Positions 1 through 34,999 of a DNA stretch of 34,999 nt are shown piece by piece. The notes beneath the pieces are model-generated. The model searched no databases. It had not been told where the DNA came from and worked only from the letters and a program-made list of their open reading frames with translations. The DNA is taken from the NCBI GenBank assembly GCA_008080735.1, contig SHMW01000042.1:1-34999 (forward strand), given 5' to 3'. The translations under genes and the position numbers were made by a program. How positions within the stretch are numbered: position 1 is the stretch's first letter; each line of letters begins with the position of its first letter. The DNA is from Promethearchaeota archaeon. Its GTDB lineage: Archaea; Asgardarchaeota; Lokiarchaeia; Sigyniarchaeales; SOKP01.

Positions 1-1248
1 TTCTCCAACAAATAATTTTGCTGTTTCGTAAAAGAATAACCATATAAAATAGGACGTTCTCTGAAAAAACACCACTACTCCCCTATATAAACCTTCTTCG
101 CGTTTTTTGCTTTCCACTGCTGTCTTATCGACGATAGAAGAAAAAACTGGAGAATTCATACTTTCAATCGCACCATCAACAATTCCCGCTAAACTGGCTA
201 CAATGAAAGTTATCATAAATCCACTCATTCCTGAAGGCGCGAATATCAAAGGTATCCCTGAGACAGCAAGGAAAAAGGCTCCGATTAACATAACTTTTCT
301 AACACCTATTTTATTTGAGGCTTTATACCATATTGGAGCAGTTATTGGTACAAAGATAAGATAACCGAGAAATGCAGCTTCTCCCATAATTCCAGTCCAA
401 CCAATAACAACTTCTGCAAATGTCGCCATTACACCCATAATACCACCCATTGTTATAGAATAACATACAAATAGCGCAAGATAGCCTAAGAAATTTTTGT
501 TTTTCGACGCTAACTTTAAATCTTCTATAATATTAGTATATTCAAATCGATCAAGCTTCATTTGTCGTTCTCTTACTTCTTTTGGTTCTCTAACTCCTGG
601 AATCATTAGGATAACCAAAAAGAAGGAGAGACCTGAAAGCACTACAGCTTGTATTAAATATCCCATCTCAGTCTTTCCAAATCCAATATCGGGATCAAGT
701 ATTATCATCGGGATTAAAAATCCGAGCGCAATACCAATTGTATCTAATATGGCTTCTATAAATCCAGCAAGTTTTCTCTCTTGATCAGTTACAAATTTTT
801 TTGGTAATAAACCCCATCTATTCACATCCATTAGCGAAAAAAAGGTATCAAATAGCAACATAAAACTAACAAACCATATAAAACTTGCCAATTCACTAGC
901 AGTAAAAGGATTCCAAAAGATAAATATGAGTATTAGACTGAAAGGAAATGCCCCCATCATAATAAAGGGGAATCTTTTCCCCCATCGCTCAACAAACCTT
1001 GTAGACCTATCGCAAAAATGTCCTATAATTGGATCATTGAACATATTATAGACAGTAAAAATTGCAAAGGCAGTCAAAAATAGAACGGGGTTTAGATTCA
1101 TCACATTATCGTTGAATCCTAAAATACGCATCCGAAAGCCTTGGTTTATCATAAACCATATTAAATTTCCCAGCTGAAATGACGCGATAATCTTTATTGA
1201 ACTTTTTTTAACATCTTTTTTTTCAGTATTTTTAGTAGATTTATTCAT
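1..1248 (-). CDS. MFS transporter, GPH (glycoside-pentoside-hexuronide)/MelB-like family; 3' end truncated by the window edge
   Basis: Not in the ORF track because it has no stop in the window. Manual translation from ATG at 1248 gives MNKSTKNTEKKDVKKSSIKIIASFQLGNLIWFMINQG...NMFNDPIIGHFCDRSTRFVERWGKRFPFI, which is the GPH motif (NDPxxGxxxD...WGKRxPF). It is followed by hydrophobic helices, and the same frame is in register at base 1. Confidence 0.85.
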   Translation of the reverse strand, partial: MNKSTKNTEKKDVKKSSIKIIASFQLGNLIWFMINQGFRMRILGFNDNVMNLNPVLFLTAFAIFTVYNMFNDPIIGHFCDRSTRFVERWGKRFPFIMMGAFPFSLILIFIFWNPFTASELASFIWFVSFMLLFDTFFSLMDVNRWGLLPKKFVTDQERKLAGFIEAILDTIGIALGFLIPMIILDPDIGFGKTEMGYLIQAVVLSGLSFFLVILMIPGVREPKEVRERQMKLDRFEYTNIIEDLKLASKNKNFLGYLALFVCYSITMGGIMGVMATFAEVVIGWTGIMGEAAFLGYLIFVPITAPIWYKASNKIGVRKVMLIGAFFLAVSGIPLIFAPSGMSGFMITFIVASLAGIVDGAIESMNSPVFSSIVDKTAVESKKREEGLYRGVVVFFQRTSYFIWLFFYETAKLFVGE

Positions 1249-1501
1249 AATATTATCTCATCTTCAATATATTTATATATATTTGTGATAGGACTTATCA
1301 TCTTTTATTTAAAAAGGTTTTTCTTAAGTTAGACGTTTAGCTATTTTAGAAAGCTTCACTATTGAGGAGTGTTTATAATAGAAAGGATATGGTTTCTTTT
1401 TAACAAGTGAAATCTAATCAAATTGAATATGGAAAAATTTGTACCAAATTGTTTTTAAGGATATTCAAATTTAGTTTGCTAAATAGATTTTAAGAAAAAT
1501 T

Positions 1502-4270
1502 ATGAGTATATCTAAAAAAAAATCAATTTCGATAATTATAGTAGGGGTTTTTCTGCTTAGTATTAGTATTCTTCGCTTTTCGGCATTTGATAACCTAAAG
1601 AGTATTAAAAATGAAGAGAATTTAGAGAGATTAAGCGCGTCCTATGATTTTGGGGATGATTTTTTTAATGGGAACGGTGATAGCTTAAATGTTTCGCTTT
1701 ATGGCAATAGAAACGAATCCAAAGCATTGAGTATAAAAGAAGAGGATCTAATTATTTCTAATGAGAAAAATGGTTGGAATCTATCAAAATTTAGACTAAA
1801 TTTTACAGAAATATATGCTTCAGATGCGAATATACCTTATGAAATTCGAAATGATGGATCAGAGGAGATTTTCAATTCGAATACCGCTTATGCAAATTCG
1901 TTTCAAATACCAAATTCTTGCTATATTCGGAATCTCTCCATGTTTATTCAATATCCTGGAGGATACTTCGAATTCCAAGGAACAGCTAATAGATACAATA
2001 CAACTAAACCTTCTGAATTCTCAATAAGAATATATAATGCTACATTGGATAATTCTCGAATAATTCCAGATAAACCAATGGATAATTTTGAAGAAGATGA
2101 AATATTTTTCAATCTCACTGAGTATCCACATGCGCAACCCGCAAGGTGGTATCAATCCAATTTTACTACAAATAACATTCTAAACATTTCAAAAACTTTT
2201 AATAATACTTGGTTTGCCGTCTTCGAACCGATTATTTTCCCTAGTGGTGGTTTATTTCCAATTATGAATCCTTATTACTATTACGCTGAAGAGGAATTAG
2301 GAGATAATTATAGAATTAATCTCTTGAAAAATGAAACATCATGGGGGGAAATAGCCGGAAAAAATGGAATGTTTAAAATCAATTACTCTCCAATTGACAT
2401 AAATCCAAATCCAGAAGAAATAAATATTTCAGTTTTCGATAAACCTGTAGATGCCAATGGATTATATTATCATAATAGTTTCTTAGAAAATGAAAACGAT
2501 GAATTCATTATTTCGATAAATTCCCCATGGTTCGGCAATGTAGAACTTAATGTAAGTTTTGAAGGCGAATTTCGCTATGACACAAAATCAGTTAATGTAT
2601 TCAGAGCCATTGATGGTTCCGATGTATTATGGAATTCTACTTTAGAAATCAGAGAATACAATGATAAGTTCTATAACAATTCAGCAAATTTTTCTAAACC
2701 CTACTTCTGGAATTTTTCTTCGGTATACAAGGATGGCGAAATCTATGAGGATGTAAAGAATAACTCGGAATTTGTTAAATTGAATAACATATCTAACGAC
2801 ACATGGATAATCACATATAGTCAAAAGAATAATATTATTTCTCCTAATTTTACTTATTCTACAAACCAAATTGACTGGGACGATTTTTCAGATAAAGAAT
2901 TCATCAATGCAACACATTATATTAATATAAGTTCTACTTTCAATAACTCTAACGGGGATGCGCTATTACATGTCTATTTAGGTTCTTCAACCGAAGCAGA
3001 TTTGGCAATACAAGAAGAGATCACAATTCAGAATCATTACTTCCCTTTATGGCGTTTTAAATTTAATATGTCCAGTAATTTCGAGAATGATACCCTCGCA
3101 GAAATTAGACTAATGACAAATAACGGAACTGTGGCAGGAATTGTTTCAAAATCAATAAGAATCATATTAGACAAGAGTCAGACGGATTTGAGATTAATTT
3201 CGAATCTAAGACAATCTTATATTTATGGAGATGAGCTGATCATCGAAGCGCTTCTAACAACTGAGCAGTCTCCTATTGTGGGTGATAAAATTAGTTTTAA
3301 AATTATCGAGACATATTCCGGAGGAATTACCAATCAAGTTATTTTAGATGATATAACTGATGACGAGGGTGTTGCGCGAATTAGCTATTCAGTCAAGGAT
3401 AATATTCAATCAATTCAAATAAGTGCTTCTTATAATGGAACCTTAGACTATGAAGAAACTGAATTTTCGAGCGGTATAATACTTGTCCGTTCAGCATTAG
3501 AACAATTTTTTATCGATTTTATGCCTTATATTTTTATCCTCATCGCTATAGTAGTTAGCGGTGCTACTTATTACACTATTAGGAAATATAAATATAAGAA
3601 GAATATGGAGATATGGAGAAAGAAAACACAATTATTCGCGAATGTATTAAAAATTGACCTTATTTTAGTGATTCATAAAAATAGTGGCTCAGCATTAATA
3701 CAGAGAAGTTTTAGTGATATTCCAATAGATGGAAATCTTATTAGTGGATTTTTACAAGCGGTTAGCTCGTTTAAGTATGAAATCAGACAAGAATCTGAAA
3801 AAGCCAAAAAAGAATCCATTCTCTTAGATTACCAAGACTACAATATTCTATTAAAAGACGGAGAATTTACACGGGTAGCATTAGTCCTAAATTCAGAACC
3901 TTCGAAAAATTTAGAAACATCACTCAATGATTTTATTATTGATTTCGAGAAACAAGCATATTCAGATTTGAAACAATTTAAAGGAAACATTGCGCCCTTC
4001 AAAGAATATTTTGGTGAGTTAGTTGATAAACATTTTGAGATGTCGTTTATACGTCCTCATGTGATTAATGAGAATCCGCCAACCATAAACTTAAGCAATT
4101 TTCAAGAAAGAGTATTAAACGTTGCCAAAACTTTACAACAAGATGCGGGTCAGTTTTATATAAGTCAATTATTGAATTATCTACTATCTGCTCAACCAGA
4201 CGAGCCTAAAGAACGTTTTATCGCAAACTTTTATGATCTGAGACAATTTGGATATGTCAAGCCTCTTTAA
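1502..4270 (+). CDS. Large single-pass surface glycoprotein-like protein with a cytoplasmic longin/roadblock-like C-terminal region (Asgard-type)
   Basis: N-terminal signal/anchor (KKKSISIIIVGVFLLSISIL). ~640 aa Asn-rich beta-type ectodomain with more than 20 N-x-S/T sequons. TM helix near aa 670-695 (FMPYIFILIAIVVSGATYYTI) followed by RKYKYKK. The tail ILVIHKNSGSAL...DGNLISGFLQAVSSF...YNILLKDGEFTRVALVL...FIIDFEK resembles longin/roadblock domains. Confidence 0.7.
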   Translation: MSISKKKSISIIIVGVFLLSISILRFSAFDNLKSIKNEENLERLSASYDFGDDFFNGNGDSLNVSLYGNRNESKALSIKEEDLIISNEKNGWNLSKFRLNFTEIYASDANIPYEIRNDGSEEIFNSNTAYANSFQIPNSCYIRNLSMFIQYPGGYFEFQGTANRYNTTKPSEFSIRIYNATLDNSRIIPDKPMDNFEEDEIFFNLTEYPHAQPARWYQSNFTTNNILNISKTFNNTWFAVFEPIIFPSGGLFPIMNPYYYYAEEELGDNYRINLLKNETSWGEIAGKNGMFKINYSPIDINPNPEEINISVFDKPVDANGLYYHNSFLENENDEFIISINSPWFGNVELNVSFEGEFRYDTKSVNVFRAIDGSDVLWNSTLEIREYNDKFYNNSANFSKPYFWNFSSVYKDGEIYEDVKNNSEFVKLNNISNDTWIITYSQKNNIISPNFTYSTNQIDWDDFSDKEFINATHYINISSTFNNSNGDALLHVYLGSSTEADLAIQEEITIQNHYFPLWRFKFNMSSNFENDTLAEIRLMTNNGTVAGIVSKSIRIILDKSQTDLRLISNLRQSYIYGDELIIEALLTTEQSPIVGDKISFKIIETYSGGITNQVILDDITDDEGVARISYSVKDNIQSIQISASYNGTLDYEETEFSSGIILVRSALEQFFIDFMPYIFILIAIVVSGATYYTIRKYKYKKNMEIWRKKTQLFANVLKIDLILVIHKNSGSALIQRSFSDIPIDGNLISGFLQAVSSFKYEIRQESEKAKKESILLDYQDYNILLKDGEFTRVALVLNSEPSKNLETSLNDFIIDFEKQAYSDLKQFKGNIAPFKEYFGELVDKHFEMSFIRPHVINENPPTINLSNFQERVLNVAKTLQQDAGQFYISQLLNYLLSAQPDEPKERFIANFYDLRQFGYVKPL

Positions 4271-4300
4271 TTTTTTTTTTATTTTTCTTTTTTTCATTTT
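4271..4300 (+). terminator. Oligo(T) tract, archaeal intrinsic terminator candidate
   Basis: TTTTTTTTTTATTTTTCTTTTTTTCATTTT immediately follows the TAA of the 922-aa gene, in a convergent intergenic gap. Confidence 0.5.
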
Positions 4301-4339
4301 ACCTAAACCATTCAGGGATATAATTAAAATGATTGCGAT

Positions 4340-5023
4340 TTAATAGTTTTCTTTCTTTAGTATAGCAAAGAGAAACAAATAGAGCCACACATATAACATA
4401 AGTGCTGAGATCCACTCAAATATTACAATTTCCATGTTGAAAAAAGAAAAAATAGCTAAAATTAGGAATAGAACCGTCGAAGAAATTAATCCGTAGAAAC
4501 CAATATGCTTATTGATTTTTATCTTAGAGAACAATACAAGAATTCCAACCAAGAAAGCGGAAAGATAATACCCCACAAATAGAAATCCAGCAAATATAAA
4601 ATGAATATTCCAATAATTACGATCAATAGAATATAATCCAATACCTATAAATCCAATGTCTCCCAAAATTCCAGAAATTAAAATAAGATACATTACAAAC
4701 TTGAAGGATTTAGGCGACTCTTCTTTAAATTCTTCATTAGTTTTTTCTTTTAGGTTATTGAAAATATATAAAGAAATTGGAAAGGATAGTATTCCAGTTA
4801 AAATACAGCCAATATCAAATAAAAAAGGAGCTGGTGTAAATTCAGCGCTGGCCATATGGCTAATTAAATGATATAAAGGAGAATACATTGGATTACCAAA
4901 AAATCGGACGATTATATAACTCAAAAAAAATGTAAACCAGTTAACTGCTATTGTGGTCAAAGTAATATATTTAATTATCTTTCTTTTCATTAATTTTTGA
5001 TATAAAGTGGATAAAAAAGTCAT
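4340..5023 (-). CDS. DUF998-like multi-pass membrane protein (paralogue 1)
   Basis: About 6 TM helices; motifs YSPLYHLISHM, PFLFDIGCILTG, GFIGIGLYSIDRN..IHF, FEWI; clearly similar to 5183-5902. Confidence 0.65.
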   Translation of the reverse strand: MTFLSTLYQKLMKRKIIKYITLTTIAVNWFTFFLSYIIVRFFGNPMYSPLYHLISHMASAEFTPAPFLFDIGCILTGILSFPISLYIFNNLKEKTNEEFKEESPKSFKFVMYLILISGILGDIGFIGIGLYSIDRNYWNIHFIFAGFLFVGYYLSAFLVGILVLFSKIKINKHIGFYGLISSTVLFLILAIFSFFNMEIVIFEWISALMLYVWLYLFLFAILKKENY

Positions 5024-5182
5024 TTTTGAAGTCTGGTTTTCAGAAATGGTATTTTTTTGCTTTTTAGATAATCCAATTTTGATTTTAAAATGATGTTTCT
5101 TATTTGATTTTAACTAAAATCCTTTTTTTCTTCGAATATTTATGTAAGCTAAATAAAGCTTTCTATAATTGATTTCTATATT

Positions 5183-5902
5183 TCAATTTTTCATAGTTTT
5201 TAGGTATCTTGGACTCTTACTCAATACATTATATAAGAAGGGATAAAGCCATGAGACCATTATAAAATTGGCGATCCATTCAAAAAGGATCCATTCAATT
5301 GAAAACAAAAGCAAAACAACGGAAATAATAAATACAAAGATTGAACTGAAAAACCCATATAAAGCAACAAATTTATTGATTTTTATTTTAAAAAATATAT
5401 ATAAAGTTCCCACAAGAAAAGCCAAAAAGTAATATCCTGCGAATAAAGTAATGAAAAAAATAAAATGAACATTAAAAAAATTCCGATCTACTGAAAATAG
5501 TCCAACCCCCATAAATCCAATATTGCCCAAAAAACCAGAAATAAGGATAAGATTCAGATTGGTTTGAAGCAAGTGATTATTTTCAACATACGGTTTAGTT
5601 TTTATTCTCAGAGAGTGATATACATAGATAGATATTGGAAAAGAGAATAAACCTGCAAAAATACACCCAATATCAAAAATAATGGGAAAAGGTGAGAATT
5701 TTAAACTTCCAAGATCACTAATATAATGAAAAACGGGAGAATAGTAGTTTTCCCCGATAAGAATGACCAATAAAATACTTGAAAAGAAGGCAGTCCAATA
5801 AATTATGATTGCTGAAATAGTAAAAATTTTTGCAACCTTTTTCTGTAATAATTGTTGATACATATTGCCTGGAAGGCTCTTTAATGTGGAAAGAATCGAC
5901 AT
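5183..5902 (-). CDS. DUF998-like multi-pass membrane protein (paralogue 2)
   Basis: YSPVFHYISDLGS, IIFDIGCIFAG, GFMGVGLFSVDRN..VHF, FEWI; tandem paralogue of 4340-5023. Confidence 0.65.
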   Translation of the reverse strand: MSILSTLKSLPGNMYQQLLQKKVAKIFTISAIIIYWTAFFSSILLVILIGENYYSPVFHYISDLGSLKFSPFPIIFDIGCIFAGLFSFPISIYVYHSLRIKTKPYVENNHLLQTNLNLILISGFLGNIGFMGVGLFSVDRNFFNVHFIFFITLFAGYYFLAFLVGTLYIFFKIKINKFVALYGFFSSIFVFIISVVLLLFSIEWILFEWIANFIMVSWLYPFLYNVLSKSPRYLKTMKN

Positions 5903-6003
5903 TTTAAAATGCTCTATTTAACATTGTATTTTTGGTTATTATGAAAAAAAAATTCTCATATTTTAATTTATCCAAAATCAAAGTCAATATTAAGGGGGTA
6001 GTC

Positions 6004-6468
6004 TTATTCAATATTGGAATTGTTCTGTTTTTTAAGAGGGCCTAATTTTTTAATTCTTTTGGTAAATTCGGTAATTAAATCAGCGAATCTTCTCCCCTCA
6101 GAAGCGCTAACCCATTCAAGTCTAATGCGATCAGAATTTAAACCGATTTGTTTAATAATTATTTCAAAAAGATTTTCAAATCTTTCTTTAGTATGCTCAT
6201 TTCCCGAAATATAATGACAATCCCCAATATGACATCCCGTTATCAGTACACCATCCACGCCGTCATTTATAGCTTTAAGAATAAATGATGGATCAACTCT
6301 ACCAGAACACATAACTCTAATAATTCTAATATTAGGAGGATATTGAAACCTTGAGACACCTGCTAAGTCTGCTCCCGCATAGGAGCACCAATTGCAGCAA
6401 AAAGCTAATATCTGAGGATTAAAATTTTTCTTGCTAGATTTTATACGAGATTTTGACATAAACATCAT
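6004..6468 (-). CDS. mvhD: MvhD/FlpD-family [2Fe-2S] subunit, cysteine form
   Basis: Motifs AFCCNWCSYAGADLAG, RVMCSGRVD, GCHIGDCHYISGN, RLEWVSASEG. Its start overlaps the hdrA stop (TAATG). Confidence 0.93.
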   Translation of the reverse strand: MMFMSKSRIKSSKKNFNPQILAFCCNWCSYAGADLAGVSRFQYPPNIRIIRVMCSGRVDPSFILKAINDGVDGVLITGCHIGDCHYISGNEHTKERFENLFEIIIKQIGLNSDRIRLEWVSASEGRRFADLITEFTKRIKKLGPLKKQNNSNIE

Positions 6469-9400
6469 TACTCCAAATAGGGTTCTTCATCAATTAAATA
6501 TGAATCAATCATTTCATTAATTTGATTAAAATCATAATGCTTCACAGAAATTGCACCAACTGGACAGGTTGCGGCACAAGTTCCACATCCCTTACATAGA
6601 GCTGAATTAATTTTCGATTTTATTATATCTATAGTAATATCTTCAAAAACAAGGGTTTTATTTTGTAAATCTATGGCATTATAAGGACATACTTCTTCAC
6701 ATTTACCGCATCCAATACATTTTTCTGTGATTACTTCAGCAATTAATCCAGATGTCGTTATTTCTCCAGCACTTAAGAATCTACATGCTCTACCAGCTGC
6801 TCCATGAGCTTGTGAAATTGAATCTTGAACGTTTTTAGGCCACTGTGCACAACCACATAGAAAAATACCATCTGTAGCAAAATCTAATGGTCGTAATTTT
6901 ACATGTGCCTCTAAGAAAAAACCGTTTCTATCTAATGGCACTTTTAACATTTTTGCTAATTCTCTTACATTATCAGCGGGTATTAAGGGAGTAGAAAGGA
7001 TTATTAAATCTGATTTAAATTTTAAGGTATCTTGTAAGTTTTTATCAAATATTTTTACTTCATAATTCTCTTTAGCTTCTTTTAATTTTGATATTTTAGG
7101 AATTTTGTCTAAATCGTATCTTAAAAAGATAGCATCCTTTCTATGTACTCGATAATAATTCTCAAATTTCTTCTTAGCCATTTGTATATCTCTATATAAC
7201 ACAATTATTTCCAATTCTGGCTTGAGCTCTTTTAATACAGCAATATTCTTTATAGAAATCCCACAACAGATATTTGAACAATAGGTAAATCCTTTTTTTT
7301 GTCTCGAATTTACACATAATATAAATGTTACGTGGTTTATTTTTCTCAACCAATCAGTTCCTTCTTCCTTAAGCTTCTTTTCTAAGTCTTTTTGAGTGAG
7401 AATATTACTATTCTTCTCTGAATATAGAAAAATACCTTCTGGGATAAATTCTTTGGCTCCAGTTGCTACGATGATTGTTCCTACAAAGAGCTCTTCGGTC
7501 TTATTTAGGGAATTGGAAATGGAAATCTCATAATTACCTATATATCCTTTTATTTCCTTTATTTTTGAATTTAAATAGATTTTGATATTTTTTTGCTTTC
7601 TTAATCTTTCAATATGGTCTTCTAAAAATTCCGCAGCATTTTTTTGATTTGGATAAAGAATATGAATATCGTTAAGTAAACCCCCTAATTCATTATCTTT
7701 CTCAACAAGATGAACTTTAAATCCTTTATTTGCTATATCTAATGCGGCAGTAATTCCAGATATTCCACCCCCAATCACCAATCCAGCTGGTTTAATATTT
7801 AAAGCTTCTTCCTTCTGCGGTTGTAAAAGTCTCGCTTTAGAAACAGCCATTCTAATTAGATCCTTCGCTTTTTGAGTAGCAGATTCTTTTTCCTTCATAT
7901 GCACCCATGAACATTGGTCTCGAATATTTACCATTTCAAAAAGATATTTGTTTAAGCCAGCTTCTTGACATGTTTCTTGAAATAAAGGTTCATGAGTTCT
8001 CGGTGTGCAAGAAGCAACAATAAATCTATTTAAATTTTCCTCGTCAATTAATTCTTTTATCCTCTCTTGAGAATCACTTGAACATGAATAAAGATTGTCT
8101 TCGCAATGAATTACATTAGGTAATTTTTTTATATAATCAACCACCTTAGGAACATCAACATATTTTCCAATATTTATACCACAATGGCAAATTAAAACTC
8201 CAATTCTGGGAGAATCTGCGCTTTTAACCTCTTTTTCAGGATTTTCAAATATTTTTTCTAGTATTTGGGAAAATTTCTCTGAATTAAGAAGGGAGGCTAC
8301 CTGAGATGCCACACCACTAGCATTCGCTACTGTTTCAGGAATATCCATTGGACCTTGACAAAATCCTGAGAGAAATATCCCATTCCGAGTGGAAAGTGAT
8401 TTATTAAAATAAGAATCCTCCTTAAAAAAATTGTAAGTGTCTAATTCAATCCCTAAAATCTCAGCTAATTCTTTCGTTCCCTTAGAAGGAACTAATGGAG
8501 TTGCTAAAACCACTAAGTCAGCTTCGAATGTCTCTAATTTTCCTGAAGAGAGGTTTTCATAACGGATTAATAGATTTTTAGTTTTGAGATCTTCACTGAT
8601 TTTGCTGATCTTTGTCTGTATATAAGTTACTCCATATTCATCTTGAGCTCTTTGGGTGAATTCATAAAAATCTTTGCCATAAGCTCTTAGATCATGTCGA
8701 AAAACAAAACATTGAGAATTATCAGCATGTTCTTTCGTTATAATTGCTTCTTTAGCAGTATACATACAACATACACTTGAGCAATAAGGAACTCCCTCAT
8801 GTAGATCTCTAGAGCCAGCACATTGGATAAAAGCAATTTTATGTGGTTCTTCCTCATCACTAGGTCTTAAAACATGACCTCCGAATGGTCCCGATGCGCA
8901 CAAGATCCTCTCATATTCTAATGCGTTTATAACATTATCAAATCTATATCCCCATCTTGATGAAAGTTCCTTTCCGTACATATCAAATCCAGTAGCAACG
9001 ACAATGGCACCAACATTTATATCAAATTCTAAAGATTTTTGATCATAATCGATAGCTTCAACTTTACAAACTTTACTGCATACTCCACAGACATCTTTGG
9101 TTAATTTTAAACATAAACTAGGATCTATAAGATATACAGGAGGTACTGCTTGTGGAAACGGAATGTATATTGATTTACGTTTTCCAAGATTCATATCAAA
9201 TTCATTTGGTACTTCAATTTTGGGACATTTAGCAGCACAATCTCCGCACCCCTTACATTTCGATTCATTTATATAGCGAGGCTTTTTTAAAACCGTAACT
9301 GTAAAATTACCTACTTTACCAGAAACCTTTTCAATCTCATGATAAGTTAATAATTCTATATTAGGATTTCTATAAACTTCTACCATTTTTGGTGCTAATA

Positions 9401-9578
9401 TACACAACGAACAATCATTTGTTGGGAAAGTTTTATCCAATTGAGCCATGCGCCCCCCAATTGAAGGTGATTTTTCCACTAAATAGACCTTAAATCCTAA
9501 TTCTGTTAAATCAAGTGAAGTTTGAATCCCTGCTATTCCCCCCCCAATTACCAAAACTGATCCTTCTATTTTTTTCAC
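6468..9578 (-). CDS. hdrA: Double-length HdrA-like flavo-iron-sulfur protein (two FAD modules), cysteine form
   Basis: Two GGGIxG FAD motifs; IGGRMAQLDKTFPTNDCSLCILAPKM; inserted 2[4Fe-4S] ferredoxin; IQCAGSRD...YCSSVCC; internal CHCGINI and ASCTPRTHEP; C-terminal CIGCGKC/CKGCGTC ferredoxin. GTG start overlaps the upstream TGA. Confidence 0.92.
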   Translation of the reverse strand: MKKIEGSVLVIGGGIAGIQTSLDLTELGFKVYLVEKSPSIGGRMAQLDKTFPTNDCSLCILAPKMVEVYRNPNIELLTYHEIEKVSGKVGNFTVTVLKKPRYINESKCKGCGDCAAKCPKIEVPNEFDMNLGKRKSIYIPFPQAVPPVYLIDPSLCLKLTKDVCGVCSKVCKVEAIDYDQKSLEFDINVGAIVVATGFDMYGKELSSRWGYRFDNVINALEYERILCASGPFGGHVLRPSDEEEPHKIAFIQCAGSRDLHEGVPYCSSVCCMYTAKEAIITKEHADNSQCFVFRHDLRAYGKDFYEFTQRAQDEYGVTYIQTKISKISEDLKTKNLLIRYENLSSGKLETFEADLVVLATPLVPSKGTKELAEILGIELDTYNFFKEDSYFNKSLSTRNGIFLSGFCQGPMDIPETVANASGVASQVASLLNSEKFSQILEKIFENPEKEVKSADSPRIGVLICHCGINIGKYVDVPKVVDYIKKLPNVIHCEDNLYSCSSDSQERIKELIDEENLNRFIVASCTPRTHEPLFQETCQEAGLNKYLFEMVNIRDQCSWVHMKEKESATQKAKDLIRMAVSKARLLQPQKEEALNIKPAGLVIGGGISGITAALDIANKGFKVHLVEKDNELGGLLNDIHILYPNQKNAAEFLEDHIERLRKQKNIKIYLNSKIKEIKGYIGNYEISISNSLNKTEELFVGTIIVATGAKEFIPEGIFLYSEKNSNILTQKDLEKKLKEEGTDWLRKINHVTFILCVNSRQKKGFTYCSNICCGISIKNIAVLKELKPELEIIVLYRDIQMAKKKFENYYRVHRKDAIFLRYDLDKIPKISKLKEAKENYEVKIFDKNLQDTLKFKSDLIILSTPLIPADNVRELAKMLKVPLDRNGFFLEAHVKLRPLDFATDGIFLCGCAQWPKNVQDSISQAHGAAGRACRFLSAGEITTSGLIAEVITEKCIGCGKCEEVCPYNAIDLQNKTLVFEDITIDIIKSKINSALCKGCGTCAATCPVGAISVKHYDFNQINEMIDSYLIDEEPYLE

Positions 9579-10837
9579 TTCCTATCTTTTATTTTTTCTT
9601 GATTGATTTGTATAAAATTTATGATAAATTCAGTAAAATCCAGAATTTTTATCGATGAAATATCTTCAAAATCATTTTGTAAGCATTTGAAATGTAATTC
9701 GCATTTTGGGCATGTCGACACCATAATATTACTCACCTCTTTTGCCTCTAAAAGCCGTTTATATCTTAGAGCTTTTGACCTTTCATTACAATTCATCCAG
9801 CTACTTACACCACAACATAAGGAATTCGCTTTGTTATGTTTCATCTCATTAAACTTATGTCCTACCTTTTCTAATTGATAGAATATTTCTCTAATTTTTT
9901 CCATAATATTATTTTGTTTTGGAAGAAATCTACTAAATCTACAAGGATCATGAAATGTAAATATTAATTTCTTATCTAATCCTTTTTTTAGTTTAAAAGA
10001 AATAATTCCCTCTTCCCACTTTTCATAAAGATACTCTATTATGTGTTTTATTTCGAACCTTTCATTAAAATCTTTAAATAATTTAGGATAATCAATTTTA
10101 AAAGTTCTATATCCCTCTGCGCACGATGTGATGATTGTTGAGACGCCTGCTCTCTCAAAATTATCGACATTTTTTTTAGCTAATTCTATGAATTCCTCCA
10201 CTTTCCCTTGACCCCAATATAAATCATGACCACAACAAAATTCATCCTCAAGTACAACAATAGGATCTTTTTCTATCTTGGAAATCATTTTTAGACTATT
10301 CATGGGAATAGCATCCATCTCATCGAATTCAAATTTAAAATACGGAAGACATCCCACATGGAATAATAGGTCCCCCGATTCAGAAATCTTGATTTCTTTC
10401 GGAATCCATCTTAGATCTCTCTTAGGTTGAATTTCATAGTTTGCAGAAATTTCGGAAATCATAGTATAAATGCCTTTATGAGCAATTTTTTGATCTGGGT
10501 TATTCTGATACTGATTTATCATTTGATATTTCGCAACTCTTACGAGGTCGGCAAAATTTATATCTTCGGGACAATCTTTCATACAACTATTACACATCAA
10601 ACAATCCCAAAGCACTCCACTCTCCAAAATTTTACCCTCAAAACCTTCGAGAATTTTTTGAATTATTCTACTTGGCCTAAAATCTTGGACTTTGCTTATT
10701 TGGCAAACTCCAGTACATCGAGCGCATTGATAACATCTTTTCAGTAATTCTCTTAAATCTTGTTGATGTAAACTGCGTAGATCTTCTTCATTATAATTTT
10801 CTTTTCTGTATGGTGCTTTTTTTTTTGTTTCTGTCAT
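9575..10837 (-). CDS. HdrD-like Fe-S oxidoreductase (HdrC-type 2[4Fe-4S] domain plus two CCG domains)
   Basis: CYQCARCTGVC and CLMCNSCMKDCP; CCG domains FHVGC...EFCCGH...SCAEG and FHDPC...CCG...TCPKC. Confidence 0.85.
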   Translation of the reverse strand: MTETKKKAPYRKENYNEEDLRSLHQQDLRELLKRCYQCARCTGVCQISKVQDFRPSRIIQKILEGFEGKILESGVLWDCLMCNSCMKDCPEDINFADLVRVAKYQMINQYQNNPDQKIAHKGIYTMISEISANYEIQPKRDLRWIPKEIKISESGDLLFHVGCLPYFKFEFDEMDAIPMNSLKMISKIEKDPIVVLEDEFCCGHDLYWGQGKVEEFIELAKKNVDNFERAGVSTIITSCAEGYRTFKIDYPKLFKDFNERFEIKHIIEYLYEKWEEGIISFKLKKGLDKKLIFTFHDPCRFSRFLPKQNNIMEKIREIFYQLEKVGHKFNEMKHNKANSLCCGVSSWMNCNERSKALRYKRLLEAKEVSNIMVSTCPKCELHFKCLQNDFEDISSIKILDFTEFIINFIQINQEKIKDRK

Positions 10838-11961
10838 AATTTAAGGTTAATATTTAAATTCTTCATGAACTTTTCTTTCCTTTCAATTTTCTTTTTAGAG
10901 AATGCAGAGAGGATATTTTGAATTCTGAATATCTCATCATCAGAAATCCCTCTGAGTTTAATTAGTCCCGCATCTCTTACTTTTTGGAATAATAGTTTTC
11001 CTTTCTCCGTTCTAATAATAACAGTAGTATATTTCTTGGGGGAACCTAATCCTCCAAAAGAAATATCTGCATAAATATTAGTAAAATCATCACAAGCATT
11101 ACATGCAACACGCATATAATCTTTCATGTAATTAAATGGAATATGCATTTCTTTATGTGGTTCTTGATTATCACCCATCTGGAAAATCAAATCCTCTTTC
11201 ATGTTGATTTTCTTTATCTTTTCGAATTCAATATTAAAATCCTTTTCGAATTTGTCTAATTGGGATCTATCAAAAAGGAAGTTTTCATAACAAAATAGGC
11301 CAAGACAAATCTTAACATTTTCTGATGGAGTGACTCCCAAACTTTGCATACAGCGAATACTATATATTTGACAAGGAGTTCCGACAAGAGCTAATTTATT
11401 GAATTTATAATTTTTTAATTCTGGAATTGTATGGGTGTATGTCGAAAATTTTTGAAGTTCGATCAACTGTGGAGAAATATTTAATTGAGTGCCCGAAGAA
11501 TCTATGAGCTCTTCCTTATTTTTAGCATAAATAGCTTCCCGTGAAAATGGTGCCTCGGTCTTTGAGACGATAGAACCATCGATCTCGTCGATTTCTAATA
11601 GATAATTAATAATCGTATTAACTATTCCTCCATCAGTTCCATTTTTTAAAAAGTCTTTATCATTGGATTGACATGAATAAATTTCGAGATAATTTCCTAT
11701 AGGCATTGAAGAAAAGCCTTCAAATAAATATATTTTATTTAATTCATCGTCTAGAACACGTGTTTGAGGGCAAATATAATAACAAATACCACACTCAAGG
11801 CAATCATCTTCATTTATATATACTGGAGGAGAATATGGGTCAACAAAATTTATAATATCATACTCTGCGGAACTACAAAAACTAACACAGCCTCCACATT
11901 GTTGACATATACCTCTCTCGTGTACATCTTTAATTAAATCTTCAAAAGTTTTTGTTGCCAT
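10834..11961 (-). CDS. FrhB/FdhB/FpoF-family coenzyme F420-binding subunit with an N-terminal ferredoxin
   Basis: CQQCGGCVSFC and CLECGICYYICP; GTDGGIV, VGTPCQ, LGLFCYENF, CNACDDFTNIYADISFGGLGS. Confidence 0.88.
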   Translation of the reverse strand: MATKTFEDLIKDVHERGICQQCGGCVSFCSSAEYDIINFVDPYSPPVYINEDDCLECGICYYICPQTRVLDDELNKIYLFEGFSSMPIGNYLEIYSCQSNDKDFLKNGTDGGIVNTIINYLLEIDEIDGSIVSKTEAPFSREAIYAKNKEELIDSSGTQLNISPQLIELQKFSTYTHTIPELKNYKFNKLALVGTPCQIYSIRCMQSLGVTPSENVKICLGLFCYENFLFDRSQLDKFEKDFNIEFEKIKKINMKEDLIFQMGDNQEPHKEMHIPFNYMKDYMRVACNACDDFTNIYADISFGGLGSPKKYTTVIIRTEKGKLLFQKVRDAGLIKLRGISDDEIFRIQNILSAFSKKKIERKEKFMKNLNINLKL

Positions 11962-11971
11962 AATTTTGATT

Positions 11972-13474
11972 TCATTTATTTTCGGTTAATTTAATAGGTT
12001 TACACTTATTTCTCTTTATTCCAGCTATCTTTTCTACCAAAAATCTACCTGGTTTTACCTCTGTTAAATCTTTCGATTCAATTAAACCATCTTTTATAGC
12101 GGCTTGATATAGTTCTTCTCCTTTTTCGTTTCTAGTTATTACAGAAGACCATCCTGCTTGAGAACCTATAGATCCTACTGAAATGTCGGCAAAATCTGAT
12201 GTAAGATCTTCACAAAAATGGCAAGTTTCGCGAGCATAGGCTTGTATTTCTTTTAAAGGAACATCCAATTCTTCCCCCGATTTTAGATTAATTATGAATT
12301 TACCTTTATCAATATTCATTTTCACTAGATCTTCTATATTCTTATCGAATTTTTCCTCAACTAATTTGATAATATTATCATAAGAAAAGGATTCCATACA
12401 AAACAAACCAATCTTATATTTAATGTTTGTAAAAAATGGATAGCCGCTTGGAAATAAAGATCCTTTCTCTATTGCTTTCATCATACAAGGAACACCAACT
12501 ATTGCAATGCCCTCATATTGCTTTGATTGATCTAATATTGATAATGAAGCACAGTTTGCATATTTTGTACCTGCTGTCTTGTATAAATCCTTAAGATTAT
12601 TCACAATAACCGCTTTCGGATTCCAAAGGTCCTCTGAGTGTTTCACAGCAATTATTGCATCTACTACTTTATTTTTTAATAGATATTCTAAAAGTGTGGT
12701 TACTATACCACCATCTTGACAAGACTTTTTAATTTGATCTATATTAGTTGTTCCAGAATAGGTATTTAGATATGTCCCTATTTTTTCGGAAAATGTTAAT
12801 GATTCATTTAATTGTGATTTAAATTCACTTACCCTTTCGATAGGAAAGGATCGTGGACAGACTGTGAAACACAATCCACATTTAATACATAGCTCTTCAT
12901 CGACTTTTAACTCATCTGAATTTACGACAATTGCATTTACAGGGCATATAGCGGAACACCAACCACAATTACAGCATAGACCAGAATTATATATTATGGA
13001 TACAGGTTCAAAAATTCTCTCTACAAAATCTGCGTCTAATTTGTTAGCTTTATATTTAAAAATATGTTCCTCTTGCTCGACTTCTTTTTCTACCCCCTTA
13101 ATTTTTTTTTTCACTAATTTTATTTTAACTTCATTAGACTCCTCTATGTACCCTTGTTCTTTCAAATAAATAATATCTCTAAGTAAATACATAGGGTTTA
13201 AATTTGAGAATTTTCTAACAAGATCGTCTAATTTTAGAACTTCTTTGATTTTTCTTAGATCTTGTAAAAATAATTGACGTTCAGTTTCAGCATCAATCAT
13301 CGCATCAAGGATATGATAAAATTCTTGCTCAGTATATTTGCCTATCTCTAAGATTTCTTTCTTAGCTTCAAACAACGCTCTGATTTGGAAATTCTTGGTG
13401 GCTAAATAAGTTGCCTCCAAAACATCTTTTGGGGAATAATTTTTAAATTCAGTTTTTTGTATTAATTGATCCAT
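11972..13474 (-). CDS. FrhB-family F420-binding subunit with a ferredoxin domain and a ~150-aa N-terminal helical/wHTH-like extension
   Basis: CCNCGWCSAICP, CIKCGLCFTVCP, QDGGIVT, AGTKY, VGVPCM, IGLFCMESF, CHFCEDLTSDFADISVGSIGS. Confidence 0.88.
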   Translation of the reverse strand: MDQLIQKTEFKNYSPKDVLEATYLATKNFQIRALFEAKKEILEIGKYTEQEFYHILDAMIDAETERQLFLQDLRKIKEVLKLDDLVRKFSNLNPMYLLRDIIYLKEQGYIEESNEVKIKLVKKKIKGVEKEVEQEEHIFKYKANKLDADFVERIFEPVSIIYNSGLCCNCGWCSAICPVNAIVVNSDELKVDEELCIKCGLCFTVCPRSFPIERVSEFKSQLNESLTFSEKIGTYLNTYSGTTNIDQIKKSCQDGGIVTTLLEYLLKNKVVDAIIAVKHSEDLWNPKAVIVNNLKDLYKTAGTKYANCASLSILDQSKQYEGIAIVGVPCMMKAIEKGSLFPSGYPFFTNIKYKIGLFCMESFSYDNIIKLVEEKFDKNIEDLVKMNIDKGKFIINLKSGEELDVPLKEIQAYARETCHFCEDLTSDFADISVGSIGSQAGWSSVITRNEKGEELYQAAIKDGLIESKDLTEVKPGRFLVEKIAGIKRNKCKPIKLTENK

Positions 13475-13512
13475 CTTTTTTCCTATTTAATTTCTTTTAA
13501 AAATTTTAAATT

Positions 13513-13582
13513 TCCTCCTCCCCTTGCGAGGGTGTCAACTTATAACTATTATTTTTTTATAAGCTTCATTCAATTTGGAGGA
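13513..13582 (-). ncRNA. Eukaryote-like (Lokiarchaeal) SECIS element in the mvhD(Sec) 3' UTR
   Basis: Minus strand reads AUGA-AGCUUAUAA-AAAAAUAAUAG-UUAUAAGUU-GA-C (core 13534-13569). It has an AUGA/GA tandem G.A core, a 9-bp stem with one G-U pair and an A-rich apical loop. A possible lower helix is UCCUCC (13577-13582) pairing with GGAGGA (13513-13518). It sits directly downstream of two genes with in-frame UGA codons at Cys positions. Confidence 0.82.
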
Positions 13583-14016
13583 TTCGGTGATTCTATTTCT
13601 TGTAGATTAAGTTTGATCGGGTTATGTCCTTCCATTTGAACCTTTTCAAAAGCATCTTCAACACTTTTAACAAATTTCTCTGATTCTGCTGAGCTTAACA
13701 TATACATATTTACTCGCATATCCCCGAGACCTCTTCGACTTAAAATCCTATTAGCTAGGTCCACATGTTTTTGAGCATTAAAATTTCCCGCTTTGAACTG
13801 ACATTCATGTGGGCGTCAACCCACAACCATCACACCGTCACAACCGCTTTTAATGGCGTAGAGAATATGCTTTACATCTATTCTTCCCGTGCATCTCACT
13901 TTAATAATCTTTACTGAGGGTGTATATTTCATGCGAGACACTCCCGCTAAATCCGCAGCGGAGTATCCTCATTTGAGACAAGCAAAACAGATTATATAGT
14001 AATTATTTTCTGTCAT
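13570..14016 (-). CDS. mvhD: MvhD/VhuD selenoprotein, 148 aa, Sec16 and Sec67
   Basis: Manual translation from ATG 14016: MTENNYYIICFACLK-U-GYSAADLAGVSRMKYTPSVKIIKVRCTGRIDVKHILYAIKSGCDGVMVVG-U-RPHECQFKAGNFNAQKHVDLANR...PNPPN*. The TGA codons at 13969-13971 and 13816-13818 align with CCNW-C-SY and G-C-HIGDC of the Cys paralogue at 6004-6468. A GGAGGT Shine-Dalgarno lies at 14022-14027. Confidence 0.9.
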
Positions 14017-14018
14017 TT

Positions 14019-15980
14019 TTAACCTCCAGACAAAATTCCTTCAATTTCTGCATAAATTTGATTATCTCTAAAATATCGTATATCAATTGCTTGTGTTGGA
14101 CAGCAAGTAGCGCAAATTCCTCAACCATCACAGTTGATTTCATCTACGGTTGCTTTTACACCTTCTTCTAATTTGATTGCACCCTTAGGACATTCTTTAA
14201 CACATCTATGACAGATAATACATCTGTCCTCATCTACTTCTGCAACAATTAATTCAAGATCAATTTGCCCGGCAGATGTCATTTCAGCTACCTTACTTGC
14301 TGCCGCTCTAGACTGAGAAACTGAGTAGGCAATATCTTTTGGTCCTTGAGCAAATCCTGCAATAAAGATTCCCTTTGTGTTGGTTTCTTGGGGCATTAAG
14401 CCGAAGTGAGATTCAGTCAAGAAGCCATTTTTATCTACATCCAAGTTCAACACATCGGCTATTTGCGCTGTACCTTTTGAAGGTAAGGCGGCGGTTGATA
14501 AGATAACTAAATCCGCATTAATATTGATGATTTCATCGGTCAAAGATGAATAAACTCGTAGTTTAATGTCCTTTGTATCATTGTTTTCTTCAAATTCTCC
14601 CACTTTCCCTCTTATAAGTCTTATATTTGATTCTTTCGCGTGTTGATAATATTCTTCAAATCCTTTTTCGTTGGTTCTCATATCGATGTAGCATATTGTT
14701 ATTTCTGCGTCAGGGAACTCTTCTTTTAATAATTTCGCATTTTTTAACGCAAGCATACAGCAGACTCCGCTGCAATAGGTTCTCTCTTTATCCCGACTGC
14801 CAACACACTGGATGAATACAATTTCTTTTGGTTCTTTTTCATCTGACACACGTCTCACATGACCGCCTAATGGGCCATTTGGAGCAAGCATCCGTTCCAG
14901 TTGAGCTTGGTTGATTACATTTTCAAATTTGCCATATCCATATTCATCATATGGTTCATAGATATCCCACCCAGTCGCGATGATAATCGATCCTACCTCG
15001 ATTTGTTTTTCTTCTGGAATTTGGGAAAAATCGATGGCATCGAGTTCACATTCTTCCACACAACTAAAGCACTCAACGCATGAATTTCGATCAATATCAT
15101 AAAGAAAAGGAACAGCTTGACCAAACGCTATATCTATAGCTTTTCTTGCACCCAAATATTCATCAAAATAATTTGGAATATATATGGGACATACTTCCGT
15201 ACAGGCACCACAACCATTACAATCGTCGGTTATATATCTCGGTTTCTTTTCAATGCAGATCTCGTAATTTCCAACGTAGCCCTTAACTTCTTTAACTTCT
15301 GCATAAGACATTATCTCAATATTTTCATTTCTGCTGACTTCCAACATCTTTGGACCGCAGATTCAGATCGCACAATCATCAGTAGGAAAGGTTCTGTCTA
15401 ATTGAGCCATCCGCCCACCAATCGTCGAATTCTTTTCTACGAGATACACCTTTATACCTTGATTCGCTAAATCTAATGCGGCATTCATCCCTGCTATACC
15501 AGCCCCAATAACTAATGTAGATTTTTTCACGGGAACTGTTTTAATAGGGACTGTTTCTAAAAGTCTTGCACGCTCTAAACCACTGAGTACTAATTTTTTT
15601 GCTTTCTCGGTCGCTTGGTTAGGATCATCTGTACACCAGCTACAATGCTCTCGTACGTTCACCATTTGGTAATAATAGGGATCTAACCCCGCTTTCGAAA
15701 GAGTGTCTCTATAAATGGGTTCATGGGTTACTGGTGTTCAAGCGGAAGCAACGACTCTTGTGATATTTTTTTCTTGGATATCATTCATTATTTCAGTTTG
15801 ACCACTTTCAGTGCAAAGAAAAGAATGGGTTTTGGAAACGACAACATCATCGAATTGCTTTGCAAAATTTACTAATTCTCCGCAATCTACTTTACTTTTA
15901 ATGTTTATGCCTCACTGACACGCATAGAAGGATATTCTTTCGTTTTTTTGTTCATTCCGTTGCATAATATTTTTTAACAT
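14019..15980 (-). CDS. hdrA: Heterodisulfide reductase subunit A selenoprotein, ~653 aa, four Sec (U23, U81, U206, U620 counted from ATG 15980)
   Basis: One frame joins ORF-track fragments 15363-15665 and 14121-15347. In-frame TGA codons lie at 15912-15914 (YACQ-U-GINI), 15738-15740 (VVASA-U-TPVTHEP), 15363-15365 (TFPTDDCAI-U-ICGPKM) and 14121-14123 (NCDG-U-GICATCCP). The frame ends ...EGILSGG-TAA at 14019. The length matches canonical HdrA. Alternative starts are GTG 15992 and ATG 15965. Confidence 0.9.
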
Positions 15981-15993
15981 ACTTTTTTTCACA

Positions 15994-15999
15994 TCACCT
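15994..15999 (-). promoter_or_regulatory. Shine-Dalgarno-like AGGTGA upstream of hdrA(Sec)
   Basis: Minus strand TAAGGTGATGTGAAAAAAAGTATG; archaeal GGTGA-type ribosome-binding site 13 nt before ATG 15980. Confidence 0.4.
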
Positions 16000-16329
16000 T
16001 ACTAGCAATTAAAATTTCAATTAGGATAATATATGTATAGTTTGTGATCAAATTCTATAAAAATATTTATATTCGTTTTGAGTTTTATCTATTTCTCTCC
16101 TAATTGATCTCGTTATTAACAATATTTATGAATTTGGTCTTTAAAATGTTTTCTATTTATTTAGATAGCTAAACAAGATATCATTCATGATTGGATCCGA
16201 CAGATTTTACCTAATTCAGAAAATAGAAAATGTTTAATAGTTGGAAAGGATAGTTTTTTAAATTAGGATGATCACAATTAATGATAATCAGAATTCGAAT
16301 TATCGGATCTGATAATCCTAGAAGAATTC

Positions 16330-17928
16330 ATGTCAAATATAGAATTTAATCCTATAGAGGTTTATAATAAACGGCAAGAATTAGGACTCTCAACTGCAGT
16401 TCAATTATTAATCCAGATTATAAATTCCCAAGAAGAGCTTTCCACAAGAAAAGAAGCGATTAAAATAATCGGTTCAATAGAAAAGATACCTGATAATGCT
16501 AAGGAAGTCTGTTTTCAAACATTGGAGAATGTAATAATTTCTGAAAAAACCATTGAATTAAAATGTGAAGCTGCAAGATCTATGGGAAAAATTAAATTGA
16601 AAAAGTCCCTTGAACCCTTAAAATGGATTTTGGAGAATTCTTCGGATGCACTTGATGCTGAAATGGAAAAAACGGTACTAAAAGCCATTCATAGTATCAG
16701 ATTTGAAAAACCAGAGATAGATTTATTTATAAAATACTTGGATTCCGATTATAAAGTTACCAGAGAATATGTGAGCTATGAATTATTAAACCTCCCTCCT
16801 AATGAGGCAATTAACATGCTTTTAGAATCATTTAATACTGAAATTTCTAATTCATGTAAGATTGAGGTTGTAAAATTAATAGGAAAATATATCTCGAGTC
16901 TAAATGTAAGCTATAATGATTCTAATTATCTTAAGATAAAGCATCCAGCAATTTTAGAAAGTATCTCAAGCCATAAAAAGGATTTTACTTCTTTGCTTTC
17001 TCTTATTGATAAAAAAGATAAGGAGCTAATTAAAAGGATTTTAACAATATTTCGGTTATTAGGCAATGAGATAAATTCAGAATTAATTGAATTAGTCAAA
17101 GATGAGGAGTTCATCGCGAAGGAAAATGCGATATATTTGATAGGGAAGTTAAAGATCAAGAGCGCGATGGGCTTATTATTGGAAAACATAGATAATATGT
17201 ATAGTGAAATCAGTATAGCCTCAATCAAGGCTTTAGCTGACATTGGAGATGCCTCAATTATCCCAGAATTGTTAAAGTCTCTAAATGTAGAAGATATTGA
17301 TTTCGAATATATTGATATGGATATGAAGTGGTATATCATTGACACGATTAAGCAAATTTATCTCCAAGATGAAAGTATTAGCTACGAAACTTTATTATCC
17401 CAATTAGACCACCCCAATGAAATTCTCAAAGAATCTATTGCCTATATTTTAGGAGAACTGGGTAATAAGCAGTTTGTGGAACCATTACTCGCATTATTGA
17501 AAAGAAAGGAAAATATTGATGTGAAAAAAAATGCGATCATCGCTTTAGGGAAAATTGGGGGATATGAGGCAATTGAACCATTGATAACCTATGCAGAAAA
17601 CCCAAAAGTGTATTGGTTGCTTAAAAAAATCGTGATTGACGCGGTGCTTAATATTTACAACGATAACTGGTATCAAGTTAATTCTAATGAGGAGATAAGG
17701 AGACTTCTAATAAAAAATAGAGCGCGATTGAGTGATTATCTAAAGGAACATAATAATGAATGTTATAAGATCAAACTAGGAATAATCAAATTTCTCGAAA
17801 AATTTGGTGATAAAGCTGCCATCGACGCGCTTTTTGCAAATGTAAATGATTTTCATCGAATTGTACAGATTTCTGCTCAAAACGCAATAAAATCCATCAG
17901 TGAACGATTAGAAGAACCTCAAAACTAA
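16330..17928 (+). CDS. HEAT-repeat (PBS-lyase HEAT-like) alpha-solenoid protein
   Basis: Repeated units such as EAARSMGKIK, ENAIYLIGKLK, ASIKALADIGD, ESIAYILGELGN, NAIIALGKIGG. Confidence 0.85.
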   Translation: MSNIEFNPIEVYNKRQELGLSTAVQLLIQIINSQEELSTRKEAIKIIGSIEKIPDNAKEVCFQTLENVIISEKTIELKCEAARSMGKIKLKKSLEPLKWILENSSDALDAEMEKTVLKAIHSIRFEKPEIDLFIKYLDSDYKVTREYVSYELLNLPPNEAINMLLESFNTEISNSCKIEVVKLIGKYISSLNVSYNDSNYLKIKHPAILESISSHKKDFTSLLSLIDKKDKELIKRILTIFRLLGNEINSELIELVKDEEFIAKENAIYLIGKLKIKSAMGLLLENIDNMYSEISIASIKALADIGDASIIPELLKSLNVEDIDFEYIDMDMKWYIIDTIKQIYLQDESISYETLLSQLDHPNEILKESIAYILGELGNKQFVEPLLALLKRKENIDVKKNAIIALGKIGGYEAIEPLITYAENPKVYWLLKKIVIDAVLNIYNDNWYQVNSNEEIRRLLIKNRARLSDYLKEHNNECYKIKLGIIKFLEKFGDKAAIDALFANVNDFHRIVQISAQNAIKSISERLEEPQN

Positions 17929-18096
17929 CCTTATTATTAAAATCATTAATTAAATCTTCCACTTATAAATTTTTTTTAAAATTATCAACTTAGTTAACTT
18001 TCGTTTTAATAAGCTTTTTTTTAATACGCCCATTTAAATTTAATAGATTATTAAAAGAGCATAATAATTACCAAGAATTTTAATAAAAGGATAAAT

Positions 18097-19590
18097 ATGA
18101 CCGAAAATAATACCGAAAAAGCAAGCAAAAAATACGAGTATTCTTTCGATTACATACAAAAAAAATTAGAGGGAAAGAAAGACAGCTACGGTATGCTGAT
18201 GAAGGAGATTGTTCGTACGGGTGTCTGTACCGAATGCGGTACATGTGCTGCCGTGTGTCCCGTTCTGGAGTGGGACCATTTAGCAGGGCAACCCAAACTG
18301 GTGGGCAAATGTACCGGCTGTGGCATATGTTATAACCAGTGTCCTCGAACAATTACAGATCCCGACCAGCTTATCGGAGAGTTCAAAACGGGTTATGTGA
18401 CTAACACAGATATCCCCGAAGCCATTGGATATCAAGATGGAGGGACTGTGACCAGTCTTTTGTGCTATCTATTTGACGAGCATTTAATCGATGCGGCCAT
18501 TGTCACGATGAAAGATCCGGAAAAGCCGTGGTTTCCTGTTGCGCAAATCATTACAAATAAAGATGATGCGATTCGATCATCTGGATCTATTTATTGCCAT
18601 TCGCAAACTGTTGAAGCCTTAATGGAAGCGGTTCGGGAAGATTATCGTTCCATAGCATTTGTTGGAACCCCGTGTAATATAAACGCGGTTAATAAGATGT
18701 ATAACTCACCAACAGGAATGCTAAAATATTTCATGCGAGCCAATATCCTTACCATTGGACTATTTTGTATGGACTCATTCGCACCGGAAGCATTATATCC
18801 GTTCTTTGAAAGAGAAGGAGTAGATTTATCAAAAGTAGAAAAGATGGATATCAGTAAGGGAAAGTTCCATATATACTATGATGAAGATGGAGAGCCGGTA
18901 AAATCCTACAAGATTAGCCAATTAGATAAATTTAAATCATCCAGCTGCAACTTCTGTACCGATTTGACGGCAGAAGAGGCAGATATCTCAATAGGATCCG
19001 TAGGAAGCGGTGCAAACAAGAATACGGTCTTTGCACGTTCTGGCATTGGTACGGAAATTATTGAAGATGCGGGTAAAAAAGGATATTTAACCGTTGAACC
19101 ATTCAATGCGATCAATTTAAATTCAGTGCTTTTCCTTGCTAAGTTGAAGAAAGTGAGTCAATACAACATTCAGAAGAGAAAGGTCTTCATCGTACGAGAT
19201 AGAGATGAGGAAGAGGAACCGAAAATCGAGTCAAAACCGGAAGAAGGGCAGAAGCCTACTTTCGATATTAAACCGATCATCGATGCTCGTCGGGCACTAA
19301 GTGTGAAAAGAAACCTCAATGAAGAAGCCAAGACCTTAGAATTATCGATAACAAACACAATCGGATTCTTACTTGAAGATCTAAAGATCAGGATTGCCAT
19401 TGTAGACGACGTTTTTGAAAAAAACGTATGGAATACTAAAATCAAAGAGCTCTTTCCTTATGAGGAAATTGACGTAAATTATCCATTAGAAGAAAAAGAC
19501 GGTGAATTAATACTTGGTGAAGTGCTTATAGAAGCATCGACGCAAAAATACGGAAAAATATACTCAAAAACCTACAAGTTGAAAAAATAA
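18097..19590 (+). CDS. FrhB-family F420-binding protein with a ferredoxin domain, an acidic linker and a C-terminal Ig-like domain
   Basis: CTECGTCAAVCP, CTGCGICYNQCP, QDGGTVT, VGTPCN, IGLFCMDSF, CNFCTDLTAEEADISIGSVGS; extra ~100-aa beta-rich tail after RDRDEEEEPK. Confidence 0.85.
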   Translation: MTENNTEKASKKYEYSFDYIQKKLEGKKDSYGMLMKEIVRTGVCTECGTCAAVCPVLEWDHLAGQPKLVGKCTGCGICYNQCPRTITDPDQLIGEFKTGYVTNTDIPEAIGYQDGGTVTSLLCYLFDEHLIDAAIVTMKDPEKPWFPVAQIITNKDDAIRSSGSIYCHSQTVEALMEAVREDYRSIAFVGTPCNINAVNKMYNSPTGMLKYFMRANILTIGLFCMDSFAPEALYPFFEREGVDLSKVEKMDISKGKFHIYYDEDGEPVKSYKISQLDKFKSSSCNFCTDLTAEEADISIGSVGSGANKNTVFARSGIGTEIIEDAGKKGYLTVEPFNAINLNSVLFLAKLKKVSQYNIQKRKVFIVRDRDEEEEPKIESKPEEGQKPTFDIKPIIDARRALSVKRNLNEEAKTLELSITNTIGFLLEDLKIRIAIVDDVFEKNVWNTKIKELFPYEEIDVNYPLEEKDGELILGEVLIEASTQKYGKIYSKTYKLKK

Positions 19591-19707
19591 CCCAATAAAC
19601 CAATTCTTTATACAACTAAAAATTAAGAATAAAAGAATATTAAGAAAAATAAAGAAGTATTAATTATTATTTGAAGTAGTTAAAAACAAAAGAGGAGTAG
19701 ATAATAC

Positions 19708-20616
19708 ATGAAAATCAGTTTAGTTGGATTATCTGGCTGTGGAAAGACCAGTCTTTACAGCGTTGCATTTGCGGCGAAAAGTCCAGAAGATACTAAGTCA
19801 TTAAGTCCGACTATTTTATACGAAACGAGAAGGCATCCATTCTTAGGGCTCCAGGTCGGAATTTTTGATTTTGGTGGACAAGAACAGTACCGTAAGGAAT
19901 ACATGGAAAAGCCCGAGGTGTTCCGGGGGACAGATATCCTAATCCCCATTGTAGATCTCCATGATCCCGATAGTTTTGAAGAATCAAAGCAATATTTTGA
20001 AGGATTATTGGATATATATACAAAGAACAACGAGAAGCCCAAGATCTTCCTATTCTATCATAAATATGATACAGAAGATTATGAGAAAGAGCTCTTGGAT
20101 ACAAACGTCAAGAAAGCCCGTGAAATCTTTGAAGATATCTTCAAGGATTATGAGTTTAAATCATACCTTACCAGCATCTACGATCAAGATAAATTAGCCA
20201 AAATTTTCCGAGACATTTTGATTTCCTCCTACGAGGAACTTAAGAGCCACGTAGAAAAAGCAGAACAAAAATTAGAGGAGATCGGCGCCAAGGTAATTAT
20301 TTCCGATATTTCTGGAAATGTAATCGTCCACAATGTAAAGGGGGTAAGCAGTGGTCTAACCTTACGAGGAGATTTGCGCGATTTCATTAACGCATGTAAT
20401 ACGGTCCGGGAAAATATCTTTATGTCGGATTCAGCAATGTTTAGGGGTCGGAATGAGGATGGAAAAGAAGTTGAGCTACATATCTTTAAGTATATCATCT
20501 CTGTGCTTATTATGAAATCGGGTGAGATTGATATGGATTCGCAAGACAAAATCAATACGCTCTTAAATGATATGAAGCTCTTTGCCGACTTGATCATTTC
20601 AGCGCATACCGAATAA
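19708..20616 (+). CDS. Rag/Gtr1-like small GTPase with a C-terminal roadblock-like domain
   Basis: G1 GLSGCGKTS, G2 PTI, G3 DFGGQ, G4 HKYD, G5 TSIYD (the HKxD and TSI motifs typical of Rag/Gtr). C-terminal VIISDISGNVI...HIFKYIISVLIM has a roadblock-type pattern. GAGGAG ribosome-binding site upstream. Confidence 0.82.
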   Translation: MKISLVGLSGCGKTSLYSVAFAAKSPEDTKSLSPTILYETRRHPFLGLQVGIFDFGGQEQYRKEYMEKPEVFRGTDILIPIVDLHDPDSFEESKQYFEGLLDIYTKNNEKPKIFLFYHKYDTEDYEKELLDTNVKKAREIFEDIFKDYEFKSYLTSIYDQDKLAKIFRDILISSYEELKSHVEKAEQKLEEIGAKVIISDISGNVIVHNVKGVSSGLTLRGDLRDFINACNTVRENIFMSDSAMFRGRNEDGKEVELHIFKYIISVLIMKSGEIDMDSQDKINTLLNDMKLFADLIISAHTE

Positions 20617-21240
20617 GCATAAAGCAATATCTTATTTTTTACTTTTCACTCTTTTTTAGGTATATACATTCTGATAGATTTAGAACTAATATCTTGAAAA
20701 AATAGTTTTTTGTAGAATTGTTCCTTGAATTCAGTTAAAAATAATAATAAAGATATGTTAAATATATGGAATAGATATGTTTCTAAAGGTACCCCCTCAC
20801 GCTTGATAAAACATTTTGGTGTATGGAAGGATCTTCCAATAGAGTATGATCAAAATATTAAGAATTTCCATGAATCAGTTAATAAAGATACAGGCTCGAG
20901 ATTAAATGAAATTCTAGAGTGTCTCTTGAGAAAGTGAATAAATAATTATAAAAACATAATTAGTATTCTAAAACAACCAAAAGCTAATTATAATTTTTAT
21001 TTTGAACTTCTTTCTTCAAATATTCGATGATTTTGAATATGGAATTAATTCAAAAAGTAATTCATCTGAGAAAATTCTTTCCTAATTTCAGCAATGATTC
21101 TATTCTTTGCATCTCCCCCGATTTCTAATTTCTTTTTTCTCTTTGTAATTATGATCTATAATTCGCTTTAGGAGATGAATTAGAAATATTATAAAGAATC
21201 ATGTTCAATTATTATACAAAAAGATTGGTGAACCATCAAT

Positions 21241-22080
21241 TTGAAATTTAAAACAATTATCATTTCCCTCATAATCTATATAGCATTAGCGGCTTTACTT
21301 CCACTTATAAACCAATATGAAGCGACCTATAAATTTTTACCGGGAACCACGGATGGATTTCAACTTTTTTTCTTGATGCTGTTACTTATAATCCCTTCTA
21401 CTATATTTTCATTAATATTCGGATATCTTTTACCACCTGTATATCTCTTTTTACATAAAAACATCATTGGACGAAGGATGAATTACGGAATTCAAGAGAA
21501 AAAAGAGTCAAAAAAATTTAGAAAAGCATACAGAGGGGTCTTTGCGGGATTGATGGCTATGAATCTGAGTCTACTTCTAGCACCTTTTCTTACTAAGTAT
21601 GTCATAAAAGTCACGATACTTTCGGAACGCAGCGATACAAATCTCTTTTTTATGTCATTTATTTTTGGTTTATTGCTCACTTTAGGGCCTTCTGTTGGCT
21701 TATTTGCGAGTGCATGGTTTTTGAATGACTCGGGTATCTCCTATACGAATATAGAACAAGCAAATGAAAAAAACGATATAATTGAAATTCGAGCAGTTGG
21801 AAATTGGTATACATACGCGCTGAAAGGTTACGCAGGAGTTGGGGTAATCATTTCTTATATCTCGATACTCCTAAGATTTTTAGCTAGTAATGACGAATTA
21901 TTTAATATGATTTTCAATGGAATCTTGACATTCTCGCTTCCATTTCTTTTAGCAGCTTCTATTATGCCTAGTTTGCTGATTCTGGAATATCTAAAAGAAC
22001 ATCGAAAAAAATATGTAAGATCCTTGGCTAAGAAATTAGGAATAATAAATAATTTAGAGGTAAACATCGTGGTACAATAA
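21241..22080 (+). CDS. Hypothetical multi-pass membrane protein
   Basis: 279-aa ORF with about 6 hydrophobic segments, a TTG start preceded by GGTGA, and a T-rich tract after the stop. Confidence 0.7.
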   Translation: MKFKTIIISLIIYIALAALLPLINQYEATYKFLPGTTDGFQLFFLMLLLIIPSTIFSLIFGYLLPPVYLFLHKNIIGRRMNYGIQEKKESKKFRKAYRGVFAGLMAMNLSLLLAPFLTKYVIKVTILSERSDTNLFFMSFIFGLLLTLGPSVGLFASAWFLNDSGISYTNIEQANEKNDIIEIRAVGNWYTYALKGYAGVGVIISYISILLRFLASNDELFNMIFNGILTFSLPFLLAASIMPSLLILEYLKEHRKKYVRSLAKKLGIINNLEVNIVVQ

Positions 22081-22156
22081 TATTTTCTCTTTTTATTTCT
22101 CTTTGATTTTTAAAATATTTGTAAAATAAATAATCAAGAGAGTTAGTTTTTCAACA

Positions 22157-22861
22157 TTAAATAAGGTCCTTTAAATCAGAAAGTGTTCCCTCATAATCGG
22201 GTTTTGGAGTATCTGAACTGAGGTCTGTGTTGGGACCTCGTATTAAAAATGTTTTGCAGCCTAATTTTGCTACCACCATATCTTTATCCTCATCTCCCAC
22301 CATTAAGCAATTCTCGAGGGGAACCTTGATTTGTCGAGCGATATCCTCAAAATATAGCAAATTGGGCTTAGTCGCAGATACGTGCTCATAACTTGTAATT
22401 AGGTCGTAGTCAAAATCTCCCACACCCGCCCAAGTGAGGCGTTGTTTGATGGCGGTTTCGGGTAATAGGGGTGTGGTTGCAATCACCACTTTATATCCAT
22501 TTTCAAAACATTTTTTAATCGTTGAACGAGCTTCCGGTTTTTGATTGGTAAATTTTTGGAGTTTTGGATATTCTTCAATGTAAAATTCGTCAAAAAGAGG
22601 TTCTAGATCATCTCTCATATATCCTTCAAGCGGAAAGAAATATTCTGCAAATACCTCTTCATTCGTCGATTCTCCGTTATTTTGCTCTACCTTTTTTGAC
22701 ACTTTCATGAGCCGAGCGATGAATTTCCGTGTGGGAACGTACTCTTTTACATAATTACTTAATAAAAGAACATAATTTTTCACAAACGCGTCAATATCTA
22801 TATTTATTAAGGTATTATCTAAATCAAAAAGAATGGCTTTTATAGTACTGGTTAAACTCAT
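22157..22861 (-). CDS. HAD-superfamily hydrolase
   Basis: Motif I LFDLDNTL, motif II IATT, motif III KP, motif IV MVGDEDKD. Confidence 0.88.
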   Translation of the reverse strand: MSLTSTIKAILFDLDNTLINIDIDAFVKNYVLLLSNYVKEYVPTRKFIARLMKVSKKVEQNNGESTNEEVFAEYFFPLEGYMRDDLEPLFDEFYIEEYPKLQKFTNQKPEARSTIKKCFENGYKVVIATTPLLPETAIKQRLTWAGVGDFDYDLITSYEHVSATKPNLLYFEDIARQIKVPLENCLMVGDEDKDMVVAKLGCKTFLIRGPNTDLSSDTPKPDYEGTLSDLKDLI

Positions 22862-23181
22862 AATGAATAGAATATTGTAAAAAGTAAAAATGTAATGAAT
22901 GGATGAGTAGCTGGTTCTTCGTGGTGTCGCATACCTAATGGGTCATTGATTTCTTCAAAATTTCTTTTATAATTTCGTATTTTATAAATGAATTCAAAAG
23001 AGATTTTAGAATATAGTTAAAAAGTGGGAAAGATTTTAGATTTTTCAAAAAGTTATACGAGATTAAAGTACGTAATTATTAAATCCTACCTCCTTAACAA
23101 TCAATTATAAACATTATTAAAACTCCATACATTTTTTTTTATATCATAAACTTCATTAAAATTCTTTGACTTGTAATAAGT

Positions 23182-24384
23182 ATGCGATTAGAATTAACCC
23201 CGCTTAAAGATTTTGTTATCCAAGGTGATAAGCTTCCAGTAAGGGCTAATTTTAATTTTGAAGAGGAGACTGACCTCTTTTGGAGCGGGATCAGATTATT
23301 AACCTCTCCTCCTTGTCAGAAAGATCTCCAAATTACCAAACAAGAAATCTTTTCCAAGGGGAAATTTGAAGCTGGAAAATATGTTAGAGATAAAGCGCTC
23401 ACAATCAAGAATAATGTTGTCCCAACAATAGAAAAGCGTGACTTGGAGTATCACCTTCAATTATTGTTGCGAAAACCGAATCCCGTAAATCCTGATGAGG
23501 ATATTATTGTTAAACGCAATCAGGAAGTTATAATTAAACCAAAAAAAACTGCAAGTCAGAAAAAACCAAGTCCTCTTTCATTTTCAATTTCGGGATTGAA
23601 TGTAAATCTAAAAAAAGATGTATTCAAACCCGGTGAAACTATAAAAATCAATTACTCCTCAGAGGGATTGAGAGAAATTGAGATACGACTCCTCCAAGAA
23701 GCGAATTTAGTCTGTCATTGCGAACGATACGGTAGGAATTGCCAACAAGTTGAGGAGTTGCCTCCCGCCATCGCAGGACAAACAAAAACTAAATCAAATA
23801 CGAAGGAGGGATATCTTTTATTAAAAGTCCCCGAAGTCGCGGAGCCGAGCCATAATTATCTATGGGAACCATCAGAGAAAGAACATTGGGGAATAAAATA
23901 TGGGGATTATTCCAAATGGTCCTTAATGGTTATTGGAAGAAAAACATCTGGAAAAGAACCAATCAAATTCGAATTACCTATAATGATTAGTTCCGAATTA
24001 ATCGAGGAAGAGGAAACCGCAGTAGAGTTATTTTCCGGAGGTCCGTCAGAGGCACCCTCTGTTTTCGAAGGAGTCTCTCCGAAATTTAAGAAAAATTTCC
24101 AAGTGGAATCAATAGAACTAATAAGTGAACAAGACGACCTCTATACGTACAAAATCATAATTAAAAATAATTCTAATAACGACCTGGAAGGTGCCACAGT
24201 TAAATTAACTGGCTTACAAGAAGGACTGTTTGAAACGGCACCTTTTTTATATGGTTTTACAAAATGGAACAAAAAGGATGCGAAAGAGATAAAGTATGAA
24301 ACTAAACAACATATTACGGCATTAGTCGCTATTATTGAAGATAATGCCCATAAATCAATTCGTATTCAAAATCCAATCAAATAA
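23182..24384 (+). CDS. Arrestin/Vps26/SpoOM-fold-like protein with an extra C-terminal Ig-like domain
   Basis: Two beta-sandwich patterns typical of arrestin N and C domains: GKFEAGKY...VVPT...LEYHLQLLL and LNVNLKKDVFKPGETIKINY...EIEIRLLQ. Cys cluster CHC...C. Fold assigned by eye only. Confidence 0.55.
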   Translation: MRLELTPLKDFVIQGDKLPVRANFNFEEETDLFWSGIRLLTSPPCQKDLQITKQEIFSKGKFEAGKYVRDKALTIKNNVVPTIEKRDLEYHLQLLLRKPNPVNPDEDIIVKRNQEVIIKPKKTASQKKPSPLSFSISGLNVNLKKDVFKPGETIKINYSSEGLREIEIRLLQEANLVCHCERYGRNCQQVEELPPAIAGQTKTKSNTKEGYLLLKVPEVAEPSHNYLWEPSEKEHWGIKYGDYSKWSLMVIGRKTSGKEPIKFELPIMISSELIEEEETAVELFSGGPSEAPSVFEGVSPKFKKNFQVESIELISEQDDLYTYKIIIKNNSNNDLEGATVKLTGLQEGLFETAPFLYGFTKWNKKDAKEIKYETKQHITALVAIIEDNAHKSIRIQNPIK

Positions 24385-24553
24385 GCATACTTTTCCTATC
24401 AAATTACTACTAAATCTTGAACATGTTTTTTGATAAAAAGACAGTCTTATTCATTTATTCCCCTTTATTAGAATCATGAGTTAAATTTCAAAACACAATT
24501 TATTATTTTTAAAAGACAACTATTTTAATATTAAGTACTTTATCGAACTTAAT

Positions 24554-25372
24554 ATGTCAGAGAGAATGAATAAGTCTGCGATGTATTCGCATTATCTCCA
24601 AGATCCCAAAGCAAAACCGTTTGAGCAAGAATTAGGAGGGGCTAAACTCCAATATTTTTATTTTGATAATGATCTAGAGATTTCCACGAAAACGCGCGAG
24701 GTTGTAAACGCATGTCTACTCTCAGGTAATGCCGTCGCCGTTTATGAAGGTGCTCCGTATAATTTTGACCAGTTTGATTTCTTGTTTCTCCCTCCAGAAA
24801 AACAAATAACAATAAAAATAGACCCGAAACCTGATACAGCCTATAAAATATGCTTAGTCTATAGTAAAGTGAAAAATAGGAAAGATCGCGACTTTGAAAT
24901 ACAGCATTTCGATCTTAGGAAATTTGTCCCTCGAGGAGAATTATCTACCAAAGATCGCATCGCAACCTATAGAACGGTATGGACTGCCATCAAAAATGGG
25001 TATTATATGTCTGGCTTCACCAATATTCCTCAGAAAGCTTTACAGCAAGGGGTTTTAACGAGTGTTAATTTAGTGGAAAATGAATATGGAAACACAGAAA
25101 TTTATCCTCATATTCATCCAGAGTATCCCGAAATCTATATCTATTGTATCCCCGAAAAGAATGTCGCTGTTACCCAATATTTAATCGATGAAGATGGCGA
25201 ATCTATATGTAGGGATTTGGAGAATGGAGATGGAGTATTTTTCCCGGGAAATCTCGGTCACATGAATTTTACAAAACCAACTTATAAGAATTTGGAATAT
25301 TGTATGTATATGTGGATAATCCCAACATACGGTTTAGAAGATTCTATAGAGCCGATTACCTTGAGAATCTAA
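24554..25372 (+). CDS. Cupin-fold protein, KduI/IolB (5-deoxy-glucuronate isomerase)-like
   Basis: Metal-binding cupin motifs PHIHPEYPEIYIY and GDGVFFPGNLGH; YCMYMWI; bicupin length. Confidence 0.65.
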   Translation: MSERMNKSAMYSHYLQDPKAKPFEQELGGAKLQYFYFDNDLEISTKTREVVNACLLSGNAVAVYEGAPYNFDQFDFLFLPPEKQITIKIDPKPDTAYKICLVYSKVKNRKDRDFEIQHFDLRKFVPRGELSTKDRIATYRTVWTAIKNGYYMSGFTNIPQKALQQGVLTSVNLVENEYGNTEIYPHIHPEYPEIYIYCIPEKNVAVTQYLIDEDGESICRDLENGDGVFFPGNLGHMNFTKPTYKNLEYCMYMWIIPTYGLEDSIEPITLRI

Positions 25373-25969
25373 TTATACTGTGTTTGATATCAGATTTTCA
25401 TGATATATACTCTGTAGGATTAACCGAAGCGTATCTTCAAACGTTTCAAGAACTCCTTCTGAGGATATTGCGATGCTCTTCCTACATTCAATATTCTTAA
25501 AATTATGGTACCCTATCTCATCTAAATACTTGGCAGTTTCAAACTTATCTGGTAAATCTTGTTTATTAAACACAATAACCTTTCCAAGTCGATTAAAAGA
25601 ATCCATGTCGAAGTAATTGGTTAATTCATTCCACGAGCTAATATTTCTCTTAAAAGCACTTTTTTGGGAATCCACTATAAAAATAATGCCATCAACCGCT
25701 CTTAAGACTGTTGGCCTTGTAACAATATAAAAGTCTTGTCCCGTTGTTGTATAAATATTGATTTTTAGCTTCCATTTTTCATTTTGAAAGGAGAGTACTC
25801 CATAATCGAAATATAATGTCCTTCCTACCGTACTCTCAATACTTTTTACCTCATCCTTCTTTCCGAAATGGTCGAAGAGAGCTTTTAAAGAAGTCGTTTT
25901 CCCCGACATTGCGGGACCATAATAGACCATTTTGAGCTGTAAGGTTTTTTCTAATTGATTAATTATCAT
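25373..25969 (-). CDS. MglA-like small GTPase
   Basis: KMVYYGPAMSGKTT, GRTLYFDYG, YTTTGQ (MglA-type TxxGQ), VLRAVDGIIFIVDSQ, NKQDLP. Confidence 0.85.
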   Translation of the reverse strand: MIINQLEKTLQLKMVYYGPAMSGKTTSLKALFDHFGKKDEVKSIESTVGRTLYFDYGVLSFQNEKWKLKINIYTTTGQDFYIVTRPTVLRAVDGIIFIVDSQKSAFKRNISSWNELTNYFDMDSFNRLGKVIVFNKQDLPDKFETAKYLDEIGYHNFKNIECRKSIAISSEGVLETFEDTLRLILQSIYHENLISNTV

Positions 25970-26084
25970 TTTTTCTATTTAAGTTTTGAAACTAGGTTAA
26001 AAAAGAACTATAAAAATACCACATGATTGAATTCAAATGGTTTAGATAAAATAAAATTGAAAAAAAAATATAAAAAATTTAAAA

Positions 26085-26678
26085 TTATACTTCTCTCAAT
26101 TTCTTGCGGAGATAATATAGTCCGCCTATCGTTCCTGGAATGCCTAAGAAGATTAATATCCAAAATACTGACCAGAACCAGGTGGTAATCCAATAGATAT
26201 AAGGTACAGTTCCAAGTGCGGCATCAAACCTTCCATCAATAATAGTGATAATAATGAAGGCAATGAAAACAAAAAAGCCTAAAACACCACTTGCGGCACC
26301 TGGTTTATTAACATTTTGTTCCTTCTTCTCACGCTCTCTGAATAATTCTTTTTCAGATTCTTCCAATCTCGTCCACCAGAAATACCCAAGTCCACCCATC
26401 ACAGCGGCGGTCGGAATTACCACGAATAATACTTCCCATAACAAAAGCCATAGGAACCAGAAAATAATTGTTTGTATGGAAAATTCTGCGAGTGTCCATG
26501 TTCCCCCAGCTCCGATTAGAGAATTATTTATATGGAAGAAGAGAGTTAGTATAGCACCAATAATAGCAATGATAGCAAGAACGACAAAAAGTAAACCAGC
26601 TTTCCAGTGTTTCTGAATCATCAATTTGACAAAAGTCCAATCTTCCCTATCCATTTCTTCACTCATTTTTCTATTCAC
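26085..26678 (-). CDS. Hypothetical Trp-rich membrane protein (about 4 TM)
   Basis: 197-aa ORF with long hydrophobic, Trp-rich segments separated by a charged loop. The true start may be the ATG of MSEEM. Confidence 0.7.
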   Translation of the reverse strand: MNRKMSEEMDREDWTFVKLMIQKHWKAGLLFVVLAIIAIIGAILTLFFHINNSLIGAGGTWTLAEFSIQTIIFWFLWLLLWEVLFVVIPTAAVMGGLGYFWWTRLEESEKELFREREKKEQNVNKPGAASGVLGFFVFIAFIIITIIDGRFDAALGTVPYIYWITTWFWSVFWILIFLGIPGTIGGLYYLRKKLREV

Positions 26679-26842
26679 GTTATATTTATTATATTATTTT
26701 AATTAAAAATTCGATAATTGAATGGATCAATTATTTAGTAAGTTATGTTCTTTAAAAAAAATAGGCAATATGAATGATATGTAGTCCAATTTCTACAAAA
26801 TGGATATATATGCTATATAGATGTAAAAAGAAATGTGAGTTT

Positions 26843-27223
26843 CTATGAAAAGATTAACTTATCCTTTTCTATTCTGTGAGGGATCTTGTTTCTCAGAATG
26901 AGCAATTCAATTTCTCTTCGCAAAATTCCCGTCTCAAGGGTGATATTATAATCCTCTTTTAACAATTTTGATAATGTATCAAAGGAGATAGATTCGTGTT
27001 TATTTGATATATTTTTTAATTCTTTCAATATACTGCTCTGATTCAAGAGCGACTCAGAATTAGAAATTAGTTGATATAATTTATGGGTTAGCGAATAATC
27101 AAAATCTCCTTGTTGCTCAATCTTTTTTAGAGTATATAGGATGTCTAATGATTCGCGATATTTTTCCTCTCCCATTAAATCTTGAGCCTTTCCTAAGAGT
27201 TTAATAAATTCTTCAGTGTTCAT
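26843..27223 (-). CDS. Small helical protein with a C-terminal PCI-like winged helix
   Basis: N-terminal TPR-like helix pair; C-terminus ISFDTLSKLL...RREIELLILRNKIPHRIEKDKLIF follows the PCI/wHTH pattern. Confidence 0.5.
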   Translation of the reverse strand: MNTEEFIKLLGKAQDLMGEEKYRESLDILYTLKKIEQQGDFDYSLTHKLYQLISNSESLLNQSSILKELKNISNKHESISFDTLSKLLKEDYNITLETGILRREIELLILRNKIPHRIEKDKLIFS

Positions 27224-27431
27224 TTTTCCGTTCTTGTTCTGTAATTATTCTATACATTGAATAATAATTCGCAATTTAATAGATTTAACTTTTATAATAT
27301 TAATTAAAATGTCGATGCTGTTGCGAAAAATAACCGTTTCGAATAAATATTCTAATATTACATAAAGCTAAGGCTTTAATTGGTTAATAAATTCAGTTAT
27401 ATATAAAAATATTAAAAGGTTAAGATTAAAA

Positions 27432-27659
27432 ATGGTAAATAAAGATAAAGTCAAGGAAGTAATAGACAAGATTCGACCTTCTTTACAGAGAGACGGCGGA
27501 GATGTAGAATTATTAGAGATAACTGAGGATGGCGTCGTAAAAGTGCGACTTCAAGGGCATTGCGCGGGCTGTGTTCACGCTCAACAGACTTTGAAGCTCG
27601 GAATCGAGCGAGCAGTCAAGCAATTCGTCCCTGATGTAAAAGAAGTTGTAAATGTCTAA
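27432..27659 (+). CDS. Nfu/NifU C-terminal-domain Fe-S carrier protein
   Basis: IRPSLQRDGGDVEL...VKVRLQGHCAGC...TLKLGIER, the Nfu CxxC signature. Confidence 0.93.
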   Translation: MVNKDKVKEVIDKIRPSLQRDGGDVELLEITEDGVVKVRLQGHCAGCVHAQQTLKLGIERAVKQFVPDVKEVVNV

Positions 27660-27934
27660 TATGAATATAAAAAATTTATATTTTCACTTATTATTTTTAT
27701 ATAGCATCTCTTACGCCCTCATTATAGTGGGAAAAAATCTGAAAATTTAAGGTTCGGATTTTATGTGATAGTAAGCAATTTAAATTTTGTTTGATTAGTT
27801 ATTTTTAATCATCCAATTAAATCTTATATGTTTGAAATTCAATATTAAATTTGATTTTCCATACATATTTTCAGAATCAAAACAGCACAAGTCCTATATT
27901 AATTTTTTAAATCACATATCATATCTTATTTATA

Positions 27935-29470
27935 ATGAGTAAATGGAACAGAATTCTATTAGTTAATGCGAATTATAAAACCAGTGGTTATGACTTTTAT
28001 GATTCTGCATTCCCCCCATTAGCCTTAGAATACATCGCCGCCTATGTAAAAGACATCGCTGATGTCGACATCTTGGATACTAAAGCAGAGGGTCTTAACT
28101 TTCGGCAATACTACGATCGTCTAAAAGAATATAACCCCGATATAGTCGGATTCACGGTCCCTGTGACTAGTGCGATCAATCATGTATTGGAATATGCAAA
28201 AATTGCAAAAAAAATGGGATTTACCACCATTATAGGTGGATGGCATCCTACACTCGCGGTTGAGCAAACACTCTCATCTCCATGGATTGATATCTTAGTA
28301 CGGGGAGAAGGTGAATTTACATTTCGAGAATTGATTCAAAATGAGTCTCCTAAAGATGTAAAGGGATTATCATACAAAGAGAACGGAAAGCTCATACATA
28401 ATCCTGATCGTCCGTTCATGAAGAATTTAGACACATTAAGATTTCCAGCAAGACATTTAGTGAGAGAAAACGATTATAAGATTTTCAATCTAAATTGTGA
28501 TGCTATTGAAACTTCACGTGGATGCCCTCAAGGATGTAAATTCTGTAGTACTCATGTTGTGTATAAAAGAAGTTGGCGACCTCGATCAGTCGAAAATGTG
28601 ATGAAGGAATTAGAACTTATATCAAAGAATAAGAAAATTGAGGATGTTTTTTTAGTTGACGACAATATCTTAGTCGATATGAATCGAATGAAGAAATTGT
28701 GCATAGCCATCATTAAAGCCAAAAACGAGGGGAGAATTAGAAAGAATTTGTATTTCTTTTTCCAAGGAAGACTTGACTCGATGGCTAGATATCCAGAAAT
28801 CACCAAATTGATGGGAAAAGCAGGTTTCTGGCTCGTTTTAGTAGGTGTAGAAGCCACGGATGATGAGAACTTGAAAAAGGTTCAGAAAGGTTGTAAAATT
28901 AATCAAATCGAAAGAGGGATTGAAGTTCTTCATGAATGCGGGATTGTAGTGATGGGCAATGTGATTATTGGAATAAATTTAGATGATGATGTGGAAACAG
29001 TACTTCATACCATCAGAAAAACTAGTGAGTTAACTCTAGATCTACCTAGCTTTACTCTATTAACTCCATTTCCCGCAACGGGTTTTTATAAAGAGATGAA
29101 AGAAAAGAATTTGCTATTGACGGAGGATTATTCTAAATTTAATTGGCTCAACCCAGTTATCAAAACCCCTAATTTTAGTCCAGAAATTCTCCAGAGATTG
29201 CTCTTTTTTGGGTTTTATTATGTTTCATATTATGGGGGAGGATATAAAAATAAATTAAAACTGCTTAAAAAAGTAATAAAAAAGCGCGGGATTAAGTTTA
29301 TTCTCAACCCAGGAAGAATTTATAGAGGAATAAAGGCTTATTTTGGATGGAGAAGGATTGTCCTGAATAACTTAAGCCAAATCGAAGAAGCAATTAGTAA
29401 AAAAATGCGAGTCAGAGACGTCTCGAGGGATAAAAAGCTAAAAAAAGCTATAATAATGGAATCAATCTGA
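27935..29470 (+). CDS. Cobalamin-binding radical SAM enzyme (paralogue 1)
   Basis: B12-binding domain PPLALEYIAAY...GGWHPT...RGEGE; ETSRGCPQGCKFC (CX3CX2C); DDN; LTPFP. Confidence 0.9.
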   Translation: MSKWNRILLVNANYKTSGYDFYDSAFPPLALEYIAAYVKDIADVDILDTKAEGLNFRQYYDRLKEYNPDIVGFTVPVTSAINHVLEYAKIAKKMGFTTIIGGWHPTLAVEQTLSSPWIDILVRGEGEFTFRELIQNESPKDVKGLSYKENGKLIHNPDRPFMKNLDTLRFPARHLVRENDYKIFNLNCDAIETSRGCPQGCKFCSTHVVYKRSWRPRSVENVMKELELISKNKKIEDVFLVDDNILVDMNRMKKLCIAIIKAKNEGRIRKNLYFFFQGRLDSMARYPEITKLMGKAGFWLVLVGVEATDDENLKKVQKGCKINQIERGIEVLHECGIVVMGNVIIGINLDDDVETVLHTIRKTSELTLDLPSFTLLTPFPATGFYKEMKEKNLLLTEDYSKFNWLNPVIKTPNFSPEILQRLLFFGFYYVSYYGGGYKNKLKLLKKVIKKRGIKFILNPGRIYRGIKAYFGWRRIVLNNLSQIEEAISKKMRVRDVSRDKKLKKAIIMESI

Positions 29471-29477
29471 TGTGATT

Positions 29478-30941
29478 ATGGCTTACAATAAATCTCATTC
29501 TTTAAATTGGAATAAGATCTTGTTAATAAAGCCCAATTTTCATTCAATCGGATGGGATTTTTATAATATGAATTTCCCGCCAATATCCTTAACATATATC
29601 GCATCTTATCTTGAAGATCTTCCAGTTGAGATAAAAATTCTCGATTCAAAGTTGAAAAATCTTAGTCATAATCAGATTAAAAAGAGAATTAGAGAATATA
29701 ATCCCGATATCGTGGGAGTATCTGTATTCGTCTCAGCTGCGATTAATGAATGTTTTAGAATTGGACAATCAGTAAAGGAGATTGATCATAAAATACCCGT
29801 GGTATTCGGTGGACGTCATCCCACTTTTGAAGTAAGCGAAACTTTAAAAAACGAATATGTTGACATAATTGTCCGGGGTGAGGGAGAATTAACTTTTCGG
29901 GAAATGATTTCAAAAGGTAGCTGCGAAGGAATAAAAGGAGTATCATATAAAAAAAATGGAAGAATAATTCATAACCCTGATAGAGAATTGATGAGCAAAC
30001 AAGAATATTCGAATATACGACTACCTGCCCGTCATTTAACTAATGGTAATAAATATAAAATGCTTACTGTTCGCTTGGAAACGGTCGAAACATCTCGTGG
30101 ATGCCCTTATAGTTGTAAGTTTTGTACGACTTGGAAAATAAATAATCGCACCTGGCGCTCTCGACCGATTCGTAAAATAATAGAAGAATTAATGCTCATT
30201 TCTCAAAATAAACGTATAACAGACATATTTTTAGTTGATGATGAACTCTCTGCGAATACTAAACGAGTTGAGCGATTATGCGAGCAAATAATATATTTTA
30301 AGGATAAAGGACTGATTAATGATTTTAAATTTTTTGCCCAAATCAGAGTGGATGATATTGTCCGTTCCCCTTCAATGGTCGAGAAAATGGCTGAGGCAGG
30401 ATTTTGGGCAGTATTTATCGGAATCGAGAGCATCGATGAGGAGTCCCTTAAGGAAATGCGAAAACAAATAACCTTTGAGAAAGTGCTCAAAGCGCTCAAG
30501 ATACTAGATAAAAATAGTATCCTTTCTATAGGAAATTTGATTATTGGGGTAAATTTACATGACACTCGTGAAGATATTATTCGCCAAATAGAAGTAATGA
30601 AAGACACGGATGTTGATATAATCAGTTTCGTGATACTAACACCCTTTCCAGGAAGCGATACGCTTGAGGAGATGGACGAGAAAAGTCTTCTTATTTCAAA
30701 AAACTGGTCGAGATACACAGTTATGGAACCAGTTATAAAAACCTATGAATTAAGTCCGGGAGATTTATATGAGCTTCTCTATCTCTCGTTTAGAGAATTA
30801 AAGTATATAAATAATGCTCGAAAAATAGTGAGAAAAGCACGGAGAAAAAGAGGATTGCGTTTTTTGCTCAATCCATTTAGACTCATTTCAGTTATAAAAT
30901 CATATATGGAAATGAGGGCTCTATTTCAAGATGTTAGCTGA
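29478..30941 (+). CDS. Cobalamin-binding radical SAM enzyme (paralogue 2)
   Basis: PPISLTYIASY...GGRHPT...RGEGE; ETSRGCPYSCKFC; GIES; LTPFPGS. Start is ATG 29478 or GTG 29472. Confidence 0.9.
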   Translation: MAYNKSHSLNWNKILLIKPNFHSIGWDFYNMNFPPISLTYIASYLEDLPVEIKILDSKLKNLSHNQIKKRIREYNPDIVGVSVFVSAAINECFRIGQSVKEIDHKIPVVFGGRHPTFEVSETLKNEYVDIIVRGEGELTFREMISKGSCEGIKGVSYKKNGRIIHNPDRELMSKQEYSNIRLPARHLTNGNKYKMLTVRLETVETSRGCPYSCKFCTTWKINNRTWRSRPIRKIIEELMLISQNKRITDIFLVDDELSANTKRVERLCEQIIYFKDKGLINDFKFFAQIRVDDIVRSPSMVEKMAEAGFWAVFIGIESIDEESLKEMRKQITFEKVLKALKILDKNSILSIGNLIIGVNLHDTREDIIRQIEVMKDTDVDIISFVILTPFPGSDTLEEMDEKSLLISKNWSRYTVMEPVIKTYELSPGDLYELLYLSFRELKYINNARKIVRKARRKRGLRFLLNPFRLISVIKSYMEMRALFQDVS

Positions 30942-30999
30942 TATTCTATAATTTACTAAATTATAAAAAATAAACATAGATAGGAAAACCCATCTGAAT

Positions 31000-31524
31000 T
31001 TACTTACTTTTTAGTTGAGTATATCTTTCCATAGCGTCAAGTAAATATTCCTTGGCGACTTCTTTTGGAAACCATCCCTTCACTGTAGTAGTTTTTCCTT
31101 CTTCTAATTCCTTATAACGTTTAAAAAATTGAGTCATTTCTTTTAGAAAGCCTTCTTGAACATCTTCGATGTCAAGGGTGTCTTCGAAAAAGGGGTCATT
31201 ATATGGAACTGCTAAAATTTTATTATCTTCTCCTTGTTCATCCCGCATTTTCAACATACCGAGTGGTCTAACAGTTACGACACATCGAGGATCTATTGGA
31301 AAACGGGACCAAACGAGTACGTCCAGAGCATCCCCATCTTTTGCTTGAGTTTGTGGTATGAATCCATAATTTGTTGGATATGTGAGAGATGAATGAAGAA
31401 CCCGATCCAAAATTAGGAGCTCATCATGCATCTCATATTTGTTGCGAGATTCTCTTGGAATTTCGATTACCGCACGAAAAATCTCCGGAACATTCTCTCC
31501 AATATCAATATCATGATAATTCAT
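31000..31524 (-). CDS. ppa: Family I soluble inorganic pyrophosphatase
   Basis: IEIP..SRNKYE, LDRVL, YPTNYGFIPQT, DGDALDVL, MRDEQGEDNKILAVP, FFKRYKELE. Confidence 0.95.
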   Translation of the reverse strand: MNYHDIDIGENVPEIFRAVIEIPRESRNKYEMHDELLILDRVLHSSLTYPTNYGFIPQTQAKDGDALDVLVWSRFPIDPRCVVTVRPLGMLKMRDEQGEDNKILAVPYNDPFFEDTLDIEDVQEGFLKEMTQFFKRYKELEEGKTTTVKGWFPKEVAKEYLLDAMERYTQLKSK

Positions 31525-31687
31525 TTAGTATGTGAGCACCTAATTAATATGCTTAAAAGATTTAGGAATTGTTTTATTCATAGTGGATCTAATTATTTGC
31601 AGTTTAAAAATTATAGTTGGAATAAATATAGATCTAGAGTGAAATTTGGAATTGTTTCAAAGTAAACCTAAGCGAGTTTTTCAGAGA

Positions 31688-32389
31688 TCACAAACATAAA
31701 GACACAAAGTTTGAGATTAGTATTTGTCCAGCAATTTTTGCGTAATCGATTATTTCATCCTCAATATAAGGAGGGTAATGAAAATTGGCTATGTGATTTT
31801 CAGGATGAAATTGAACTGAATAAATAGGTTTTTTCTTATGCTTCATATATTGAACAGTTTCATATCCATCAACCGATAAATTTGCATTAATGTCAAAATG
31901 TTTTCGAAGATTTTCATCATATGGCACTACATAATCTTTATGATTGAGATTGACATAAATTTCATTTACAGTAATTAATTCATCAGATTTTTGTAATTCT
32001 AATTTGAAAATATCATTATTCACTGCTCTATAACTCATCCTTTTAACTTTCGCTCCAAACGCATACGCAGCTAACTGATGACCAAAGCAAATTGCTAGAA
32101 TGGGCTTTTTATATTTCCTAATTAACTCTATTTCGGGAATAAATCGTGATTCCATCGAAGAATTTGAGGAAAAGCTGGATACGTTTAAGCTCGAGCCTGT
32201 TAGAATTAATCCTATGCTTTTATTTAATGTTTTTTTATCAATATCAGAATATTGGATTATTTTAGCTTTAACGGTAGGATACTCGAGCTTTATAAGATTC
32301 TCTAATCGTCTAATTCTTTCAGGTTTATATCCCCCAGGATAATTGTTGATGATATAAATTGTTTTCTCCCTGTTTAAACACCCTTCCAA
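31688..32389 (-). CDS. Class I glutamine amidotransferase-like protein (GATase or gamma-glutamyl hydrolase)
   Basis: GLILTGS, nucleophile elbow PILAICFGHQ, catalytic VQFHPE. Start (TTG) is uncertain. Confidence 0.85.
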   Translation of the reverse strand: MEGCLNREKTIYIINNYPGGYKPERIRRLENLIKLEYPTVKAKIIQYSDIDKKTLNKSIGLILTGSSLNVSSFSSNSSMESRFIPEIELIRKYKKPILAICFGHQLAAYAFGAKVKRMSYRAVNNDIFKLELQKSDELITVNEIYVNLNHKDYVVPYDENLRKHFDINANLSVDGYETVQYMKHKKKPIYSVQFHPENHIANFHYPPYIEDEIIDYAKIAGQILISNFVSLCL

Positions 32390-32485
32390 GCGTGTTTTAA
32401 AACCATTCCAAATGTTTCTGATTTTCTCAATAAAATTTTTTAGAGAAATAAAATATCTTCACCCATATATTCCTTTTAATTTGAA

Positions 32486-33958
32486 TCAAAATCCTAATCC
32501 GCTAAATAAGCGTCTTGTTAGATAATCAGTTTCCGATAAACTATTCAAAATTTTATCATTCTCCTTTAGTGGAATTTTTAAACCTTGAACTTCTAAAATA
32601 TTAATTACAGAAATATTTTTGAAAGTGGTTATAATACCATCCTTTTCTTCATAAGACAAATTATAATCACTAGAAAGATTTCCATGAACTCGGGCACCTC
32701 CCTTTACCTTGTACCTATTCCCTCTATCATCCTCTACAATTCGAGAATCTCCTAACCTAATCTCTACATAACCTTGTCCTCTTCTACGTAATTTTTCAAA
32801 ATCTCTTGTTCTAAAATCAATATTGATTCTTTTCTGAAGCGGTTCTTTTGTGAGTTTTTCTTCTGGTGGTGATTGGATTTTGATATCCATATATTTTTGA
32901 TATTCATTTATTTCCTTAAACCATCTCTTCACACTCTCAGATATTAATTCAATTGACCCATTTCCTCTTTTGAATTCTGCTTTATGGCCGTCTCTTATTG
33001 CGGCTTTAAGATTTGTTTCATGATAAGCATCTTTCAAGATTTTTCCAGTTGAATTCAAATAAAGCGCATGATATGCAGATGCGCAACATAAATATGCTAA
33101 ATCCAAAATATCTTGCAAATCTTGTTGTACATCAATAATTCTAATTTCAACCCTGTTCCTTGAGGGAGAATCATCTTTATCCTCACCAATATTCGAAGAT
33201 GGCCCTCGAGGGCTAATATCCACTAGTCTCGCTCCCCGTGAGTTTGCTATAACACTCTTTTCAAATTCATCTTCGCCTGATCCAATTCTAAGATTATAAC
33301 GTAGCCTTCCATAATATTGCATTTGAACCAAAGCAGGTCCTTTCTCAGGTTGTTTAAACTTCGCATATCCGTTTGGTTTTAAAACATTGCTTTTCACACA
33401 CCTATTACTGGCTATTCCTGTTTCTTCTCCTTGATAAATAGGAGAATTAGCAGATATTCCAATAATTTCTGGTAAATAGTTCCACAAATAATTGTATACT
33501 GCCCTTAATTCTTTTGGTTTCATCACATAATGTTTTTCATGGATTGATACGTTAATATGTGTTCCTACTATTGGATTTGGATTAGATTGAATTGGATGGA
33601 GGCTTTGGGCAAATATTTTTACTCCAAGTTTAGATGCTGCATCGGCTAATAATTTTCTTCCTATTTTGGTTGCTTCTTCCAATTCAGCAGGAGGCAGAGG
33701 TAAAGTGACATATTCTATTTGAGACGGGGAGGGCTCTGGGTCTAAACTTCTGATTTTCAATTTCACCGATTCTAATAGGTCTTCGTTTCTACTTAAGAAT
33801 TCAGCAACAGTTTCCATTAAATCATCTGCTACCTCAACTAATGTACCGTCTTTATTTATTATGAAAAACTCCTCCTCAATTCCACATAAAACCTCGTAAT
33901 CATTAAACGGAAACTCATCAATATCCTGCGTTTTTTCGTAGAACAACATATAATTCAT
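32486..33958 (-). CDS. Glutamate-cysteine ligase family 2 (GCS2/YbdK-like) carboxylate-amine ligase with a C-terminal extension
   Basis: GIEEEFFII, QIEYVT, GTHINVS, LPEIIGISANSPIYQG..TGIASNR, RVEIRIIDVQ. Confidence 0.82.
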   Translation of the reverse strand: MNYMLFYEKTQDIDEFPFNDYEVLCGIEEEFFIINKDGTLVEVADDLMETVAEFLSRNEDLLESVKLKIRSLDPEPSPSQIEYVTLPLPPAELEEATKIGRKLLADAASKLGVKIFAQSLHPIQSNPNPIVGTHINVSIHEKHYVMKPKELRAVYNYLWNYLPEIIGISANSPIYQGEETGIASNRCVKSNVLKPNGYAKFKQPEKGPALVQMQYYGRLRYNLRIGSGEDEFEKSVIANSRGARLVDISPRGPSSNIGEDKDDSPSRNRVEIRIIDVQQDLQDILDLAYLCCASAYHALYLNSTGKILKDAYHETNLKAAIRDGHKAEFKRGNGSIELISESVKRWFKEINEYQKYMDIKIQSPPEEKLTKEPLQKRINIDFRTRDFEKLRRRGQGYVEIRLGDSRIVEDDRGNRYKVKGGARVHGNLSSDYNLSYEEKDGIITTFKNISVINILEVQGLKIPLKENDKILNSLSETDYLTRRLFSGLGF

Positions 33959-34090
33959 ATATTATGGTGATTGGTAATTAGAACAACTATTTATTGCTAA
34001 AAAATTTTAATTTTAAAAATTATAAAAAACACTTTCAATACATAAAAGAGTAGTTTCTTTGATTAGGAATAAAAGAAAATGGGAGTTATT

Positions 34091-34813
34091 TTACGAAATT
34101 AGCAGATTTTCAACCCATCGAGGTAAAATAAATCCCATGTAGAATAGTATAGAGCTAATTAGTAAAAGAATTCTTGAAATCATATTAATTACAAAATCAC
34201 TATACGTAAACAGAGAGTCAAGAATGGCTCCAATTGTAAATAATATAAACGCAATTAAAAGCAACTTTCCTTTCATTTTTATTCTTTTATCCTCTGATTG
34301 ATAGGCTTGACCAGCGAAAAGTAATCCACTAACTAACACGAATATTAAACTACCTAAAAGAATTATATCATTATATATGGAACTATAATGATATTTGGTG
34401 TGCGGATTAAGATCTGTAAAGTAACTATAGAAAAGCAAGATATCTAACACCGAGAATAGGATAGCAGATACCATCAAAATAATATAGGTATTATTTCTCC
34501 GTAATCCAAGCAATCTACTAAACGCAATAAGCCACATTATTGCTGGAATTGGAATTATCCCAACCGTCAAGATTAAATTAACTGTTATAATGGTGGGAGT
34601 GAGGTCATCATAAAGGAGGAAATAAATAAAGCGATATGCATCTGCGATCCAGAGAAATGCCAAACCAATCCAGGCAATTCCAACCAATAAAGTCTCCCAA
34701 GATTTTGTTGATCTGTATTTTGAGGCAATTATAAGTCCGATTACCATATTAACGAATACAAATAACAGACTAAGAAAACTTTGAATAAAATCTGTGATTA
34801 TTATTATTGACAT
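34091..34813 (-). CDS. Stand-alone ~7-TM membrane protein
   Basis: About seven hydrophobic helices, no soluble output domain, C-terminal YMGFILPRW. ATG at 34813. Confidence 0.7.
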   Translation of the reverse strand: MSIIIITDFIQSFLSLLFVFVNMVIGLIIASKYRSTKSWETLLVGIAWIGLAFLWIADAYRFIYFLLYDDLTPTIITVNLILTVGIIPIPAIMWLIAFSRLLGLRRNNTYIILMVSAILFSVLDILLFYSYFTDLNPHTKYHYSSIYNDIILLGSLIFVLVSGLLFAGQAYQSEDKRIKMKGKLLLIAFILFTIGAILDSLFTYSDFVINMISRILLLISSILFYMGFILPRWVENLLIS

Positions 34814-34999
34814 CAACTAAAAACCCGTTATAATATTATATTAAATTTTAATTATGCTAAATATATATAAATTTTTATTGACAAATACTTATCAAGTATT
34901 ATTAGAAATCATAAGCTATAATTAGATTTTTAAAGTTAAGTTAATTCTAAAAATTAGATTTTCCTAATAGATTGGAAAAATGAAATGATATAATCTTTT

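Follow-up and report, generated by a model that had tools for sequence, protein, structure and literature searches.

A conserved seven-gene Hdr operon of Lokiarchaeial archaea, with a probable link to F420

Within the 34,999-nt stretch of DNA analyzed here (termed the window), seven genes form a real operon that is conserved in Lokiarchaeial (Asgard) archaea. We consider it fairly probable that they encode parts of a soluble HdrA-type bifurcating (in reverse, confurcating) system in which F420 serves as the mid-potential substrate, replacing H2 or formate. Gene content, conservation, cofactor motifs, the modeled FrhB fold, and genomic F420 biosynthesis are directly supported, whereas we infer that the products form a complex (from gene order only), which way electrons flow, and what accepts them. 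Related enzyme clusters are known from methane archaea and from bacterial benzoyl-CoA reductase, and the operon represents an Asgard version of them; its kind has been published as Elp-Hdr, ANME type II HdrA-FdhB clusters, BamDEF, and Korarchaeial HdrA-MvhD-FrhB clusters.

Re-reading the sequence returned the coordinates given in a preliminary description (6004-15980), with seven closely packed genes, all on the minus strand, in the order HdrA (4 Sec), MvhD (2 Sec), SECIS, FrhB500, FrhB375, HdrD/BamD-like protein, fused HdrA, and MvhD2 (Table 1). The coupling described there also agrees: the successive junctions are a 2-nt gap, a 95-nt gap holding the SECIS, a 10-nt gap, and ATGA, GTGA, and TAATG overlaps. 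All seven gene families are backed by Pfam and NCBIfam. Alignment to solved HdrA confirmed a total of three HdrA FAD modules and, as had been claimed for the locus, no NiFe large subunit, molybdopterin enzyme, or separate HdrB or HdrC was found within the window. The assignment to an Asgard host was likewise correct, as the window encodes Gtr1/RagA and Arf-like GTPases and its nearest relatives are Promethearchaeota MAGs. A HEAT-repeat gene and a third FrhB paralog (16330-19590) are also found upstream of the operon in several genera; it is uncertain that they belong to the system.

Table 1 Features of the operon and its neighbors in the window.
Feature	Positions	Strand	Support or remark
Type I HdrA, 653 aa	14019-15980	-	NCBIfam HdrA2/HdrA, E=2e-230
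HdrA Sec codons (in-frame TGA 23, 81, 206, 620)	U23 15912-15914; U81 15738-15740; U206 15363-15365; U620 14121-14123	-	
MvhD/VhuD-type [2Fe-2S] adaptor, 148 aa	13570-14016	-	Pfam FlpD 1.4e-40; NCBIfam VhuD 5.8e-46
MvhD Sec codons	U16 13969-13971; U67 13816-13818	-	True stop TGA 13570-13572
SECIS, eukaryote-like	13514-13569	-	Fold; lies in 95-nt gap
SECIS parts	AUGA 13566-13569; stem 13557-13565; A-rich apical loop 13546-13556; stem 13537-13545; GA 13535-13536		
FrhB500, 500 aa, proposed F420 site	11972-13474	-	Pfam FrhB_FdhB_N + _C
FrhB375, 375 aa	10834-11961	-	Pfam FrhB_FdhB_N + _C
HdrD/BamD-like subunit, 420 aa	9575-10837	-	Pfam CCG + Fer4
Type II fused two-core HdrA, 1036 aa	6468-9578	-	Matches to 5ODC_A
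MvhD2 adaptor, 154 aa, all cysteine	6004-6468	-	Pfam FlpD 3.5e-55
HEAT-repeat gene	16330-17928	+	Divergently transcribed neighbor of operon; Pfam, NCBIfam
Third FrhB paralog, 497 aa	18097-19590	+	Pfam, NCBIfam

A survey of Asgard gene neighborhoods, named beforehand as a check, recovered the seven-gene order in 8 of the 20 relatives' loci retrieved, in six genera of its family, and on 17 Promethearchaeota MAG contigs, so that the operon is beyond chance; Helarchaeota, Hel_GB_A included, carry a version with one FrhB. The operon combines two modules, each of which is also found on its own. One is the HdrA-MvhD-FrhB triad, present three times in the own genome, where an FrhB-family gene comes immediately after 3 of the 4 Sec-type HdrA-MvhD pairs, and also across Asgard classes. 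This module stands apart in Helarchaeota and on two contigs of the genome (C87 and C13), on the latter two without any CCG protein, and such clusters occur in Korarchaeia as well (PMC10667645). The other module, HdrD-like/type II HdrA/MvhD, is widespread among anaerobic bacteria. No FrhB gene was found within 10 kb of this core in about 35 bacterial, Thermoplasmata, and Nitrososphaeria loci, which fits FrhB as an added F420 input module.

The first HdrA matches the solved chains 9SFI_A, 8RVU_a, and 5ODC_A over its full length. Its U206 aligns with Cys197 of solved HdrA, where 9SFI carries X (presumably Sec), and U620 sits in the C-terminal ferredoxin motif. Both MvhD Sec positions are invariant across orthologs in an alignment with TGA read through, and both codons are retained in three paralogous pairs of the own genome. 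The SECIS has a 9-bp stem, an AAAAA-led loop, and a small GC hairpin after the GA. It gave no match to Rfam; across 14 homologous loci the same architecture recurs, with stem letters that vary and pairing that is retained. It agrees with the type I eSECIS-like element reported as common to Asgard hdrA and frhD/mvhD in the sections of PMC11227280 cited here, which point to an earlier Lokiarchaeia study (reference 32 therein). The window's first two genes and SECIS show exactly the arrangement of the hdrA-frhD(mvhD) pairs in those sections, where the pair is discussed as selenoproteins and the downstream FrhB, HdrD-like protein, fused HdrA, and MvhD go unmentioned. A tRNA-Sec search of the assembly, which is 93% complete, gave no hit above threshold.

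Judging from motifs and modeled fold, FrhB500 is predicted to be a canonical F420/FAD module. A helical and winged-helix region (residues ~1-150; winged-helix structural matches with Z 6-6.7) comes first; behind it lie a ferredoxin domain with 2x[4Fe-4S] (~160-210) and, carrying one [4Fe-4S], an F420:FAD oxidoreductase domain. The protein scores 271.8 against NCBIfam PRK09325 (cut-off 269), and among solved proteins FwdI (8RJA_E) and FrhB (3ZFS_C) match it best. The AF2 model (pLDDT 86) matched 8RIU_B, 8RJA_E, and FrhB in Foldseek (TMt 0.81-0.90), a fold like that of the proven F420 reductases FwdI, ACDS zeta, and FrhB; 8RIU and 8RJA are experimentally proven F420 reductases (PMC11493965). The QDGG, GTKY, and FCMExF motifs and every Fe-S cysteine are invariant in 11 orthologs, and the FAD loops, as delimited in the FrhB of M. 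marburgensis (QDGG 24-27, loop 71-77, and loop 131-138 with Cys134; PMC3930138), are retained in all orthologs. FrhB375 consists of a 2x[4Fe-4S] ferredoxin domain and a divergent FrhB domain, falls below the NCBIfam cut-off (176.6 vs 269 bits), and has 8RJA_E as its best solved relative (3e-41). It may not bind F420, because two flavin loops are altered in 8 orthologs, TDGG replacing QDGG and the GTKY loop being degenerate; motifs and fold support the expected F420/FAD pocket in FrhB500, and in FrhB375 such a pocket is doubtful. By bit scores, the window's FrhB proteins are nearer the FwdI/FrhB/Fsr type than the Hdr-associated ElpB/FdhB type (for FrhB500, 184 bits to 8RJA_E vs 91 bits to ElpB 8RVU_E). 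Because their ferredoxin domain is N-terminal rather than C-terminal, MvhD docking is not transferable from solved structures.

The HdrD-like protein comprises an HdrC-like 2x[4Fe-4S] domain and two CCG domains, with 19 cysteines invariant in 15 homologs that include distant Asgard families. Its second CCG is complete, whereas the first is limited to four Cys (C163, C201, C202, and C239), with CAEG in place of CxxC. NCBIfam gives TfrB as the best match (2.4e-27) and also HdrC and HdrB, and PDB gives HdrC matches. The fused HdrA aligns with 5ODC_A in three stretches (8-378 to 146-511, 455-588 to 2-135, and 886-1026 to 516-648). The Cys197-type motif is in its N half, along with a TrxR-FAD core and an inserted ferredoxin, but this half is without an N-terminal domain or C-terminal ferredoxin. 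The N-terminal Fe-S domain and C-terminal ferredoxin are in the C half, whose TrxR-FAD core, the second of the protein, has neither Cys197 nor an inserted ferredoxin. The Lys/Glu pair used as an FBEB hallmark is present in both cores (K276/E223 and K777/E733). MvhD2 matches the C-terminal (MvhD) part of HdrA2 in NCBIfam (1e-58).

F420 biosynthesis, another announced check, is encoded in the genome, with cofH (466 bits, cut-off 374), cofD, and cofE all above cut-off, as is an F420-dependent Mtd. Of the soluble F420H2:ferredoxin/disulfide complex originally proposed, the F420 part is supported by FrhB500 and by this gene set, while a disulfide substrate is not the sole reading. [quoted passage not shown] In contrast to these, the window has no ElpA/FdhA-like scaffold, one HdrD/BamD-like protein instead of HdrB plus HdrC, FrhBs of the FwdI/FrhB type with the N-terminal ferredoxin domain, and an additional fused HdrA, MvhD, and FrhB, in a host where no Mcr was found. 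The same FrhB/FdhB to MvhD to HdrA precedent exists in the type II HdrA-FdhB(-HdrD-type I HdrA) clusters of ANME and Methanosarcinales (PMC12054007; HdrA3/4 of PMC9012536), for which double bifurcation was proposed. These share with the window a two-core HdrA of complementary halves, one with the Cys197-type motif and the other with the N-terminal domain, as well as MvhD, an F420 dehydrogenase subunit and, in some cases, an additional type I HdrA together with HdrD. They differ in the opposite order of the halves in HdrA3/4 (Chadwick et al., PMC9012536) and in their non-catalytic molybdopterin protein; the window has two FrhB genes, a type I HdrA and MvhD that are selenoproteins, and a non-methane-metabolizing Asgard host. 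HdrA2B2C2 of Methanosarcina acetivorans is also hydrogenase-independent and tied to F420, but there HdrA and MvhD are fused in HdrA2, which works with HdrB2C2 and CoM-S-S-CoB.

It is possible, if doubtful, that the system is F420-linked and bifurcating and that the HdrD-like protein is no disulfide reductase, being instead a BamD-like donor to a carrier such as ETF, or an electron-transfer or docking subunit. [quoted passage not shown] The HdrD-like protein also has one four-Cys non-cubane site (invariant in 15/15 homologs), the fused HdrA resembles the BamE pseudo-dimer, whose first core has the bifurcating Lys at about residue 280 (here K276), and BamF has its counterpart in an MvhD-like adaptor. 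The genome contains two EtfA genes, and a search of this 93% complete genome did not find McrA, in line with the presumed non-methanogenic host, so that no CoM-S-S-CoB is expected. However, the likeness to BamD and BamE is one of description, gene order, and domain type. BamE has Gln768 where the second core has K777, MvhD2 is short and has neither Sec nor the winged helix (which is instead on FrhB500), the BamBC and BamGHI partners are missing from the window, and the input would be F420 via FrhB rather than NADH/Fd. Moreover, the complete second CCG, the thiol-oxidizing nature of TfrB, and the lack of an etf gene near the operon argue against this BamD-like reading. The thiol/disulfide substrate first suggested is doubtful given the four-Cys first CCG and the BamDEF-like order.

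The label "hydrogenase-free" holds for the locus but not for the genome, which has two group-3c hydrogenase loci. One (wHTH-HdrA-MvhD-MvhG-MvhA) brings its own fused HdrA-MvhD. The other is VhuG-VhuA-HdrC-HdrB-VhuU, of which one contig (C102) starts with the vhuA end followed by hdrC, hdrB, and Sec-containing vhuU; its counterpart in a same-genus genome has PmbA/TldD genes upstream and neither hdrA nor mvhD beside it, and therefore needs both in trans. The window's Sec-HdrA, a complete canonical type I HdrA, and Sec-MvhD might be these missing subunits of a Vhu-type NiFeSe hydrogenase/HdrBC, in which case some or all of the system would use H2; between these two genes and the others lie the SECIS and an A/T-rich stretch, and the pair could form a separate transcript ending in the SECIS gap. 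We regard this as unlikely, since the recurrence of the HdrA-MvhD-FrhB triad speaks against it and an orphan Sec-type HdrA-MvhD pair on contig C49, with no FrhB, HdrBC, or hydrogenase nearby, is a simpler partner. A plain, non-bifurcating ferredoxin:F420 oxidoreductase with HdrA flavins as mere 1e/2e switches, comparable to soluble FpoF/FqoF, appears improbable. This activity was proposed for the hydrogenase-independent, F420-tied Korarchaeial clusters (PMC10667645), whose triad equals the first half of the operon, and the triads lacking a CCG protein are consistent with it; but the Korarchaeial proposal includes no CCG subunit or fused HdrA, both of which are strictly conserved here and would be superfluous for a two-substrate reaction. 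Finally, the presence of one Sec pair and one Cys pair (fused HdrA and MvhD2) in the same cluster could indicate selenium-dependent isoenzymes, as for Methanococcus Vhu/Vhc. This is very improbable, as the HdrA architectures differ (~33-44% identity), the two MvhDs are ~36% identical, and both pairs are co-retained in every genome examined.

In the F420-dependent bifurcating system that we favor, a hydride from F420H2 would be transferred to the FAD of FrhB500, from which single electrons would pass through its three [4Fe-4S] clusters to an MvhD [2Fe-2S] adaptor and on to the bifurcating FAD in an HdrA core. The high-potential electron would leave via the HdrD/BamD-like subunit to a putative acceptor, which may be a disulfide or else a protein, for example ETF. 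If this is true, the H4MPT Wood-Ljungdahl pathway (Mtd, Mer-like) would have its F420 pool linked to ferredoxin without hydrogen.

The seven genes, their families and their junctions are those of the preliminary description, with which both the coordinates and the Pfam and NCBIfam assignments agree. Starting from the type I hdrA, the genes are separated by gaps of 2, 95 and 10 nt and then overlap at ATGA, GTGA and TAATG junctions. A window-wide gene search found no hydrogenase, no molybdopterin enzyme and no separate hdrB or hdrC in the window, and the locus is therefore as free of these genes as had been claimed. It does not have the canonical MvhADG-HdrABC composition; the HdrB/HdrC and MvhA/MvhG subunits are encoded elsewhere in the genome, on contigs C29 and C102.

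Genes of the seven-gene Hdr operon, listed from the first to the last gene.
Feature	Coordinates	Strand	Length	Basis
hdrA, type I	14019-15980	minus	653 aa	Pfam/NCBIfam
mvhD (Sec)	13570-14016	minus	148 aa	Pfam/NCBIfam
FrhB-family gene (FrhB500)	11972-13474	minus	500 aa	Pfam/NCBIfam
FrhB-family gene (FrhB375)	10834-11961	minus	375 aa	Pfam/NCBIfam
HdrD-like gene	9575-10837	minus		Pfam/NCBIfam
double (fused) hdrA	6468-9578	minus	1036 aa	Pfam/NCBIfam
second mvhD (MvhD2)	6004-6468	minus		Pfam/NCBIfam

The window has a G+C content of about 32% and encodes Gtr1/RagA and Arf-family GTPases, and the HdrD-like gene has its closest homologs in MAGs labelled Promethearchaeota, i.e. Lokiarchaeia; the assembly itself comprises 4.1 Mb and is 93% complete. 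Just 3' of the operon lie two paralogous genes for DUF998-like membrane proteins (5183-5902 and 4340-5023, minus strand). In at least 12 Lokiarchaeial loci, homologs on the same strand lie no more than 10 kb from the operon, although the genome has only three such genes; the proteins could be a conserved partner of the operon, e.g. a membrane anchor, or mere neighbours. Divergent from the operon, on the plus strand (16330-19590), are a gene with HEAT repeats (PBS-lyase type) and one for a third FrhB paralog of 497 aa, whose C terminus is extended by about 150 aa that match no family. Both genes keep this position in several genera.

The type I (single-core) HdrA aligns end to end with the solved chains 9SFI_A, 8RVU_a and 5ODC_A and has the N-terminal Fe-S domain, the TrxR-type FAD core with inserted ferredoxin, the Cys197-type ligand and the C-terminal 2x[4Fe-4S] ferredoxin. 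The fused HdrA matches solved HdrA in three pieces: the TrxR core with its inserted ferredoxin is covered by residues 8-378, the N-terminal domain by 455-588, and the last part of the core together with the C-terminal ferredoxin by 886-1026. Its N half has the Cys197-type motif and lacks the N-terminal domain and the C-terminal ferredoxin; its C half has the latter two and lacks the Cys197 motif and the inserted ferredoxin. Complementarity of this sort has been reported from ANME, in tandem as well as in fused HdrA (PMC9012536), and the "type II HdrA" of PMC12054007 is the fused kind. With two TrxR-FAD cores in one chain and a complementary N-terminal domain and Cys197 motif, the window protein is a type II HdrA, and the Lys/Glu hallmarks of bifurcation are present in both cores (K276/E223 and K777/E733).

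In-frame TGA codons occur four times in the first hdrA and twice in the first mvhD, and all six correspond to cysteine in relatives. Four ligand positions of the HdrA are Sec; in alignments with solved HdrA, U206 falls on Cys197, and in chain 9SFI_A on an X that presumably stands for Sec. The 95-nt gap contains, in order, AUGA, a 9-bp stem, a loop starting with AAAAA, the return stem and GA, an architecture found in 14 homologous loci, where the letters of the stem vary and the pairing is kept. An AUGA...GA-flanked stem with an A-rich apical loop, placed 3' of hdrA-mvhD, has the core features of the Asgard type I eSECIS-like element; PMC11227280 describes a single such element common to hdrA and frhD/mvhD, and the element in the gap is this one. 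Since the thermodynamic z-score of the region was not significant, in A/T-rich sequence, and an Rfam search of 5500-16500 gave no match, the SECIS call is based on the motif, on covariation and on the literature. Beyond the core, at 13514-13534 and 13573-13590 (minus strand), we found a small GC hairpin and a closing helix in which CCUCC at the coding end of mvhD pairs with GGAGG downstream; in relatives both vary in sequence and keep their pairing. In this 93% complete MAG, the best match to the tRNA-Sec model RF01852 reached 37.9 bits, against a gathering score of 47, and Aragorn found 12 tRNAs in total. If TGA is translated as sense, further ORFs with in-frame TGA emerge at 31634-33958 and 27935-30959, a GCS2/GATase fusion with three TGA codons and two B12-binding radical SAM genes with one each; these may be Sec codons, gene boundaries or errors.

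Both FrhB-like proteins had been proposed to be F420/FAD modules, a claim that stands for FrhB500 and only in part for FrhB375. FrhB500 scores 271.8 with NCBIfam PRK09325, above the FrhB-subfamily cut-off of 269. The FAD-binding loops of Methanothermobacter marburgensis FrhB (24-QDGG, loop 71-77 and loop 131-138 with Cys134; PMC3930138) have their equivalents in QDGG, GTKY and FCMESF, and these motifs, together with all twelve Fe-S cysteines, are invariant in 11 orthologs, distant families included. An AlphaFold2 model (pLDDT 86) superposes on 8RIU_B, 8RJA_E and FrhB at TMt 0.81-0.90. FAD loops, [4Fe-4S] cysteines, score and fold are thus all those of the FrhB/FdhB family. The first ~150 residues have no Pfam match and are modelled as helices and a winged helix; the top VIA-align rows for this part are, with few exceptions, winged-helix domains, and their Z values of 6-6.7 are middling. 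FrhB375 retains all Fe-S cysteines, but its QDGG is altered to TDGG, its GTKY loop is replaced by a variable G[TAS][QKH][LF], and it scores below the NCBIfam family cut-off. It may be a scaffold or work on another substrate. A complex prediction for FrhB375 and MvhD2, made from single sequences without alignments, gave a median ipSAE of 0.04, a value that gives no answer for or against binding. F420 binding and turnover by the FrhB proteins are predicted, with indirect support from the F420 biosynthesis genes and Mtd of the genome. Both proteins resemble the FwdI/FrhB type more than the ElpB/FdhB type associated with Hdr, which suggests that the recruitment of the F420 module was independent of the methanogen enzymes. 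F420 reduction has been measured for FwdI and for the ACDS zeta subunit (PMC11493965).

F420 biosynthesis genes, for which a genome search had been proposed, are present: we found cofH (466 bits), which has a cofG-like gene beside it, as well as cofD and cofE. Among related genomes, which are not independent of one another, almost every one has both FrhB500 and cofH. Mtd is also encoded, and the Mer-like match is weak. At the level of the genome, the term "hydrogenase-free" had to be abandoned. On C29, an HdrA-MvhD fusion (C29:244-5023) with an N-terminal ArsR-like winged-helix extension and a TrxR-domain cluster devoid of the CC pair is followed by MvhG and a NiFe large subunit, and C102:1-1770 starts inside vhuA, with hdrC and hdrB between vhuA and a Sec-containing vhuU peptide gene. 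In the genome of a same-genus relative, the second hydrogenase operon reads VhuG-VhuA-HdrC-HdrB-VhuU with no adjoining hdrA or mvhD, so that HdrA and MvhD must be borrowed from elsewhere. The Sec-containing HdrA and MvhD of the window could on this ground be partners of the Vhu hydrogenase/HdrBC enzyme, but we consider it improbable. The genome has four Sec-type HdrA-MvhD pairs (on C42, the contig of the window, and on C13, C87 and C49), three of which have an FrhB-family gene directly 3'; the orphan pair on C49 is the simplest Vhu partner, and the window pair is not needed for that role. A reading of the two HdrA-MvhD pairs of the operon as Sec and Cys isoenzymes backing each other up was rejected on account of the differing architectures of their HdrA proteins. 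Genome-wide, with C13, C20, C87, C49 and C19 among the contigs concerned, there are no fewer than nine HdrA-type genes, of which three are fused type II, some 19 genes with CCG domains, and six or seven genes that together give seven FrhB_FdhB_C matches. For a genome of 4 Mb, modules of the bifurcation type are thus very greatly expanded.

Almost every sampled genome of the family has an HdrD-like ortholog, at 55-73% identity, and related loci were retrieved with the HdrD-like alignment as query. The neighbourhood survey confirmed that the gene order recurs: the full order HdrA-MvhD-FrhB500-FrhB375-HdrD-like-fused HdrA-MvhD was found in 8 of the 20 fetched loci of relatives, from six genera, and on 17 Promethearchaeota contigs of the public species collection. 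Variant paralogous clusters, 10-19 kb away, read fused HdrA-HdrD-like-fused HdrA-MvhD or have one FrhB only, and Helarchaeota, including Hel_GB_A, have HdrA-MvhD-FrhB-HdrD-like-fused HdrA-MvhD. A core of fused HdrA-MvhD-HdrD-like-(HdrA)-MvhD occurs in about 35 loci of bacteria (Thermodesulfobacteriota, Syntrophales, Desulfomonilaceae, WOR-3, Calditrichota, Chloroflexota and others), one Thermoplasmata and one Nitrososphaeria, none of them with an FrhB within 10 kb of the core; one bacterial core adjoins CODH, CooC and a pterin-binding methyltransferase gene, a Wood-Ljungdahl context. Given the variant, Helarchaeota and FrhB-less loci, the operon seems to unite two portable modules: a triad for F420-type input, and a core of HdrD-like protein, fused HdrA and MvhD.

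The HdrD-like protein combines an HdrC-like 2x[4Fe-4S] domain with two CCG domains, and all 19 of its cysteines are invariant in 15 homologs. A search for homologous proteins gave Asgard MAG proteins under generic names only ("(Fe-S)-binding protein" or "HdrD"). The second CCG motif is complete; the first has four cysteines only (C163, C201, C202 and C239), with CAEG where CxxC is expected. [quoted passage not shown] The order HdrD-like, fused HdrA, MvhD is that of BamD-E-F, and by the published description the likeness extends to one non-cubane site at four Cys. The window differs in having K777 rather than Gln in the second core, in its short, all-Cys MvhD2, whereas BamF is long and contains Sec, and in encoding no AOR or NuoEFG-like genes, i.e. 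no counterparts of the BamBC/BamGHI partners. BamD-like features, together with the ETF acceptor of BCRII, make a disulfide only one of the possible acceptors. The thiol/disulfide of the preliminary description is favoured by the CCG domains and disfavoured by the four-Cys first motif and the BamD-like order, an ETF-type acceptor being possible. The genome has two EtfA genes, and McrA was not found in it.

F420-fed Hdr systems are already established or published: Elp-Hdr and Fdh-Hdr, HdrA2B2C2, the ANME clusters of type II HdrA-FdhB-Molybdop, with type I HdrA and HdrD optional (PMC12054007), and the Korarchaeial HdrA-MvhD-FrhB clusters (PMC10667645). A Sec HdrA-MvhD pair with one SECIS has likewise been reported for Asgard archaea (PMC11227280). 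The operon shares with Elp-Hdr homologs of ElpB (FrhB family) and ElpC (MvhD); the window has no counterpart of ElpA, a truncated FdhA-like scaffold, and no molybdopterin-family ORF, and the place of HdrBC is taken by the HdrD-like protein. We found no description of the seven-gene arrangement in the searchable Asgard literature, where "HdrABC", "MvhADG-HdrABC" and "FlxABCD-HdrABC" are the only forms in which Hdr genes are named and frhB is mentioned once, as an expressed gene.

With the cryo-EM wiring of Elp-Hdr (PMC12350162) and BCRII (bioRxiv 10.64898/2026.04.10.717634) as template, F420H2 would be oxidised at the FrhB500 flavin, and electrons would cross three [4Fe-4S] clusters and then an MvhD [2Fe-2S] cluster to a bifurcating HdrA flavin. 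One branch would lead via the HdrD/BamD-like subunit to a high-potential acceptor. The system may also run in reverse, from reduced ferredoxin to F420H2 for Mtd and Mer, and the two HdrA proteins would act either in series, a double bifurcation speculated on in the literature, or as two arms. Whatever goes beyond gene content, motifs, fold and conservation we infer. The boldest version, to which we give little credence, is a single supercomplex with two HdrA bifurcation sites in series (the selenium-rich type I and the BamE-like fused HdrA), fed with F420H2 via two FrhB arms, whose high-potential partner is neither CoM-S-S-CoB nor H2, e.g. ETF or a new thiol. If true, it would provide very low-potential electrons, or reverse F420H2 production for the Wood-Ljungdahl pathway, in a non-methanogenic Asgard archaeon, so that the lineage nearest to eukaryotes would possess a redox hub independent of hydrogen.

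Asgard metabolic models and syntrophy scenarios for the origin of eukaryotes usually feature MvhADG-HdrABC or HdrABC, with ferredoxin balanced through hydrogen. Kept across Lokiarchaeial genera and present in simpler form in Helarchaeota, the operon points to a putative second route, independent of hydrogen, that would link the F420 pool of the archaeal Wood-Ljungdahl pathway to ferredoxin. It may bear on the published Lokiarchaeal hdr and frhB transcripts in sediments, which are not accompanied by mvhADG transcripts. The BamDEF-type core would also be a portable bifurcation module with inputs that probably differ by lineage, NADH/Fd in Geobacter and F420 in archaea.

Follow-up and report, generated by a model that had tools for sequence, protein, structure and literature searches.

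A lokiSECIS element probably shared by six UGA codons of an archaeal hdrA–mvhD gene pair, and the covarying three-way junction that contains it

Introduction

Two neighbouring genes on a contig of a Promethearchaeota archaeon, homologues of hdrA and of mvhD (also vhuD), carry six in-frame UGA codons between them, and a hairpin resembling the SECIS elements of eukaryotes begins directly after the stop codon of the second. How can a single such element serve UGA codons in two cistrons, some of them more than two kilobases away, and how much of the surrounding RNA belongs to it? The first part of this question has a published background. Mariotti et al. 2016 (PMC4989117) defined the lokiSECIS as an AUGA, a 9-bp stem, an 11-nt loop with adenines first and G last (the G usually preceded by A) and a GA, rarely AA; they described HdrA-VhuD tandems with "only a single lokiSECIS ... 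downstream of the second gene", where the shared element serves up to six UGA over ~2 kb. Huang et al. 2024 (PMC11227280) confirmed the shared element in hundreds of Asgard MAGs under the name 'eSECIS-like type I'.

Here we analyse a stretch of 34,999 nucleotides from this contig (referred to as the window), for which an earlier note, made from the letters alone, had proposed long-range recoding from one SECIS and suggested that it might possess an extra structural arm. The genome is a metagenome-assembled draft of 4.1 Mb in 140 contigs, with 33.6% G+C, 93% complete and 7% contaminated.

Results

The hdrA–mvhD locus

The coding features of the locus are as follows.

14019..15980, minus strand: hdrA, 653 codons plus the stop TAA, translated with TGA as U
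14021-14019, minus strand: stop codon TAA of hdrA
15914, 15740, 15365 and 14123, minus strand: first positions of the in-frame UGA (Sec) codons of hdrA, residues 23, 81, 206 and 620
13570..14016, minus strand: mvhD/vhuD, 148 codons plus the stop UGA (13572-13570), with its ATG at 14016
13971 and 13818, minus strand: first positions of the in-frame UGA (Sec) codons of mvhD, residues 16 and 67

The TAA and the ATG leave a gap of 2 nt between the two genes, as the earlier note had read. Measured to the AUGA core downstream, the UGA codons of hdrA lie at distances of 2345, 2171, 1796 and 554 nt, and those of mvhD at 402 and 249 nt. Both proteins have solved homologues. HdrA aligns over its full length with the HdrA chain 9sfi_A (660 bits), U206 at the canonical position being matched to an X that stands for Sec and U23, U81 and U620 to Cys; MvhD is a full-length homologue of the solved MvhD (121 bits), where U16 and U67 both align with X (Sec) in chain 9sfi_K. 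The domain content agrees with these names, with Fer4 and FAD/pyridine-nucleotide domains from Pfam in HdrA and a match to FlpD (PF02662, E 1.4e-40) in MvhD.

Selenocysteine machinery and genetic code

The earlier note had named the machinery for selenocysteine as something to check, and all five components, tRNA-Sec, EFSec, PSTK, SepSecS and SelD, are in the genome. SepSecS (491 bits; contig C15:58185-59486) and EFSec (244 bits; C15:64728-65648) lie on one contig; the PSTK homologue scores 179 bits over its full length, which is below the NCBIfam cut-off of 290 bits, and the SelD gene itself carries one in-frame TGA. The tRNA-Sec gene, located between SepSecS and EFSec (C15:60227-60370, minus strand; L032:228-371), was identified by eye among the GC-rich islands of that interval. 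It is 144 nt long including the encoded CCA, with UCA as its anticodon, stems of 9 bp (acceptor), 7 bp (D, with a 4-nt loop) and 4 bp (T), a long variable arm and a discriminator G. Two apparent insertions interrupt it, one of ~22 nt in the anticodon loop and another of ~29 nt in the T loop; Mariotti et al. (PMC4989117) reported an intron in the T loop alone. Because of its two introns, it was missed by the Rfam tRNA-Sec model and ARAGORN, which reported no tRNA-Sec in the genome, and likewise by two pattern scans. A 90-nt candidate on another contig (C1:11422-11511; L002:1501-1587) was rejected as a tRNA-Cys (GCA) with a 16-nt anticodon-loop intron; it scores 31 bits against the Rfam tRNA-Sec model and could be confused with tRNA-Sec. 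Among long open frames genome-wide, 17% stop at TGA; it is therefore an ordinary stop codon here, and the code is not reassigned.

The SECIS element

The element after mvhD consists of the following parts.

13513..13582, minus strand: complete SECIS three-way junction, from RNAfold and the covariance model
13582-13577, minus strand: 5' strand of helix I, UCCUCC, within the last mvhD codons and paired with GGAGGA in the MFE fold
13566..13572, minus strand: bulged strand of the k-turn, with U13572 (-2b), G13571 (-1b), the bulge A-A-U at 13570-13568, G13567 and A13566
13569-13566, minus strand: AUGA core, starting at the base after the mvhD stop codon
13565-13557, minus strand: 5' strand of helix II, AGCUUAUAA, 9 bp with no mismatch
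13556-13546, minus strand: apical loop, AAAAAUAAUAG, 11 nt with an A-rich start (AAAAA...AG)
13545-13537, minus strand: 3' strand of helix II, UUAUAAGUU
13537..13565, minus strand: helix II and apical loop together
13536-13535, minus strand: GA core, directly 3' of the stem and followed by CA
13533..13536, minus strand: non-bulged strand of the k-turn, with G13536, A13535, C13534 (-1n) and A13533 (-2n)
13532-13520, minus strand: side hairpin, CCCUCGCAAGGGG, by homology CCCU-CGCA-AGGG
13518-13513, minus strand: 3' strand of helix I, GGAGGA

The hairpin 3' of mvhD is a lokiSECIS, in which every published defining feature that we looked for is present: the AUGA, the 9-bp stem, the 11-nt loop with its A-rich start and AG end, and the GA. 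It also shows traits of eukaryotic SECIS elements, with an AUGA/GA quartet between a lower and an upper helix and unpaired adenines in the loop. RNAfold gives a three-helix fold of -18.8 kcal/mol (z = -2.2) that includes the UCCUCC/GGAGGA helix, and together with the sequence it confirms the AUGA-stem-loop-stem-GA arrangement that had been described at 13513-13582; for the side hairpin, the program prefers the register CCUC-GCAA-GGGG.

The element is entangled with the end of the gene that precedes it. The first 13 nt of the SECIS overlap the 3' end of the mvhD coding sequence, and the 5' strand of helix I and the C-stem of the k-turn together overlap its last five codons and stop codon. A spacer AAAU separates UCCUCC from the stop UGA at 13572-13570, of which the first two bases, U13572 and G13571, are the -2b and -1b positions of the C-stem and the third is the first base of the bulge.

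A probable single signal for six UGA codons

The covariance model of the three-way junction was built from 11 mvhD-type sequences. A scan of the window with filters off returned one match, covering 13509-13584 on the minus strand, with a score of 71.2 bits that is high partly by construction, since the window sequence is among the 11 seeds; the next best match (13.5 bits, E 0.2) lacks the core. Elements of the same genome that were not seeds are found by this model at E values from 3e-11 to 8e-6. A strict motif scan of the 4.1-Mb genome gave only about eight elements whose stem has 9 bp and whose loop has 11 or 12 nt, 7 of 8 starting 1-22 nt after a UGA-containing ORF of at least 60 aa. The remaining one, at C10:35021, has no UGA-containing ORF of 60 aa or more upstream. 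On the coding strand of the window the motif scan finds this element alone, the other motif match in the window being a relaxed AUGA...AA with an 8-bp stem at 17066 on the plus strand, outside the operon.

The earlier note had seen no second such element, and the further searches agree with it. The euryarchaeal pattern of a GAA_A bulge and three G/C pairs matches neither in 13400-16300 on the minus strand nor in the whole window, and Rfam, including SECIS_1 (RF00031), gives no relevant match in the whole window at the gathering threshold, nor in 13350-16150 even at E <= 10. When orthologous hdrA-mvhD loci in other Promethearchaeota MAGs are considered, all ten have exactly one element, placed after mvhD. 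The orthologous hdrA genes contain multiple UGA codons (up to 5) and always stop with TAA, and in three of these loci the mvhD stop is UAG at the same place.

The element directly 3' of mvhD is thus very probably the sole SECIS of a bicistronic hdrA-mvhD message, acting on six UGA codons in two cistrons out to a farthest distance of 2345 nt, and this much of the earlier proposal, which spoke of one eukaryote-like SECIS reaching to ~2.35 kb, is supported. The proposal had been offered as an inference; the sharing of one element is explicit in the very paper it cited ('up to six UGA codons ... ~2 kb', PMC4989117) and is stated again in PMC11227280, so that the reading is correct but already known. 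Sec insertion at the UGA codons of hdrA, and its dependence on the SECIS next to mvhD, we infer from the absence of another detectable signal. Covariance model R1 is rich in sequence information and missed the divergent SECIS of a second pair of such genes, hdrA-vhuD on contig C13, which makes it conceivable that hdrA contains a signal of a very different kind.

This second pair (AUGA at 33825, minus strand; L028:454-546) has two UGA codons in hdrA and two in vhuD. Its SECIS, UUAUGA...GAAG with a side arm AUGG-AUGCC-CCAU, is not detected by R1 at E <= 1 and is a second subtype of the element. Elsewhere in the genome, a region of contig C10 (33498-35027, minus strand; L027) contains three SECIS within 1.5 kb, two of them after UGA-containing Prx-like ORFs, and two SECIS junctions missed by the strict scan were found at C87:7149-7227 (plus strand) and C49:17340-17416 (minus strand), with 53.8 and 47.6 bits.

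A conserved and covarying three-way junction

In each of the eight strict lokiSECIS candidates of the genome a small G+C-rich hairpin follows 2-5 nt after the GA; a lower helix can be drawn around most of them, and the ten orthologous loci show a like pattern. Of the window's family, 131 genomes were sampled, and the junction model has several matches in each, about 780 in total; in 19 genomes that belong to the same order but to other families it has none. At the level of the phylum it matches 29 of 29 genomes of the window's family and gives weak matches in two other families.

To describe covariation, 99 matches were used, 90 of them distinct, in an alignment fitted to the structure of the model. 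The pairing counts are inflated by this fitting for helix I (90.4% paired over the 90 distinct elements, with compensatory changes at all 6 pairs, one position reading CG 41, AU 33 and UA 7 times), for helix II (94.6% paired in the 90 elements, compensatory changes at all 9 pairs) and for the side hairpin (78.4% paired, one C:G pair invariant in 89 of 89, two-sided changes at three of four pairs). The side hairpin rests on fewer compensatory changes than helix I because it varies little, its CC/GG being invariant. Taken together, the four helices have 89.9% of cells paired, compared to 37.6-53.4% when the partners are slid by 1-3 columns, and none of 500 shuffles reaches the observed covariation score, a statistic that overstates the significance because the sequences are related. 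The apical loop is 11 nt long in 87 of the 90 elements.

Folding the elements freely leads to the same picture. Helix I appears in the unconstrained MFE folds of 88 of 90 elements and a local side hairpin in those of 73, against 56 and 49 expected after shuffling of the flanks. The UCCUCC/GGAGGA helix of the earlier note appears in the MFE fold and has a homologous helix that covaries at all its pairs, and the GC hairpin at 13520-13532, which the note had suggested as an extra arm, is conserved and covaries in the 90 distinct elements. A rival pairing, of the 5' flank CCAUUG with CAAUGG in the side arm, is possible in three sequences (L034, L035 and L037); the complementarity is missing from most of the others, and we rejected it.

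A similar architecture is found at a greater distance. In a different family of the phylum, a SECIS after an mvhD homologue (L149, G168:C6:185300-186600, at ~1094-1168) has an AUGA...AA core, a helix I (CUGCUGC/GCGGCAG) unrelated in sequence, and the same three-way arrangement with a side arm CCCCU-GCG-AGGGG.

The k-turn and the side hairpin

The consensus of the core is G[AAU]GA...GAC, with AAUGA in 79 of the 90 elements and a non-bulged strand of GAC in 83, AAC in 4 and GAU in 3. Below it, the -1b:-1n pair is G:C in 87, A:U in 2 and G:U in 1, and the -2b:-2n pair is AU in 38, UA in 13, GU in 8, GC in 4 and UG in 2, with 18 unpaired. These two pairs of the C-stem are the fairer test of covariation, since they are absent from the model. 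At the level of sequence and covariation, the core looks like a standard k-turn with a 3-nt bulge and a 2-bp C-stem.

Just below this C-stem, the side hairpin emerges from the non-bulged strand. Its loop is of the form NGCR (UGCA in 29 elements, UGCG in 17, CGCA in 10 and AGCA in 5), and the GC of the loop is present in 85 of 90. A GNRA register of the loop (GCAA/GCGA) is possible in 74 of 90; the NGCR register fits all subgroups. The extra hairpin is a genuine and conserved part of these elements, its CC/GG core being invariant and its loop of the NGCR type.

Downstream of the element

Two features follow the junction.

13499..13503, minus strand: T5 tract, 10 nt after the junction, which may be an archaeal termination signal
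11972..13474, minus strand: FrhB/FdhB-like gene of 500 aa (Pfam FrhB_FdhB_N, FrhB_FdhB_C and Fer4), starting 38 nt past helix I

Of 89 distinct elements, 49 have a run of at least five T in the 30 nt that follow, compared to 13% of random genomic 30-mers, an enrichment that is overstated as the related sequences are not independent. With the T5 tract at 13503-13499, this suggests that the transcript may end there. A frhB-like gene, 60-66% identical, also follows the SECIS at a gap of 25-55 nt in all ten orthologous loci. On the claim of the earlier note that the SECIS is internal to an operon, the evidence is divided: the conserved downstream gene speaks for it, and the T5 tract, if the transcript ends there, against.

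The region 10834-13474 of the window (minus strand) holds two successive FrhB/FdhB-like genes with ferredoxin domains, the first encoding 500 aa and the second 375 aa. The A/T-rich AAAUUUAAAAUUUUUAAAA (13499-13510, minus strand), located between the SECIS and the ATG at 13474, could serve both as an oligo-T terminator and as a TATA-like box of the frhB-like gene. The GGAGGAGG run was considered as the Shine-Dalgarno sequence of the downstream gene and ruled out, lying ~40 nt from the ATG, with the homologous strand covarying in helix I.

Discussion

Alternative explanations

The reading of one shared SECIS has to be weighed against the suggestion that the element serves mvhD alone, the UGA codons of hdrA being read through another signal or left undecoded, with HdrA truncated or the gene decaying. 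The first UGA of hdrA is 2.3 kb away in another cistron, the evidence that ties the element to hdrA is indirect, and our searches were not exhaustive, as the failure of R1 on the divergent subtype makes plain. However, the hdrA frame is intact over 653 codons, scores 660 bits against the solved protein and has every UGA at a Cys or Sec position; the orthologues in ten loci keep multiple UGA codons, the TAA stop and the single element; neither the eaSECIS pattern nor an Rfam match was found; and the two published studies (PMC4989117, PMC11227280) reach the shared-SECIS conclusion too. We regard service to mvhD alone as quite improbable. It is still less credible that the in-frame TGA codons are errors of sequencing or assembly, or belong to a reassigned code, with the hairpin a chance match. 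The fragmentary, partly contaminated state of the draft (140 contigs, 93% complete, 7% contaminated) gives some room for errors, but six independent TGA codons fall exactly on Cys or Sec positions, the same pattern recurs in ten other assemblies, TGA is a normal stop genome-wide and the Sec machinery is complete, so that this explanation is effectively refuted.

A different objection concerns the anatomy. On this view the SECIS is a minimal stem-loop, and helix I and the side hairpin are a neighbour outside it, either a 3'-end or terminator-associated structure or a regulator of the frhB-like gene. The oligo-T enrichment just past the junction and the conserved frhB-like gene 25-55 nt downstream would suit such a structure, and the published models, as far as their texts describe them, comprise a core, an upper stem, an internal loop and a lower stem only. 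Yet the same junction, with its CC/GG-NGCR hairpin, is found with the SECIS elements of unrelated selenoprotein genes at other loci of this genome (Prx-like genes and small UGA-containing ORFs), which indicates that the hairpin travels with the SECIS and not with frhB; it accompanies ~780 matches in 131 genomes; and the k-turn arm and the hairpin lie together inside helix I, whose 5' strand precedes the AUGA core. A separate terminator or regulator is accordingly an unlikely account, and we prefer to see the junction as part of the SECIS itself.

Proposed mechanism

If the junction is part of the shared SECIS, recoding might proceed as follows. The RNA would fold into the k-turn-based three-way junction while ribosomes are still upstream, and the junction would recruit EFSec carrying Sec-tRNA(Sec), directly or via an adaptor. 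From there it would be passed to a ribosome that pauses at any one of the six UGA codons in the two cistrons, 249-2345 nt upstream. The stop UGA of mvhD belongs to the C-stem of the k-turn, and a ribosome arriving there would already have unfolded the signal, so that UGA at this place would terminate. That a terminating ribosome must melt the signal follows from the overlap of the helix I 5' strand and the C-stem with the end of mvhD, and it is consistent with the published idea that stop codons adjoining the element escape recoding. The action on hdrA as well as mvhD, the route to the ribosome and any role of the side hairpin are presumptive parts of this scheme.

As to that role, we put forward tentatively, as a possibility we rate below even, that the Asgard SECIS is no simple hairpin of the eukaryotic kind but a k-turn built on a three-way junction, in which the side hairpin locks the kink by a tertiary contact or acts as a handle for a SECIS-binding factor, possibly EFSec. 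If true, this would explain how organisms that lack SBP2 can recode a large number of far-off UGA codons in more than one cistron, and the Asgard junction would be the ancestral state behind the internal loop of eukaryotic SECIS elements.

Significance

The interest of the shared SECIS, published since 2016, lies in how a single RNA signal can recode more than one stop codon, at distances of kilobases and beyond the end of a cistron. We extend the known lokiSECIS anatomy by three features: a lower helix that covaries, a C-stem of 2 bp that sets the AAU bulge at the standard 3 nt, and a side hairpin that is conserved. The definition is thereby sharpened to an element of ~70 nt with four helices, an AAU-bulge k-turn and a side hairpin conserved in sequence, for which the covariance model finds an instance in every sampled genome of the window's family. 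As the 5' strand of helix I is inside the coding sequence, this also guides where the boundaries of experimental constructs should be placed, and the side hairpin is a candidate recognition determinant in organisms where SBP2 was not found. The three-way-junction anatomy with its conserved side hairpin is a modest addition, which can be tested at the bench.

Comparison with known systems

The closest relatives are the HdrA-VhuD lokiSECIS elements (PMC4989117), which share the position directly after the VhuD/MvhD stop, the single element per gene pair and the use of stop codons, HdrA ending in UAA or UAG and VhuD being free to end in UGA. Nothing essential is different in the window element, which is another instance of the same arrangement. 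What we describe around the core goes beyond the published wording: in its text PMC4989117 describes the Asgard element as a stem-loop, and the texts of PMC11227280 and of the review PMC13188914 speak of two helices, an internal loop and "no highly conserved nucleotides" around the core. A full-text literature search for SECIS with "three-way junction" gave nothing relevant, and the texts cited here, their figures and supplements aside, do not mention this junction.

Euryarchaeal SECIS elements (Methanococcales, Methanopyrus) have in common with the window element the 3'-UTR location and the selenoprotein families HdrA and VhuD. A further shared trait is the GAC trinucleotide that follows the core, remarked on in PMC4989117 for the SECIS elements of VhuD, the euryarchaeal VhuD version reading AUGA...GAC/AAC. 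They differ in their GAA_A bulge and GC-rich upper stem, the GAA_A bulge and its three S-S pairs being absent from the window element.

The eukaryotic SECIS (RF00031) resembles it in the AUGA...GA core, the unpaired adenines that open the apical loop, the lower helix, the 3' location and the presumed action at a distance on several UGA codons. In contrast, helix II of the window element is shorter (9 bp), RF00031 gives no match at E <= 10, the 3' side of what would be the 'internal loop' is a structured hairpin, and two cistrons are probably served; no SBP2 is known in Asgard archaea (PMC4989117).

With the k-turn and k-junction motifs described by Lilley (PMC4005666, PMC10573300), the element shares tandem G.A/A.G pairs, a 3-nt bulge and a Watson-Crick -1b:-1n pair, and with the k-junction also a third helix that leaves the non-bulged strand. 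In the k-junction, which L7Ae does not fold, this third helix is placed directly opposite the bulge (PMC10573300), whereas in the window element two covarying base pairs (-1 and -2) come before the branch, and for this reason we keep the Asgard element apart from the k-junctions as a k-turn-like core with a side hairpin of its own.

Follow-up and report, generated by a model that had tools for sequence, protein, structure and literature searches.

The window analysed here, a stretch of 34,999 nucleotides, belongs to a metagenome-assembled Lokiarchaeial genome (Promethearchaeota; 140 contigs, 34% GC, 7% contamination), and it carries on its minus strand an intact gene for an HdrA-type flavoprotein, hdrA, followed by vhuD, by a SECIS hairpin and by a series of further genes for Hdr-type proteins (Table 1). 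The hdrA frame runs through 653 codons, is interrupted by TGA at codons 23, 81, 206 and 620 only, and closes with TAA, while the plus strand of the same interval contains many stops; gene callers split hdrA. The vhuD gene begins 2 nt past the hdrA stop, and the order hdrA, vhuD, frhB-like is kept in every orthologous locus with sufficient flank. Elsewhere in the window, on the plus strand, a small GTPase gene of the Gtr1/RagA family, an eukaryote-signature protein typical of Asgard archaea, lies at 19708-20616 (PF04670, E 3.6e-25), and a tandem pair of B12-binding radical SAM protein genes occupies 27935-30941. The GTPase and the database names of close homologues ('Promethearchaeota archaeon') assign the genome to the Loki-type Asgard archaea.

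Table 1. Features of the hdrA locus (window coordinates) and genes of the selenocysteine system on other contigs of the genome
Feature	Position	Strand	Evidence or remark
hdrA, HdrA-type flavoprotein, 653 aa, four predicted Sec codons, TAA stop	14019..15980	-	translation; structure, Pfam and NCBIfam matches
TGA = U23, C-x-U-G (CQ-U-G), N-terminal domain	15912..15914	-	TGA in 17/17 covering orthologues and 39/44 of the wider set
TGA = U81, A-U-T-P (SA-U-TP), N-terminal domain	15738..15740	-	TGA in 45/45 orthologues and 59/70 of the wider set
TGA = U206, canonical D-C-x-x-U (DCAI-U-IC)	15363..15365	-	TGA in 72/72 sequences
TGA = U620, second Cys of the last ferredoxin motif (CxxUxxCxxCCP)	14121..14123	-	alignment with solved HdrA
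vhuD, MvhD/FlpD family, 148 aa, predicted Sec at codons 16 and 67, TGA stop	13570..14016	-	PF02662, E 1.2e-40
lokiSECIS: AUGA, 9-bp stem, 11-nt loop starting AAAAA, GA	13535..13569	-	motif reading; directly after the vhuD stop
frhB-like gene with N-terminal 4Fe-4S dicluster, next in operon	11972..13474	-	Pfam FrhB_FdhB_N, FrhB_FdhB_C, Fer4
second frhB-like gene	10834..11961	-	Pfam
HdrC/HdrB-like fusion, 4Fe-4S dicluster and two CCG domains	9575..10837	-	PF02754, Fer4_8
fused HdrA-like protein, 1036 aa, all-Cys, two complementary halves	6468..9578	-	tblastn segments, Pfam, motif inspection
all-Cys MvhD (CNWCSY ... GCHIGDCH)	6004..6468	-	PF02662, E 3.5e-55
SepSecS	contig C15, 58185-59342		
EFSec candidate	contig C15, 64728-65648		
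tRNA-Sec	contig C15, ~60200-60372	-	blastn with relatives' tRNA-Sec; between SepSecS and EFSec
KTI12/PSTK-like gene	contig C93		PSTK assignment from KTI12-family match only
SelD with one in-frame TGA	contig C63		

The identity of HdrA, proposed in an earlier reading made from the sequence only, is borne out by end-to-end matches to solved HdrA structures, namely 9sfi_A from M. maripaludis (E 2.1e-197 across residues 14-651), 8rvu from M. marburgensis (E 1.2e-193) and 5odc_A (E 3e-190), and when residues 1-140 are modelled (pLDDT 91), they fit the N-terminal domain of 5odc_A with a TM score of 0.88 and an rmsd of 0.9 A. Pfam recognizes the FAD-binding fold and the ferredoxin motifs, and the four domains follow each other in the order N-terminal, FAD/TrxR, inserted ferredoxin and C-terminal ferredoxin. 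The residues associated with the cofactors are likewise present: the FAD GxGxxG motif reads VIGAGIAG at 155-162, the D-C-x-x-C/U pair is C203/U206, the four-Cys cluster of the TrxR domain is C392/C403/C407/C408, and four CxxCxxCxxxC(P) motifs are found at 254-264, 301-311, 587-597 and 617-627, all of them on invariant Cys columns. The top NCBIfam model is that of HdrA2 (NF040770), with 766.8 bits against a cut-off of 1100, and the cut-offs of the other HdrA/HdrA2 equivalogs were also missed (NF041778, 605 vs 1400 bits; NF041891, 618.6 vs 1300 bits), so that CoM-S-S-CoB is not implied as the substrate of this homologue; as judged from these comparisons, the fold family is certain, the substrate is not.

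All four hdrA TGA codons coincide with Cys columns of the solved HdrA chains, and the sequence-only reading, which had taken them as Sec codons at conserved Cys positions, in the motifs CQ-U-G, SA-U-TP, DCAI-U-IC and CxxUxxC and in a frame with no other stop or frameshift, was accurate on each of these points. At U206 the M. maripaludis chain (9sfi_A) itself has Sec (X) and the M. marburgensis chain (8rvu) has Cys205; at U620 the solved HdrA chains show the second Cys of CKGCGACAAACP. Since Cys codons make up 34% of the hdrA codons lying one substitution from TGA, the placement of four out of four on Cys has a chance probability of ~0.014. The same regularity is seen among relatives: in 72 aligned Lokiarchaeial HdrA genes, 187 of the 188 in-body TGA codons stand on Cys columns. 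The remaining one, at column 169 of a single sequence (L075, G023:C125), is on a Leu/Ile column and could reflect an error, a damaged copy or a genuine stop.

The survey covered 41 related genomes, each with many HdrA paralogues bearing 0-5 TGA codons, and the counts of TGA per column in the 72 aligned sequences were 72 at site 206, 59 at site 81, 39 at site 23 and 7 at site 56, followed by two each at sites 304, 597 and 620 and one each at sites 254, 407, 408 and 623. In the orthologue group of the window (67-88% identity), site 206 is TGA in every aligned sequence, as sites 23 and 81 are in all 17 and 45 orthologues, respectively (Table 1). In addition, 15 full-length database entries called with the TGA=W code show W at exactly sites 23, 81 and 206. 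U16 and U67 of VhuD fall on the two Sec (X) of the M. maripaludis counterpart (9sfi_K), and in M. marburgensis MvhD (9sw2_D) they correspond to Cys16 and Cys67. These alignments mark U23, U81, U206 and the two vhuD sites as Sec positions that are long conserved and under selection. Conservation of the TGA codons in relatives, which had been put forward as a check of the Sec reading, is thus confirmed for U23, U81 and U206 and fails at codon 620, where ~104 of 106 orthologues have Cys. Neither can the protein be described as unusually selenium-rich, as it had been: three Sec are the norm of its orthologue group, up to four per protein were published in 2016 (PMC4989117), and relatives with five were found here. 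One such five-Sec paralogue (L074, G021:C12:40442-42388) has an adjacent pair at the CC of the TrxR-domain cluster (407, 408) as well as TGA at 623, where the last ferredoxin motif has its third Cys; other single paralogues, present in one or two genomes each, have TGA at the ferredoxin-ligand Cys 254 (L076), 304 (L028/L029) and 597 (L097/L099). Residue 59 of VhuD (13840-13842 region) is an extra Cys, in SGCDGV, in the window and its two closest relatives, the other orthologues having SGADGV.

The hairpin behind vhuD has the features of a lokiSECIS. The minimum-energy fold of 13535-13569 is the identical hairpin, its folding energy being unremarkable alone (z = -1.2), and a scan of the window at the Rfam gathering threshold gave no match, so that the element was identified through its motif, comparison and covariation. 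More than 40 orthologous loci have the same element, 440-484 nt past the hdrA stop codon, and in an alignment of 35 distinct copies 6 of the 9 stem pairs covary, with changes on both sides. Paired cells amount to 94.6%, compared with 39-56% when the partner is slid; it is the compensatory changes that carry weight rather than this paired fraction, because copies were chosen with a pattern that requires pairing and thereby inflates it. A strict pattern scan returned eight SECIS elements in the genome and none in the reversed-genome control, the only one on this contig being that at 13535-13569, which would therefore serve all six UGA codons, the farthest of them ~2.35 kb upstream. On another contig (C10, 33525-35021, minus strand), tandem peroxiredoxin-like genes that resemble published PrxL selenoproteins, one with FFRGAFUVPC and one with WUGHU (two Sec), are followed by three elements of the lokiSECIS pattern within 1.5 kb.

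The genome also holds the Sec machinery on which the sequence-only reading depended, that is, tRNA-Sec, a PSTK-like gene, SepSecS, EFSec and SelD. The tRNA-Sec has the anticodon UCA and a 9-bp acceptor stem, and its anticodon loop and T-loop are split by introns of ~21 and ~29 nt, respectively; it was missed by Rfam RF01852 and by default ARAGORN in the genome scans, and is present in all six same-genus genomes. An ARAGORN call of 'tRNA-SeC' on contig C13 was rejected as a weak false call. A tRNA of 90 nt on contig C1 (11422-11511, plus strand), called as Cys(GCA), combines an 8-bp acceptor stem with a long extra arm; it scores 31 bits against the tRNA-Sec model and may contain an intron. TGA ends 292 of 1679 long open frames (17%), indicating that UGA is not reassigned genome-wide.

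Taken together, these data make it very probable that hdrA is an intact selenoprotein gene whose UGA codons are recoded through a shared SECIS. Most likely hdrA and vhuD are carried on one mRNA, on which the six internal UGA codons, four in hdrA and two in vhuD, would be recoded to Sec by EFSec and tRNA-Sec under the direction of the single eukaryote-like SECIS immediately 3' of vhuD.

The fourth site of hdrA differs from the other three in its distribution. The last motif reads C617-D-G-U620-G-I-C623-A-T-C626-C627-P, in which the extra Cys is 626, a residue conserved in the orthologue group of the window, and U620 takes the place of a canonical ligand in the second C-terminal [4Fe-4S] motif, where selenium would probably ligate the cluster; the assignment of ligands follows motif rules and published descriptions. 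Across 400 genomes from the phylum, TGA at codon 620 was found in 2 of ~106 orthologous C-terminal domains, those of the window and of a second genome, G231, whose protein has five Sec. Among the 120 best global protein matches none has TGA at this codon, all having Cys, including the nearest at 91% identity. The window and G231 proteins are 74% identical, and since each is nested among relatives of 87-94% identity with TGT or TGC at 620, the TGA was gained independently in the two. This distribution suggests, from the sequence comparisons, a recent change from TGY to TGA that is tolerated rather than favoured, because it is rare in an AT-rich genome, sporadic and confined to single lineages. 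As U620 lies between UGA codons already served by the SECIS, it would be read as Sec by default.

An adaptive role of U620, in which ligation by selenium retunes the potential or the kinetics of a C-terminal [4Fe-4S] cluster on the path from VhuD to FAD, seems unlikely. The two independent gains of TGA at this codon, the presence of TGA at the ferredoxin-ligand positions 254, 304, 597 and 623 in single paralogues, and the extra conserved Cys626 in the motif would agree with such a role; nevertheless, no clade has retained TGA-620, the close relatives retain Cys, and at 34% GC a TGA that is neutral or favoured at the third position would be expected to be far commoner than the observed frequency. 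The retuned cluster potentials that had been suggested as possible for the extra sites, U620 above all, are accordingly not supported in that form, the distribution arguing for a recent tolerated change.

It is still less probable that the TGA of codon 620 arose through faulty sequencing or assembly, or represents a minor allele that truncates the protein; the real protein would then have three Sec and Cys620 or would end at residue 619. The codon is one third-position change away from the TGT or TGC of all close relatives, and the fragmented, partly contaminated assembly described above would be compatible with an error, but G231, an independent assembly, has TGA at the same codon, and the downstream sequence is intact through 33 codons, the TAA and the 2-nt gap to vhuD. 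Compared with the closest genome, 20 of these 33 codons are identical, 11 are synonymous and two non-synonymous, a pattern indicating that the tail of hdrA is kept under constraint. The flanking UGA codons need recoding for HdrA and VhuD to be produced at all. Finally, a pseudogene, or a genome-wide reassignment of UGA to Cys or Trp, to which the splitting of hdrA by gene callers and the W given for TGA in some database entries under an alternative code might point, has practically no likelihood, as the sequence-only reading had also held, considering the lack of other stops and frameshifts, the near-exclusive placement of TGA on Cys columns, the identity of 67-87% to orthologues over the whole length, the long frames closed by TGA, and the complete Sec system with its SECIS.

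Returning to the selenoprotein reading, the five core Sec (U23, U81 and U206 of HdrA and the two of VhuD) are placed, by alignment to solved complexes, at the junction through which electrons pass from the [2Fe-2S] cluster of MvhD/VhuD to the bifurcating FAD. This junction comprises the Cys202/Cys205 pair, Cys16 and Cys67 of MvhD, and the N-terminal shuttle cluster. In a crystal structure, the N-terminal cluster of one protomer is ligated by the canonical residue, Cys197, of the other (PMC9012536), and a Cys-Sec197 feature has been seen between the N-terminal cluster and FAD, its role being called unresolved there (PMC13518236). Furthermore, the Cys202/Cys205 pair, MvhD Cys16, and MvhD His68/Asp71 beside Cys67 surround an unknown ligand on the path from MvhD to FAD (PMC13580544), and a preprint reports Sec at the equivalent of MvhD Cys16 in BamF. 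In our alignments, U206 and VhuD U16 and U67 are exactly these debated residues.

The two N-terminal sites can also be related to VhuD. In a weak hhalign alignment (P only ~0.01), C21/U23/C56/U81 of HdrA stand opposite C12/U16/C42/U67 of VhuD, and Foldseek with the model of the HdrA N-terminal domain retrieves MvhD chains at TM 0.41-0.44, which suggests, at the level of profile and model, that this domain resembles VhuD. The sites had been described as spread over three different Fe-S regions; this is true of the sequence, but the structural literature puts the canonical and the N-terminal sites in one region, that of the shuttle cluster and the FAD-adjacent Cys pair, and the alignments of U206 and VhuD, together with the weak profile alignment of U23 and U81, indicate that the regions distinguished in the sequence converge on one junction. 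The selenols and thiols gathered there may serve redox exchange or cluster ligation.

It is possible, rather than probable, that Lokiarchaeial HdrA constitutes a natural mutational scan of Cys-to-Sec exchange in an Fe-S flavoprotein, with the five conserved HdrA-VhuD Sec at the electron-entry junction. If so, selenol/thiol chemistry at the junction, rather than plain cluster ligation, would be indicated, and sporadic Sec such as U620 would be natural Se-ligated canonical [4Fe-4S] clusters in a working enzyme. In Lokiarchaeia, the positions stressed by the structural papers, the conserved Cys pair and the extra MvhD Cys, are predicted Sec, along with two homologous-looking positions of the HdrA N-terminal domain, and this is a clue to the chemistry involved. 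For its part, U620 would provide a case from nature in which a classical ferredoxin-type cluster has selenium as a ligand, and it illustrates that any Cys codon within reach of a shared SECIS can turn into Sec by a single base change.

The conserved neighbours, frhB-like, HdrCB-like and MvhD, suggest an Hdr-type complex that would bifurcate electrons without a hydrogenase; its donor would be a deazaflavin or flavin, and its acceptor would be of the disulfide type. In the 1036-aa fused HdrA-like protein, the first half has a D-C-S-L-C pair and the inserted ferredoxin and is devoid of the N-terminal domain; the complementary pattern of the halves, a 'heterodimer in one chain', is as reported for ANME and Moorella.

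Among known systems, the closest are the HdrA.1-4/VhuD.1-4 genes of Lokiarchaeum, described as tandem pairs with a shared SECIS and up to four Sec per protein at five positions (Mariotti et al. 2016, PMC4989117). The locus studied here agrees with those pairs (PMC4989117) in the same-strand tandem arrangement, the 2-nt spacer and the non-UGA stop of HdrA (TAA), also found in the orthologues; in the two Sec of VhuD and the presence of UGA at conserved Cys positions only, the canonical site near 200 included; and in the lokiSECIS (AUGA...GA, 9-bp stem, 11-nt A-rich loop) that follows vhuD and would act on up to six UGA over ~2 kb. One of the published Sec, in HdrA.2, lies in the last Fe-S motif and is described as directly followed by an extra Cys (PMC4989117), whereas here, the positions being compared by description only, the Sec is the second Cys of the motif and the extra Cys comes three residues past C623. 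The survey also extends to 11 Sec positions, where PMC4989117 has five, and the maximum per protein rises from four Sec there to five; later surveys, after Mariotti et al. 2016, are without added site detail.

With the HdrA(u)-VhuD of Methanococcus and Methanocaldococcus (9sfi; PMC13518236), the window proteins share the fold, the domain order, the D-C-x-x-U Sec and both VhuD Sec positions. The methanogen HdrA(u), however, contains only one Sec, its SECIS is of the archaeal type, and it operates with the Vhu hydrogenase and CoM-S-S-CoB, whereas the window HdrA has three more Sec, a eukaryote-like SECIS, frhB-like instead of hydrogenase genes in its operon, and a non-methanogen host. The gene content is also like that of the HdrA2(MvhD)B2C2 and fused-HdrA complexes of Methanosarcina, ANME and Moorella (NF040770; PMC9012536), with HdrA, MvhD, FrhB-like and HdrCB-like proteins and a fused double HdrA; unlike the F420H2-dependent HdrA2 complexes, the window HdrA scores below the 1100 cut-off, is not fused to MvhD and bears Sec. 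In summary, the gene type is already published, and what is added here is incremental: the site map is widened to 11 positions and as many as five Sec per protein, core sites are set apart from sporadic ones, and the core sites are mapped to the junction debated in the structural papers.
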